Source: an uncultured Verrucomicrobia subdivision 3 bacterium (GTDB lineage Bacteria > Verrucomicrobiota > Verrucomicrobiia > Limisphaerales > UBA11358). Taken from it: a stretch of DNA of 64,000 nucleotides. Under the pieces are notes generated by a model. It saw only the letters and a program-made list of their open reading frames with translations, made no database searches and was not told the origin of the DNA. Where the stretch lies: positions 11,739-75,738 of the forward strand of contig CAITTG010000078.1 in the NCBI GenBank assembly GCA_903895255.1, given 5' to 3'. Position 1 is the first letter of the stretch. Each line of letters opens with the position of its first letter. Of this stretch, positions 1 through 64,000 are shown one piece after another. Both the position numbers and the translations under genes were made by a program.

Positions 1-2605
1 GTTCGGCCATCAGGGCACGGGCGGCGGCCGCGGTTTGGGAATCGGGATTTTTAATGCACTGCGCCTCGTCCAGAATCACCACCCGCCACGCCACGCGGCT
101 GATGGCGGGGGAAAGCGAACGCAATTGCGCATAGTTCAGCACCAGCAGCCCGGCGGTTTCGCGCGCGGCGGTGAGGGCCGCCGCGGATTCGCCCCGCCAG
201 ACTTGGACGCGCAGGTCCGGATAAAACCGTTCCGCCTCGCTCCGCCAGTTGTCAGTTACTGATTTGGGACAGACCACGAGGCTGGGCAACGCTTTGCCGG
301 TGGCCCCCTTGGCCAGCTCGGTCTGCTCCAACCACGCCAGCCAGGCGAGGGTTTGGATGGTTTTACCCAGGCCCATGTCGTCCGCCAGCACCCCGCCGAA
401 GCGGTTGGTGGTCAGGTAGGCGAGGAAATGAAAGCCCTCGGTCTGGTAGGGGCGCAACTCGGCGCGGATGGCGGCCGGCAATTCCGGGGTGACGCGGGTT
501 TTTAATTCGTCCACCCGGCGCTCGATGGCCGCCGCGTGGGCGGCCGGCAGAAATTTTTTGGCGGCGGGATCCGCCAGTTGGAGGGCGTGAAAACGCTGCG
601 GTTCCGCCGTGAAATCATGCGCGTGCAGGCCGAGCCGCGCGAGTTGCTCGTCCTCCTCGGCGGTGAGTTTGAAGTCCAGCCGCCGCCAGCCCTTTTTGCC
701 CAGGCGCACATACCCTCCGCGCGCGTTGAGCAGCAATTTTAGTTCCTCGGGGGTCAGCGTGGTCTCGCCCACATTCAGCACCACCTTGAGGTCAAACCAA
801 TCCATGCCCGATTCCGTGACATCCAGCGAGACGGTGCCGCTGACCGCGCCGTCCCGCAGGGTGGCCAGTTCTTCATCGAGCTCCACGTCGATATCCGCCG
901 GCAGCGCGGCGAGCCAGGGGGCGAAGACTTCCGGGGTTTTGCGGGTGACCCGCAATTTCCATTCCCGGGCAAAGCCATCCCATTTGGCGCCGAGCGATTC
1001 CAGCAGGCGGGGGAAATGCCGCTGCACCGAGCGATCAGGGGTGTCAATCATCCCGGCGGCGGCATCGCGGGGCCGTTTCGGGGCCCGGTCCACGGCGGTT
1101 TCCCAGCCCACGATGGTGTATTGCTCGGCTGGCAGACCCGTCCCTTTGGCGGTCACACGGAGGATGATCTCCTCGCTCGTCGCGCCCGGATATGTGGACT
1201 TCAAGGCGCACGCCACGGTGACGCCCACCGGCACGAAGCGCACGCGGCGCGCGAGTGATTCGGGCAGCGGAATTCCCGTGGCCTGAAGGAAATTCAAACC
1301 GCCCGGCGTTTCCAGGGCCGCGGCTGGAATGCGCTTGCGCCAGGCGCCCTCGAGCGCATCCGCCGGCGGGCCGGTGAACAATTCGCGCTCGGAGAGGTAC
1401 AGGGTGGGCTGGCCGGCCAGGGTGCAGAGAATACGGGGCAGGGGAGTGCCGTCGCCAGTGAGCAGGGCCAGTTCGTAATCACCATCCACCACCGTGGCTG
1501 GCTCGAGTTGCAAGCGCAGCGGTTCGCGTCCGCGCGGCAGCGGCTGGCCATCCGGCAGCACCAGCCGGTCCGCCGCCAGCGGCAGCCGCAGCACGCGGTT
1601 GAGAATGGGCCGGTCGGTTGGCTGGTCATATTTAAAGGACCACCAGCTCTCGTGACCCCAAGGCTTGAACACCGCGCTCCACAAGGGCAGCGACTCCGGC
1701 GTCAAGCGCAAGCCGCCCTGTTCGTACTGGGTGGCGAACTGCCGGGCTTGACCGGGCTTTAACTCGACGAATTTCGCCTCGGGTCCGGCGCGCCATTCGA
1801 GCCGGGCCTCCTCCCGCAAGACCTGCAACCGCAGGTCCAGCGGCGTGGTTTCCGGCCGGGCGGCCGGGCCGTTGAAGGCGCCAAACCACTGGTGCCAGTG
1901 TGCGATTTCGCGCGCGCGCTCCCGGGCGGTCATCTCCGGTTCGATCAGGCTCAAATCGGTGATGCCCTCCATGAAGCGGGGCGGCGTCAATTGGCGGCGG
2001 CGCAGTTCCCACGCGAGATGCAGCCAGAACCGATAATCATCCGCGGGAAAGTCGGTCCACAGATCCAAGGGCGCCCAGTTGTAACTCCACGCGACGCCCG
2101 GGAAAAGCATGGCCAGGTCATGCTCATTAAGCCCGCGCACGCGGGCCTGGGCATAAAGCCCCTGCACTGCCCGGACAAAGGCGGTTTCCGCCGTCAACAA
2201 CTCGCGCCCGAGCTGGGTGGTCAGCCGCTGGCTCAGGGGCGACGCGGGCGGCTGGGACACCGTTTTGGTGCTCCGCTTGGGGAACACCGTGCCGGACCCG
2301 GGCGTGTCCGCCATCATGGCCTGATGCCGCAATTCGAGGAAGGCGGCCACGCAGTGCTTGCAGAAAATGCCCACCGGGCAAGTGCATTCGGCCGCCCATT
2401 CACCCGCCGCAAACTTAAGTTGGACAGTGTAGTCGGCACCGCCCTGAACCGCCGCCAAATACAGGCGGTCAGGTGTTTCACACCGGAGGGTGAGCACCTG
2501 GCCATTGATAAAATACTCGCGCCCCCGCCCCTTGGTGGGCGCATCCACGAGGTTGAGAAATCGCTGGATGGCTTTAACCGAATCTTTCCGCAATTTCATG
2601 TCCAT
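1..2605 (-). CDS. SWIM zinc-finger / SNF2-family helicase, N-terminal ~868 codons (C-terminus runs off the left edge of the window)
   Basis: Absent from the ORF track because it has no stop inside the window. My reverse-strand translation from ATG 2605 reads MDMKLRKDSVKAIQRF... It contains the SWIM-like motif CTCPVGIFCKHCVAAF, then SNF2 motif I LADDMGLGKTIQT and motif II VILDEAQCIKN at the window edge. In-frame stop upstream at 2651-2653. Confidence 0.85.
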   Translation of the reverse strand, partial: MDMKLRKDSVKAIQRFLNLVDAPTKGRGREYFINGQVLTLRCETPDRLYLAAVQGGADYTVQLKFAAGEWAAECTCPVGIFCKHCVAAFLELRHQAMMADTPGSGTVFPKRSTKTVSQPPASPLSQRLTTQLGRELLTAETAFVRAVQGLYAQARVRGLNEHDLAMLFPGVAWSYNWAPLDLWTDFPADDYRFWLHLAWELRRRQLTPPRFMEGITDLSLIEPEMTARERAREIAHWHQWFGAFNGPAARPETTPLDLRLQVLREEARLEWRAGPEAKFVELKPGQARQFATQYEQGGLRLTPESLPLWSAVFKPWGHESWWSFKYDQPTDRPILNRVLRLPLAADRLVLPDGQPLPRGREPLRLQLEPATVVDGDYELALLTGDGTPLPRILCTLAGQPTLYLSERELFTGPPADALEGAWRKRIPAAALETPGGLNFLQATGIPLPESLARRVRFVPVGVTVACALKSTYPGATSEEIILRVTAKGTGLPAEQYTIVGWETAVDRAPKRPRDAAAGMIDTPDRSVQRHFPRLLESLGAKWDGFAREWKLRVTRKTPEVFAPWLAALPADIDVELDEELATLRDGAVSGTVSLDVTESGMDWFDLKVVLNVGETTLTPEELKLLLNARGGYVRLGKKGWRRLDFKLTAEEDEQLARLGLHAHDFTAEPQRFHALQLADPAAKKFLPAAHAAAIERRVDELKTRVTPELPAAIRAELRPYQTEGFHFLAYLTTNRFGGVLADDMGLGKTIQTLAWLAWLEQTELAKGATGKALPSLVVCPKSVTDNWRSEAERFYPDLRVQVWRGESAAALTAARETAGLLVLNYAQLRSLSPAISRVAWRVVILDEAQCIKNPDSQTAAAARALMAE

Positions 2606-2709
2606 GGGAAGATGCGGCAAAGTGGGCCGGGTTACAAGTGATGAACGCCGTTAATGCCGCTGCATTCAGCCAGTTTTCCCGGCTGGGGAGCCCGCGCGGA
2701 CCAGGCGGG

Positions 2710-5142
2710 TCAGGGCAGGAGCGTGATACTTTGGGGCTTTTGATCCCGCAGGATGCCGAGCTGCGCACTCTGGCCGGGAGCCAAACTTGACGCATGACGC
2801 AGCAACGCTCCCACATCCGTCACGGGGTCGCCAGCCAGCGCGACAATGACATCGCTTTTCTGGAGACCGGCGGCGGCCAGACGGGTGTGGGCGGGCACGG
2901 CCAGGACGAGCACGCCGGTCACCCCGGGCAGGCCGAAGGCGGACATTTCGCCCTCGTCAGCGATGTTGCGCACGCGGGCCCCGAGCCAGTCGTGCGGGGT
3001 GATGTCGCGGTTCGCGGTGGCCAGCGGATGGGGGTCCTGACCCGGCAGCCGGGGAGTGCGGGTCATGGCCCGCAACCGGGGATTCTGCACACCGAACTGG
3101 TCCATGGGGAAGTTTACAAAACCCAGGGCCAGAGCGGGTGAGCCGGGCTGCACGCGATAATCGCCGCGGGCCGGGTCCACCAACCGGGCGTCGCCGACCA
3201 GGGAATGTTCATCCCGGCCGCTCTGGCGTTGGAGCCCCCGCGCGGGCGCGGTGCTGGCCCCGGCTTGGTGCAACAGGTTGTAATCCATGGCCTGTCCCCA
3301 GGGCGGAGGATACATGCGGGCCGGCCGGTAGCCGGTCCAAATAATGTTGTGACGGAAAATATCGCCACTGTTGGCCAGCCACACATGCGGGTTCAGACTG
3401 CCATCCACCAGTATGTTGTTCTCGACGATGCGGCCGAAGCCTTCACGGTTTTTGATGCCGCCATGCAAACAAAGATTGCTGGTGATCAGGTAATAGGAGG
3501 AGCCGTCATCCAGATCAATGTCCCAGCCGTGGTCACAGCGCCAGCGATTGTTGCGCAGAATGATTGGCTTCACCGCATCCAGTCGCGGCAGTTCCGGCAC
3601 CTGCCGCACCCTGTCATTGATCGTGGTGATCTCGGGCACCCAGTAACGGTCGCGGCCCCAGGAATTGAAAGAGCCATGGTCACCGGTCTCCTTGACGGTG
3701 TCAAAAATGTCGCAAAACTCAATCACATGACCGCCCCAGCAGCCGTCCCCAATGTTGATGCCCGAGCGGGGCAGGTCATAAATTGAACAATGGCTGACAG
3801 TGATGTTTTGGGCCAGGTCGATCTCCACCCCGGCGGTCTGTTTTTCCACCCGCCCGGTCAGATAAATGAGGCAATCGTCCACCCGGCAGTCGGCCGGAAA
3901 ATTATTGCCCTGCGGGCCGGGGGTGCGATCCAGGGCGGCCAGGGTGTTGGATTGGTCATAATTAGAGAGGGCGCTGCGGGCGGCCTTGGGGTCGCCGACA
4001 AAGCACACGCCACTGGCCCCGGCTTTGGCGATCTGGCAGCCGCGGATGGTGATCCGGCGGTTGTAGTCATTCACAAAAACCGCGTTGCCGCCGACCTGGT
4101 CCAGGAAACAGTCCGCGAGCGAGCAATCCTCCGCTCCGTCAAAAAAAATCGCGCCCCCGCGATAGATCGCCCAATCCGAGCGCACCAAGGGTTCCTTCGT
4201 ATCCATCACCGTGCGCGCCGCCTGGCGGAAGGTCAATCCGCGCAGGGTGACAAAGCACACCGGGTTTTTCTCGGTGCCGCGAAATTCGACCAAGCTGCGC
4301 AACCGCGTGGCCTCCACCGTGGCCTGGGGGAGATCCAGCCCGGCGGGGGGATAAAAATACAAGGTGTGGGCCTTGGTATTGAGGAACCATTCACCGGGAG
4401 CGTCGAGTTCCTCAAAAATATTTTCCACGAACCGGATGGACCGGTGCGCGGCCGCCCCGCGGTTGTTCTGCCAGCCGCCCGCCAGGGTTACTCCGCCCTG
4501 GCCGTCTTTGCCGGTGATGCGCCAGGTGAAATCCCCCCACAGCGCGGGATGCATGGCGTGAAAATAACCCCCGGTGGGATCGGCCCAGCGCGCGACGCGA
4601 TTCGGGGAGATGGCGTCGGCGGCAAAGCCATCAAAATATTTCGCCTGCGGGTCAAAATTGGGATAGCGCGCCAGGATTTGCCGCGCGCCATTGACAAATA
4701 TTTCCTCCGTCTGCAAATCGGCCGGCACCGGCGTCTGAAAAATTCCATCCCGGTAGGGCTGCCAGTTCAGATGCTCCAGCCGGATACCACCGCTGATCAC
4801 GGGCTTTTCATTTTTCCAGGCTTGAAACACCACCGGCGCGTCCTGGGTGCCCGAATCTTGCGCGGTGAAAACCAGGGGCTCCGGCAGGTAATAGGTGCCA
4901 CCCCGCAGAAACACTCCGCCGGGTTTCTGCCGCACCGCTTGCAGGGCGCGTCCGACGCTGCCAAAAGGTTTTTCCAGCGTGCCGGGATTGGCATCGTTGC
5001 CGCTGGGATCGACAAAATAGGGCTGCGCAAACACCGGCCGGGCCTGGGCCCCCAACCAAACCGTGGTGATGGTGGACAAAAAGTTCAACCAGCCAGCCAG
5101 GGGAAAAAATCGGCGAATGCTGAGGTTGGGGCGGGGTGGCAT
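2710..5142 (-). CDS. secreted right-handed beta-helix repeat protein with C-terminal PDZ domain
   Basis: 825-aa ORF (track start 5187 is TTG; first ATG at 5142 gives MPPRPNLSIRRFFPLAGWLNFLSTITTVWLGAQARPVFAQP, signal-peptide-like). Repeated IxNN/GG beta-helix-type segments. C-terminal GVLVLAVPAHTRLAAAGLQKSDVIVALAGDPV...LGILRDQK is PDZ-like. Confidence 0.65.
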   Translation of the reverse strand: MPPRPNLSIRRFFPLAGWLNFLSTITTVWLGAQARPVFAQPYFVDPSGNDANPGTLEKPFGSVGRALQAVRQKPGGVFLRGGTYYLPEPLVFTAQDSGTQDAPVVFQAWKNEKPVISGGIRLEHLNWQPYRDGIFQTPVPADLQTEEIFVNGARQILARYPNFDPQAKYFDGFAADAISPNRVARWADPTGGYFHAMHPALWGDFTWRITGKDGQGGVTLAGGWQNNRGAAAHRSIRFVENIFEELDAPGEWFLNTKAHTLYFYPPAGLDLPQATVEATRLRSLVEFRGTEKNPVCFVTLRGLTFRQAARTVMDTKEPLVRSDWAIYRGGAIFFDGAEDCSLADCFLDQVGGNAVFVNDYNRRITIRGCQIAKAGASGVCFVGDPKAARSALSNYDQSNTLAALDRTPGPQGNNFPADCRVDDCLIYLTGRVEKQTAGVEIDLAQNITVSHCSIYDLPRSGINIGDGCWGGHVIEFCDIFDTVKETGDHGSFNSWGRDRYWVPEITTINDRVRQVPELPRLDAVKPIILRNNRWRCDHGWDIDLDDGSSYYLITSNLCLHGGIKNREGFGRIVENNILVDGSLNPHVWLANSGDIFRHNIIWTGYRPARMYPPPWGQAMDYNLLHQAGASTAPARGLQRQSGRDEHSLVGDARLVDPARGDYRVQPGSPALALGFVNFPMDQFGVQNPRLRAMTRTPRLPGQDPHPLATANRDITPHDWLGARVRNIADEGEMSAFGLPGVTGVLVLAVPAHTRLAAAGLQKSDVIVALAGDPVTDVGALLRHASSLAPGQSAQLGILRDQKPQSITLLP

Positions 5143-5616
5143 GTCGGGGTCAAAATTTAATAAAATCAATGCCGCCTGCAATGACAAAGTTCCGGTTTGT
5201 GGGCTGGGGCGGATTGGTCACCATGGCGGGCATGGTACCAAATCTCAAGCCCTTGATTCCAGACACGCAATTACGGGACGCCATTCTTATCCTAGTGGGC
5301 GTCGGAAATGATTGCCTGACCGGCTCCTACGCCGCCGACATTTGGGATTTTAATGAGGGCATCGAACTCTGGAACTCGCCCGGTGTTGACCTTGGTCCAT
5401 GGCGACCCGCACCATGGCCATACTTTGATCGTGGAATGCTGGGCTGGCTGGTCATACCACATTCAAGGGACAACCTGCCTCACGGTGGCCTGGCAATCCC
5501 TGGTTGCTTCCAATGCCCCCCCCACCGCCGTTTCAGTGGCAGGATACCAATGCATTGCGTTCGCAATTCTTTTACCGTATCCTGCTCGGACCCTAAACCC
5601 GTCGCTTTTAAATGAC

Positions 5617-6936
5617 GTGACCATTCCCACTATTTTATTGGCCGGGCTGCTTGTGGTGATTTCCCCATGGGCGGCGGCAGCCGCCCCGGAGCCGCCCCGC
5701 CTCGCGCCCCCTGGCACCCCGCAAGAGTTGCCCTCCCTGGTCTTTGCCCGCCAGGTGGCAGCGGTGGATCGTGAGCGCATTTTCCACCTCGCCAGTCAGG
5801 CGTTTGCCTTGCACCCACCGGCCATTACCGATGAGGTGGCCACGAACAGTCCCGGCGGGGTGCACGATTATTTTTCCCAGGCGGATTATGCCTGGCCCAA
5901 TTCCACCAACCAAACCGGCCTGCCCTATGTCACTCGTGACGGCGAATCCAATCCCCACACCTTCACCGCCCATCGCCTGGCCATGCGTCACCTGAAGGAT
6001 GCCGTCGCCGCGCTCGCGGCTGCCTGGCTCCTGAATGGTGACGATAAATATGCGGCCAGGGCCGCTCATTTGCTGCAAGTTTTTTTCCTGGATGAAGCCA
6101 CCCGGATGAATCCCAACCTGGCATGCGCCCAGGTATCCTTGGGTCACCCCCAAGGCACGCCTTATGGCATCATTGACACCTTGCATTTGTGCGAAGTTGC
6201 CCGGGCCATTCCGTTTTTGGAAAAATCCCCGGCCTTTCCGCCTGCGGTGGACCAAGGTGTAAAACAGTGGTTCGATGACTACACCCAATGGATTCTGGCC
6301 TCCACCAATGGGGTAAAAGAAATGAATGGTTTGAACAACCACAGCATCGCCTGTTATTTGCAATTGGCCTGCTTCGCCCGCCTCACCGGCAACGAACGCG
6401 TTTTGACCCTGGCCCGGCAACAATTCAAGCAAGTGCTCTTCCCCAATCAAATGACCAATGACGGCAGCTTCCCCCGCGAACTTGCCCGCACCAAACCCTA
6501 CGGCTACTCCATTTTCCAGGCGGACAACCTCGCCACCCTCTGCACCGTGCTCTCCACGCCTTCGGAAGATTTCTGGAAATTTAAGCTGCCGGATGGACGC
6601 ACCCCGCGGCAGGCCATTGATTTTATTTACCCCTATCTGGCGGACAAAACCCGCTGGCTGGCGGATGGCCGCCGGCAGGACATCCAGCATTGGGAAAGCT
6701 GGCCGGTCCGGCAGCCCTGCCTGATTTTGGCCTATGCGGAGTTTGGGGATGCGAAATATTTTAAACTCTGGCAGCAATTGGAGCCCGATCCCACGGATTT
6801 GGAAATCCGCCGCAATCTGGCCATCACCCAGCCAATCTTGTGGGTGGCCTGGCCCGGGCAAATCCCATTGGTGAATCGAGGCCGGCTGGCTGGGGAAAAT
6901 TGTTTGACGGGATGGCCAACCCAGGGAGAGTTTTAA
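5617..6936 (+). CDS. alginate lyase-family (polysaccharide lyase) protein, secreted
   Basis: ORF 5353-6936. The N-terminal 88 codons look non-coding; in-frame GTG at 5617 gives MTIPTILLAGLLVVISPWAAAAA signal. NNHS motif (LNNHSIACYLQ) and DGSFPRELARTKPYGYS resemble the AlgL-type NNHSYW / catalytic Tyr region. Confidence 0.6.
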   Translation: MTIPTILLAGLLVVISPWAAAAAPEPPRLAPPGTPQELPSLVFARQVAAVDRERIFHLASQAFALHPPAITDEVATNSPGGVHDYFSQADYAWPNSTNQTGLPYVTRDGESNPHTFTAHRLAMRHLKDAVAALAAAWLLNGDDKYAARAAHLLQVFFLDEATRMNPNLACAQVSLGHPQGTPYGIIDTLHLCEVARAIPFLEKSPAFPPAVDQGVKQWFDDYTQWILASTNGVKEMNGLNNHSIACYLQLACFARLTGNERVLTLARQQFKQVLFPNQMTNDGSFPRELARTKPYGYSIFQADNLATLCTVLSTPSEDFWKFKLPDGRTPRQAIDFIYPYLADKTRWLADGRRQDIQHWESWPVRQPCLILAYAEFGDAKYFKLWQQLEPDPTDLEIRRNLAITQPILWVAWPGQIPLVNRGRLAGENCLTGWPTQGEF

Positions 6937-6937
6937 A

Positions 6938-6971
6938 TGGCGGAGAGAGGGGGATTCGAACCCCCGATACC
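6938..6971 (-). repeat. att-type direct repeat: orphan copy of the tRNA-Ser 3' end (CCA, acceptor 3' strand, T-arm, part of variable arm)
   Basis: Identical 34-mer to 43823-43856. Beyond 6971 the sequence no longer matches the tRNA. It starts 2 nt after the lyase stop codon. Confidence 0.85.
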
Positions 6972-7100
6972 AAAACGCCGATAACGCCCATGTCATATAT
7001 GCGAAAAATAAGGATTTTTAGCGTCTGCGTTATTGAAAATGCTTGACGTTATTCTGAATTTAATTCTGAATGTTTTCAGCGCTTGGAACCAATTTGAATC

Positions 7101-8312
7101 ATGTCGAGCATCTGGAAAGACCCGCGCAGCCCCTATTGGGTTGCCTGCTTCACGGCCTACGTCGGCTTGAGCGCCCAGCAATTGAAGCGCTCCACCGGCA
7201 CCACGGATAAAAAGCTGGCCAGCCGGATCGCAGACGAACTTGAGGAAGCCGCTTGCGGCAAGCGCACCTCGGAGCGGGTCAAGGTCTTCATCAATGAGAT
7301 TACCGACCTCAAAGCCCGGCGCGCCGCGCACCATGCATTTGATTTCGCATTTCGCCATACAACCGGCAGCGGATTGGCCAGCAAGACCACCCGGGGGTTT
7401 CTCACGGCCTGGATGGAGAGGTCCAAAGCCGAGGTTTCACCCTCCACTTGGGCCAAGTATGCTCAAACCGTAAAATTGTTCCTGGAATTCCTGGAGGGCA
7501 AAGCCGATCAGGACATCACCACGATCCGGCAGGAGGACATTTCCCGATTCCGCGATGCCCAAGCCCAGCGCGTCGCCCGTAGCACGGCTAATGTATTCCT
7601 AAAAATCCTGCGGGTCATATTCACTACCGCCGAGGCCGATGGCGTGATCGTGCGGAATGAGGCGCGGCACGTCAAATTGCTTAAGGTGGCCAACGAGCAA
7701 AATGGCCGCCGGGCATTCACCCTGCCGGAATTAAAGGGCATTCTGGAGCACTGCAATGACGAGTGGCGCTCGCTCGTGCTGTTTGGTTTCTACACTGGCC
7801 AACGGCTGGGAGATTTAGCAATGCTGACCTGGCAGAACCTCGACCTGAACCAGAGGGAATTACGCCTTAGCAGCCGCAAAACCGGCCGGACCATTGTGAT
7901 TCCCCTGGCAGCCCCGCTGCTGGAACACATTGAAAAACTCCCGGCAGGGGATAATCCCAAACAGCCAGTTCATGCCAATGCCTTTAAGGTGATGAGCCGG
8001 AATGGCCGGGCGGGAGCACTTTCTAATCAATTCGGCGACATTCTGGCGGCGGCGGGCTTGGTGGTGGCGCGAACCCACAAGGTCGAGGAGGAAGAAAAAC
8101 GCAAAGGCCGGGACGCGCGGCGGGTTTTGAGCGATATAAGCTTCCATTCCCTGAGGCACACCAATGTCAGCTTGCTGAAGAATGCCGGAGTTAGCGACGC
8201 CGTGGCGCAGGACCTGGTAGGACACGAATCCGCCGAAGTAAGCCGTTTGTACACTCATATAGACGATAAATCCAAGCGGGAGGCGGTGAATAAACTTCCA
8301 ACAATCGGTTAA
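7101..8312 (+). CDS. int: tyrosine recombinase / phage-type integrase
   Basis: 403 aa. The C-terminal catalytic region has GQRLGDL (R), HSLRHTNVSLL (H-x-x-R) and VGHESAEVSRLYTH (H...Y). The gene is adjacent to the att repeat. Confidence 0.9.
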   Translation: MSSIWKDPRSPYWVACFTAYVGLSAQQLKRSTGTTDKKLASRIADELEEAACGKRTSERVKVFINEITDLKARRAAHHAFDFAFRHTTGSGLASKTTRGFLTAWMERSKAEVSPSTWAKYAQTVKLFLEFLEGKADQDITTIRQEDISRFRDAQAQRVARSTANVFLKILRVIFTTAEADGVIVRNEARHVKLLKVANEQNGRRAFTLPELKGILEHCNDEWRSLVLFGFYTGQRLGDLAMLTWQNLDLNQRELRLSSRKTGRTIVIPLAAPLLEHIEKLPAGDNPKQPVHANAFKVMSRNGRAGALSNQFGDILAAAGLVVARTHKVEEEEKRKGRDARRVLSDISFHSLRHTNVSLLKNAGVSDAVAQDLVGHESAEVSRLYTHIDDKSKREAVNKLPTIG

Positions 8313-8440
8313 ACGATCGAAATCACCCTCGTTTCTCAATCATTTGAGGCTCGCGGTGTCGGCTAGTGGACTTTAAAGAAAAAAGATATTCTCTCCTTTT
8401 TTGTTTCTGTATGCGCCCGGTGCCTGACAGGTTTTTCCCC

Positions 8441-8464
8441 GGACGGACGTCGTTTCGTCCGTCC
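8441..8464. repeat. 9-bp stem hairpin ggacggacg-tcgttt-cgtccgtcc (GGACGGAC-family motif, copy A)
   Basis: Perfect inverted repeat read directly. Followed by gggtggacga at 8495-8504, which matches the first 10 nt of the 16-mer found at 28693 and 43172. Confidence 0.6.
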
Positions 8465-8510
8465 ATCCGCCCATGCTCCCAAGTGAATCGGGACGGGTGG
8501 ACGAGGCCTT

Positions 8511-8529
8511 GGGGGGGGGGCGGGGGGGG
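8511..8529. repeat. homopolymeric tract G10-C-G8
   Basis: gggggggggg c gggggggg, read directly in the integrase-helicase intergenic region. Confidence 0.9.
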
Positions 8530-8802
8530 CTGCCGGGCCAGCCCGCCGAGCGACCTAAATCGGTTGGGTCGTAAAAAATTTATTGTCAAAAGGCCGAAAA
8601 ATGAACGTCGAGATTCAAAAAATGGCGTTCTTCATTAAAGGCTGCACTCCTCCCCGCTTCTGTCCGGGCTCCGTCGCGGACGCGGATTTTTGCTTAACAT
8701 GCCTTATTTCCAGTAATAAATTTCGGGCGTAATTTCCCATGGACTTTGCCGAGCTTTCCGGCAGCATGCGTTAATCTCAGACCATTCAATGGGATACGTA
8801 CA

Positions 8803-11800
8803 ATGACGCTTGCTGACCTTAAACCCGACAAAATACTGCATGGCCCGATTTTCCCCGAGCCGGTTCAAGTCATTGTCTGTTATCCCATGGGCGATGGCGT
8901 CAAACTCGTGGCCAAGGGGGTAAACACCAACCTCGTATATCAGCCCGTCCTTACGGCCAAAAACCTCGCCACCCTCACCAGCACGCCGGATGTCGAGCCC
9001 TTCGATGGCGATCCTCAACGCTTTCGCCTAGCCGTCGAGGCCATGCGGCTGGCCCTAGCCTTCGAGTACGACCCCTATTTTTCCCTGTCCATCGCCCGCG
9101 TCGACCCCCTCCCGCACCAATTGGAGGCCGTCTACGAATATTTCATGGTGCAGCCCCGCATCCGGTTCCTCCTTGCTGATGACCCCGGCGCGGGCAAAAC
9201 CATCATGGCCGGGCTTCTCCTCAAGGAATTGAAGATTCGCGGTCTCGTCTCCCGCACGCTCATCATCACGCCAGCCAATCTGTCGTTCCAGTGGCAGCGC
9301 GAGATGAAGGATAAATTCCGCGAGAATTTCGAGGTGATCCGCAGCGATGTCCTCCGCGCCAATTACGGCTCCAATCCTTGGCAGGACAAAAACCAGGTCA
9401 TCACCTCCGTTTCCTGGGTCTCGCGCATCGAGGACGCCAAGGAGAGTCTTTTGCGCAGTCATTGGGACCTCATTATCGTGGACGAGGCCCACAAAATGAG
9501 CGCCGCCAGCCGCGACCGAAAGACCCTCGCCTACCAGCTTGGCGAGGCCTTGTCGCAGATGACCGACCATTATCTGCTCATGACCGCCACGCCCCACAAA
9601 GGCGACCCCGACAATTTCTGCCTCTTCCTGGAGTTGCTCGACCGCGATGTCTACGGCGACGTCAAAAGCCTGGAGGAAGCCATGCGCAAGCAGGAGGCCC
9701 CGTTCTACCTGCGCCGGGTGAAAGAGGCCCTCGTTTCCTTCCCTGATCCCGACACCGGCAAGGCCAAACAGCTCTTCACCCGCCGCGTCGTCCGCACCTC
9801 GGACTTTCAGATCAACAGCGACGAACTCGATTTTTACGATGCCCTTACCCGTTTCGTGGAAGACCAGTCCTTCAAGGCCGCCTCCGAGGATTCCCCCCGT
9901 GGCCGCGCCCTCGGCTTCACCATGGCCATGCTCCAGCGCCGGTTTGCCTCCAGCATCTATGCTGTGCGCCGCAGCCTCCAGCGCATGCGCGACAAGCGCG
10001 AACAGATCCTCGCTGACCCCGAAGGCTACCGCAAAGCGCAGATAGATAAACGCCTGCCCGACGATTACGACGACTTACCTGAGGATGAACAGCAGGAAAT
10101 CGTGGCCGAACTCGAAGATTTGGTCGCCTCCTACGACCCTGCCGCCATCCGGGAGGAAATCGTCGACCTCAGCAAACTCATCGTGCTCGCCCAGTCGCTG
10201 GAGAAACGCGAAGTCGAGTCCAAGCTCGTCAAGCTCCGGGAATTGATCACCCAGCACAACCTCTTCAAAGACCCGAAGATGAAGCTCCTCGTCTTCACCG
10301 AGCACAAGGACACCCTCGATTTCCTCTGTGCCGATGGCAAGGACGGCCGCCCGCTCGGCAAACTCCGCGAATGGGGCCTGACCGTCACCCAGATTCACGG
10401 CGGCATGAAAATTGGCGACCGCGACACTCCCGGCACCCGCATCTTTGCCGAGCGCGAATTCCGCGAGGCTGCCCAGGTCCTCGTCGCCACCGAGGCCGCC
10501 GGCGAGGGCATCAACCTCCAATTCTGCTGGCTGATGATCAATTACGACATCCCTTGGAACCCCGTCCGACTGGAACAGCGCATGGGCCGCATCCACCGTT
10601 ACGGGCAGGAAAAAGACTGCCTTATCTTCAATTTCGTCTCCACCAACACCCGCGAGGGCCGCGTCCTCCACAAATTATTCGAGCGCATCCAGGCCATCGA
10701 GGAAGACCTCGACCCCAAGCGCACTGGCAAGGTGTTCAACGTCCTCGGCGAGGTCTTCCCCGCGAACCAGCTCGAAAAGATGATTCGCGACATGTACGCG
10801 AGCAACCAGATGGACGAGGAAATCATCAAGCGCCGCATCATCGAGGAAGTCGACACCAAACGCTTCCAGCAAATCACCAATTCCACGCTGGAAGGCCTCG
10901 CCAAGCGCGAATTGAACCTGTCCGCCATCGTCGGCCGGTCCGCTGAGGCCAAGGAGCGCCGGCTTGTGCCCGAAGTCATCGAAAACTTCTTCACCCAGGC
11001 CGCTCCCCTCATTGGGGTCCATCCGAAGGAAACCCGGGAGAACAGCCACGTTTACCGGCTGGGCCGGGTCCCGCGCGCCCTCTGGCCCGTGGGCGAACGG
11101 CTGGAACCTCGCTTCGGCAAACTGGGGCGTGAATACAAAAACATCGTGTTCGACAAGGAACATCTGAAACGCGATGCCACCCTAGAATGGGTCACCCCCG
11201 GCCATCCACTGTTTGAAACCGTCCGGGAATCCGTCACTGACGAAGTCCGCAATGACCTGCGGCGCGGCGCGGTGTTTTACGATCTCCACCATGGGTTGCC
11301 CTACCGCCTCGACGTCTTCAGCGCTTCCATCAAGGATGGCCGTAATAACCAAATCCACCGGCGATTGTTCGTGGTCCAAGCCGACCTTGCCGGGTTGCTG
11401 ACGATCCGCCAACCCACCATCTTCCTCGACCTGGCCCTTGCCGGTAAAGACGCCCTCGTCCCCGATGGTCAAGGATTGCCCGATCATGCTTCCGTCGAGC
11501 AATTTCTGGTCGCCCAGGCCCTAAACCCCTTTCTGGCCGAGGTCGCCGCCCAGCGGTTGCGGGAAACCAACATCATCACCCGCCACCTGGAAATCAGCCT
11601 CCGGGAACTCATTCACCGCCAGAACCTGCGCATGGCGGAAATCCACGAGCAAGCCATCGGCCCCGATGACCCCTTGCTGGCCGCCAACCTGAAAAAGGTC
11701 GAGGACAAGCTTGATGAATTAAATGCCCGGTTGGAGCGCCGCACCGCCGAGTTGCGCCAGGAGGCCGAATGCATGATTGGGGATGTCCAGCACGTTGGTC

Positions 11801-12291
11801 GGGCCTGGGTCCTGCCCCATCCCGAACGCACCTCCCCGCAAATTGCCCCCATGGTGCGCGATGAGGAGATCGAGCGCATCGCCGTCCAGCAGGTCATCGC
11901 CCACGAAACGGCGCGCGGCTGGCGGGTGGAAAGCGTCGAGGCTGACAATCGCGGTTTCGACCTCATTTCCCGCAAACCGCACCCTGAGGACCCGGGGACT
12001 GCCATCGACGTACGGTTCATTGAGGTAAAGGGCCGGGCGCACACCGGGGAAATTGCCCTGACCGCCAATGAATACCGCACCGCCCAGCGCTTGCGGAAGG
12101 ATTACTGGCTGTATGTCGTTTTTCATTGCGGCACGCCCAATCCCTCGCTCAATATTTTGCCGGACCCGGCGACGCTGGACTGGCAGCCCGTCGTCAAAGT
12201 GGAGCATTACCGTTTGAAACAAGACTCCGTCAAGGCACCCGTGGAATTGAAGGAAGAGGCACCCCCCTTTCGTACCGGAGGTGCGTCGTGA
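8803..12291 (+). CDS. SNF2-family helicase with C-terminal DUF3883-like (nuclease-fold) domain
   Basis: Track ORF starts at TTG 8746; the first ATG at 8803 gives MTLADLKPDKILHG. Motif I LADDPGAGKTIMAG, motif II IIVDEAHKM, motif VI QRMGRIHRYGQ. The C-terminus GFDLISRKP...IEVKGR...ALTANEYRTAQRLRKDYWLYVVF is typical of DUF3883. Confidence 0.85.
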   Translation: MTLADLKPDKILHGPIFPEPVQVIVCYPMGDGVKLVAKGVNTNLVYQPVLTAKNLATLTSTPDVEPFDGDPQRFRLAVEAMRLALAFEYDPYFSLSIARVDPLPHQLEAVYEYFMVQPRIRFLLADDPGAGKTIMAGLLLKELKIRGLVSRTLIITPANLSFQWQREMKDKFRENFEVIRSDVLRANYGSNPWQDKNQVITSVSWVSRIEDAKESLLRSHWDLIIVDEAHKMSAASRDRKTLAYQLGEALSQMTDHYLLMTATPHKGDPDNFCLFLELLDRDVYGDVKSLEEAMRKQEAPFYLRRVKEALVSFPDPDTGKAKQLFTRRVVRTSDFQINSDELDFYDALTRFVEDQSFKAASEDSPRGRALGFTMAMLQRRFASSIYAVRRSLQRMRDKREQILADPEGYRKAQIDKRLPDDYDDLPEDEQQEIVAELEDLVASYDPAAIREEIVDLSKLIVLAQSLEKREVESKLVKLRELITQHNLFKDPKMKLLVFTEHKDTLDFLCADGKDGRPLGKLREWGLTVTQIHGGMKIGDRDTPGTRIFAEREFREAAQVLVATEAAGEGINLQFCWLMINYDIPWNPVRLEQRMGRIHRYGQEKDCLIFNFVSTNTREGRVLHKLFERIQAIEEDLDPKRTGKVFNVLGEVFPANQLEKMIRDMYASNQMDEEIIKRRIIEEVDTKRFQQITNSTLEGLAKRELNLSAIVGRSAEAKERRLVPEVIENFFTQAAPLIGVHPKETRENSHVYRLGRVPRALWPVGERLEPRFGKLGREYKNIVFDKEHLKRDATLEWVTPGHPLFETVRESVTDEVRNDLRRGAVFYDLHHGLPYRLDVFSASIKDGRNNQIHRRLFVVQADLAGLLTIRQPTIFLDLALAGKDALVPDGQGLPDHASVEQFLVAQALNPFLAEVAAQRLRETNIITRHLEISLRELIHRQNLRMAEIHEQAIGPDDPLLAANLKKVEDKLDELNARLERRTAELRQEAECMIGDVQHVGRAWVLPHPERTSPQIAPMVRDEEIERIAVQQVIAHETARGWRVESVEADNRGFDLISRKPHPEDPGTAIDVRFIEVKGRAHTGEIALTANEYRTAQRLRKDYWLYVVFHCGTPNPSLNILPDPATLDWQPVVKVEHYRLKQDSVKAPVELKEEAPPFRTGGAS

Positions 12292-12479
12292 GCAAACTGC
12301 GCGTCTTCGTCAGTTCGGTCCAAAGGGACTTAATTAAGTCATCTTCCGATTATCTTCCGCTGATTTTCGGCTATCTTCCGATTTTTCACCGCCGCGCTCA
12401 ACGGTGTCGTATTCAACGGACGAGTCGCCAACCAATCAGCGACCAATTTTCCGGCATCCTAAACGTGGCCACCCTATGA
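12288..12479 (+). pseudogene. truncated remnant of a DUF4062-type gene, start coupled (GTGA) to the helicase stop
   Basis: GTG 12288 overlaps the helicase TGA (12289-12291). The first 15 codons VSKLRVFVSSVQRDL match the characteristic DUF4062 N-terminus (RVFISS..dL). Similarity ends at the AT-only palindrome ttaattaa (about 12330-12337); the rest is low-complexity with short direct repeats. Confidence 0.45.
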
Positions 12480-12625
12480 AGAATCTGCTACAAATCTACT
12501 ACCGGCACTGTCCAAACCCGGCTGGAAATTTCCGCAACTATCCGCAACCAAGCGGGCCGGAATCCGCAACCTCGTCTGCTCGATCGTACTTCGTCAGCTT
12601 TAAGTCGAATTGGCGGCGGGAAAGC

Positions 12626-12790
12626 GGCACACTCAATCCGTCGCTCAATATTCTGCCCGACCCGGCTACACTGGACTGGCAACCCATCGTCAAGGTGGAG
12701 CATTACCGTTTGCGTCAGGATTCAGGCAAATCCCCGGTTGAGTTGCGGGAAGAGGGCGTGCCCTATCGAACCGGAGAACGACCATTATGA
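12626..12790 (+). pseudogene. diverged second copy of the last ~55 codons of the helicase gene
   Basis: 12626-12790 aligns by eye with roughly 80 percent identity to 12130-12291. Encoded NPSLNILPDPATLDWQPIVKVEHYRLRQDSGKSPVELREEGVPYRTG versus NPSLNILPDPATLDWQPVVKVEHYRLKQDSVKAPVELKEEAPPFRTG. No upstream helicase body. Confidence 0.75.
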
Positions 12791-12967
12791 AAAACCAAAT
12801 GAAAAAGCGGCCGACCACAGGTCAGCCGCTTGTTTGGACAAGGAAGAGAGTGTTTGTTTTGGCTGGGCTCGAAAGCCAGCGCCCTTTAAAAGGGCCAACC
12901 ACAACCTTAACTCTCTATAAATCGCTGCATAATTAATATCGTAGTTTTCATGCAAATGCAATAAAAA

Positions 12968-14779
12968 ATGCATATTTTAACAGCAAATGACGAGTTCAAT
13001 TCGTTTCCCGCCGGCGAAAAGGTTTTTCTCGAATCGTGGTTCAATTTAACGCATCCCCAGTCCCTCGATAGTTTTCGGTTCCGCTGCCATAATGGCCGGA
13101 CCATTCTGGAAGAATTGGCCAGGGAGATGGGGTATCCATTTGCGGACAGGGACGATCTAAATACTATCGCGTCTGAAGCAAAAGATATTGCCAATCAGGA
13201 CACAATTCTTCAATCAATTCTGGCTTCATCCTGGGGCCTGCTTTATCACAGCCTGACCGAAATTACGGCAAAAAATGCCAAGGATGAGGCGGCAAGGGAG
13301 CGGGAAGTGGCTCAGATTAAAACCATTTTGCTCGATACGCTGCCCGGCTTGTCCGCGCCTTACCTGGATCTGACCTTCAGCACACTGAAAAAGGCCATAA
13401 ACGACTGCAATGAAAAGGAAATTCACCGGCTTGCGAACAGTCTGGCAACCGATCTGGCAGCTCGGGGTTGGGTGGCGGCCAGCCTGCACTCCTGGGTGAA
13501 ATCCAAATTTTTGGGTGCTGAATGGCAAACCATGACTTTCGAACAACGCTACGCGCTGTTTGAGGAACGGCTTAAGCGAAACCCGGAAAAATACGATGTA
13601 ATTCTGTCGCTCTCCGGCAGCCGTCAGGTTTTAAGCCTCGGCCAGTACGGTGATTTCGTTTTTTCCGCCGAACCACCAGCGATTGCCGTTCACGAAGAGG
13701 GCGACGCGCCCGCCATCACTAAATTCCTGACCAAAAACCAGCAGCGAATTTTTGCGGCCACTGTTGTGGATGCCGTCGATTCAAACTCGGCCATTCATGC
13801 TGCCCAGGAGAAATTTGCCAAATGCCAGGACCGCTTGCGTTTCAATTTTTGCACTGAACCCATGGCAAGCTGGCGGGCGGTCCTGATATCGCGCCAGGCT
13901 GACAAAAAACCCAAAATTGTCCATGCGATGTGGCGTATACCAAATCCACAACATCACCTTCCGCTAAAGCATTTTCTGGTGGCCAATGAGCGCACGGATC
14001 AGTTGTTTCAGTCCGGCCAGATCACCGAAGAGTCCCAGCGCCGCCTTGAGTCTGCGGTCCGCCATTACCGCCTTGGCTTGGATGCCAATGCCTATCGCGA
14101 CATGTTGTTGAATTGGTGGATGGGGCTTGAGACCTTGACCAATAGTGGAGATGGGAAAGGCATTGGCCAAAAAGTGATTAAAAACGTGGTTCCGGTGTTA
14201 ACTCACCGCTATTTTACGAATCATTTGCGAATCCTGTATGGCACTGTTTTGCAGGCCTGCGGCGAGTGGCCCGCCGAAACCGCCGGCCTCTTAAAAAGCC
14301 AGGTTAAGCCTGGGGCGCCTTGGCAGCGCATGATCGTTATCCTCCAGGACGCTAATGCCTCCGCTGAGGTTGGCGCTGCGCTGGCTCCGCATCCGTGGCT
14401 GCAATTGATTTGGGCAAAGTACCAGGAGTTGGTGAATGATCCTGCCAAACTGGTCGATTATTTGGAGGCCCACGATGTTCGTGTTCATTGGCATATCCTG
14501 CGGATTTACCGCATCCGGTGTTGCCTTGTCCATGGAACACCGGTTGTCACCCCCCTCCAAATGCCCACCGCCAATGTGGAATATTACTTGCGCGAAGCAA
14601 TTTATGTTGTCCTGGATGCTTTTCAAAAAGCCAGTCAGATTAGGTCAATGGACCATGTTTTTGAGCGAACCAGAAACTGCGCTCAGCGTCGCAAAGCCAT
14701 TTTGCGTGATAAAGCGGCGTCCGCTGCATCCATTTTTTCAGCCTTGGAGACGGACATTGTCTTTCAAATAGTTAAATAA
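12968..14779 (+). CDS. 603-aa hypothetical protein with C-terminal HEPN-like R-x4-H motif
   Basis: Clean ATG ORF in AT-richer DNA with an AT-rich upstream region. The C-terminal region reads NWWMGLETLTN ... HWHILRIYRIRCCLVHGTPV (R-CCLV-H-G), the pattern seen in Abi/ApeA-like HEPN domains. The N-terminal ~400 aa are unrecognised. Confidence 0.55.
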   Translation: MHILTANDEFNSFPAGEKVFLESWFNLTHPQSLDSFRFRCHNGRTILEELAREMGYPFADRDDLNTIASEAKDIANQDTILQSILASSWGLLYHSLTEITAKNAKDEAAREREVAQIKTILLDTLPGLSAPYLDLTFSTLKKAINDCNEKEIHRLANSLATDLAARGWVAASLHSWVKSKFLGAEWQTMTFEQRYALFEERLKRNPEKYDVILSLSGSRQVLSLGQYGDFVFSAEPPAIAVHEEGDAPAITKFLTKNQQRIFAATVVDAVDSNSAIHAAQEKFAKCQDRLRFNFCTEPMASWRAVLISRQADKKPKIVHAMWRIPNPQHHLPLKHFLVANERTDQLFQSGQITEESQRRLESAVRHYRLGLDANAYRDMLLNWWMGLETLTNSGDGKGIGQKVIKNVVPVLTHRYFTNHLRILYGTVLQACGEWPAETAGLLKSQVKPGAPWQRMIVILQDANASAEVGAALAPHPWLQLIWAKYQELVNDPAKLVDYLEAHDVRVHWHILRIYRIRCCLVHGTPVVTPLQMPTANVEYYLREAIYVVLDAFQKASQIRSMDHVFERTRNCAQRRKAILRDKAASAASIFSALETDIVFQIVK

Positions 14780-14815
14780 TTGCCAGAGAACAGCCAATTT
14801 TGATTCGCGAGCGCA

Positions 14816-16009
14816 ATGATAAATATAATGGTAAAACAAAAAAACATTCTCTGGCTCAGTTTGGCAGCAAACGTGGTTGATGCCCGCTACAGCGATTTGA
14901 TCAATTATGCTGCCGAGGTAGGGATACATATTAAGCCCATTCAGGAAAACGCCCCAATCTCAACCGCAGAATTTTCTGAATTGCTTGATCAAGCCGATGC
15001 ATACATCGTAACCTTCGAAGACATTGTTCCGCTTGAACCGTTTAAGACGCCTCTCATATCGGCGATCAAGAAAGGCAAACGACTTTTGTTGCTGGGAACT
15101 AGTCATACGTTCAATGGATTTCTGATAGAATTTGACCTCGCTATTTCTGGGGAACGCATGTGTGGGCCGGGGGCAATCTTCGGTGACGAACGAACGATTA
15201 TTCTAAATCACGCAGACCAGACCAATGCAACTGCTCAGGCATTGTTTGCCGGAAATGATTTAACCATTTCAAGTCCGTCTCGGGTTTGGTACGGAAATTC
15301 TGCAATACCGCTTTTCAAATTGCCCGAAAAATCCCGGTTGCTGAACAAGAATGATAAATTCGAATTACCTGGTCCCCGCGAACTTTGCTGTGGCGCAATA
15401 TGGTCAGGTGCTGACACCAAGGCCGCCGTCATGGTGATCGCTGGCTCTGCTTTGAATGATCCGTTTCAAGGCGTCACCGGTAAAATTTTTCCGGGCATTC
15501 GGGCAAATGCTCGGTTTGCGCATAGGCTTCTCGACTGGTTGCTGGGGGACCTCGTTAAAGAAACGAGCTCTGGCCGTGCGATGGAGTTCCTTCATTCCAT
15601 TGAGGTGGGCATATATGACGTCATCCTTGAAATCCTCAAGAATAAATTCAACGAGAAGCCCGATGACTGGTGGTATCGAGGAATTCCGGAGATGTTGAGA
15701 AAAAAGGCCGCCGAACTTTCGGAAGAAACCAGGGGGTCCATTCCCAAAGAACAAGGCTTTTACTTGCTTTCATACAAAGTCATTATCGAAAGCAACTGGA
15801 AGCTTTTCGCAACCTATTTTGATCCTGATAACGCCGGGAAAAATGAAGCGATGCAATGGATGCTGGACCTTAACGAGCTGCGGAACAAATTGAGTCATCC
15901 ACTCCGCCTCCGGCAAAGCCCGCTTACCGAGGACGACTATGCTTTCATCAAACAACGAAAGCACTTTATTGACGCGCTCTGCCGCGAAATTCTGCCGCCA
16001 AAAAATTGA
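14816..16009 (+). CDS. 397-aa protein: unrecognised N-terminal alpha/beta domain + C-terminal Swt1-like HEPN domain
   Basis: C-terminus WWYRGIPEMLRKKAAELSEE...YKVIIESNWKLFATYFDP...WMLDLNELRNKLSHPLRL (R-N-x3-H). Its stop 16007-16009 overlaps the methylase start. Confidence 0.6.
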   Translation: MINIMVKQKNILWLSLAANVVDARYSDLINYAAEVGIHIKPIQENAPISTAEFSELLDQADAYIVTFEDIVPLEPFKTPLISAIKKGKRLLLLGTSHTFNGFLIEFDLAISGERMCGPGAIFGDERTIILNHADQTNATAQALFAGNDLTISSPSRVWYGNSAIPLFKLPEKSRLLNKNDKFELPGPRELCCGAIWSGADTKAAVMVIAGSALNDPFQGVTGKIFPGIRANARFAHRLLDWLLGDLVKETSSGRAMEFLHSIEVGIYDVILEILKNKFNEKPDDWWYRGIPEMLRKKAAELSEETRGSIPKEQGFYLLSYKVIIESNWKLFATYFDPDNAGKNEAMQWMLDLNELRNKLSHPLRLRQSPLTEDDYAFIKQRKHFIDALCREILPPKN

Positions 16010-16011
16010 TC

Positions 16012-19000
16012 ATGACCCAATTTCCCAAACGCCTCATCGAAGTTGACCTGCCCATCAAGCGCATCTCCGCGCATGCGCGGCGGGAGAAATCCATCCGGCA
16101 TGGGCATATTTCCACGCTCCACATCTGGTGGGCGCGGCGGCCGCTGGCGGCCTGCCGGGCGGTGATTTGCGCCGCCCTGTGGCCGGACCCGGCGGATGCC
16201 CAGTGCCCGCCGGCTTTCGTAAAGGTCGCCCGGGCCGAGATGCAGAAATGGACCACCCACGAACGGCAAAGCCTCTTGAGCGCGGAAAGCCGGGTGCATT
16301 TTGAAAACCTGCGGAAAAGTCCGGAAAATTCCGTGGACCCGGTCCACCTGCGGACGCTCTTGCTGGATTTTATTGCGGATTTTGCCAATTGGGATAGTTC
16401 CACCCTGCCGGAATACCTGGAAACCAGCCGGGCGCTGACCCAGGCCGCGCACGAGGCGCTGGGCGGTGCGCCCGGCACCCGTCCGCTGGTCGTGGACCCG
16501 TTTGCCGGCGGTGGCTCCATTCCGCTGGAGGCGCTCCGGGTGGGGGCCGACGCCTTCGCGTCCGATCTCAATCCCGTGCCGGTGCTGCTCAACAAGGTCG
16601 TCTTGGAATACATCCCGAAATACGGCCAGCGCCTGGCTGACGAAGTCCGCAAGTGGGGCGCATGGATCAAACAGGAGGCCGAAAACGAATTGGCGGAGTT
16701 TTATCCCAAGGACGCCGACGGCGCGACGCCTATCGCCTACCTCTGGGCGCGAACGATTCAGTGCGAAGGCCCCGGCTGTGGTGCGGAAGTGCCACTCATT
16801 CGTTCATTGTGGCTTGCAAGGAAGGCCAAAAGTTCAATTGCAATTAAATTGGTTCCAAACAGAGATGCAAAGCGTGTTGATTTTAAAATAATTGTTAAAA
16901 AGCGCGACGGGTGGGTAAATCAGGATGATCCATCGGAAAAAATACCTGATCCGAATTTTGACGGCACAGTAAAACGAGGGTCGGGGACTTGCCCCTGTTG
17001 TGGTTATACAACACCTGTTGCTCGGGTTCGCGAACAACTCAGAACTCGACATGGAGGAGGTAATGACGCTCGAATGTTTTGTGTTGTATCAACGAGAACA
17101 GCCGAACAGGGCAGATTTTTTCGTCTGCCAAATGAATTGGATGAGAAAGTTGTGCGGAGATCAAGTGAGGAATTGGCCGCGAGAAATAAAGCCAATAATG
17201 GTTTGCTGTCCCTGGTGCCGGATGAAAGGCTAGATATTCGAGGCATTCGTCATACCTGGGCCATGTTATATGGCTTGGAAGCATGGGGTGATTATTTTAC
17301 TTCCCGGCAATCTTTGGCATTAATAACGCTTCACAGGCTTACCAAAGAAACCGAGAAAAAGCTGGATCGGGTTGATGGTGTGCTGGCAAAAGCTGTGCAT
17401 ACATGCTTGGCACTTGCCGTGGATACTTGTGCTGATCACAATTCCAGTTTGTGTTCCTGGCGTGTATACACGCTTGATACAAGCCATGTTTTTGGTAGAC
17501 AGGCCCTTTCTATGGCATGGGATTTTTCCGAAACATGTTCTGCCGGCGATAGCACTGGGTCTTTCATCGGAGCCATTGATAAAATGTCTCGGGTCATTGA
17601 GGGGTTGTCCTGCATTTCTGGCAGCAATGCCGACGTTACGACTGCTTCTGCCACTGAACACCCATTGCCGTCAGGTTCCGCTCATGCATTTGTTACCGAC
17701 CCGCCATATTACGATGCGGTTCCCTATGCATTTCTATCCGACTTTTTTTATGTTTGGCTAAAGCGCAGCCTTGGTGAAGTTCACGATTCATTGTTTAAGG
17801 AAGATCTGGTTCCAAAGGACCCAGAAATTGTTGTGGACCGTACTCACGAGTTGAGCAACACAACACACGACATTGCATTTTACGAACGTGAATTGACCAA
17901 GGCGTTTAATGAGGGCCGACGCATATTACGCTCCGATGGTATTGGGACGATAGTTTTTGCAAGCAAAACAACGTCAAGTTGGGAGGCAATTTTAAAAGCA
18001 GTTGTCGATGCCGGATGGATTATCACAGGTTCGTGGCCAATTGACACTGAGATGGCAACCAAAGTTGCTGCCATCGGGCAGGCACGCTTAATGTCATCAG
18101 TTCATCTGGTATGCCGGCCGAGGGCCAATCCCGATGGTTCAATCCGAAAGGACGAAATCGGCGATTGGCGTGACGTTTTGCAGGCATTGCCCATCCGCAT
18201 TCACGAATGGATGCCCCGTCTGGCCGAAGAAGGCGTTGTCGGTGCGGATGCCATTTTCGCCTGTCTCGGACCGGCCCTGGAAATCTTCTCCCGCTACTCG
18301 CGGGTGGAAAAAGCCAGTGGCGAAACCGTGGCGCTTAAGGAATATCTGGAACAGGTCTGGGCCGCCGTCGCCAAGGAGGCCCTGGCCTTGGTCTTCAAAG
18401 ACGCGGACACCACCGCTTTCGAGGCGGACGCCCGCCTCACTGCCATGTGGCTCTGGACCCTGAAAGCTGATGCCGCCGAGGATGCTACCTTCGGGGCTGA
18501 AGAAACGGATGACGATGACGATGAAGCCAAGGGCAAAGGAGGCAAAACCAAGGGTGGCTTCACCCTGGAATACGACGCCGCCCGCAAAATCGCCCAAGGG
18601 CTGGGAGCCCATCTGGAAGATTTGACCTCCCTGGTGGAAATCTCCGGCGAAACCGCCCGGTTGCTCCCCGTGGCCGAGCGCGCCCAGCACCTGTTCGGCA
18701 AAGACGATGCCACCCTCGCCGGCCAGGGAGCCAAGCGCAAGAAACGCGACCCCCAAATGGACATGTTCACCGTCCTCGGCGACGCCGAAGCCGCCGAATC
18801 CACCTTCGGCGAGACCAAAGTCTCCCGCGTCGGCGAGACCGCTTTGGACCGGGTGCATCAAAGCATGATCCTCTTCGCCGCCGGCCGCAGCGAAGCCCTC
18901 AAACGCTTCCTCGTCGACGACGCCATCGGCCAGGACCAGCGCTTCTGGAGCCTTGCGCAAGCACTCTCAGCCCTTTACCCCTCCAGCACCGAGGAAAAGC

Positions 19001-19047
19001 GCTGGGTCGATGGCGTCTTGGCACGCAAGAAAGGATTGGGATTTTGA
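16012..19047 (+). CDS. DUF1156-type DNA methyltransferase (N6-adenine/N4-cytosine class, DPPY) with Zn-ribbon
   Basis: N-terminus [47 protein letters not shown] is the DUF1156 signature. AdoMet motif [15 protein letters not shown], Zn-ribbon [11 protein letters not shown], motif IV [13 protein letters not shown]. The track start 16006 is TTG; ATG at 16012. Confidence 0.85.
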   Translation: [1011 protein letters not shown]

Positions 19048-19116
19048 GATGCTTGGTAGCCAAACGCATGGAACCGATTCTTAAATTCAATTGGAAAGAT
19101 TAATTTATTTATCGTT

Positions 19117-19515
19117 ATGTCAGATACAATTCCGGATCAAATTATAAAGGCGCTTGAGTGGTCAAAGGATTGGAGCATCTGGCTCGTTGGCTTGCAGACA
19201 GCTATTGTTGGTGGGATTGCAATTGCCTTGGGAAAGCCTCAGGAATCGGTGATTAGCTTTAGGTCAATCTTACCCCTGAAAATAGCATTATATGCTTTTT
19301 TGGCTTCCATTGCTACAGCCACATGGGTGCTGGCGGGTATACCGACTATTTTGTGTCGAATCACGGCAAGTGACAAAGATGTCTTTTTAATGCCGCTGTT
19401 TTCTTGGTTGCCAATGCCCCTATGGATCGCCACAACCTGCGAACACTGGTTTTTCATTATAGGTTTTATTTTTTTAATATTCTCAGTGAGGTGCAAAATA
19501 AAATGTCGCAACTAA
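19117..19515 (+). CDS. small integral membrane protein (3-4 predicted TM helices)
   Basis: 132 aa. Hydrophobic stretches WSIWLVGLQTAIVGGIAIALG, LKIALYAFLASIATATWVLAGIPTIL, LPMPLWIATTCEHWFFIIGFIFLIFS. AT-rich DNA. Confidence 0.5.
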   Translation: MSDTIPDQIIKALEWSKDWSIWLVGLQTAIVGGIAIALGKPQESVISFRSILPLKIALYAFLASIATATWVLAGIPTILCRITASDKDVFLMPLFSWLPMPLWIATTCEHWFFIIGFIFLIFSVRCKIKCRN

Positions 19516-19593
19516 TTAATTTGGATAAAGGCCTGTCGCGTCATTTTGAGACAATGCAATAATAACAATCATGAACTGCAAAATCCGAATCGC

Positions 19594-20436
19594 ATGAACA
19601 ATCAATCTGCTCCATTAGTTCCCGACGCGATGGTTCGTCCTGATGGTATTGCGATAAAAAAGCTCCGTGAACTACATCAAATTAATCCCAAACAAATAGA
19701 TTTTGCGAAGGCCTGCGGCATCAGCCGAAGAATCTTTCAAGACATTGAGAGTGGAAAACCGACAACCTTCAAAACTTTGCAGAAAATTGCGACATATCTG
19801 CAAATTGACGCGGCATCATTATTAACTCCGGCAGATGAATTTGATCTCGAGACCGACGAGGACGGGTATGAGGAAATGAGCAAAGAGATTCCAAAAGCTT
19901 TATTTGATAAAATTGGAAAGGCCCAAAAAAAAGTAATGATCTTGCAAACATGGCTTGCGGATTTCCCTTATTTTGACAAGTACCTTCGCCAAGCCGTTAA
20001 AAATGGGGCTAGCCTCGAAATTTTAATTCTCGATCACCAATCTCCAATGTTCAAGACGCGGGTGCGTGAATATTACATGGAAGATGAGCCTAAAACGAAA
20101 GACAAAAAATCTCTTAAAGCATTTCAAGCAAAAAACTTGAAATACGTCCAAAACGAGCTATACGCTGGGGGTATCGAAACCTTGAAACGTTTGTATTCCC
20201 TGAAACAGCGCAAAGGTCAAATAGTAATAAAAAAATATCGGGGGTCCGCTGTCATTTCGCTTCATATGGCTGATGACGAAATGTACGTAGGTACATTTTG
20301 GCGTGGAAAATCTACTATTGAAGGACCTCAAATTAAGGTTAATCGAAGCGGTTATTTTGGCAGGAGAGTTCTCAAGCATTTTAATTTGATTTGGGAAGAC
20401 CCAACAACAATAGAGTTAAGCCCGCCACAGGAGTAG
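19594..20436 (+). CDS. XRE-type HTH protein with C-terminal PLD-like / DUF5919-like domain
   Basis: Track start 19546 is TTG; first ATG at 19594. HTH: IAIKKLRELHQINPKQIDFAKACGISRRIFQDIESGKPTTFKTLQKIATYL. The C-terminal KKVMILQTWL...GASLEILILDHQSP...VIKKYRGSAVISLHMADDEMYVGTFW pattern recalls DUF5919 (from memory only). Confidence 0.5.
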   Translation: MNNQSAPLVPDAMVRPDGIAIKKLRELHQINPKQIDFAKACGISRRIFQDIESGKPTTFKTLQKIATYLQIDAASLLTPADEFDLETDEDGYEEMSKEIPKALFDKIGKAQKKVMILQTWLADFPYFDKYLRQAVKNGASLEILILDHQSPMFKTRVREYYMEDEPKTKDKKSLKAFQAKNLKYVQNELYAGGIETLKRLYSLKQRKGQIVIKKYRGSAVISLHMADDEMYVGTFWRGKSTIEGPQIKVNRSGYFGRRVLKHFNLIWEDPTTIELSPPQE

Positions 20437-20565
20437 GGCTGCAAGGAGCAGGAACTCCACTCATGCAGTTTTATCGGGCCAAACCTCTCGGTTGCAAAAC
20501 AATTGGCTCGCGAAAAATCGCAAACCAATTCTTACTTTGCGCGCCACACCCGGCTTTACGGGTTT

Positions 20566-20805
20566 TCATTTTATGAACCGATAAACTAAGACGCCAACCG
20601 TGTAAACGGGCTCCCTAAGCAAAACACCCGCCAGCAAGGCCAACGTTAATATAAGTGCGATTTTAATGGCGGCTGATCGCAAAATTCGTTTTACAATCAG
20701 AATTGCGTTTTGCTTCGGTGGGTTCTGCTGCCAATCCGTTACGTAGGCGTTGTCATTCTGCGCCTTTAGAGATATGCAATTTTTAACAGTATACCGCAGT
20801 TTCAT
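20566..20805 (-). CDS. possible small membrane protein (uncertain)
   Basis: Track ORF 20566-20922 starts at GTG; an internal ATG at 20805 gives MKLRYTVKN... with one C-terminal TM (AAIKIALILTLALLAGVLL). No recognisable family. Confidence 0.25.
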   Translation of the reverse strand: MKLRYTVKNCISLKAQNDNAYVTDWQQNPPKQNAILIVKRILRSAAIKIALILTLALLAGVLLREPVYTVGVLVYRFIK

Positions 20806-21147
20806 TTTGAATCCTTTCTCGGGTTCTTTTTTATTTAAACCAACGAGGGATTTTTGCTTGAAATTGAGCCATATTAAAAGCCAATGAATATGCTCATTTG
20901 CGCAGTTGGGGCGCAGTGCCACGCGGGGATGCGCAACGCGCGCGCGGTATTTCTAACTCATGAGATACACTTTTGGAGTGGTTTATTGGCTGTTACCAAA
21001 GTAAATTATCCGAAAGAAAATTGATGAGTATTGAAGCCGATTATAATCCATACAAATCCCGCGTACCAATCGTTCAATACAACTGGGCGTCAGACATCAT
21101 ATCGCGCCTAGCTCATAGCGAACCAAGAAACTAGCTACGGCCTAATC

Positions 21148-21732
21148 TTGAGCTCAGACCTCCCCACTGCCTTCCGACAAGCGTTGCTCGAAACGCTGCG
21201 CGACGAGCGCCATGCCGGACCATTACGCACGGCCGCGATAGCCGGGGTGCTGGGATCGTGGACCACAGCCTTGACCAGCGCTTCCATCGAAACGTGCGGA
21301 CAACTTGGCTGGCGCGCGTCCGCCAAGGGCCATCAGACGGACCTTCTGCCCGTCAGCCGGGGCGAATATCTGGCCCTGGACGTCATGGCTTTCGCCCCCG
21401 GCGAGAACCGCTGGCTGTTCCCATTGGCCATCATGGAACTGGAAAACCAGCGCCGTGAGGATTACATCGCCTATTCACTTTGGAAATTGTTAAGTGTCCG
21501 CGCCGATTTGCGGGTGCTGTTCTGCTACCGCCAGGAAGCATCGGAGGCTGGCCCCTTGCGCAAGCACCTCCAGGACGAAGTCATCGCCGCCCTGGGTGTC
21601 GGCCACCGGGTCACCCTCCACGGCAACACCCTCCTCGTCATTGGCCGCCGGGGCGAAGCCGAGACCTTCCCCCATGGCTTTTTCGCCTGGTGGCAATTGA
21701 ATGCCAACACCGGTCACTTTGAGCAATTCTAG
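21148..21732 (+). CDS. 194-aa hypothetical protein, possible PD-(D/E)xK nuclease fold
   Basis: TTG start (no in-frame ATG near; frame opens at 21112). Motif spacing LALDVMAF ... PLAIMELEN ... YSLWKLL resembles D...E-x-E/K nuclease cores. GC content returns to host-like exactly at this gene. Confidence 0.35.
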   Translation: MSSDLPTAFRQALLETLRDERHAGPLRTAAIAGVLGSWTTALTSASIETCGQLGWRASAKGHQTDLLPVSRGEYLALDVMAFAPGENRWLFPLAIMELENQRREDYIAYSLWKLLSVRADLRVLFCYRQEASEAGPLRKHLQDEVIAALGVGHRVTLHGNTLLVIGRRGEAETFPHGFFAWWQLNANTGHFEQF

Positions 21733-21777
21733 CCTTTTGTATTTGAAATTAAGGCCTTAGTCTTTGATTTCAGCATT

Positions 21778-24579
21778 ATGAAATTGAAGCCTTGGTACGA
21801 TGTGGTGAAGCCGCGCGAGGACTTGCGCGAGGGCAAATCCCAGGATTCATCGGAATTCGCGGTCCACCTAGACCGGGTACGGGATGGCACCGCCCGGGCG
21901 GATTACGGTCGCCCGGAGCAATTCTTCGCCAAAACCTTTCTAGCGGCCAACCTGCTGGACCTCGCCGCCCAAACCATGCGCCGGCTCTCCGGTGAAACCA
22001 GCCACACCTCGCCGGTCTTCAACCTGGCAACCAACTTCGGCGGCGGCAAAACCCACGCGCTAACCCTACTGTACCATCTCGCCCAGAATGGCCCCGCCTC
22101 CCAAGCATGGCTGGGAGTGTCGCAAATTCGGGACAAAGCGGCTATATCCCAGATTCCCAAGGCCCGCGTGGCGGTGTTCGTCGGCACGGAATTCGACTCC
22201 CTGTCCGGTCGCGGTGGCGATGGTAATGGCCCACGCCGGCTGACCCCCTGGGGTGAAATTGCCTGGCAATTGGGTGGCGAAGCGGCCTTCAACCTGGTTC
22301 GGGAGCATGATGAGAAGAAAATCGCTCCCGGTGGTGACGTTATCCGCAAACTGATTCCCGGCGATGAGCCCTGCCTGATCCTGGTGGACGAGTTGCTAAA
22401 CTACGCCAGCCGGTTCCGCACGCTGGGGCTGAATAACCAGCTTTATGATTTCCTATTGAATCTTTCCGGGGCCATGAACCCGCGTTCCGTCCTAGTGGTG
22501 TCGGTGCCCGCCTCGGAAATGGAAATGACGCCCGATGATGTGGCGGATTACCAACGCCTGACCAAAATGCTCGACCGCGTCGGCAAACCCATGACGATGA
22601 CGGCGGGGGCCGAGACCAGCGAGATCATCCGCCGCCGGCTATTCGAGTGGGATACGCGCGCGGTCAATGCCGATGGCCGGGTTTTGCTGCCCAGAGAGGC
22701 GGTGGATGCCTGCGGAGAATTTGCGCATTGGGTGCATGGCCACGCCCAACAACTTTCCAGTTCCATACCCCCGGACCACGCCCGGACGCATTTTGAGGCC
22801 TGTTATCCCTTCCATCCGAGTGTGTTATCGGTGTTCGAGCGGAAGTGGCAGACGGTGCCCAAATTCCAGCAAACGCGCGGGGTGCTGCGGATGCTGGCGC
22901 TCTGGATTCAAAATGCCTACACCCAGGCCTATCGCAAAGCCCACCCGGACCCACTTTTGACGCTGGGCACGGCCCCTTTCGGGGATGCCATTTTCCGCTC
23001 AGCGGTTTTCGAACAACTGGGCAACCGCGCCTTGGAAACGGCAGTCATGGTGGACATTGCCGGTCGCAAGGAGGCGCATGCGGTGGCGCTGGACCACGAG
23101 GCCAACGAAACCATCAGCAAGGAACGCCTGCACCAAAAGGTGGCGACGGCAGTCTTTTTTGAATCGAACGGTGGCACCACGAAGTCGGAAGCGACCTTGC
23201 CGGAAATCCGGCTGGCCGTGGGGCATCCAGATTTGGACCTCGGCAACGTGGAGACCGCCCTGGACGCACTCACGGACCGTTGCTACTACCTGACGGTGGA
23301 GCGAAAAAATTACAAGTTCAGCCTCCGGGAGAACCTGAATAAGCGGTTCTCGGACAAGCGAGCCAATATCGAGCTGCCCGCCATCGACGAGGTGGTGCGG
23401 CAGGAAATCCAAAAACGTTTTATTGCGAAGGAGGGGGTGGAGCGGGCGTGGTTCCCCGCCAAGAGCATCCAAATAGCCGACCGCCCGGTGCTGACCTTTG
23501 TCATTGGCGACTTGCATCAAACGATGGAGGAACGCAAGGATACCCTGGCGCTAATGGACCAAATGACCCGGGAAAATGGGAGTTCCAACCGTACGTTTAA
23601 GAGTGCCTTGATCTGGATGATGGCCGACACGCCGGGGGCGATGCGGGAATGCGCCCGCAAGCAACTGGCATGGCTGGCCATCGAGGACGAGGCGATTGAC
23701 TTGAAGCTGGACGAGTCCCAGCGCCGGCAACTCGCTGAGAACATTGAGCGCGCGCGCCGCGATTTGCGGGATTCCGTCTGGCGAGCATACAAATACGTCT
23801 TCATGCTGGGCAAGGACAACACCCTCCGGGAAATTGACCTGGGCATGGTGGGGGGCGGTTCAGGAATCGATTCCCCGATTACCAACGTCCTCAACCGGTT
23901 GGCGGCTGACGGGGAATTGGAGAAGGGTATCAGCGTCCGGCTATTGGTTAAAAACTGGCCATCGGCATTCACCGAGTGGCCGGTTAAATCCGCGCGTGAC
24001 GCGCTTTATGCTTCGCCGCAATACCCACGAATTATCCGGGGTACGGAAGCCATTCAGGATGCGGTGTCCAAAGCGGTTGCCCAAGGCGAGTTGGCCTATG
24101 TCGGCAAAGCGCTGGACGGCAAATATCTTCCCTTCAAATACAACGAGACCTTGTTCCCCGGCGATGTGGAGGTGGTGGAGGAGATGTTTCTAATCACCCG
24201 GGAAACAGCCACCGCCTATCTGCAAAAGCAAGCTGCCCCGATCTCGGTACCAAGCGCCACGCCGGCACCGGTGACGCTACCGACACCCCCAACCTCCACC
24301 ACACCGCCCCCGGCGACCGTGCAGCCCACACTGCCAATTGGAACTGGTGGCGCGTCATCGGGCGCATCTAGCCTATCATGGACCGGGGAGATTCCGCCGC
24401 AAAAGTGGATGAATTTCTATACCAAGGTGCTCTCCAAGTTCGCATCTGAGCGCAGCTTGAAGCTCACCCTGAAAGTGGAAGTCGCCCCGGAAAACGGCGT
24501 TTCCCAACAAAAGCGCGAGGAAACGAAATCCGCTCTGAAGGAACTGGGGCTGAGTGATGACTTGGGGCCGACATTATGA
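21778..24579 (+). CDS. DUF499-type AAA+/P-loop ATPase
   Basis: N-terminus MKLKPWYDVVKPREDLREGKSQDSSEFAVHLDRVRDGTARADYGRPEQFFAKTFL...NFGGGKTHALTLLYHL is the DUF499 (COG1483-like) signature. Walker B CLILVDELL. Confidence 0.8.
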   Translation: MKLKPWYDVVKPREDLREGKSQDSSEFAVHLDRVRDGTARADYGRPEQFFAKTFLAANLLDLAAQTMRRLSGETSHTSPVFNLATNFGGGKTHALTLLYHLAQNGPASQAWLGVSQIRDKAAISQIPKARVAVFVGTEFDSLSGRGGDGNGPRRLTPWGEIAWQLGGEAAFNLVREHDEKKIAPGGDVIRKLIPGDEPCLILVDELLNYASRFRTLGLNNQLYDFLLNLSGAMNPRSVLVVSVPASEMEMTPDDVADYQRLTKMLDRVGKPMTMTAGAETSEIIRRRLFEWDTRAVNADGRVLLPREAVDACGEFAHWVHGHAQQLSSSIPPDHARTHFEACYPFHPSVLSVFERKWQTVPKFQQTRGVLRMLALWIQNAYTQAYRKAHPDPLLTLGTAPFGDAIFRSAVFEQLGNRALETAVMVDIAGRKEAHAVALDHEANETISKERLHQKVATAVFFESNGGTTKSEATLPEIRLAVGHPDLDLGNVETALDALTDRCYYLTVERKNYKFSLRENLNKRFSDKRANIELPAIDEVVRQEIQKRFIAKEGVERAWFPAKSIQIADRPVLTFVIGDLHQTMEERKDTLALMDQMTRENGSSNRTFKSALIWMMADTPGAMRECARKQLAWLAIEDEAIDLKLDESQRRQLAENIERARRDLRDSVWRAYKYVFMLGKDNTLREIDLGMVGGGSGIDSPITNVLNRLAADGELEKGISVRLLVKNWPSAFTEWPVKSARDALYASPQYPRIIRGTEAIQDAVSKAVAQGELAYVGKALDGKYLPFKYNETLFPGDVEVVEEMFLITRETATAYLQKQAAPISVPSATPAPVTLPTPPTSTTPPPATVQPTLPIGTGGASSGASSLSWTGEIPPQKWMNFYTKVLSKFASERSLKLTLKVEVAPENGVSQQKREETKSALKELGLSDDLGPTL

Positions 24580-24920
24580 GTGGCGAGCTTTTTACCAGAT
24601 TCGGGTCCGAGTCTGACCTGAGCCCCAAGCATCGCGTGTGGAATGGTAACGATGACACCGACAGAAATCACCACGGGCTCGTGCCCATTGGCGAACAACC
24701 TTTTGATATCTGCCTCAACTGGAAGCGATCCAAATCAGATGAGCCCAAACTGATTGGCTATTTCCGGCTAAATTTAGAGAATTTATGCGATGCGGGCTTT
24801 GTTGACCGAAAACCAGCGAACCAGGTCCGCCTGCGATTTTACCACGACACTGATAATTGTATTTATGTGGAAATCAGGCCGGGAAGTCCACGACTGCTAT
24901 TGGCAAAACTTTGCTGTTGA
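24576..24920 (+). CDS. 114-aa hypothetical protein, translationally coupled to the ATPase
   Basis: ATGA start/stop overlap at 24576-24579. It occupies the position where a small conserved partner (DUF3780 in my recollection) follows DUF499 genes. Family not verifiable by eye. Confidence 0.45.
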   Translation: MSGELFTRFGSESDLSPKHRVWNGNDDTDRNHHGLVPIGEQPFDICLNWKRSKSDEPKLIGYFRLNLENLCDAGFVDRKPANQVRLRFYHDTDNCIYVEIRPGSPRLLLAKLCC

Positions 24921-24955
24921 TAGCATTTGCAACTTGAACCAAAGTTGAAATTCGA

Positions 24956-26059
24956 ATGAAGTTGGTCCGCAGAAAAAATGGCAAGGCTGTAAAAAGTAGC
25001 CTGCAAGGCCCCCCACTTTCGGATTCCCAATCAGATTTCAGCCATAGCCTGGATGAAAGTATTAACGCTTTGCTTGCACGATCGGATGCGCAATGGGCGC
25101 ATGACGATAACCTTGATAAATTGACCGATAACAACTTTCATGCATGTCGGAAATTAATACGCGCCTATGAAAAGGTAGGGGTGTGGCGCTTGCAGCAAGG
25201 GGCGTTCTCGGATGATGCGGGTTTTTATGCCGCCGAGTTGGCAGTTGAATTGGCTAAAACAATCACCGCATTGGTTCAAAATGGCGATTTGAACCTGGCC
25301 AGGAGGCTGCCCGCCATTTGCGAGTTATTCAACCTGGCTGGTGCGATATATGGAGATAAGTTGGCCACCACCCGTACAAACCATCAACCGATTGAGGTGC
25401 TTCTCAAAAACCACACGGCCAAAGATTTGCTGGAGATGCTGGCGGCGCTTTATCCCCAATGGCATTTAATGCTCTTGGAAGCACCAAATCTGGATTTTGA
25501 AAACTTGCCCGAGGAAAAACGCAACTACCTGCTTATGAAGGAGCGGCTTCGAATTGAAGCATTATCTGAGGCGGAGTTGCGGAAACTTCTCTTAAGCAAG
25601 GAATTATTGATTCGTAAACGAAATGGCCAGCGTAAGGAACACTGGCAGAAATGCCCAATGGCCGAGGTAATGGAAAGCATCATCGCCCGGCGGCACGGGG
25701 AATCTGAGAACATTAATTTATTCGTTGAACATCTATACCGGGGTTACCTCTGGGGTTTGCCAAATCATAATTTTCTAAAGTGTGACTGGCATGGTCGCGA
25801 GGATTTGCCCCCTAAACATGACGTGAAGGCCTGGATGAAATTGGTCGGTCCATTTTTGCGTGAAGCAACAGACGGGGATGCCACCAAACTCCAGGTTTTT
25901 AGGTATCTTCTCGCCCGTCGGAAGTCAGTCTATGTAGGGCGGCGCTTAGCTGAAGACAAACCGGCTTACATTTGGAATCAACTTGAGAACCAAATTCGCA
26001 AGGCTTGGAAGCTTATGGCAACCAACAAAACTAAGCCGGGCAGTGCCAAAGCAGCTTAG
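24956..26059 (+). CDS. 367-aa hypothetical protein
   Basis: Clean ATG ORF in AT-richer DNA, mostly helical-looking sequence. No motif recognised. Confidence 0.45.
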   Translation: MKLVRRKNGKAVKSSLQGPPLSDSQSDFSHSLDESINALLARSDAQWAHDDNLDKLTDNNFHACRKLIRAYEKVGVWRLQQGAFSDDAGFYAAELAVELAKTITALVQNGDLNLARRLPAICELFNLAGAIYGDKLATTRTNHQPIEVLLKNHTAKDLLEMLAALYPQWHLMLLEAPNLDFENLPEEKRNYLLMKERLRIEALSEAELRKLLLSKELLIRKRNGQRKEHWQKCPMAEVMESIIARRHGESENINLFVEHLYRGYLWGLPNHNFLKCDWHGREDLPPKHDVKAWMKLVGPFLREATDGDATKLQVFRYLLARRKSVYVGRRLAEDKPAYIWNQLENQIRKAWKLMATNKTKPGSAKAA

Positions 26060-26114
26060 TATAGAGTTTAGTAGCTTGTAGTAATCCAAAATTTTCTGCA
26101 TATTATTATGGGCG

Positions 26115-26483
26115 ATGAAAACGTCATCGCCGATACCGGCACAACAAAATAGCACTGTCACCCTGGGCGGAATGACAGAGTTTCAAATGGGCCGCCCTAC
26201 CTGCGCCGGGCCAATCCCGACCTCCCTGGCGCGGATGTTCGACCCGGTCGACGATAAATTCCTGCCAGAGTTTTGCAAGCTTCCCAGGCCCCGGGAGCGT
26301 TGCCAATTCACCGGGGCCAGCCGGACTTGGCTGCTGGAACACGGGGATGCCGGGCATTTCAAGCTGGTCCGCATTCGCAAGGCAGGCAGCGTGCGTGGCG
26401 CTATATTTATTCACCTTCCAAGTTTGCTCGCTTTCATTCGCGGTGAGATGGAAAAGCAAACCAACGCCGGAGGTGCCTTGTGA
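26115..26483 (+). CDS. small DNA-binding protein, excisionase/AlpA-like HTH (tentative)
   Basis: FCKLPRPRERCQFTGASRTWLLEHGDAGHFKLVRIRKAGSVRGAIFIHLPSLLAFI resembles the MerR/excisionase-type winged HTH. Its stop overlaps the GTG start of the primase gene (GTGA at 26480-26483). Confidence 0.4.
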   Translation: MKTSSPIPAQQNSTVTLGGMTEFQMGRPTCAGPIPTSLARMFDPVDDKFLPEFCKLPRPRERCQFTGASRTWLLEHGDAGHFKLVRIRKAGSVRGAIFIHLPSLLAFIRGEMEKQTNAGGAL

Positions 26484-27466
26484 AAATTGGCGACCTTAAG
26501 GAAAAGTACAGGATTCCGGATGCCTGGCGCGATCTGGGGTTAACAGGAGAGCCGGGCAAGATTTGTCGTTGCCCATTTCCGGGCGATCACAAGCATGGCG
26601 ACGCGAATCCCAGCTTTAGCGTTTACGATGAAGGCCGGCGAGCTAAAGACTTTGCAACGGGCGACGATTACGACGTAATTGATTTCCTTCAGAAGGCTCG
26701 GAATTGCAACCTTGTTGAGGCGCTGCGGTATGTTGAGGACCGGCTGCGGGTTCGCCAACACCAACCACCGCCGCCTGCACCAGCCACCAAGACAGCGCTA
26801 AAGCTGCCGCCATTACGATCTGGTACAAAGGACGAATTAAGGGAACTGGCCGACCGGCGCGGCTTTGCGGTGGAATCGTTACAGTATGCCGAGCACCGTG
26901 GCTGGTTGAAATTTACGCGGCTGTGGGGATACCCGGCCTGGTGCATCACGGATGTGCGGCAAGCTTTGTTCGAGTTCAGGCGTCTGGACGGAAATAAGTG
27001 GCCAGCTTTCGGACGACTGCCAGAACGAAAGAGCCATTGCTTGGGCACCGGGAAAAACTGGCCAATGGGGACGATTGAAAGCGAGCGATACGAGAAGGTC
27101 GTAATGGTGGAGGGGGCTCCGGATTTTTTGGCCGCTATTCATTTCCTGCTTGCGGAAGGCAAGGAGCTTACAATCGCACCGGTGGCCATACTAGGTGCGA
27201 GCAATCAAAAATTATCTCCAGAGGCGTTGGGCGTGTTTCAGAACAAGGTCATCTGTCTTTATCCCCATGTGGATGAATCCGGCCGCTGTGCGGCGCGCGC
27301 GTGGGCGCGACAGTTGATAGATGCCGGCGCGGCGCGGGTCACCGCGTTTGATTTATCTGGTTTGGTGCTGGCTGATGGCAGCCAGGGCAAAGACTTGGCT
27401 GATGTTTGCCGGATTTGCCCTGATTGTCTGGAAAAACAGCGCAAATTTACGGAGGTGATGCCGTGA
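26480..27466 (+). CDS. primase-like protein (CHC2-type zinc finger + Toprim-like region)
   Basis: KICRCPFPGDHKHGDANPSFSVYDEG matches the DnaG/P4-type zinc-finger pattern (CPFH..K.PSF). Later VVMVEGAPDFLA and DLADV are Toprim-like. Confidence 0.6.
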   Translation: MKIGDLKEKYRIPDAWRDLGLTGEPGKICRCPFPGDHKHGDANPSFSVYDEGRRAKDFATGDDYDVIDFLQKARNCNLVEALRYVEDRLRVRQHQPPPPAPATKTALKLPPLRSGTKDELRELADRRGFAVESLQYAEHRGWLKFTRLWGYPAWCITDVRQALFEFRRLDGNKWPAFGRLPERKSHCLGTGKNWPMGTIESERYEKVVMVEGAPDFLAAIHFLLAEGKELTIAPVAILGASNQKLSPEALGVFQNKVICLYPHVDESGRCAARAWARQLIDAGAARVTAFDLSGLVLADGSQGKDLADVCRICPDCLEKQRKFTEVMP

Positions 27467-28656
27467 ACCACGAATATATCTCCAGACCCGGCGAGTTCGA
27501 TCCTTTGGAAGCGGATGATTCCGTGACGGTTATCCACCATCAGAAACACACTGGCAAGGAAAAATCTGCAAATTCAAAAGACCCCGTACCGGTGTTGCGG
27601 GTGCGTTCCTTGACAGAAATCCTAAATTATCAGCCACCGACCGGCGCAATGTTGGTAGGTGACGGAATTATTGAACTTGGGGAAACTGCGTTGCTTTTTG
27701 GACCACCGGGCAGCTATAAAAGTTTTGCGGTGGGGCAGCTCATGCTTTACGGAGCACAAGGCTGTGGGACGTGGCTGCGCCACAAGATCAATACCAAGTT
27801 TGCCAGCCTGTGGTTAAATTGCGAAAATGGACCTCGGCGGCTGAAGGACCAGTTTAATCGCATGAACCTTCCCGCTGATGCAGCCGATTACATTCACGTC
27901 ACCGATATCCCGGGGATTTGGAACCTTTCCGATCCACGGTTGATGCTTGAAATTCGCCGGGAGATCGAGGAAAAACACATCTCATTATTAATTATCGATA
28001 CCGTCTCCAACTTTGTGGAGGATGAGTTTGCCAAGCAGTTCGCGGCATTTTTCGCCGCCATCAACACCCTGTTGCACGGGTTGGAACCACGGCCGGCAGT
28101 CTTGCTCTTACATCATTCACGCAAACCCAAGGAATCGGACAAAGGTGCCCGTGGACTTTTGAACCTCATCAGCGGTCATCAAATGTTGCAGCGCCGGGCA
28201 AGGAGCATTTGCTACCTCGGACGCGTGACCGATGACTTCGAAGAAAAAAGGGTTGCGGCGGTCTGGCTTAAGGTTTCCAACAACGGCGAGGCCGAGGGCA
28301 CCAAGACGGCCCTGACGCTGGCGGAGGATGCGACACTGCAACCAATCGAGGGGTTCGATTGGAGCGAATGGATCGGTGGCGGTGGCGGTGGTGGCGAGCG
28401 TAAGGGCAAGGTCAGCGAGGCACATATCCGCGAGATTTTTAAGGAAATTCCCTGGCTTCCGTTAAAGAACGCGGCAACCAGGCTCGAAGCCATTGCCAAT
28501 GTAGGCCGCACCACGGCGTATAAAGCCCTGGAGTGGGACGGGCGTTTCGGCCATTTGATTCGCAACCATCCTACTGACGAGGACCTAATCGGTTTGAGAA
28601 ACATACCGTCACCAGCCGGCGAGCCTAATGCCGCCAACGATCCGGAGGAATCGTGA
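27463..28656 (+). CDS. RecA-like/AAA_25-type ATPase (RepA-like replicative helicase of mobile elements)
   Basis: Walker A LLFGPPGSYKSF, Walker B LLIIDTVSNF, LLLHHSRKP. The likely start GTG 27463 overlaps the primase stop (track start 27424). Confidence 0.6.
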   Translation: MNHEYISRPGEFDPLEADDSVTVIHHQKHTGKEKSANSKDPVPVLRVRSLTEILNYQPPTGAMLVGDGIIELGETALLFGPPGSYKSFAVGQLMLYGAQGCGTWLRHKINTKFASLWLNCENGPRRLKDQFNRMNLPADAADYIHVTDIPGIWNLSDPRLMLEIRREIEEKHISLLIIDTVSNFVEDEFAKQFAAFFAAINTLLHGLEPRPAVLLLHHSRKPKESDKGARGLLNLISGHQMLQRRARSICYLGRVTDDFEEKRVAAVWLKVSNNGEAEGTKTALTLAEDATLQPIEGFDWSEWIGGGGGGGERKGKVSEAHIREIFKEIPWLPLKNAATRLEAIANVGRTTAYKALEWDGRFGHLIRNHPTDEDLIGLRNIPSPAGEPNAANDPEES

Positions 28657-28671
28657 CAACTCTCAATGCAA

Positions 28672-28708
28672 TCCGTCCGGATCAGCCAAAGCGGGTGGAC
28701 GGACGGAC
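28672..28708. repeat. hairpin-plus-16-mer element, copy B (tccgtcc ... gggtggacggacggac)
   Basis: The 16-mer gggtggacggacggac at 28693-28708 is identical to 43172-43187. The upstream complementary half-site tccgtcc is at 28672-28678. Confidence 0.7.
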
Positions 28709-28751
28709 TGACCGATGGATGAGACAAACCAACTTGCACACAAGGCTGCGA

Positions 28752-29492
28752 TCATTGGCTGATTTTGTAAAACCGACGTGGGTAATTTGTGGAGGATGGG
28801 TCGTAAACCACGGTGGACGTATTGGTGCAGGTGAAGACCATGATGTTCGTCCAGTGGATCAAGTCAGTCGAGGCCAGGAGGTTGTAATTTTGACCGATAT
28901 TGCCGTTTACCGTAAGGCGGAACTGGCCGCCGGTGGTTCGTTGGACAGAGGCGAAATTGGGATTGGGCAGGAGAGGCGCGCCGACACCAGGGGCGGCGAT
29001 GGTCAAATCCACCTCGGAGATTTGACCACGGGTGGCGGTGTTGAAGTTGAAAGTGCCGATGGCGGGCGCGGAAATCGTGGCGTGATAATTGGTCCCATTC
29101 ACGGTCAAAAAAACATTGGTGCGGATGTAGCTGGTTGTGCCACTGTTCAAGGAAAGCGCGTTGGGCGAAAGCGAGCTGCTGCCAACCACGGATTCAAATG
29201 GCACTTGCAGTGCGAAGGAATACTGGCCGCTGATGTCCGTCAGCGGCGCGGTGACGGTGACGGGCGCACCGCTGGCGGGCGTGATGGTCCAAGTGAGCGT
29301 GCCGGTGGTGAGACGTGCGTTGCCAGCGGCGGTGTTGCGCACCGCGCCATACATCACCAGACCGGGTTCAGGGATGCCCGCAGCGGACCCGATGGTCGCG
29401 ATGAACAGGCTCAAGAGCGCCAGAAGGGTGGCGAATTGGGGAATCATGGTTTTCAATTTCATAAATTTGGTCTGATTTGGCAATTTAGTCAT
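28752..29492 (-). CDS. 246-aa secreted protein with recurrent C-terminal ...STDL..W(T)...RFYK module
   Basis: Signal peptide MIPQFATLLALLSLFIATIGSAAG. The N-terminal ~95 aa are paralogous to ORF 30247-30597. C-terminus FRLTVNGNIGQNYNLLASTDLIHWTN...YPRRFYKISQ. Confidence 0.6.
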   Translation of the reverse strand: MTKLPNQTKFMKLKTMIPQFATLLALLSLFIATIGSAAGIPEPGLVMYGAVRNTAAGNARLTTGTLTWTITPASGAPVTVTAPLTDISGQYSFALQVPFESVVGSSSLSPNALSLNSGTTSYIRTNVFLTVNGTNYHATISAPAIGTFNFNTATRGQISEVDLTIAAPGVGAPLLPNPNFASVQRTTGGQFRLTVNGNIGQNYNLLASTDLIHWTNIMVFTCTNTSTVVYDPSSTNYPRRFYKISQ

Positions 29493-29576
29493 TATTTACA
29501 GGCACTTTACTCCGGCAAAATCTTGGGGCGGCAATCTCCACTTGAAAACCGCCGGTTTCTGGGGCATCGTAACGGT

Positions 29577-29816
29577 ATGTTACTGACGCTGCCGGATCAT
29601 TTCGAAGCGCGCCTCTCGCCCCAATCCACGGCGTTACATCTGGCCATTGGACTGTTCGTGTCAGATGAATCCACGCTGGGTCAGGCGGCAGAGGTCGCCG
29701 GACTTTCGCAGGCGGCTTTTCTGCGCGAACTGGGGCAACGCCGAATTCCCATCCACTACGGACGCGAGGAACTCGCCGCTGACTTGCAATCCGTTGAAGC
29801 GCTCGCCGCACGATGA
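29577..29816 (+). CDS. UPF0175-family antitoxin (tentative)
   Basis: Only the last 79 codons of track ORF 28653-29816 look real: MLLTLPDHFEARLSPQSTALHLAIGLFVSDESTLGQAAEVAGLSQAAFLRELGQRRIPIHYG. ATGA overlap with the downstream PIN gene. Confidence 0.6.
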   Translation: MLLTLPDHFEARLSPQSTALHLAIGLFVSDESTLGQAAEVAGLSQAAFLRELGQRRIPIHYGREELAADLQSVEALAAR

Positions 29817-30274
29817 TTGTCGTGTCCGATACTTCGCCGCTCACCGCGCTGTTGACCGTGGGTGAGGAAGATCTTCTCCCAAAACTTTTCACCGAAGTCA
29901 TCATTCCCGACGCAGTGCGAATTGAACTGCTCCGCAGCCATGCCCGCCTGCCGGATTGGTTGCGCGTCGCCACGGTGCAGAACTCGGCGCAAGTCGGCGA
30001 ATATTCCAAAATTGTTGATGCTGGCGAAGCCGAGGCCATCGAACTGGCCCAGGAACTCCATGCCGACCGGTTGCTCATTGACGAGCGCAAGGGAAGGAAA
30101 CTGGCCGTGCAGGAAGGTGTGGCGGTGATCGGACTGCTGGGCGTGGTGCTGCTGGCCAAGCGCAAGGCGCTTATTCCGTCTGCGCGGGATTTGCTCCAAC
30201 GTTTGGATAACGAAGCCGGCATGTATCTATCGGCGGACATTTGTAATCAGGCGCTCAAGACGGTGGGTGAATAG
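29813..30274 (+). CDS. DUF3368-type PIN-like nuclease toxin
   Basis: MIVVSDTSPLTALLTVGEEDLLPKLFTEVIIPDAVRIEL...GEAEAIELA...LLIDERKGR is the DUF3368 pattern. Confidence 0.7.
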   Translation: MIVVSDTSPLTALLTVGEEDLLPKLFTEVIIPDAVRIELLRSHARLPDWLRVATVQNSAQVGEYSKIVDAGEAEAIELAQELHADRLLIDERKGRKLAVQEGVAVIGLLGVVLLAKRKALIPSARDLLQRLDNEAGMYLSADICNQALKTVGE

Positions 30275-30597
30275 CTGGTGGTGGCGCTGTTTAGGGGCAG
30301 CGTGTTGGGTGAGAGCGTGCTGCTGCCGACCACGGATTCAAACGGCACGCGCAGCGCGTAGGAATACTGGCCGCTGATGTCCGTCAGCGGGGTGGTGACG
30401 GTGACGGGCGAACCGCTGGCGGGCGTGATGGTCCAGGTGAGCGTGCCTGTGATGAGCCGCGTATTGCTGGCGGCAGTGTTGCGCACCGCGCCATACATCA
30501 CCAGGCCCGGTTCGGAGATGCCGGCGGCGAAGGTGGACAAAGCTGCCAACATAACTATCAATAAACTAACTGTGTATTTCTCGATTTGATTTTTCAT
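30247..30597 (-). CDS. 116-aa truncated paralogue of the 246-aa secreted protein
   Basis: Signal peptide, then GISEPGLVMYGAVRNTAASNTRLITGTLTWTITPASGSPVTVTTPLTDISGQYSYALRVPFESVVGSS, about 85 percent identical by eye to the 28752-29492 product. Similarity ends at ...TTSY, where the TA pair begins. Confidence 0.5.
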   Translation of the reverse strand: MKNQIEKYTVSLLIVMLAALSTFAAGISEPGLVMYGAVRNTAASNTRLITGTLTWTITPASGSPVTVTTPLTDISGQYSYALRVPFESVVGSSTLSPNTLPLNSATTSYSPTVLSA

Positions 30598-30618
30598 ATT
30601 CGAATTGAGCTGTTTGAT

Positions 30619-33600
30619 TTATTGTTTCGGTGGCGCGGGAGCCGGCGGTGGAGGCGCTGGACAGTCCTTTCTAAAACGTTCAGCACGGTCCTTAAATCGT
30701 TGTTGGACGCTTTCGGTCTTATCCGTTGTTTTAGCAAATTCATCAGCAGCATCTTGGCATTTGCCCTCTTTCAAAAGCTGCATCGTTTTTGGCATCGCTG
30801 GCAGTTGCTGTGAACCATTAATTAATTCATCCATCTGTCCTTGAGTTAGCTTTGTTTTCGAATCCTTCAAAGCCTTTTCAAGCCGATTAGCAGCTGCATC
30901 AATATGTTTCTGGGTCTCGTTTTTGCGATCTTCAACGCCCATTCCTTCAAACTTCTTCTTCAGTTCCTCCGGAGTTTTTTCACATGATTTCGGATTCTTT
31001 TGGTCGACAAGAACTCCCCCTGCTCCGGTGCACAAGCCGTTTGAGTCATTAAATGTGTCTGGTATGTCTGTTCGGGTCGTTCCTTCATCTTTGTATAGTT
31101 GCTCTTTCCCAGCATCTGACATTTTAAAGGTTTGAGACGATTCGGTTGCTTTATCGGCTTCAGCCATCCCAGATGGGTCTCGATATCTTAGTGGGTTATT
31201 TAAACAATAAGCATATGAGGTCAAAGTTTGAGGGCTAGCTATCCCACTTTCCAGAACTGCCTGACGCTGGTCTACAGAAAGAAACCTAGACACACCCGCA
31301 TTTAAATAGCGAGCCTCGAAATAGAACAGTGACGTCTCTTCATCTTTCTCCTTCTGCGTGAGATTGTAAGGATCGTGAATGTTTCTGGGATTATATTCTT
31401 TTCGCGATGAACCAAATGCAAAGTTAGCAGATTCGCTCACGAGCATTCCTGCATTATCAGTTAGCACAGATGAACTGCCGAGGTGATCCTCATGGTAATA
31501 CCGAACCCGCAGCGTCGGATCAGTCGGCGTAAGTTGCGTGGCGGCGTCAGCCCGCACAAACAGCACTTCGCCCGGCGCGAGCGTTGGCGGCAGTGAATTA
31601 AAATTCGTCAGCGGCACGGCCAGCGCGATTTGCCAGATCTGGTTTTGCGCGTCGTAACGCCATTCGTTGGTGGCGAGTTGAGCGTTTGAGTTGGTTAGCG
31701 TCAGCGTTTCCAAACCGGGCACGGGCAGGAAATTCGGCCCGCCGGCCACGGGCGAATTCGTCGGGTCGGAATAATTACCGGTGAACGCCAGCACGGCGTT
31801 CGTCGTCGCCTGCACCCACAGCACGCTGCCGGCGGCCAGCGTCGCCCCCGGAGCATTGGTCAGCCAGTTCAGCGTTCCCGGATTCCACAGGTAGGCGGCG
31901 GAAATTTGCGGACTCGCGGCAACGCCCGCTCCGCCGACGACCACGGAAATCAGATTGTAGCCCGGCCAGAGGCGGACTCGCTGCACGCGCTGGCTGCTGT
32001 TCAACGAGCCGGTCACGCGCGCCACGCGGGTGTTGCTGTTCCAGACGTATTTTACCGGAGCGTCGTGGTCGCGGACTTCAAAGTATTTGTCGATGTAAAG
32101 CGTGGTGAGCGTTGGCGAGGCGGGCGCGACGCCGTTGGTCTTGGTGAACACCTGCTTGGTGATGCGGCGGTCGGTGTAATCGTAGGAGTAGCGCGCCCGC
32201 ATTGAGGCATTTTCCACCGCCACGAGCCGGTCTTTGAAATCCCAGGTGTTCGTCAATCCGTCAATCACGGTCATGTTGCCATTGGCGTCGTATGGGTAAT
32301 TCCTGGCAGGGGCGTTGGTGTTGGTAATCAGTGAAAGCGCATGAGGGCCGGGCGGGTCATTTGGCTGCCGGCCAATTCGGCTTGAACGCCCAGAACTGCC
32401 GCCGGAGTTCATGGTGCCGAGATTGGCCACTGGCAGACCGGTCAGCGGGTCGGTATCGGTCAGCGAGGAGGTTTGCGCGAGCATGTTGCCGATACGGTCG
32501 TAACGGTAATTGATCTGGCCGTCGTTGCGAAGCCCGTTGCCAGGGGTGTTGAAGGAGTATTGCGCCTGCGCGATGCGATAGAGGTCATCATAAGCGAAAA
32601 GTTGGGTGTTGCGGCGAGGGTCGCTCGCCGCCACGACCGAAGCCGGGCGATTATCCTGGATGTCCTTGATGTTAGAAACGCCGTCAAAATCGTAACTGAA
32701 GGCAATCAGCGGGCTGGCTTGATTCGTGGCCGGGGCGGTCACCAGTGAATTGAGGCGCAACCGGGGATCGTAACCGTAGGAGGTGGCAATCCCGTTGCCA
32801 TAGTTGATTTGCTGCAATTGGGCGGACGGTTGGTAGAGAATGTTAGAAATCACGAAACCAGATGGACCGCCGGCAATTTGGTTCAGCAAATTGCGTGAAT
32901 TGTAGCCATAACCCACGACATCATTGTCGGGATAGGCTAAGGCTTTGACCCGATCGAGCGAATCGTAGTCAAATCCAGTGCGATAGGAAACCAGCACACC
33001 ATTGAGGGGATCGGGGATGCGCTTCACCACAAAACTTACCCGCCCCCGGGCATCATAACTGGTGTGTTCCTCGCCGGATAAATCCTGCACATAAGCGAGC
33101 ATTCCCAGCGTATTTTGCGGGGTGGCCGTCGTTCCATCGCCAATGGCAATGGCACCGGCCGGCAAGTCATAATGGTACGTCACATCCGGCGGCTCGTTAG
33201 TGGGTCGGTAAAACTCCGCCAGCAAACGGTTAACGCCGTCATAATTATATGAAATGGTCTGGCTTTTGGCGTCCGTGGTTTGGCCAAGGTTTGAGGCATC
33301 GTCATAGGTATAGGTCATGGTCCCTCGGTCGGGATCATTCATGAATAGCTTCCGTTTGAGACCATCATAACGAAACCATTTTTGATTGCCCTGACTGTCC
33401 GTGATGTGCGTCAAATTGTCGTTGAGGTCATATTCGTAGCTGGTAAGCCACGCAGTTTGGACTGAGGCCGGAGTGCCATCGTCATTGAGACGGGTCACTT
33501 CGGAAACTGCCACCAGCCGATCCAAGCCATCTTTGAATTGATGATGACAGTTCAAATATCGGGAAGAAGCCGGCGCGGTCTGTTCCTCGTCATAGAGGAT

Positions 33601-36600
33601 GGTTTCCAAAGGCAAATACACGGTTCGCGTTTGGGTCTGCGCCGCTCCCGGCGTTTCTGTTTCGGGCGGGTTGACCATGGTGGTCACGCGACCAGCCGAA
33701 TCATAAAAGCTGGCCACGTTGGCTGACGTTTCCGGGGTGGGTTGGTAGGTGGCGCTGGAAACCACGTAAGGCAGGAAAGACCGGCGTTCCTCTCCCTTGC
33801 TCGAATACAGCTTGAAATCCTTGGCCACCCATTGCCCCGCCACGTCATTTTCCTCCAATGAGCCCAGTTTACGTCCCATGCCATCGGTGAAGCTTACGGT
33901 GTCAAACGTGCCAGCCGTCCCGGCTTGCGTCCGCTGATGGGTGGTGACGGAATTGACGACGGAGGGATCGGCAGTGTTCACCAAGGTCAGATTGCCGGTG
34001 GCGTCGTAGGCGTAATAAATTTGCCGGAAGGAATCACCTGGCGTGTAGGCAAATGTGGCCGTGGGAAACTGCACGGAATCACCCGGCTTCACAATGCCAA
34101 CCAGCCGCCAAAAGCTGTCGTAGAGATAGCAGGTGGCGTTGCCGTTGAAATTGGTGGAGGCCAGCATCACCCCGGCCCCGTAATCGTAACTGGCTTGAGC
34201 GACCAGATCCGGACTGCCATTGCCAACGTGAATAGTTTCGGTGGTCACGAATGTTTCAAATGCCGGGTCGTAGCCGTATTCCTTGCTGTGTCCCAAACCG
34301 GTTGCCTGATAAAGCGGGTCAGGGGTTTCCACCAAATTACCATAGGAATCATAGCGGTTTCGGACCGTGTTGATGCTCGTGTTCGCGGGCAGGCGCGGAT
34401 CGCCAGTTTGGTTCGTGATGGTGGCAAATGCCGGAATGGCGTCGGCCCCGTTGACCAAAGATACCTCTCGGGTCATATCGCCAAAACCGCCCACTTGCCC
34501 CAGCGGCAAACCAATGAAGTCGTCCCCGTCGTAATAATTGTCAGATTCGGCAACGAACACCCCGTTCGCATCCGTGGTGCGATGCGTGGCGGGCAGGCCG
34601 ATGATCCAGGCGTTCAAATTAAAGGCGTAGGTGTTGTAGGTGAAACGCTCGTCGCCGATATAAGCACCACGGGAAACCTCGCCGTAATTCCGCTCGGCGA
34701 TCATGTTGCCATAAAAATCATAGTCGTTTTCGACGTACGTTTCCTTCGGAGTTCGGAGCGGGGTGAATGCGTCAGAACCCGCCAGCGTGCCGTTGGCTTC
34801 CAGAATTTCATTCGTGTGGCTGGCCAGAAAGGCAAACTGCACACGATTGCCATCCGTGCTGGGGTAGGGCAGTGACAATGCCGGATTCACCACCCCAAAG
34901 GCGTCTTGATAAACAAAACCATTGGTTGGCGTGTGAATCAGCTTGATGCGCCAGTTGTTGATGTCCCGGCTGAAAACCACGGCGTCATTGGCCATTTGCC
35001 CGTCCGTTTGAGCAGGATACGAACCGCCAAAATCAGCCGTCGGCAAGGTGACCTCACTCCATAGCACTTTGCCTTTGAGCGGTTCTTCGATGTATCCCGC
35101 AATGGGATCAAAATTGTCAACCAGACCCGAGCCCGTGTAGTCAGTGCCATCGGGCGTGCCAGTGAGGAATTTGTAACGGGTGATGGTGGAGGGGGAATAA
35201 ATTGGAATCTGCTGGGGGGTGCCGATGAACTGGTCGTCGCCATGATCAATTTTCTTGGCGAAGCCGAAACCGCGAAACTCCTTCATGAACGGGTCGTAAA
35301 AGCCGTCGTAAAAGGAAAATTCGGTGATGTATTGATCACCGCCCGGAACGCCGTCCAGGCTTAGTCCGATTGATTTGGTGATTTTGCTGACCACCGTTGA
35401 GGGAAACGGCAGGCGCGTGTGCCAGGGCACTCCAGCCTGCCACGCAGCAGCATAATAATCTGTGGTGGTCTTGTAGGTGATGCTCGTGCGCAGGCCGATG
35501 CCATTATCAATCACGCTGAGAAGATTGGGCTTGGCCGTTCCCAGAAAATCATAAAATTGGGTTTGGTAAGCCCTGGCCACCGGGTCGTAATTTTCCCAAA
35601 TAAAATCCGTGGAGCCATTGCCATTGATGTCCGCCTGGCGCAACACCGTCACGCCGCGTTGGTATGTCGGCATTCCCGTGCGGATAAATTGTGGGGAAAA
35701 CGAACCGTTTCCCTGGTTGATCCAATAAAGTATGTAGTTGTAGCCAACCGCCACGATGTCGGAAAGCCCGTCCCCATTGATGTCCATGACATACACGTCA
35801 TCCGCGGGAATCACCCCAAGGTCGATGGTGCCGTTCATGATCTGACGATTGCCCCAAACCCCCCAGCCTTTGTTTGGCCAGTAGGTGACTTGCAATTTTG
35901 TGCCGGCCACGGATAACCGCACGAGGTCAAGCAAGCGATCCCCGTTCATGTCCGCCAATTTCACATATTTGTTGGCCACCGGGGTGCCACCAGTGCCGGA
36001 AGCGCTAAATTGGACATTATCGCCGGCGGTGATGTCCCCCATGGCTGGATCTCCGAACAAATGAATCCCGTCCTGCTGCCAGCCATTCGTGTTGTTGTAA
36101 AAGTAGGTGAACCCGTAAAGCGTCGTTTGCATGTAATCCATGCGCTTGTCGCCGTTCAAATCCAGGGTCCGGGCGCTGGGATCATTCAGATTGAATGGTG
36201 GAAAGGGCGTGGGGAAAGATTTCAATGCACCCCAGGACGGATGCCCTTCGTCGTTGTTGGTGAGCGAGGTTGTGTTGGGGTAATACCCGAATAAGCCGGA
36301 TGAAGTTCCGGTTTTCAGCACAAGATCCACTTTGCCGTCCCCATCAAAATCGGCAAGTTCAACATTGCCACCACTGAGGACTTGATTGGGATAATTGACG
36401 AAGGCCACGCCATTGCTGAACACCCCATTACCCAAATTGTAATAAACCTTGTGTTTACCGGTGAGCGGATCGGTATAAAGCAAATCCGGCAACGAATCGC
36501 AATTGACGTCCACCATGGCCATATTGGCATCACCCAGGGAAATGGGAGGCCGATTGGTGAGGGTGCCTAAAATACCGGTGGACGTATCAAACCGGGTATA

Positions 36601-44287: not shown

Positions 44288-44761
44288 ATGATGAAAAATC
44301 ACCCGGCAACGCTGCCTCTTGTCCTGCTCTGTCTTGCCCTCGTCTGGCTCGCCACCGGCTGCCACTTGGGCAAGCCCGCTTCCGCCAGCTTCGCCTCGGT
44401 CGTGATTCATGGCAAGACGCCCGCGCAAATTCACGAAGCCACCACCGCCGTGTTTAAGGCCAATGAATATCTGGAACAGCCTGCCCCGGAGGGCTGGACC
44501 TTCGAGCGTGAAGCCACCCAGGGCGAAACGCTCTCCTACGGCGGCCTCTACAGCGCCCGTTATTCCGTGGCGACCATTGTCCGTGTGCGCCTCAAGCTCG
44601 TGGCGGTCGGCGAGGACACCCAGCGCCTGCAATGTCAGGCCTACATGATTACCGATGCCCGGGACCCGTTGATGAGCCGGGAAATCCAGATCGGCAACTT
44701 CCGCAGCGAGCCTTATCAGCAGTTGCTGGACGAAGTCGCCAAACGCCTGGGCGAGCCATGA
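44288..44761 (+). CDS. lipoprotein, function unknown
   Basis: 157 aa with lipobox LVWLATGC. Its stop overlaps the next start (ATGA at 44758). Confidence 0.6.
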   Translation: MMKNHPATLPLVLLCLALVWLATGCHLGKPASASFASVVIHGKTPAQIHEATTAVFKANEYLEQPAPEGWTFEREATQGETLSYGGLYSARYSVATIVRVRLKLVAVGEDTQRLQCQAYMITDARDPLMSREIQIGNFRSEPYQQLLDEVAKRLGEP

Positions 44762-46182
44762 ACCATTCCGCTTCAAAATCCCGCGCCTTGCCCTCCCACC
44801 CTCGCCGAGGTCTCCCGGTTTGGTGTCTGCTGCTCGCGCTGCTGGGACTCTGCGGATCCGGCTGCCGCTTGGTGCAGCAGGCCGCAAACGTTCCCGGCCA
44901 GGCCGTCCGCGCCGTCACCCCTGGTCATCAAGACGCTCCGGCGGTCGACCCCGTCGAGTTGCAGCAAACCCTGCTGCGCTTCACGGATGAATACACCACC
45001 CGCATGTACGCCGGCATCAACCGGCTCCAGCACGGTACGAACGCACCGGACCAGGCCGAGGTGCTTAATTGGAAAATTTCCCTCGGCACCGAGAGCTGCG
45101 CCATCGCCTCCGGGCCGAATCCCGTCGCCGATGTTCTCGACATGACCATTTTTGTCACGGTTACCCGCCTGGCCCTCGAGGAACATTGGGTGCCCAATGT
45201 TTACGGCGAATCCGCCCGGCCTTTGCTGGAAAGTTGCCGGGGCTCCGAATCCAATATTTGGCAAATCGCCGACACCTTCCTGACGCCTGCACAACAGGGC
45301 GAACTGCGCCAGGCCATCCAGGTCTGGCACGATCACAATCCCCTGCCGGAAAGCGTACTCGCGGCGCGCGCCGTAAGTTTTGCTTCCCAAGTGGCGCAGG
45401 CCAGCCACACCGGCTCCGCCAAACCCGGCAGTGTCTTCAACCTGCTCCTGCTTGACCCCCTGTCCGGCCTTGATCCCGCCCTGCAGGAGGTCGCCCAGAC
45501 CCGCTTGTTTGCCGAGCGGGCCCTCTATGTTACCCAAAAAATGCCCCTCTTGCTTCGCTGGCAGACCGAATTGTTGAGTTACAACGCCACCCAATTACCC
45601 GCCCTGCAGCAGGTGATCTCGAATTCCACCCAGATCGCCTCCACTTTGGATCGCTATGCCGATATCGCGGAAAAACTTCCCGCCCAGGTCAGCGCGGAGC
45701 GCGCCGCGATTTTGCAGTCGCTCCATTCCCAGGAGCAGGAGGTCACCGCCCTGCTGACCAATGGCACCGCCATGTCCTCCTCCCTGAACACCACGCTCAC
45801 CACCTTCGATGGTTTGATGAAGCGTTTTGGTGTCGGGGAGACCAACGCCGCCGGACCACCCCCCACCAACGCCGAACCGTTTCGCATTCAGGATTACACC
45901 CAGACTGCCGCGCAACTTGAAGCCGCGGCCCGGCAGTTAAATGAGTTGCTCCTTACCCTGGACCAAACCATTGGCTCCACGAATATTGCCAATCTCACCG
46001 CGCAAATCACCCCGGTCTTTCGTCAGGCCCAGAATACCAGCCAGGACGTCGTGAATGATGCCTTCCGGAAAGCCCTGCTCCTGGTGGTCGCCATCCTGCT
46101 GGCCGCCCTCACGTACCGCTTTCTGGCCCCGCGCCTGGCTCCCCCAACCAAATCCACTAATTCCCCGCCCAACGCCCCATGA
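44758..46182 (+). CDS. lipoprotein, function unknown (C-terminal TM)
   Basis: In-frame ATG 44758 within track ORF 44632-46182 gives MNHSASKSRALPSHPRRGLPVWCLLLALLGLCGSGC (lipobox). C-terminal hydrophobic LLLVVAILLAALTY. ATGA overlap with the next gene. Confidence 0.55.
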   Translation: MNHSASKSRALPSHPRRGLPVWCLLLALLGLCGSGCRLVQQAANVPGQAVRAVTPGHQDAPAVDPVELQQTLLRFTDEYTTRMYAGINRLQHGTNAPDQAEVLNWKISLGTESCAIASGPNPVADVLDMTIFVTVTRLALEEHWVPNVYGESARPLLESCRGSESNIWQIADTFLTPAQQGELRQAIQVWHDHNPLPESVLAARAVSFASQVAQASHTGSAKPGSVFNLLLLDPLSGLDPALQEVAQTRLFAERALYVTQKMPLLLRWQTELLSYNATQLPALQQVISNSTQIASTLDRYADIAEKLPAQVSAERAAILQSLHSQEQEVTALLTNGTAMSSSLNTTLTTFDGLMKRFGVGETNAAGPPPTNAEPFRIQDYTQTAAQLEAAARQLNELLLTLDQTIGSTNIANLTAQITPVFRQAQNTSQDVVNDAFRKALLLVVAILLAALTYRFLAPRLAPPTKSTNSPPNAP

Positions 46183-47300
46183 TGCGACTTTGCTCCCTGA
46201 TTCACGGCCTCAGCCTTTGCCTCGCGGTGGCCTCCCTGGCGCTGTTCGCCGGCTGCAGTTCCATCGGCCCCGGCACCGTCAATCGCGACCGCTTTGATTA
46301 CAGCTCCGCCATCGCCGATTCCTGGAAGCAGCAAACGCTCCTGAACATCGTCAAGATGCGCTACCTGGACCTGCCGGTCTTTGTTGATGTCTCCTCCGTG
46401 GTCGCGGGTTACTCCCTGCAAACCGGGCTCACCGGCAGTGGCACGCTTTCCACCGAGAGCGCCGTTCAGGGGAATTTTCTCAGCGGCACCGGTCAGGCCA
46501 TCTACACCGACCGGCCCACCATCACCTACACACCGCTCACCGGGCAGAAATTTTTGCGCAGCCTCCTCACACCCATTGATCCCAAAAACATCTTCTTCAT
46601 GCTGCAATCCGGCTACGCGGCCGACTTCGTGCTCGCGCTCACCGTGGAATCCTTGAATGGCCTGCATAACCGTTCCACCACCGCCGGCACCATTCGCGAG
46701 GCTGACCCCGGCTTCATCCGGGTCTTGCAACTCATGCGCGAAGTGCAGGCCGCCGGCGCGGTCGGCGTGCGTGTTCAGGAAAACAAGGACAAGACAGAGA
46801 CGGCGGTCATGTTTTTCCGGCGCGACAACCTGCCGCCGGAAATGCTGGATAAAATCGCGGAAATCCGCAGTCTGCTCAAACTCCCGGCGGACCGGCAGCA
46901 ATTCAAACTGGTGTACTCCCCGACCGTCGGCGCGGAGGATGAACTCACCGTGGGCAGCCGCTCCATGCTCCTCATCATGGCCGCCATGGCCTCCTACGCG
47001 GAGGTGCCCCCGGCCGATGTCACGGCCGGCCGCGCCCTCGCCTCCGCCCCCGCCGCGAATGACGCGGACGGTGCGGACGGCCTCAACGGTGTCGACCGCC
47101 TGCATCCGGTCCGCATCCAATGCAGCTCCAAAAAGCCCGTGTCCGCCTTTGCCGCCGTTCACTACCACGATCAGTGGTTTTGGGTGGATGACAATGACTG
47201 GCGTACCAAGCGCGCCTTCACCTCCATCATGTTCCTGTTCACGATGATGGACGCCCCCGGTGATGAAAAACTCCCCCTGATCACCATTCCGGCGCAATGA
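46179..47300 (+). CDS. lipoprotein, function unknown
   Basis: 373 aa, MMRLCSLIHGLSLCLAVASLALFAGCSS lipobox. Third member of the translationally coupled trio. Confidence 0.6.
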   Translation: MMRLCSLIHGLSLCLAVASLALFAGCSSIGPGTVNRDRFDYSSAIADSWKQQTLLNIVKMRYLDLPVFVDVSSVVAGYSLQTGLTGSGTLSTESAVQGNFLSGTGQAIYTDRPTITYTPLTGQKFLRSLLTPIDPKNIFFMLQSGYAADFVLALTVESLNGLHNRSTTAGTIREADPGFIRVLQLMREVQAAGAVGVRVQENKDKTETAVMFFRRDNLPPEMLDKIAEIRSLLKLPADRQQFKLVYSPTVGAEDELTVGSRSMLLIMAAMASYAEVPPADVTAGRALASAPAANDADGADGLNGVDRLHPVRIQCSSKKPVSAFAAVHYHDQWFWVDDNDWRTKRAFTSIMFLFTMMDAPGDEKLPLITIPAQ

Positions 47301-47621
47301 ACCTGCCGCCCACGCGCATATTATTGTGGGCCTGGCTCGTGCTGGCGGCGCTGCCATGGATCTGTGGCCAAACTCCGCCTCCTCCGTCCCATCGGCGACC
47401 TCCGTCGTCCCAACTCTTTTCTTTGTGCCCTCTGTAGTATCCGGCCGAGGTTGGATGCTTCCCTTCCCGTTCGCGTATTTGGCGTTTTTCGTGGTTCAAA
47501 GCCCCTGCTTTTTTCTGCCTTTTAGTGGCCCGCCGCCCTTTCCGCCAATCCGTGTGCATACCTGTCCATCCGTGGTTAATTCCCCAGAATTTTGAAGTTT
47601 GAACTTTCCGCCCCACCGGGG

Positions 47622-48938
47622 CTAGGGCCACCTCAACCGATAAAACCGCTCTCCCGCCACCGCATTCGTATCCTCAAACGTGTACGCCGGATTCGCCACC
47701 CCCAGATACGTCCAATTCGTCCCCGTCAGATTGGTGGACACGAGCACACTGAAATCCCACGCCGTCGCATTCGTCAGCGCAAACTGCCAGGTCCCGTTGC
47801 ACAGGAGCTGGGAATTCGTCAGCGTCACCCACGGACTGTTCGACCAATAATTCGTCAGCACCGCGTTTAATTCCCCCTGGCTCACGATTCCGTCGCCATT
47901 GGCATCCCCCAGCACAATCGTCCCCTGCATCCCTGGAATCGGGGCATATCTCCCCGCCGGCGCGGGCTGGGCCGCAACCTGCCCATTTCCCAATACAAAA
48001 TACCCCACCGGTGCCGGCGTCATGCTGTTCGCTGCGGCCGCATTCACGAAATACCCCGGCACCGCCGGAATGGCCTGCGACATGCCCGCAATCGGCGTGT
48101 ACGACCCCGCATTGGCCGGCGTCGCCGCCGCCGCAACGGCCGGGGCATAATACCCCACCGGGGCCGGGGTAATTGTGGCACTACCCGCCGGCGCATAATA
48201 CCCCGCCGGACTTGGAATGGTGGCCTGCATCCCGGCCACCGGACAATAGTATCCCGCCGGGGCGGGTTGGGCCGATGCCTGCCCAGTTCCCGACGCATAA
48301 TGCCCCGCCGAAGCCGGCGTCATGCTGCTCGCTGCCGACGCACCCACATAATACCCCGGCACCGCCGGAATGGCCTGGGACATCCCCGCAATCGGCGTGT
48401 AATATCCCGCAGTGGCCGGCGTCGCCGCCGCCGCAACGGCCGGGGCATAATATCCCACCGGGGCCGGGGTAATCGTCGCACTACCCGCCGGCGCATAATA
48501 CCCCGCCGGACTTGGAATGGTGGCCTGCATCCCGGCCACCGGACAATAGTATCCCGCCGGCGCGAGTTGAGCCGATGCCTGCCCAGTTCCAGCCACATAA
48601 TATCCCGCCGGTGCCGGAATGATAGTCGCACTCCCGGCTGGCGCGTAATATCCCGCCGGACAGGGGATGTTCGTCGTCATCCCGGCAATCGGACAATACG
48701 TCCCCGCTGGCGCGGGCGTCTGCGTTACCGCCGCATTCGTCGCCACGAAATACCCTGGCATAGCCGGCGTGGGACTCGTCGCCCCGCTCAACGCCACATA
48801 ATACCCCGGCGGCGCCGGCACCCCCGGCGTGCTGCCGGTGCTGCTAAAATACCCCGGCGGACAAAGCGTCGCCCAAGCTTGATGGGTGGTGAGAGTGACG
48901 ACCGCCAAAATCCCGAGTGCAGATTTGAATTTTATCAT
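47622..48938 (-). CDS. secreted repeat protein (PAGYY/APAG-rich tandem repeats) with C-terminal ...STNL..W(T)...RFYRL module
   Basis: ATG 48938 gives MIKFKSALGILAVVTLTTHQAWA (signal); the track start 49049 is probably too long. Many PAGYYxP repeats. C-terminus WDFSVLVSTNLTGTNWTYLG...GERFYRLRWP. Confidence 0.6.
   Translation of the reverse strand: MIKFKSALGILAVVTLTTHQAWATLCPPGYFSSTGSTPGVPAPPGYYVALSGATSPTPAMPGYFVATNAAVTQTPAPAGTYCPIAGMTTNIPCPAGYYAPAGSATIIPAPAGYYVAGTGQASAQLAPAGYYCPVAGMQATIPSPAGYYAPAGSATITPAPVGYYAPAVAAAATPATAGYYTPIAGMSQAIPAVPGYYVGASAASSMTPASAGHYASGTGQASAQPAPAGYYCPVAGMQATIPSPAGYYAPAGSATITPAPVGYYAPAVAAAATPANAGSYTPIAGMSQAIPAVPGYFVNAAAANSMTPAPVGYFVLGNGQVAAQPAPAGRYAPIPGMQGTIVLGDANGDGIVSQGELNAVLTNYWSNSPWVTLTNSQLLCNGTWQFALTNATAWDFSVLVSTNLTGTNWTYLGVANPAYTFEDTNAVAGERFYRLRWP
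48041..48640. repeat. two tandem ~300-bp coding repeats
   Basis: 48181-48260 and 48481-48560 are identical over 80 nt at an offset of exactly 300. The flanking sequence is highly similar. Confidence 0.85.
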
Positions 48939-49343
48939 AAAAATGAGCCCTGTTACTCCTCCTGTATGCCGCGATTCGGGGGAAAAACAAGATTTTCCCG
49001 GTAAAATAAGCCAATTTCCCCTCCCCACCACCCCAATAAATAATTTCAACTATTTTGGACCCTGGACAGCGGATGTCCAGGGTCCCGCGTTAAACTCCTC
49101 CATGATGATTGTCAAAATGACAAACCGGATCGGCCATCCGTACCAAAACCCAGCGATGAACCGTCGCGCCCTCATCCGCCGCGCCCCGCGCCCAGCCTCC
49201 GGGAAAAACTTGAAGTTTCTCGAACTTTCTTTGTCACCCACCGCCCCGCCAGCCTCTTGCTAACAACGCAAGTGACTTTAAAAGAAAGATTTAAAAAAAT
49301 AACAAAATAACAAAATAACCCCAAAAAACGAAAAATTTCAATT

Positions 49344-51389
49344 TCACTTTTTCACCGGCGGCAACGCTGCTGTAGAATCTGCCAGCCAAACCGCCATCTC
49401 GCCTTTGCCGCGATTGGCCCAGGCGTAGTAGGGGATGGCTTTGAAAGGTTGCAGCGGCCCGGTGGCCCCGTTCTTGCCCATCAGGGTTGCCTCACCCGTG
49501 ATCACCTCCACCCCGTTGAGCAGGTTCGGTTCAAAACTGGCCGTCAGGGCCTGGTCATCCTGCAGCAGCAGATTGCGCACCTTGCCGTTCGGATTATCCG
49601 GCCATTCCGCGCAGAACACAATCGGCCCGCGTTGCAGCGCCACCCGGTGGCGGTCCGCCGCCACCTGTTCGTTGGCCACCACCCGGCGCACGGGCATGGG
49701 CAGATTTAATTCAATCACATCACCCCGTTTCCAGGTGCGATCCAGCACCGCATAGCCACGATCCAATTTCAAGCTCGTCCGGTGGCCATTAACCCGCAAG
49801 GTGACCGATTCCTTCGCCGGCGTCAGAAACGTGTAGAGATCGCTGGGCACCGGTTGATTTTGCGCCCAGCCAGGAATCCGCACCCGCACGGTAAACGTGG
49901 CTTTGTTTTCGGGTAGGATCGTCATTTTGATGTTACCATCCCAGGGATACCGGGTTTCTTGCAGGACTTTGAGTTCCACCCCATTATCGAGGGTCACCTC
50001 GGCGGTGCCGGTGGCGAATAAATTCACGTAGAGGCTGTCGCCCGATTCGGCGTAGAAGTAACCGGGCACCGAGGCCATGAAACGGGTGATGTTCCCCGGG
50101 CAGCAGGCGCAGCCAAACCACGGACTGCGTTCATTGTCACCGGCGGATTCCAAGGGATTTGGGTAGAAGAATTTGGTGCCGTCCAGGGAAACCCCGGAGA
50201 GCAGACCATTGTAGAGCGCGCGCTCCAGCACGTCCACGTACTTGGCGTCACCATGGAGCAGGAACAGGCGCTGGTTCCAATAATCATTGGCCACGGCGGC
50301 ACAGGTTTCGCAATAGGCGGTGCGGTTGGGCAATTCATAGTTGGCCCCAAACGCCTCACCGGCTGCGCGGGCACCAATGCCACCGGTCAGATAGAGCTTT
50401 TTACCCACGCAGTTCTCCCAGATGGCATCCACCGCGCGGGAATATTGCGGATCGCCCGTGAGCGCGGCCACGTCCGTGAGGCCGCTATAGAGATAACCGG
50501 CGCGCACCGCGTGGCCAACGGCTTCGGTCTGGTTGACCGGCCGGATGCGGGATTGATGGTAGTCATCGCCGCCCGGACGGCTGCCCCGGTCATCAATAAA
50601 ATATTTCGCCAGGACCAGGTAATTCGTGTTGCCCGTCGCCCGGTACAGTTTGACCAGCCCCATTTCGACAATTTCGTGACCCGGCCAGTAATGCAACTGG
50701 TTGGTGCCGGGACCGAAGGTGGTCACGAGCAGATCGGCCTCGCGAAGGGCGACCGCCAGCAGGTTGGTCTGTCCGGTGGCCTGGTAATGGGCTGCCGCCG
50801 CCTCAAACAAATGGCCCGCATTATAAAGTTCATGGCTGAGTTCCTGCTCATGCACCCAGCGGTTGGTGCCCGACCATGCATGCGGGTGTTGCGGATTAAT
50901 GGTGCGCGTGGTGTAAAGGTAACCATCCGGTTCCTGCGCGGAGGCAATCAGCTCAATCAGGTTGTCAGTGTAGGTCGAGGTGGCGGGATCGGAATGCACC
51001 GCCAGCGCGTAGGACGCGCCCTCCAGCACTTTATAAGGGTCGGTGTCGTCAAATGGATAACCGGGCGCGTTGAGGTTGGTTTCCGTTTCCCCGTGAAGCA
51101 CGCGCGCGGCGCGCGCAAAGTTATCCATGCGCCCGGTTTCCTCGCATTTCTGAAAGGCATAGGGAATGGTCGTCAGCCGGTTCGTCTCGATGCGTGGCGC
51201 CCAAAAATCATCGTTCAGACGCACGGCGGTGAAGGGCACCGGTTTGACGGGGTAATCATGCTGGTTGGTGGTGAGTTCCGCCCGGGCGGCCATGCCCATG
51301 AGGAGTATTAGGGTTGGCAGCAGGCTTTGACCCCATGAACAGGGCAGGGGAGCCCGCAGCCAATGGCTCATTTTGTGACGCAAATTCAT
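49344..51389 (-). CDS. glycoside hydrolase family 127 (beta-L-arabinofuranosidase-like, DUF1680)
   Basis: 681 aa with a signal peptide. HYWPGHEIVEMGLVKLYRATGN, YCETCAAV and FGCACCPGNITRFMASVPGY match the GH127 Cys-rich catalytic/zinc motifs. Confidence 0.8.
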   Translation of the reverse strand: MNLRHKMSHWLRAPLPCSWGQSLLPTLILLMGMAARAELTTNQHDYPVKPVPFTAVRLNDDFWAPRIETNRLTTIPYAFQKCEETGRMDNFARAARVLHGETETNLNAPGYPFDDTDPYKVLEGASYALAVHSDPATSTYTDNLIELIASAQEPDGYLYTTRTINPQHPHAWSGTNRWVHEQELSHELYNAGHLFEAAAAHYQATGQTNLLAVALREADLLVTTFGPGTNQLHYWPGHEIVEMGLVKLYRATGNTNYLVLAKYFIDDRGSRPGGDDYHQSRIRPVNQTEAVGHAVRAGYLYSGLTDVAALTGDPQYSRAVDAIWENCVGKKLYLTGGIGARAAGEAFGANYELPNRTAYCETCAAVANDYWNQRLFLLHGDAKYVDVLERALYNGLLSGVSLDGTKFFYPNPLESAGDNERSPWFGCACCPGNITRFMASVPGYFYAESGDSLYVNLFATGTAEVTLDNGVELKVLQETRYPWDGNIKMTILPENKATFTVRVRIPGWAQNQPVPSDLYTFLTPAKESVTLRVNGHRTSLKLDRGYAVLDRTWKRGDVIELNLPMPVRRVVANEQVAADRHRVALQRGPIVFCAEWPDNPNGKVRNLLLQDDQALTASFEPNLLNGVEVITGEATLMGKNGATGPLQPFKAIPYYAWANRGKGEMAVWLADSTAALPPVKK

Positions 51390-51497
51390 TTCCCATCAAT
51401 TAAGGGGCCCCGGACCGTTTGGCAATCTTTTTGGCGCCGGGGATTTGGCGCCCAAGAGTGGCGCTGCGAGAGCACTGAAAAATATTTTAAAAATATA

Positions 51498-51525
51498 TTG
51501 CACGCTCTGGCCAGTGTGTTAGTAT
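51498..51525 (+). promoter_or_regulatory. candidate sigma70-type promoter of the S10 operon
   Basis: TTGCAC (51498-51503), 16-nt spacer, TAGTAT (51520-51525), preceded by the A/T-rich tract aaaatattttaaaaatata. About 70 nt upstream of rpsJ. Confidence 0.4.
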
Positions 51526-51593
51526 CCACGTCCGCTTTCGTTTTCGACGGCGGTTTAAATTTAGTTAACCATTAACAGACAATCGCTCTTTGT

Positions 51594-51902
51594 ATGGCTG
51601 GACAACGCATTCGTATTCGTCTCAAGGCTTTTGACCACCGGGTCATCGACCAATCCGCGCGAGAAATCGCGGACACTGTCAAGCGCACGGGCGCCCGGGT
51701 AGCCGGCCCCATCCCCCTCCCCACGCGGGTGGAACGCTTCACGGTTCAACGCTCACCGCACTCGGACAAAAAATCCCAGGAAACCTTCGAGCAGCGCACG
51801 CACAAGCGCCTGATTGACATCCTGGATCCGACGGCCAAGACGGTGGACGAATTGAAGAAACTCAATCTGCCCGCCGGTGTGGACATCACCATCAAAATCT
51901 GA
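51594..51902 (+). CDS. rpsJ: 30S ribosomal protein S10
   Basis: [44 protein letters not shown]... is canonical S10. Confidence 0.97.
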
Positions 51903-51926
51903 GGCGAACCCTTACCATTTAATATT

Positions 51927-52661
51927 ATGCCTATCGGATTACTCGCCAAGAAACTGGGCCACACGCGCGTCTATGACGCCGCCGGCCGGGTCACGCCCGT
52001 CACCGTGGTGCTCGCCGGTCCCAACCGCGTCCTGCAAGTCAAAACGCAGGCCGGCAAGGACGGTTACAACGCCGTGCAACTCGGCTTTGATGACCAGAAG
52101 GAACAGCGCCTCACCAAGGCCCTGCTCGGTCACATCAAGAAGCAGAACGGCGTGGCTGTCAAACGCATCCGCGAATTTCGCAATTTCACCAAGGACGTCA
52201 AGCCGGGTGATGTGCTCGGCGCGAATTTGTTCGCCGCTGGAGATTTCATCGATGCCATTGGCACGACCAAGGGCCAGGGCTTTGAAGGTGTGGTCAAGCG
52301 CCATAAGTTTGCTGGTGGCGACGCCACCCACGGTGCCAAAGGCTGGCATCGCCGCAGCGGCGCCATTGGTCAGCGCCTCTTCCCCGGTACCGTCATGCGC
52401 GGCATGAAGATGCCCGGTCACATGGGTCAGGTTACCCGCACCACCCAGAATTTGCAGATCATCCAAGTGCGCGACACGGATAACGTGCTGCTCATCAAAG
52501 GCTCCATTCCCGGTGCTGAAGGCGACTACGTCGTGATCCGCGAAGCCAAGAAACGTCCGCAGGGCTGGAAGGCGCCGGTTGCGGCCATCAGCAAGAAAGA
52601 CGCCAAAAAGAACGCTGCTGACGCCAAGAAGGCCGAAGCCAAAAACGACGCCAAGAAGTAA
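51927..52661 (+). CDS. rplC: 50S ribosomal protein L3
   Basis: MPIGLLAKKLGHTRVYD...TKGQGFEGVVKRHKFAGG...HRRSGAIGQR with a Lys-rich C-terminal tail. Confidence 0.95.
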   Translation: MPIGLLAKKLGHTRVYDAAGRVTPVTVVLAGPNRVLQVKTQAGKDGYNAVQLGFDDQKEQRLTKALLGHIKKQNGVAVKRIREFRNFTKDVKPGDVLGANLFAAGDFIDAIGTTKGQGFEGVVKRHKFAGGDATHGAKGWHRRSGAIGQRLFPGTVMRGMKMPGHMGQVTRTTQNLQIIQVRDTDNVLLIKGSIPGAEGDYVVIREAKKRPQGWKAPVAAISKKDAKKNAADAKKAEAKNDAKK

Positions 52662-52670
52662 CGAACGGCC

Positions 52671-53297
52671 ATGAAAATTTCAATTAAAGACATTACTGGC
52701 AAAGACCAGGGCGAGCTTGAAGTCAAGTTTGCGCTGGTGGAAAACGGCCGGGGCACCCAGGCGGTGCACGATGCCGTGGTGGCCTATCAGGCCGCCCAGC
52801 GCAGCGGTACGGCCTGCACCAAGACCGTTGGTGACGTTGCCGGCACGAACAAGAAACCCTGGAAGCAAAAAGGCACGGGCCGCGCCCGCGCCGGTTCCTT
52901 CCGCTCGCCTCTCTGGGCGGGTGGCGGCGTGGTCTTCGGACCGAAGCCCCGCGATTTCGCCAAGAAAATCTCCAAAAAGACCCGTTCCCTCGCCCTGCGC
53001 AAAGCGCTCAGCGAGCGCCTCAAGGCGGGTGATGTGGTCGTGGTGGATGACCTGAAGCTGGCCTCCCCCAAGACCCGCGAATTTAACAATATCATCCTCG
53101 CGCTGGATTGCCTGGGCTCCACGCTCATCGTCTCCAACGGCGCGGACAAAAACCTCACGCTGGCCGCCCGCAATGTGGTCAACGTGGCGTTGACCACCAG
53201 CGACTCGCTGAACACGTATGACGTGCTGCGGCCTGACAAACTCGTGTTCACCAAGAGCGCGTTTGAAAAAGTTGAAGCCCGTTTGACCCAGGAATAA
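52671..53297 (+). CDS. rplD: 50S ribosomal protein L4
   Basis: ...KPWKQKGTGRARAGSFRSPLWAGGGVVFGPKPRDF... is the L4 signature. Confidence 0.95.
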   Translation: MKISIKDITGKDQGELEVKFALVENGRGTQAVHDAVVAYQAAQRSGTACTKTVGDVAGTNKKPWKQKGTGRARAGSFRSPLWAGGGVVFGPKPRDFAKKISKKTRSLALRKALSERLKAGDVVVVDDLKLASPKTREFNNIILALDCLGSTLIVSNGADKNLTLAARNVVNVALTTSDSLNTYDVLRPDKLVFTKSAFEKVEARLTQE

Positions 53298-53298
53298 C

Positions 53299-53580
53299 AT
53301 GAACGCTTTTGAAATTATCCGGACCGTCCGTTTGACGGAAAAAGGCACGCGCCAGAGCGAGAAGTACAACCAGTACACTGTCGTGGCCGATCCCCGCGCC
53401 AACAAGACCCAGATCCGCCAGGCGGTTCAGGAACTCTTCAAGGTCAAGGTCACCGGCGTTAACACGCTTAATGTCCGTGGCAAGGCCCGCCGCAAGCGCA
53501 CCGCGCAAGCCGGCACCACTTCCAACTGGAAGAAGGCCATCGTCACCCTCAAAGACGGCGACAAGATCGTGCTGACCTAG
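53299..53580 (+). CDS. rplW: 50S ribosomal protein L23
   Basis: MNAFEIIRTVRLTEKGT...YTVVADPRANKTQIRQAVQELFKVKVTGVNTLNVRGK... Confidence 0.95.
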   Translation: MNAFEIIRTVRLTEKGTRQSEKYNQYTVVADPRANKTQIRQAVQELFKVKVTGVNTLNVRGKARRKRTAQAGTTSNWKKAIVTLKDGDKIVLT

Positions 53581-53598
53581 TCATTGCTTTACTCACGA

Positions 53599-53630
53599 GG
53601 CGCAAGGTGATTTCACCTTGCGCCTTTTTT
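53599..53630 (+). terminator. intrinsic terminator after rplW
   Basis: ggcgcaaggtg-attt-caccttgcgcc (11-bp stem) followed by tttttt. Confidence 0.7.
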
Positions 53631-53674
53631 GTTATCCAGTGGTCATCCGGCCGGGCTCGTTGCCCCCAATGGCC

Positions 53675-56600
53675 TCACGGCACCACGATGTCGAAGAAGA
53701 CCTGGGCTGTCGTTGGATCGATGGTATTGGTAAACTGGCCATTGCCATTCCCGTCAAACACGTTGGTCCAAACCGGCGTCCAATTGGCCAGCGGCACGGT
53801 CAGGTCCGGGGAAGCCAGCACCCGCCACGGCGAGCCGGCCGGGCCGCCGGTGATGCTCAGCACATAAGCCCCGCCCGCGTTGGTGAAACTCCCAATCACC
53901 GGCGGGACCGCCGCCGCGACGCGCAAGGTGCCATCCACCCCAATGGTGCTGGTGTTCCAAGCCAGTCCGGGACCCGGGATCGCGGGTGACACATTGGCAA
54001 AGGCACCCGCGAAACTCCCGGCGGTGAATAACTTGAACTGGTCGCCCGCCACGAAGTTGCCGGCGAAATTCGTCACCACCAGGGTGCCTCCAAAAGCCAA
54101 CTGTCCGTTGACCTGCAAAACATCGTTGGTTTGCTGGGTGCGGTTGATTTTCATGAGGTTGGTCGCCGCCGCATTAAAGCTCAGGCTGTCGTTGAAGGTG
54201 AGCGATCCCCATGCGGCTGGCCCGGGAGCTAGGGTCCCGGCATTCACCGTCACGGGGCCATTGAAAGTGCCGGTGCCCGTCAGTGTGCCTGCATTGACCG
54301 TTACTGGACTGGCACCCAGGGAGCCGTTCACCACCAATGTCCCGCCATTCAACGTCGTGGGGCCGGTGTAAAGATTGGTTCCGGCCAAAACCTGCGTGCC
54401 CTTGCCCGACAGGGTGAGCCCGAGCGTGCTGGCCGCCGCGGCGTCACTAACGGCCCCGCTAAAGCTGGTGGTCGTGGCCGTGACGTTGGACAACACCAGC
54501 AAACACGACGTGCCGGAGCTGTTGGTCACCAACCCGCCGCCCCCGCTGCCATCCGCCAGTGATGCGACCGTTTGAGTGGCCCCCGACAGATCCAGCGTGC
54601 CCGCCGCCGCCAGGTTCACCGGCGAAGCCGGCGGGAGCTGTCCGTAGGTGGTGATGACCGGGTCCACCGGCTGATTGCCCATGAGATTTTTAACCTCAGT
54701 TTGGTTCAAGGCCCGGTTAAAGACGTAAACCTCATCAATAAAGCCACCCAGTCCGACATCTTGGTCGCCCGTGTCCGGCGAACCGCCAATCCATAGTTGG
54801 CTGCCCACGCCCGTATTGGCCGCCCAACTGGACGTGATGGCATCCACATTGCCGTCCAGATACATGGTTTTGGTGGTGCCGTTGCAAGTCATCACCAAAA
54901 AATGCCAGATGTTATTGTTGATGGCAGTACTGCCCTCCTCCCAGCCTTGCGCGTAGCTGACCCCGCCGGCCCGGGTGCCCGGCCCGGTGTCGGACCCCTG
55001 GTTTAAATAAAACGTCATGTTGCCACTGGCCCAGCCACCGGAGCCTTGATACGCGTAAACCCCGCCCGCCGTGGCCGTTTTCACCCACATGCCGATGGTC
55101 CAGTTCGCCGCGCCGGTCATGGCCACGACGGGATTATTCACCAGCACATAAGCGGCATTGGCCGCCCCGGACGGAATGCTCAGACAATTACCGTAGCGCC
55201 CGCCGGCGGAAATACCCGCGGTGCCGGTGAGTTTGCCGTTGAGCGCGCTGCCGCCGGTGCCGAGATTCGTCACTACCCCGCCGCCAACCTGGCTGAAAGT
55301 AAACCACAACAGCGGTTGCAAGGTGGCAACCAGATTGCTGTTGTTGCTCTGGCCAAAACCCAGAGTGCCGCCATTAATAATCGTGGCACCCGCATACGTG
55401 TTCGCTCCGGCCAGCGTGAACGTGGCGCCGCCATTTTTCGTCACCGCACCGGTGCCGCTGATGGTGCCCGCGAATACCGAATTCGTCACGCCACCCAGCG
55501 TGAGGTTGCTCGTGTTGGTGCCGGTTCCCAGCAGCACACTGCTGCCGGCCGCGCCCGCCAGCGAGCCCACGGTCTGCGACAAGCTGCTCATGTTAAACGT
55601 CGAACCCGCCGCCAGCGTTAATGCCGTGGCCGGTGGCAAAACCTGGTGGTTGCCCAGTTTGTTGGACGACATCAGGGACTGCACCTCCGCCTGGCTCAAT
55701 GCCCGGCCAAACATATACACCTCGTCAATCAACCCACCCAGGCCAACATCCTGGTCGCCGGTGTCCGGTGAACCGCCAATCCACAATTGACTGCCCACCC
55801 CGGTGTTCGCCGCCCAACTGGAGCGAATGGCGTCCACATTACCATCCAGATACATCGTCTTGGTGGTGCCATTGCACGTCATCACCACAAAATGCCAGGT
55901 GTTGTTATTCAGGGCGCCCGTGCCCTGTTCCCAGCCCTGGGAATAGCTAACCCCGCCCGCGTGGGTGCCCAGACCGCCATCGGAACCCTGGTTCAAATAG
56001 AAGGTCATGTTTCCTGTGGTCCAGCCGCCCGAGCCCTGGTACGCATACACCCCGCCCGCCGTGGCTGTCTTGACCCACATGCCAATGGTCCAACTCGCGG
56101 CCCCGGTCATCGCCACCACCGGATTGTTAATCAACACATACGCCGCGTTGGCCGCCCCGGAGGGAATGCTCAGGCAATTGCCGTAACGTCCGCCGGCCAC
56201 AATGGTGGCCGTCCCGGTGAGCACGCCATTCAAGGCGCTGCCGCCCGTGCCATCATTAATCACATTGGTGCCGCTCACATTGTCAAAAGACAGGTGCAGG
56301 ATCGGATCGGGACTCACCACCAGCGTGCCGGCGTTCACCGTGGTGGGCCCGGTGTAGGTGTTGGTGGCAGTGAGGGTCAGCGTGCCCGCCCCATTCTTGA
56401 CCAGGCCACCACCGCCGCCGCCGTTCAGCAGCCCCTGGCTGATGACCACCGCATAACCACCATCATCAATAATGGCATTGCCCGAGTCCACGTTGGCGGC
56501 GTCAATGGCCAGAAAGGCCGGCTGGTTGGTCACCGCTTGCAGCGTGCCGCCGTTGAAATTCAGAATGGCGCTGGCCCCCGGTGAGGTCGCGCGGGTGACC

Positions 56601-59600
56601 TGCGTGGCCTGCACCAGCCCGCCATTCAGATTCACGGTGCCCCGGCCGGTTGAGTTTTCTCCCAGCCAGATCGCCGTGTTGTTGGAAAGCACGCCGCCAT
56701 TCACGTTAAGCGTGCCGGTGGCCCCCAGCGAACCCATGACGATATCGCCGCCGTTCCCCGTCTCCTGGATGAATCCGGAGTTAAGCGTCAGGGTTCCCTG
56801 CGCGGCCGGGCTGTTGCGTCCGACCACCAGCCAGTTGCTGGAAATCAGCGTGCCCCCGTTGATGAGGCAAGCCCCGGTCACCGTGTTCTGGGCGATCCAA
56901 AATTGCCCGCCGCACAGTAGACCGCCCGTCGGATTGAGTTGCAACATGCCGCCGTTGACCTGCACCGAGGCGCCACTGTTCAAAAACTGGTTCGTGGCGG
57001 TGAGCGTGATGGTGTTGGTGTTTAATTTAACCAGCGTCCCACTAAAGTAAGTGTCGCTCACCGGGGTGGCCCAGGTGAAGCTGTCGCTGCGGTTGAATTG
57101 CAATGTGCCGGCGTTGACGAGCTGGCCGAAACCCAGGCTGCCCCCCACGCCGCCGTTGCCAAGTTGCAGCGTGCCCGTCAAATTCGTGGTGGTGCCCTTG
57201 TAACCATTGGTCGCCGTGAGCACCAGGGTGCCCGGTCCGCTGGCATTCAAGCTGCCACCGCCGATGAGCGTGCCCGAAATGGTCAGGGTCGTGCCGCTGT
57301 TGATGGCAAAACTCGCGGCATCCGCCGGGGTGACGTTCTGGGCGCTAATCGTGGCATTCGCGTTGACCACGCAATCGCCTTTCAAATTGAAACTGCCGAC
57401 CGAGTTGTTGCCCAGGCCTGTCACCGCACCCCCATTGAGCGTCAACTGACCAATGGCCTGATTGCCCGTGCCCGGATCCGCCAGCACGCCGCCATTGAGG
57501 GTTATATTGCGGGGCGGACCACTGGAGCCGGACAGGGCATTGTTGCCCGCTAAATTCAAGGTGGCCGCCGCTCCCACCGTGATGCCCGCCACATTGCCCA
57601 GTGCTCCGTAAAGACTACCGCTGCTGTTCACGGACAGGGTGCCGGAATTCACCGTCACCGTCCCCGCCATGCCGCTGGCCGGACTGGTATTGTTCACGGC
57701 GGTGAGACTGACCGTCCCGGGGCCATTAACCGTCAGGTTGTTGCCGCCGCCGCCGCTGAGCAGCCCGTTGATTGCCAGTGACTGTCCGCTGGCCACGGAG
57801 AACACGGCCGGCAGTCCCAGCGTGACGGGCGCGATAATGCTGGCCGAAGCATTGGCCGTGATATCCCCGTCCAGCGTCAGGGTGTAGCCGTTGCCGGAGA
57901 GGCTGTAGTTCCCGCTGCCTGCTGGGAGAAAATTGAGTCCCGCCACCGTTACCAATCCGCCCAGCAGGACATTCCCGGCCGCGCCTGAATTAGCTCCGAA
58001 GGTCGCCACTCCGGGGGCGGTATTGGTCCACAGATCATCCTCACTGCCATCCCACCAATTGTTGGTGCCATTACCCGAGCTCGCATCCGCCCAGGTGCCG
58101 CCGCCATCCACGGGCGCCCCGCCGCCGGCACTGCTGTCCCAAATCAAGCCCTGGCCCACGGCCAGGGTGACCGATCGTGTTTGCGCATAAGTCGTGCCAG
58201 TGTTGGTAAACACCATTGTGACCGGATAAAACCCGGCCGTCAGACCCGCTGCCGCGCCGGTCACCGTAACGGTCACGCTCTGCGTACTCCCTGGGGCCAG
58301 GCTGCCGCTGGCGGGCGAGACCGAGCACCAAGTGGAAGTGTTAAGCAATGACCACGCACAGGCCGTGCCGCCAAAATTGGCCAGGTTGAATGTGGCGCTC
58401 GCGGGTACAAACGAGCCCCCCACCGGCCCGGCCATGGCCAGCCCATTGGTCGGCGTAATCATCAATGGATTCACCGGCCCCATTGCCAGCGCGTTGAGAA
58501 GGTTCCGGCCCGTCGGCGTGCCCCAGCCCGTGCAGAGATCGTAACCGGGCACGGCGTAGTATTTGTTCGGGCTGGTGGGTTGGGTGTTGTTACCCGTCGT
58601 GATGTCATGAAAATCCTGCGCATAGGCACTGCTCTTGCCGAGCGCATAAATGGTGGGGTTGATAAAACCGGCGGTGGGCAGGTTGTTGGCCACCGCCTGC
58701 TGGTTCACCAGCGCCAGAAAGCCCGCCCACAAGGGGGCGGCGCAACTCGTGCCCCCAAAGCTCCCGCTGCCGCCGTTGTTATACCGCACCCAAATATTAT
58801 TCGCGGTCATGGCCACATCCGGCACATTGCGCATGAAGACCGAACCCAGGTTGGTATCCATGCTGATGCCCTGCTGCCAGGGGGGGATGCCGTAAGTCGG
58901 ACTCACCCCGCCGGTGCTCCCCGTGCCGCCGCCCCAGTTCCACGTCGTCTCGGAAGACCACGAACCGCCCGCGCCCGTCGTACTCAGGGTCGTTCCGCCC
59001 ACCACCGTAATGTAAGGCGCGTCCTCATCCACCGGCGCCGCGGAGCTGCCGGCGTCATTGTCCCCCGAGGCATTGAAGTACGACTGCCCTTGCGCCGCAA
59101 ATTCCTGATAAATCTGTAGCGAGGTCGCGTCTGACCCGATCAGCCACGAGGCGCTCAACTGCTTGGCGAGGTTGTCCGTGGCCATGCGGTTCAGAACATC
59201 GTCGGCATTACCCGAGCGGGTGGTGCAGTAAATAATCACTTGCGCGAGTCCCGGGGCCATGGAAATGGCCATCTCAATGTCCAGCGGGCACTCGGCACCC
59301 CCGGCATCCGTCGTGATGCTGGCCAGGCCGCCCAGGAGAACGTTGTTGAGCGGCACGTTGGGCAGGCCATAGCTGGATTCATAGCCCGTGATATCGCTGG
59401 TATAATAACCCTGAAACTCCAGCAGACCCACCGCCTGGCCCGCTCCGGTGTTGGTCACCCCCGGCACGTAGGCCGCGCGAAAATCCCCGCCTGCATAAGT
59501 GCCGGAGGGCCCGGAACCGGAGGCGGGCACCGGCCCGGTCTGCGCGCTGGCGGCGGGTTGCGGATGATTCAGCGGATGGGGCGCCACGAAGTTATCCAGT

Positions 59601-60175
59601 CCGCCGATGTGCACCACCGGCACGGCCAGCGCCAACTCCGGCTCCGCGTCCGGCGCGAAAAACTCCCGCGCCTCGGTTGGGTGGTGATACACCTGCATAT
59701 TCACATGAAATGCCTTCTCAATGGCGGGCACCGGGCCGCTGGCATCCAGCACCATCCGGTTGGGATGCGTCCCCTCGATCCGGAACCCGTTGGACCGGGC
59801 ATATTCCGCCACGGCCTGATAATCCGCCGCTGAAGGGCCAAACTGGTCCGCAAATTCCACCGGGGTCAGGAAGTGCCGGTAATGGGGACTGGCTGGGTCG
59901 TAGAGGTCGCGCAGCAAGTTGGTCAGGGCGGCCTGGTTCCGCAACGGCAGCCCGATGGCCAGGTGCAGCACATTGGTGGACTCCAGCCGGCGCAGGGCTT
60001 GCAATCGCGCCACCGCCGGAGGCCGCTGGCCGCGCAGCGTCTGCTGGGGAGCCGACCATCCGGTGATTGTGGCCAGGCAAAGTGCCAACAGCGCGCCCGC
60101 CAGGCGGAAATATCTATTGCCGTTGCCGGACTTGATCACAAAGCCACGCCGGGTGCGGGAACTGGGGAAACACAT
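53675..60175 (-). CDS. 2166-aa secreted protein: pro-kumamolisin/S53 sedolisin peptidase + autotransporter-associated beta-strand repeats + two LamG-like domains + C-terminal ...SPDL..W(T) module
   Basis: Prodomain LHLAIGLPLRNQAALTNLLRDLYDPASPHYRHFLTPVEFADQFGPS. S53 serine motif GGTSCAAPLWAGFLAL. Many GxGTLTLTxxNTYTGxTTxNxGTL units. Duplicated LamG-like block ...GRYGNCLSIPSGAANAAYV...WTIGMWVKT...MYLDGN... Confidence 0.8.
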   Translation of the reverse strand: MCFPSSRTRRGFVIKSGNGNRYFRLAGALLALCLATITGWSAPQQTLRGQRPPAVARLQALRRLESTNVLHLAIGLPLRNQAALTNLLRDLYDPASPHYRHFLTPVEFADQFGPSAADYQAVAEYARSNGFRIEGTHPNRMVLDASGPVPAIEKAFHVNMQVYHHPTEAREFFAPDAEPELALAVPVVHIGGLDNFVAPHPLNHPQPAASAQTGPVPASGSGPSGTYAGGDFRAAYVPGVTNTGAGQAVGLLEFQGYYTSDITGYESSYGLPNVPLNNVLLGGLASITTDAGGAECPLDIEMAISMAPGLAQVIIYCTTRSGNADDVLNRMATDNLAKQLSASWLIGSDATSLQIYQEFAAQGQSYFNASGDNDAGSSAAPVDEDAPYITVVGGTTLSTTGAGGSWSSETTWNWGGGTGSTGGVSPTYGIPPWQQGISMDTNLGSVFMRNVPDVAMTANNIWVRYNNGGSGSFGGTSCAAPLWAGFLALVNQQAVANNLPTAGFINPTIYALGKSSAYAQDFHDITTGNNTQPTSPNKYYAVPGYDLCTGWGTPTGRNLLNALAMGPVNPLMITPTNGLAMAGPVGGSFVPASATFNLANFGGTACAWSLLNTSTWCSVSPASGSLAPGSTQSVTVTVTGAAAGLTAGFYPVTMVFTNTGTTYAQTRSVTLAVGQGLIWDSSAGGGAPVDGGGTWADASSGNGTNNWWDGSEDDLWTNTAPGVATFGANSGAAGNVLLGGLVTVAGLNFLPAGSGNYSLSGNGYTLTLDGDITANASASIIAPVTLGLPAVFSVASGQSLAINGLLSGGGGNNLTVNGPGTVSLTAVNNTSPASGMAGTVTVNSGTLSVNSSGSLYGALGNVAGITVGAAATLNLAGNNALSGSSGPPRNITLNGGVLADPGTGNQAIGQLTLNGGAVTGLGNNSVGSFNLKGDCVVNANATISAQNVTPADAASFAINSGTTLTISGTLIGGGSLNASGPGTLVLTATNGYKGTTTNLTGTLQLGNGGVGGSLGFGQLVNAGTLQFNRSDSFTWATPVSDTYFSGTLVKLNTNTITLTATNQFLNSGASVQVNGGMLQLNPTGGLLCGGQFWIAQNTVTGACLINGGTLISSNWLVVGRNSPAAQGTLTLNSGFIQETGNGGDIVMGSLGATGTLNVNGGVLSNNTAIWLGENSTGRGTVNLNGGLVQATQVTRATSPGASAILNFNGGTLQAVTNQPAFLAIDAANVDSGNAIIDDGGYAVVISQGLLNGGGGGGLVKNGAGTLTLTATNTYTGPTTVNAGTLVVSPDPILHLSFDNVSGTNVINDGTGGSALNGVLTGTATIVAGGRYGNCLSIPSGAANAAYVLINNPVVAMTGAASWTIGMWVKTATAGGVYAYQGSGGWTTGNMTFYLNQGSDGGLGTHAGGVSYSQGWEQGTGALNNNTWHFVVMTCNGTTKTMYLDGNVDAIRSSWAANTGVGSQLWIGGSPDTGDQDVGLGGLIDEVYMFGRALSQAEVQSLMSSNKLGNHQVLPPATALTLAAGSTFNMSSLSQTVGSLAGAAGSSVLLGTGTNTSNLTLGGVTNSVFAGTISGTGAVTKNGGATFTLAGANTYAGATIINGGTLGFGQSNNSNLVATLQPLLWFTFSQVGGGVVTNLGTGGSALNGKLTGTAGISAGGRYGNCLSIPSGAANAAYVLVNNPVVAMTGAANWTIGMWVKTATAGGVYAYQGSGGWASGNMTFYLNQGSDTGPGTRAGGVSYAQGWEEGSTAINNNIWHFLVMTCNGTTKTMYLDGNVDAITSSWAANTGVGSQLWIGGSPDTGDQDVGLGGFIDEVYVFNRALNQTEVKNLMGNQPVDPVITTYGQLPPASPVNLAAAGTLDLSGATQTVASLADGSGGGGLVTNSSGTSCLLVLSNVTATTTSFSGAVSDAAAASTLGLTLSGKGTQVLAGTNLYTGPTTLNGGTLVVNGSLGASPVTVNAGTLTGTGTFNGPVTVNAGTLAPGPAAWGSLTFNDSLSFNAAATNLMKINRTQQTNDVLQVNGQLAFGGTLVVTNFAGNFVAGDQFKLFTAGSFAGAFANVSPAIPGPGLAWNTSTIGVDGTLRVAAAVPPVIGSFTNAGGAYVLSITGGPAGSPWRVLASPDLTVPLANWTPVWTNVFDGNGNGQFTNTIDPTTAQVFFDIVVP

Positions 60176-60323
60176 ATTCTACTATTTATTTTGGCCCACA
60201 ATCCGGCAAAGTCGAACTCCGATTTGGGGGGGATTGAGGGGGGAGGCGCGAAGCATAAAACTGATAAAATCGAGGAGTTGTGCGGTTGGACACCCCTTTA
60301 TAGCCATGGTAATACTAATTGGT

Positions 60324-60593
60324 ATGACCAAAATGGCAACGACCATCAGTTTTAAAGCGCCCGCCCGGATTTTGGAAGGACTCCCCGCTCCCGGGAATGG
60401 TCGCAGCCGGTTTATTATTCAGGCCTTGGAGGAAAAAATTTCCCGGCAGCAGCAGCCCAAATGGGAGCCCACCACCCCGCTGGGACGGAAGTTCGCCGCC
60501 ATCCTTGAGAAAGGGAAAAAAGCCCGCGGGCCGGAGCTGTCTGAGACTGAGTTCGACCGTGAATTCAGCGGGCGCCGGGGGAGAAATTTTTGA
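60324..60593 (+). CDS. ribbon-helix-helix (CopG/VapB-like) antitoxin
   Basis: In-frame ATG 60324 within track ORF 59919-60593 gives MTKMATTISFKAPARILEGLPAPGNGRSRFIIQALEEKI. The upstream part of that ORF is the antisense shadow of the 2166-aa gene. The stop overlaps the PIN gene start. Confidence 0.6.
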   Translation: MTKMATTISFKAPARILEGLPAPGNGRSRFIIQALEEKISRQQQPKWEPTTPLGRKFAAILEKGKKARGPELSETEFDREFSGRRGRNF

Positions 60594-60994
60594 AGACGTT
60601 CCTGGATAGCGGCGTTTTACTGGCTGCCTGGCGTCGCACCCCGATTTCGGATGCGGCATTGCGGGTGCTCACGGATGATACCCGGGAGTTTTACACCTCC
60701 GAATTGGTCATGTTGGAAACCCTGCCCCAAGCCCGGCATGAAAAGAACCGGTCCGAACAAGAATTTTATGCGACCCATTTTGCCGGCGTGGTGCATTGTG
60801 AGTGCTTGAGCGAGGCGCTGGGCAAAGCGGCGGAACGTTTGGCCGGCCAATACGGTCTCGCCGGCCCGGATGCCTTGCAAATCGCCGCCGCCATCCGGCA
60901 GGGCGTGACGGAGTTTGTCACGTCGGAAAAACCCAGCAAACCCATGTTCCGGGTGAAGGAGCTTAAGGTGGTGTCGCTCTATTCGTTGGCTTAA
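60590..60994 (+). CDS. PIN-domain toxin (VapC-like)
   Basis: TTG start overlapping the antitoxin TGA. MKTFLDSGVLLAAW..., ...ELVMLET..., ...GPDALQIAAA..., ...FVTSE acidic residues in PIN spacing. Confidence 0.65.
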   Translation: MKTFLDSGVLLAAWRRTPISDAALRVLTDDTREFYTSELVMLETLPQARHEKNRSEQEFYATHFAGVVHCECLSEALGKAAERLAGQYGLAGPDALQIAAAIRQGVTEFVTSEKPSKPMFRVKELKVVSLYSLA

Positions 60995-61056
60995 AGTTGG
61001 GGCTGCCCGGTCCTTCACGAAATCATAACCGGCCGACCGGCCTTGGTGCGGCTTGC

Positions 61057-62454
61057 ATGAACCTTTCCGATGCGTATCCTGCCCGGGTGACCAGTTTGCT
61101 TCAACGGGTGGCGGCGGACTTGCCGGGGCGGTGCGGCCTCGGTCGCGGCGACGCATTACTGGTCGCCGTTTCCGGCGGGGTGGATTCCATGGTCTTGCTC
61201 CATATTTTAAACACGCTCGCGCCGGAGTGGGGCTGGCAGTTGACTGTGGCCCATTTTAATCACCAGTTGCGCGGACGCAACAGCGACCGCGATGCCGCGC
61301 TGGTTCGTCATACAGCGGCAGCCCTGAATCTGCCCATCACGGTGGGGCAGGGGGATGTGAACGCTTTCGCCAAAAAATCCGGTCTGTCCCTCGAAATGGC
61401 CGCGCGCAAGTTGCGCCATGAATTTTTGGCCCGGACGGCCCGGGCGGGCGGGATGGCCACCATTGCCCTCGCCCACCATGCCGATGACCAGGTGGAATTG
61501 TTTTTCCTGCGCCTCTTGCGCGGCGCGGGTGGCGAGGGGCTCGCCGGGATGAAGTGGCGGTCCCCGTCACCCATGGATCCTAGGATTACCTTGGTTCGCC
61601 CCCTGCTGGACCTGTCCAAAGTGGAGTTGGAGACGTATGCGCAAGACGTGGGTGTTCCCTTCCGGACCGATGCCACCAATGCCTCGCTGGCAATGCCCCG
61701 CAACCGCGTGCGGCACGAACTGCTGCCGTTGCTGCGCACCAAATACCAGCCCGGCCTCAACCGCACCGTGTTGCGGGCCATGAAAATTGCCCGCGCCGAA
61801 GCCGACCTGGCCGGCGACCTGGCCGCGCAATGGCTCAAATCCAAGTCGCCCGCCTTTGCGAAGCTGCCCGTGGCCGTGCAACGCCGGGTGATCCAATCCC
61901 AACTCCCCAAGCTGGGCCTGCCGCTGGATTTCGAGCTGGTGGAGCAACTCCGCGAAACCGCCGGTCGCCCGGTGAACACCGGATTAAATCTGTTCGCCGT
62001 GCGGGATGCCGCCGGCAGGGTAAAACTCGTGTCGCCCTCACCCGCCACGGTCTTTAACCCCGAGGAACGCGTGCTCCAACTAACCGGACGTTCTGGTCAG
62101 GCCGGGTTTGCCGGAGTGAAAATCACCTGGGCACGCAAGTCAGCCGGGCCCTGGCCCATCCCCCTCTCGCCCACGCCGGGGCAGGAAATCTATGATGCCG
62201 CCAGGGTCGGTGATTCCGTGACCCTTCGTCACTGGCGGGCCGGCGACCGCTTCCAGCCTTTGGGCATGGCCAGTCCCGTAAAATTACAGGACCTGTTCAC
62301 CAACGCCAAAATCCCGCGCGACCGCCGCCGCGAATTGCTGGTTGCCACCGTCCACGGGGAGATTTTCTGGGTGGAAGGGCTCCGGATGGCGGAACGGTTT
62401 AAACTAACGGGGGAGACCAAGCGCGGCTTGTTTTGGCGGTGGCAGCGGGGTTGA
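61057..62454 (+). CDS. tilS: tRNA(Ile)-lysidine synthetase
   Basis: PP-loop LLVAVSGGVDSMVLLHIL, HFNHQLRG, LAHHADDQVE; size and C-terminal domain are typical. Probable start ATG 61057 (track start 60997). Confidence 0.85.
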   Translation: MNLSDAYPARVTSLLQRVAADLPGRCGLGRGDALLVAVSGGVDSMVLLHILNTLAPEWGWQLTVAHFNHQLRGRNSDRDAALVRHTAAALNLPITVGQGDVNAFAKKSGLSLEMAARKLRHEFLARTARAGGMATIALAHHADDQVELFFLRLLRGAGGEGLAGMKWRSPSPMDPRITLVRPLLDLSKVELETYAQDVGVPFRTDATNASLAMPRNRVRHELLPLLRTKYQPGLNRTVLRAMKIARAEADLAGDLAAQWLKSKSPAFAKLPVAVQRRVIQSQLPKLGLPLDFELVEQLRETAGRPVNTGLNLFAVRDAAGRVKLVSPSPATVFNPEERVLQLTGRSGQAGFAGVKITWARKSAGPWPIPLSPTPGQEIYDAARVGDSVTLRHWRAGDRFQPLGMASPVKLQDLFTNAKIPRDRRRELLVATVHGEIFWVEGLRMAERFKLTGETKRGLFWRWQRG

Positions 62455-62739
62455 GACTCCATAAACCGCCCCTCCCAAAGCGGTGTCGCCGCTGCCGCTC
62501 TGCCACCGCAGTCCAAGGTGTTGCTGGCGATGACGGGAGTCATTCACCATTCGATTGCTGTCCCGCTCCTTGGACTGCGGGGGGTAATCCCGTGCTGCGG
62601 GAGCCACCCCGCTTTGCGTGCGCCAGCCGGCAACCTTATTTTGCTCCTTGGCCTCCCTTAAGAGTGGTTCTCCCTGTGCCCAACTTAAGAATATATCCCG
62701 CAACCTTCCCCGTCCCCTGTTCGTCTGTTCCGGCACTTG

Positions 62740-63561
62740 ATGACACGTGCCTTGATCCTGTTGGTTAGCTTCGCCCTCGGCCTCTTGCCCGCCCAAGGGG
62801 CGGAAGAGTGGCGGCTCGTCTGGCATGATGAGTTCGATACCAACGGCCCGCCCAGTCCCGCCAACTGGAATTTCGAGCATGGCTTCGCCCGCAACCACGA
62901 GCGGCAATGGTATCAACCGGAGAACGCCTGGTGCACCAATGGCCTGCTCATCATCGAAGCCCGCCGCGAATCCAAGCCCAACCCGCAATTTGATCGCGAT
63001 AGCGACGACTGGCGGTCATCACGCAAGATGATTGAGTACACCTCCGCCAGCCTCACCACGCGCGGGTTGCACCAGTTTAAGTACGGAAAATTCGAAATGC
63101 GCGCGCGCATTGACACCCGGTCGGGGAGCTGGCCCGCTTTCTGGACGCTCGGCGCCGATCCGGACATCTACTGGCCCGCCGGGGGCGAGATTGACATCAT
63201 GGAATATTACACCGGCAATGTGCTGGCGAACCTCGGTTGGCAGACCAATGGCCTCACCTGCTGGCTGGCCCGCAGGCATCCGCTCGATAAATTGGGCGGT
63301 GAAGCCTGGTCGCGGCAATTCCACATCTGGACGATGGTTTGGGATGAAAAGCAGATCGAACTCCGCCTTGACGGCCGCCTGATGAATCATCTCAAACTGG
63401 CGAAGGCCGATAACGCGGATGAGGGCAACCCGTTCCGGCGTCCCGAATATATCATCCTCAACCAGGCCATCGGCGGTGACTCCGGCGGCGATCCCTCAAC
63501 GACCCAGTTCCCTCTCCGTTACGAGATCGACTGGGTGCGGGTTTATCAGCGCGGGCCGTAG
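62740..63561 (+). CDS. glycoside hydrolase family 16 (beta-glucanase/laminarinase-like), secreted
   Basis: Signal MTRALILLVSFALGLLPAQGA. WHDEFD, YTSASLTT, YGKFEMRARI, WPAFWTLG and the catalytic GGEIDIMEY (E-x-D-x-x-E). Confidence 0.85.
   Translation: MTRALILLVSFALGLLPAQGAEEWRLVWHDEFDTNGPPSPANWNFEHGFARNHERQWYQPENAWCTNGLLIIEARRESKPNPQFDRDSDDWRSSRKMIEYTSASLTTRGLHQFKYGKFEMRARIDTRSGSWPAFWTLGADPDIYWPAGGEIDIMEYYTGNVLANLGWQTNGLTCWLARRHPLDKLGGEAWSRQFHIWTMVWDEKQIELRLDGRLMNHLKLAKADNADEGNPFRRPEYIILNQAIGGDSGGDPSTTQFPLRYEIDWVRVYQRGP

Positions 63562-64000: not shown

Follow-up and report, generated by a model that had tools for sequence, protein, structure and literature searches.

The question raised by this locus is whether two adjacent genes with HEPN motifs, here termed P1 and P2, form one undescribed two-gene defence cassette, as an earlier note had proposed, or are separate genes that share a site. 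Both lie in the window, that is, the whole stretch of 64,000 nucleotides that was analysed. An ORF check of the window found both intact on the same strand, P1 starting at ATG 12968 (603 aa) and P2 at ATG 14816 (397 aa) with 36 nt between them; the coordinates given in the earlier note proved exact and the peptides it quoted are present, as are its two R-x4-H motifs, RCCLVH at residues 517-522 of P1 and RNKLSH at residues 356-361 of P2. The pair is AT-richer than its neighbours, as had been noticed, with GC contents of 51.4% (P1) and 47.0% (P2) versus 60.0%, 55.8% and 59.4% for hmaA, hmaB and hmaC, respectively. The features of the locus are:

7101..8312, + strand: tyrosine integrase at the left edge of the Hma-carrying island (Pfam Phage_integrase, E 2.8e-20)
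8746..12291, + strand: hmaA, SNF2 helicase with a C-terminal NOV_C/DUF3883 nuclease-like domain (PADLOC HmaA, E 3.4e-191; Pfam SNF2-rel_dom, Helicase_C, NOV_C)
12624..12776, + strand: hmaA 3'-end stub, a diverged second copy inside ORF 12476-12790 (153-nt direct repeat of 12128-12280, 79% identity)
12805..12831, no strand: hairpin (12-bp stem, 8 G-C pairs) separating the hmaA stub from P1 (hairpin scan, which as a whole was not above shuffle expectation)
12968..14779, + strand: P1, predicted full-length divergent ApeA homologue (phmmer against Ec2ApeA 9hxb, E 1.7e-14; family profile against Ec4ApeA 9hxm, E 8.2e-45)
14516..14533, + strand: predicted HEPN catalytic motif of P1, R517-C-C-L-V-H522, aligned with the catalytic R502...H507 of Ec2ApeA
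14816..16009, + strand: P2
14816..15550, + strand: N-terminal domain of P2 (residues ~1-245), alpha/beta, putatively GATase1/ThuA-like, with no catalytic cysteine (Foldseek)
15551..16009, + strand: C-terminal domain of P2 (residues 246-397 and stop), Swt1-like HEPN at profile level (Pfam HEPN_Swt1, E 0.0044; PADLOC PDC-M34B, 1e-5)
15881..15898, + strand: HEPN motif of P2, R356-N-K-L-S-H361, with R356 and H361 invariant in a 30-sequence domain alignment
16012..19047, + strand: hmaB, DUF1156 N6-adenine methyltransferase (PADLOC HmaB, E 3.2e-119; Pfam DUF1156)
19048..21777, + strand: second AT-rich cargo zone, between hmaB and hmaC (GC 46.3%)
21778..24579, + strand: hmaC, canonical DUF499 AAA+ ATPase (PADLOC HmaC, E 5.3e-111)

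The flanking genes are matched by Pfam and PADLOC as the SNF2/DUF3883 helicase and the DUF1156 methylase that had been named from the letters, and PADLOC assigns the locus to the Hma system (other name: Type-1 BREX-related, Type-1 BR); the earlier note was thus right in seeing a defence locus, and the surrounding system is a named one. As described for Hma (Payne 2021/2024; Type-1 BREX-related DUF499, PMC12839542), the core runs hmaA-hmaB-hmaC on one strand, encoding an SNF2 helicase with DUF3883/NOV_C, a DUF1156 methylase and a DUF499 ATPase. HmaC opens with its DUF499 core, with a Walker A motif near residue 88; no HEPN match was found in it, and an N-terminal HEPN domain is absent. Public gene calls start hmaA at 8803 and hmaB at ATG 16012, which leaves 2 nt after the TGA stop of P2 (16007-16009), the other option being TTG 16006 with a 4-nt overlap. 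P1, P2 and hmaB are probably transcribed together from a promoter upstream of P1, in line with the proposed co-transcription with the methylase. At least two other metagenome assemblies made independently (L015 and L016) contain identical copies of the locus, which excludes an assembly artefact.

Embedded cargo in Hma / Type-1 BR systems, HEPN RNases included, has already been published (bioRxiv 10.1101/2024.01.29.577857; PMC12839542): embedded genes occur in 62.7% of Hma systems, many of them defences, and HEPN back-up effectors have been described in BREX and BR loci (PMC12839542). The window resembles these systems in that its cargo lies between core genes in the same orientation, is AT-richer and varies from locus to locus, and in that HEPN RNases are a described cargo class. 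It differs in that the hmaA-hmaB slot holds two tandem HEPN cargo genes and that a second cargo zone is present, and neither P1 nor P2 matches a named PADLOC v2.0.0 model over its full length. The second zone holds a 132-aa membrane-like ORF, a 296-aa protein matching HTH_3 and a 194-aa unknown ORF, homologues of which were absent from the other Hma loci fetched. On balance, the evidence leans towards the region being the hmaA-hmaB cargo slot of an Hma system on an integrase-bearing island, occupied by two independent single-gene HEPN effectors.

The HEPN-type domains predicted for both proteins find strong support in P1. By its sequence P1 is a full-length but divergent ApeA, an already named single-gene defence system with a known mechanism, so the label of an undescribed gene does not hold for it. 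The P1-family profile aligned residues 11-578 with residues 10-568 of Ec4ApeA, and also matched Ec2ApeA (E 2e-27), Ec3ApeA (9e-21) and Ec1ApeA (4e-12). P1 has the same length as ApeA (~600 aa) and is homologous throughout, with the N-terminal, Mid and split HEPN_ApeA domains all included; it is likewise a single gene with no conserved partner, as downstream of its relatives lie hmaB, GmrSD, or a 173-aa gene together with a cyclase-like gene. All 23 relatives compared retain R517 and H522. R-x4-H motifs are not beyond chance in either protein (2 observed versus 1.35 expected in P1, 1 versus 0.33 in P2), and their significance therefore lies in homology rather than in the motif itself. The earlier note had called for a profile check of the HEPN assignment; P1 gave no match at E up to 10 in the whole of Pfam, which presumably includes an ApeA-type HEPN model, and none at E up to 1 with the PADLOC ApeA HMM, on which one P1 relative scores E 0.046. 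This miss by curated models reflects divergence and is still compatible with ApeA membership; P1 is only ~20-28% identical to characterised members and has Cys after the catalytic R, where they have Asn. The P1 clade is a new ApeA clade, and in 4/4 loci seen it stands immediately downstream of hmaA. ApeA itself is reportedly due to Gao et al. in 2020.

ApeA is a single-protein, ligand-activated abortive-infection tRNA anticodon nuclease (bioRxiv 10.64898/2026.01.26.701840) with solved structures for Ec1-Ec4 ApeA (9hxb, 9hxm, 9hxj, 9hxn), and its placement in RM-like operons, where P1 also sits, was noted in 2013 (PMC3710099). The Ec2 pocket residues H487 and R490 are conserved as H502 and R505 of P1; R148, R152, Y401 and Y469 correspond to H153, N157, H419 and K484 in a pairwise alignment whose N-terminal part has low confidence. 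Pockets vary among ApeA homologues according to the ApeA paper. Because several ligand-contact positions of Ec2ApeA are replaced in P1, its activating ligand may differ from that of Ec2ApeA, and probably does.

For P2, the HEPN assignment holds at the profile level, based on family-level matches and a conserved E...R-x4-H signature. P2 itself scores 14.5-17.7 bits (E 0.0044-0.043) on Pfam HEPN_Swt1 (PF18731), below the gathering threshold of 27.5 bits. The Swt1-like character claimed for its motif is supported by its relatives: HEPN_Swt1 was matched by 19/30 isolated-domain relatives (best E 4.5e-9) and was the sole Pfam family matched by those 30, and it was matched by 22/42 full-length relatives, each other family being matched by one member only. 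In PADLOC, residues 250-366 gave the PDC-M34B match, and Csm6 was matched at 0.004. Across the 42 aligned full-length sequences, conservation reaches at least 90% for R356, H361 and P362, and E263 in the first helix is invariant both there and in the 30-sequence domain alignment. The domain is modelled as all-helical (pLDDT 94.4); Foldseek against the PDB returned nothing below E 1, with Csm6' second-ranked and the best HEPN at E 1.2, and a profile search of PDB sequences found nothing. P2 shares with Swt1-like HEPN domains (PF18731; Ava_2192-type HEPN-DUF499; PDC-M34B) the helix-1 acidic residue, R-N-x3-H and a setting in RM-like loci, and hundreds of other proteins carry a P2-type HEPN domain fused to DndB-like, STAND and AAA modules. 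The PADLOC candidate PDC-M34 (M34A then M34B) was considered as a name for the genes and rejected, as P1 matches no PADLOC model and M34A is thus absent.

What sets P2 apart is its N-domain of ~245 aa, which is absent from PDC-M34B (~190 aa) and from the DUF499 fusions. The GATase1/ThuA-like fold suggested in the earlier note did yield Foldseek matches, though weak ones: OST48 (6s7t_G, 3.6e-5), the GATase domain of ADC synthase (8hx8, 4.7e-4) and a ThuA-like protein (4e5v, 6.6e-4), with gamma-glutamyl hydrolase and CTP synthase also in the top list, at TM-scores of 0.33-0.53 and moderate model confidence. The whole-P2 model has a pLDDT of 72.5, its low-confidence segments lying inside this domain, and one relative matches DUF4350 (E 0.0077). 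G87, D180 and N231 are nearly invariant. An active amidotransferase was rejected, the Cys-His-Glu triad being incomplete; after strand 4, in the GKRLLLLGTSH segment, the nucleophile elbow has no conserved Cys or Ser, so that the domain, if the modelled fold is right, would be non-catalytic and probably serves as a sensor or assembly module. The architecture of a putative GATase1-like domain joined to a Swt1-like HEPN domain appears to be new and is the sole apparently unnamed part of the locus; to this extent the claim of an undescribed module stands.

The DNA upstream of P1 records how the cargo may have arrived. Bases 12637-12967 are collinear with the stretch of another Hma locus (L010) that runs from the hmaA 3' end to the start of its P1 homologue, and the stub peptide shares 73% identity with the C-terminus of the HmaA encoded there. 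By sequence, the stub marks a mosaic origin in which the DNA carrying P1 came from a different Hma locus, and because the stub lies upstream of P1, P1 arrived with its own left flank. The hairpin behind the stub is possibly a terminator, and an AT-rich stretch follows it upstream of P1. Stubs of hmaA 3' and hmaB 5' ends flank cargo in the window and in three other loci (L007, L008 and L013); they are not discussed in the Hma-embedding preprint.

Whether P1 and P2 act as one obligate two-gene system, for instance a heteromeric RNase or a sensor-effector pair, was weighed against this background. Adjacency on one strand at a short distance, a GC content below that of the flanks and a HEPN motif in each protein speak for such a pair, but the comparative data largely refute it and make it very improbable. 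ApeA was found in 0/7 other P2 loci and P2 in 0/3 other P1 loci, and tblastn for the missing partner found none in any P1 or P2 locus outside the window and its identical copies, the only places where the two stand together; the two-gene cassette does not survive this check, which the earlier note had itself called for. P1 relatives follow hmaA without P2, while P2 relatives precede hmaB without ApeA, their upstream neighbours being an Abi_C protein, a 252-aa unknown protein or nothing; some lie between hmaA and hmaB stubs. In addition, ApeA functions as a single protein, the two HEPN domains are unrelated at the profile level, P1 brought its own left flank, and the divergence of P1 tracks hmaA whereas that of P2 tracks hmaB. 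P1 and P2 are accordingly best read as two separate candidate suicide-RNase anti-phage genes.

Independence from P1 leaves the relation of P2 to Hma itself. Almost all close P2 relatives lie within or next to Hma, with frequent translational coupling to hmaB, which would also fit a functional tie rather than autonomy. P2 might then be a non-autonomous, trans-acting back-up effector of Hma, corresponding, as a separate protein, to the Swt1-like HEPN domain that is fused elsewhere to the N-terminus of the DUF499 ATPase; HmaB or HmaC would restrain it or send it a signal, in the way that EcoprrI masks PrrC. Such a fusion occurs in 1370/2446 Type-1 BR taxa (PMC12839542) and is missing from the HmaC of the window; fused HmaC homologues (including L021) are annotated as Swt1 family, and hhalign places helix 1 and R-N-x3-H of P2 in register with their HEPN domain, yet without significance (probability 0.4%, E 0.15). 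Three of the seven other P2 loci are intact Hma loci and a further two have Hma stubs on their flanks, P2 ends right at the hmaB start or overlaps it (window, L001, L003 and the L008 stub), and P2 identity follows HmaB identity across loci (70/68, 54/56 and 43/54%). However, the best 150 of 892 profile matches are all at most 778 aa, so none is a DUF499-HEPN fusion of ~1100 aa; an intact P2 relative persists alone beside an hmaA stub, with neither hmaB nor hmaC (L007), another adjoins type I RM, DruA and ParE genes (L009), two other genes separate P2 from hmaB in L002, a distant family member lies inside a different system (SNF2 and MmeI-type), and L010 and L012 have a canonical HmaC yet no P2. 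A trans-acting role is thus rather unlikely. Equally doubtful is its fuller version, in which P2 would serve Hma/Type-1 BR systems specifically, as a detachable HEPN back-up effector, and be controlled through its GATase1-like domain touching HmaB or HmaC, the cargo slot being reshuffled among Hma loci by recombination in conserved hmaA-3'/hmaB-5' arms that leaves stubs behind. Less probable again is a role outside active defence for one or both genes, P2 being an RNA-binding or regulatory HEPN, an island-stabilising toxin of a toxin-antitoxin-like addiction module, or decaying cargo. The P2 family is extremely rare: a search of 5.8 billion proteins gave 8 close relatives, and neither viral contigs nor the scanned species-representative genomes contained any. 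In addition, the L008 relative has a stop codon within R-x4-H. Against this, the ORFs are intact, E, R and H are conserved over relatives 20-70% identical, the neighbours of P2 relatives are consistently defence genes (Abi_C, GmrSD, DarTG, DruA, RM), and no conserved adjacent small antitoxin-like gene was found.

As two independent effectors, P1 and P2 would provide back-up suicide layers behind the DNA-targeting Hma system. By homology to ApeA, P1 would form HEPN dimers that assemble into a ring and stay latent until an infection-produced small ligand fills the pocket between the N-terminal and HEPN domains; once triggered, it would cleave tRNA anticodon loops and abort the infection. P2 would be a latent Swt1-like HEPN RNase with the signature E263...R356-x4-H361 that shuts down translation when triggered. 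The RNase activities, triggers, abortive phenotype and co-transcription are in this sense predictions; the homologies, motif conservation, independent assortment of P1 and P2 and their embedding in Hma are observed. In presumed working only, both recall the PrrC/RloC anticodon nucleases of type I RM loci, where a restriction-modification-type operon houses the gene of a latent HEPN RNase that serves as a suicidal fallback once DNA-level defence has failed. PrrC and RloC have an ABC-ATPase N-domain, in contrast to the unrelated N-domains of P1 and P2, and PrrC is physically masked by EcoprrI, whereas a link of P1 or P2 to Hma proteins is putative.

These findings do not overturn current understanding. 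P1 represents an ApeA clade, found here only directly after hmaA, that escapes the HMMs of current defence finders, so ApeA is under-counted, and its altered pocket suggests another activating ligand, which is useful for the question of which small molecules ApeA senses. How cargo is exchanged can be pictured concretely, and tested, from the hmaA and hmaB stubs that surround it. P2 adds an unnamed candidate sensor-effector architecture to the list of candidate abortive RNases and offers a clean test case for whether Hma-embedded cargo is autonomous or wired to its host system.

The two adjacent open reading frames P1 and P2, proposed in an earlier note as a candidate undescribed two-gene HEPN-motif defence cassette, are flanked by the core genes hmaA, hmaB and hmaC of the Hma system as defined in PADLOC, all three assigned by PADLOC and Pfam. 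The observation of both ORFs on the plus strand is confirmed, as is their AT-richness, with GC contents of 51.4% (P1) and 47.0% (P2) vs 60.0%, 55.8% and 59.4% in hmaA, hmaB and hmaC, while the interpretation placed on them is supported in part. Identical copies of the locus are contained in further metagenome assemblies, and the region is arranged as follows.

7101-8312: tyrosine integrase, upstream of the Hma locus
8746-12291: hmaA, helicase (PADLOC HmaA, E 3e-191)
12624-12776: copy of the final 153 nt of hmaA (79% identity), within ORF 12476-12790
12968-14779, plus strand: P1, 603 aa
14816-16009, plus strand: P2, 397 aa
16012-19047: hmaB, DUF1156 methylase (PADLOC HmaB, E 3e-119)
19048-21777: second AT-rich cargo zone (GC 46%), between hmaB and hmaC
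21778-24579: hmaC, DUF499 ATPase (PADLOC HmaC, E 5e-111)
Within 24576-28656: two uncharacterised ORFs (114 and 367 aa), downstream of hmaC
26480-27466: CHC2 zinc-finger primase-like gene, downstream of hmaC
27424-28656: AAA_25 ATPase, downstream of hmaC

Judged from sequence comparison, P1 is a divergent member of the known family ApeA. No model of Pfam, NCBIfam or PADLOC reaches threshold with P1; a phmmer search of PDB sequences matched its residues 145-547 to the antiviral protein Ec2ApeA (9hxb, E 1.7e-14), and the profile of 23 P1 relatives matched Ec4ApeA practically from end to end (11-578 against 10-568, E 8.2e-45), as well as the Ec2, Ec3 and Ec1 proteins. The R-x4-H motifs of P1 (RCCLVH, residues 517-522) and P2 (RNKLSH, residues 356-361) are no proof on their own, since 1.35 and 0.33 such motifs, respectively, are expected from composition alone. 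The assignment of P1 follows from the PDB and profile matches together with R517 and H522, which are invariant among the 23 relatives and in register with R502 and H507 of Ec2ApeA, where the R502A substitution abolished defence (bioRxiv 10.64898/2026.01.26.701840). ApeA is a single-protein abortive-infection system with HEPN dimers assembled in rings, cleaving tRNA anticodon loops once a ligand occupies its pocket; the ligand of Ec2ApeA is 5'-phosphorylated deoxydinucleotides, that of Ec1ApeA is unknown, and the pockets are diverse (bioRxiv 10.64898/2026.01.26.701840). By reading of the alignment, the Ec2ApeA pocket residues H487 and R490 are kept in P1 as H502 and R505, and the others differ. 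ApeA-like relatives of P1 were also found on 121 plasmids, including a Pelobacter gene adjoining a methyltransferase-helicase pair. Given the full-length match to Ec4ApeA, P1 can no longer be called undescribed; it is a new clade of a known system, invisible to HMMs.

In the note, the N-terminal part of P2 was likened to a GATase1/ThuA-like fold and its C-terminal motif to a Swt1-like HEPN arrangement; the former is weakly supported, the latter at profile level. The full-length protein gave nothing but sub-threshold C-domain matches against Pfam, NCBIfam and PADLOC (HEPN_Swt1, E 0.0044; PDC-M34B, 1e-5; Csm6, 0.004), and PDB sequences searched with P2, its family profile and the C-domain profile gave no meaningful match. 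HEPN_Swt1 is the only family matched by C-domain relatives (19 of 30, best E 4.5e-9), and the alignment of these 30 sequences shows no variation at E263, R356 or H361; among 42 full-length relatives E263 is invariant, with R356 and H361 conserved in at least 90%. The C-domain model is all-helical (pLDDT 94), and Foldseek retrieved no significant match to it among solved structures (Csm6', E 1.2), so the putative HEPN assignment of the C-domain stands at the level of profiles and motif, not of structure. The hhalign comparison of the P2 HEPN profile with the P1 family detected no relation between the two. In the whole-protein model (pLDDT 72.5), the best Foldseek matches of the N-domain are GATase1-like, namely OST48 (3.6e-5), ADC synthase (4.7e-4) and the ThuA-like 4e5v (6.6e-4), followed by gamma-glutamyl hydrolase and CTP synthase, and one P2 relative matched DUF4350. 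The fold is thus weakly supported, in a non-catalytic version, as the alignments of P2 relatives hold no conserved catalytic cysteine in this domain.

P2 is rare, with eight close relatives among 5.8 billion proteins and none of its close family in one-genome-per-species contigs, viral contigs or plasmids. The metagenome contig scan for P2 loci returned a single contig already among those fetched, the broad alignment, used for a third round of homologue searching, gave no further members, and a contig scan with the subgroup alignment yielded two degraded or partial loci. An exhaustive profile search retrieved 892 proteins at E <= 0.001; among the 150 matches listed, several dozen are full-length relatives of ~380-430 aa, and many others have only the C-terminal ~140 residues in common. 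This shared part is fused elsewhere to DndB/DGQHR, STAND, AAA or HRDC modules, and the plasmid search gave only C-domain matches, to DGQHR/DndB-like proteins. P2 appears to be a known kind of protein with a new architecture. In a Gemmatales MAG (L017, 4736-10526), an SNF2 helicase gene and an MmeI_N-type methyltransferase-like gene enclose a distant P2-family N-domain ORF, and a 5-hmdU DNA kinase gene is close by; the P2 family thus also occurs in non-Hma helicase-methylase systems.

The gene orders around the relatives of P2 and P1 in the fetched comparison loci are listed below.

L001, locus of the closest P2 relative: uncharacterised gene, P2, hmaB, a DarT/Macro (DarTG-like) toxin-antitoxin defence pair (5890-7620), hmaC
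L002: hmaA, SF1 helicase, 252-aa gene, P2, NmeDI-like gene, GmrSD, hmaB
L003-L006: hmaA, Abi_C gene, P2, hmaB, hmaC
L007 (9585-10933): hmaA 3' stub and intact P2, with housekeeping genes around
L008 (9750-11238): hmaA 3' stub, P2 with an in-frame stop inside RN*LSH, hmaB 5' stub
L009: type I RM S subunit, DruA, ParE, then P2
L010 and L011: hmaA, P1, hmaB
L012: hmaA, P1, GmrSD, hmaB
L013 and L014: internally deleted hmaA, P1 (ApeA-like), 173-aa gene, guanylate-cyclase-like gene, hmaB 5' stub

P1 and P2 are not a pair, as tblastn of all five window proteins against the fetched loci found none with both, the partner being absent from all loci of P2 and P1 relatives. The truncated gene upstream of P2 in L001 was considered as an ApeA fragment and rejected. 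Identities change in parallel between P1 and hmaA (74/84 and 50/64%) and between P2 and hmaB (70/68, 54/56 and 43/54%). In L013 (6986-11465), as in L014, residues 20-103 of hmaA are fused to residues 999-1175, and the decayed L013 slot adjoins a separate DNA_methylase/HATPase/SNF2 cluster. L007 and L008 are 'ghost' Hma slots, in which a P2 homologue with Hma stubs is left in otherwise housekeeping surroundings.

The present adjacency of P1 and P2 is a mosaic. The hmaA duplicate at 12624-12776 lies ~500 bp downstream of the true hmaA stop, its ORF being a 104-aa gene in public assemblies, and in L010 the interval between the hmaA 3' end and the P1 homologue aligns collinearly with 12637-12967 of the window; P1 therefore came in together with part of a foreign hmaA, and the duplicate looks like the recombination scar of this acquisition. 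Directly after the hmaA stop, at 12341-12392, a 20-nt direct repeat (ATCTTCCGATTATCTTCCGC and variants) is present three times, the copies overlapping or adjoining one another; it may act as a site for protein binding or recombination. When hmaB is compared across six loci, its first 150 nt (16012-16161, DUF1156 domain) show the highest conservation (mean pairwise identity 80% vs 60% overall) and plausibly serve as a homology arm in the exchange of cargo; the 3' end of hmaA, compared across loci, has no unusual nucleotide-level conservation.

P1 and P2 would probably be transcribed together with hmaB, considering the AT-rich upstream region, the 36-nt gap between P1 and P2, the abutting P2 and hmaB, and a strong hairpin between the hmaA stub and P1 (12805-12831; 12-bp stem, 8 G-C pairs) that is terminator-like on the minus strand and whose plus strand has a weak T-tail. 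A promoter and terminator scan of the locus gave a result not above shuffle expectation. The reported overlap of the P2 stop (16007-16009) with the methylase start holds for TTG 16006 but not for ATG 16012, the start in public gene calls, which lies 2 nt downstream.

Genes are embedded between the core genes in 62.7% of Hma systems, ~23% of these genes being known defences, and seven of nine embedded candidates tested, one a HEPN protein, gave phage protection (Payne et al., bioRxiv 10.1101/2024.01.29.577857). Hma systems were renamed Type-1 BREX-related systems in a 2026 NAR paper, which reports that RNases of the HEPN, PIN and Schlafen types act inside such loci as suicidal back-up effectors and that 1370 of 2446 taxa have a DUF499 ATPase with a HEPN domain fused at its N-terminus (PMC12839542). 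HmaC of the window is the canonical form without HEPN; an hhalign match at EIRLAVGHP (residues 477-485) was treated as chance, with no Pfam HEPN there in this or another HmaC. The second cargo zone contains three ORFs: one of 132 aa that is membrane-like, one of 296 aa encoding an HTH_3 protein whose C-terminal part is unassigned, and an uncharacterised one of 194 aa. They are further defence candidates because they are embedded in Hma; none is common to the other Hma loci fetched. With the integrase upstream and the primase-like and AAA_25 genes, the Hma locus seems to be carried by an integrative island. Next to the island, a 2321-aa ORF (30619-37584, minus strand) encodes a polymorphic toxin-like protein of the Tc/RHS type, in which SpvB, TcdB_toxin_midN, FG-GAP and RHS-repeat domains are present.

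According to the main rival explanation, P2 would have a functional link to Hma, supplying in trans the Swt1 HEPN that is otherwise fused to DUF499; the strong Hma affinity of P2 relatives and the repeated coupling of P2 to hmaB speak for it. However, an intact P2 stands alone in L007, P2 relatives occur in non-Hma contexts, and the similarity of P2 to a fused HEPN is not significant. The best-supported reading is that P1 and P2 would be two independent latent HEPN RNases, each acting as an abortive back-up layer inside the DNA-targeting Hma system, within the already published framework of HEPN cargo in Hma.
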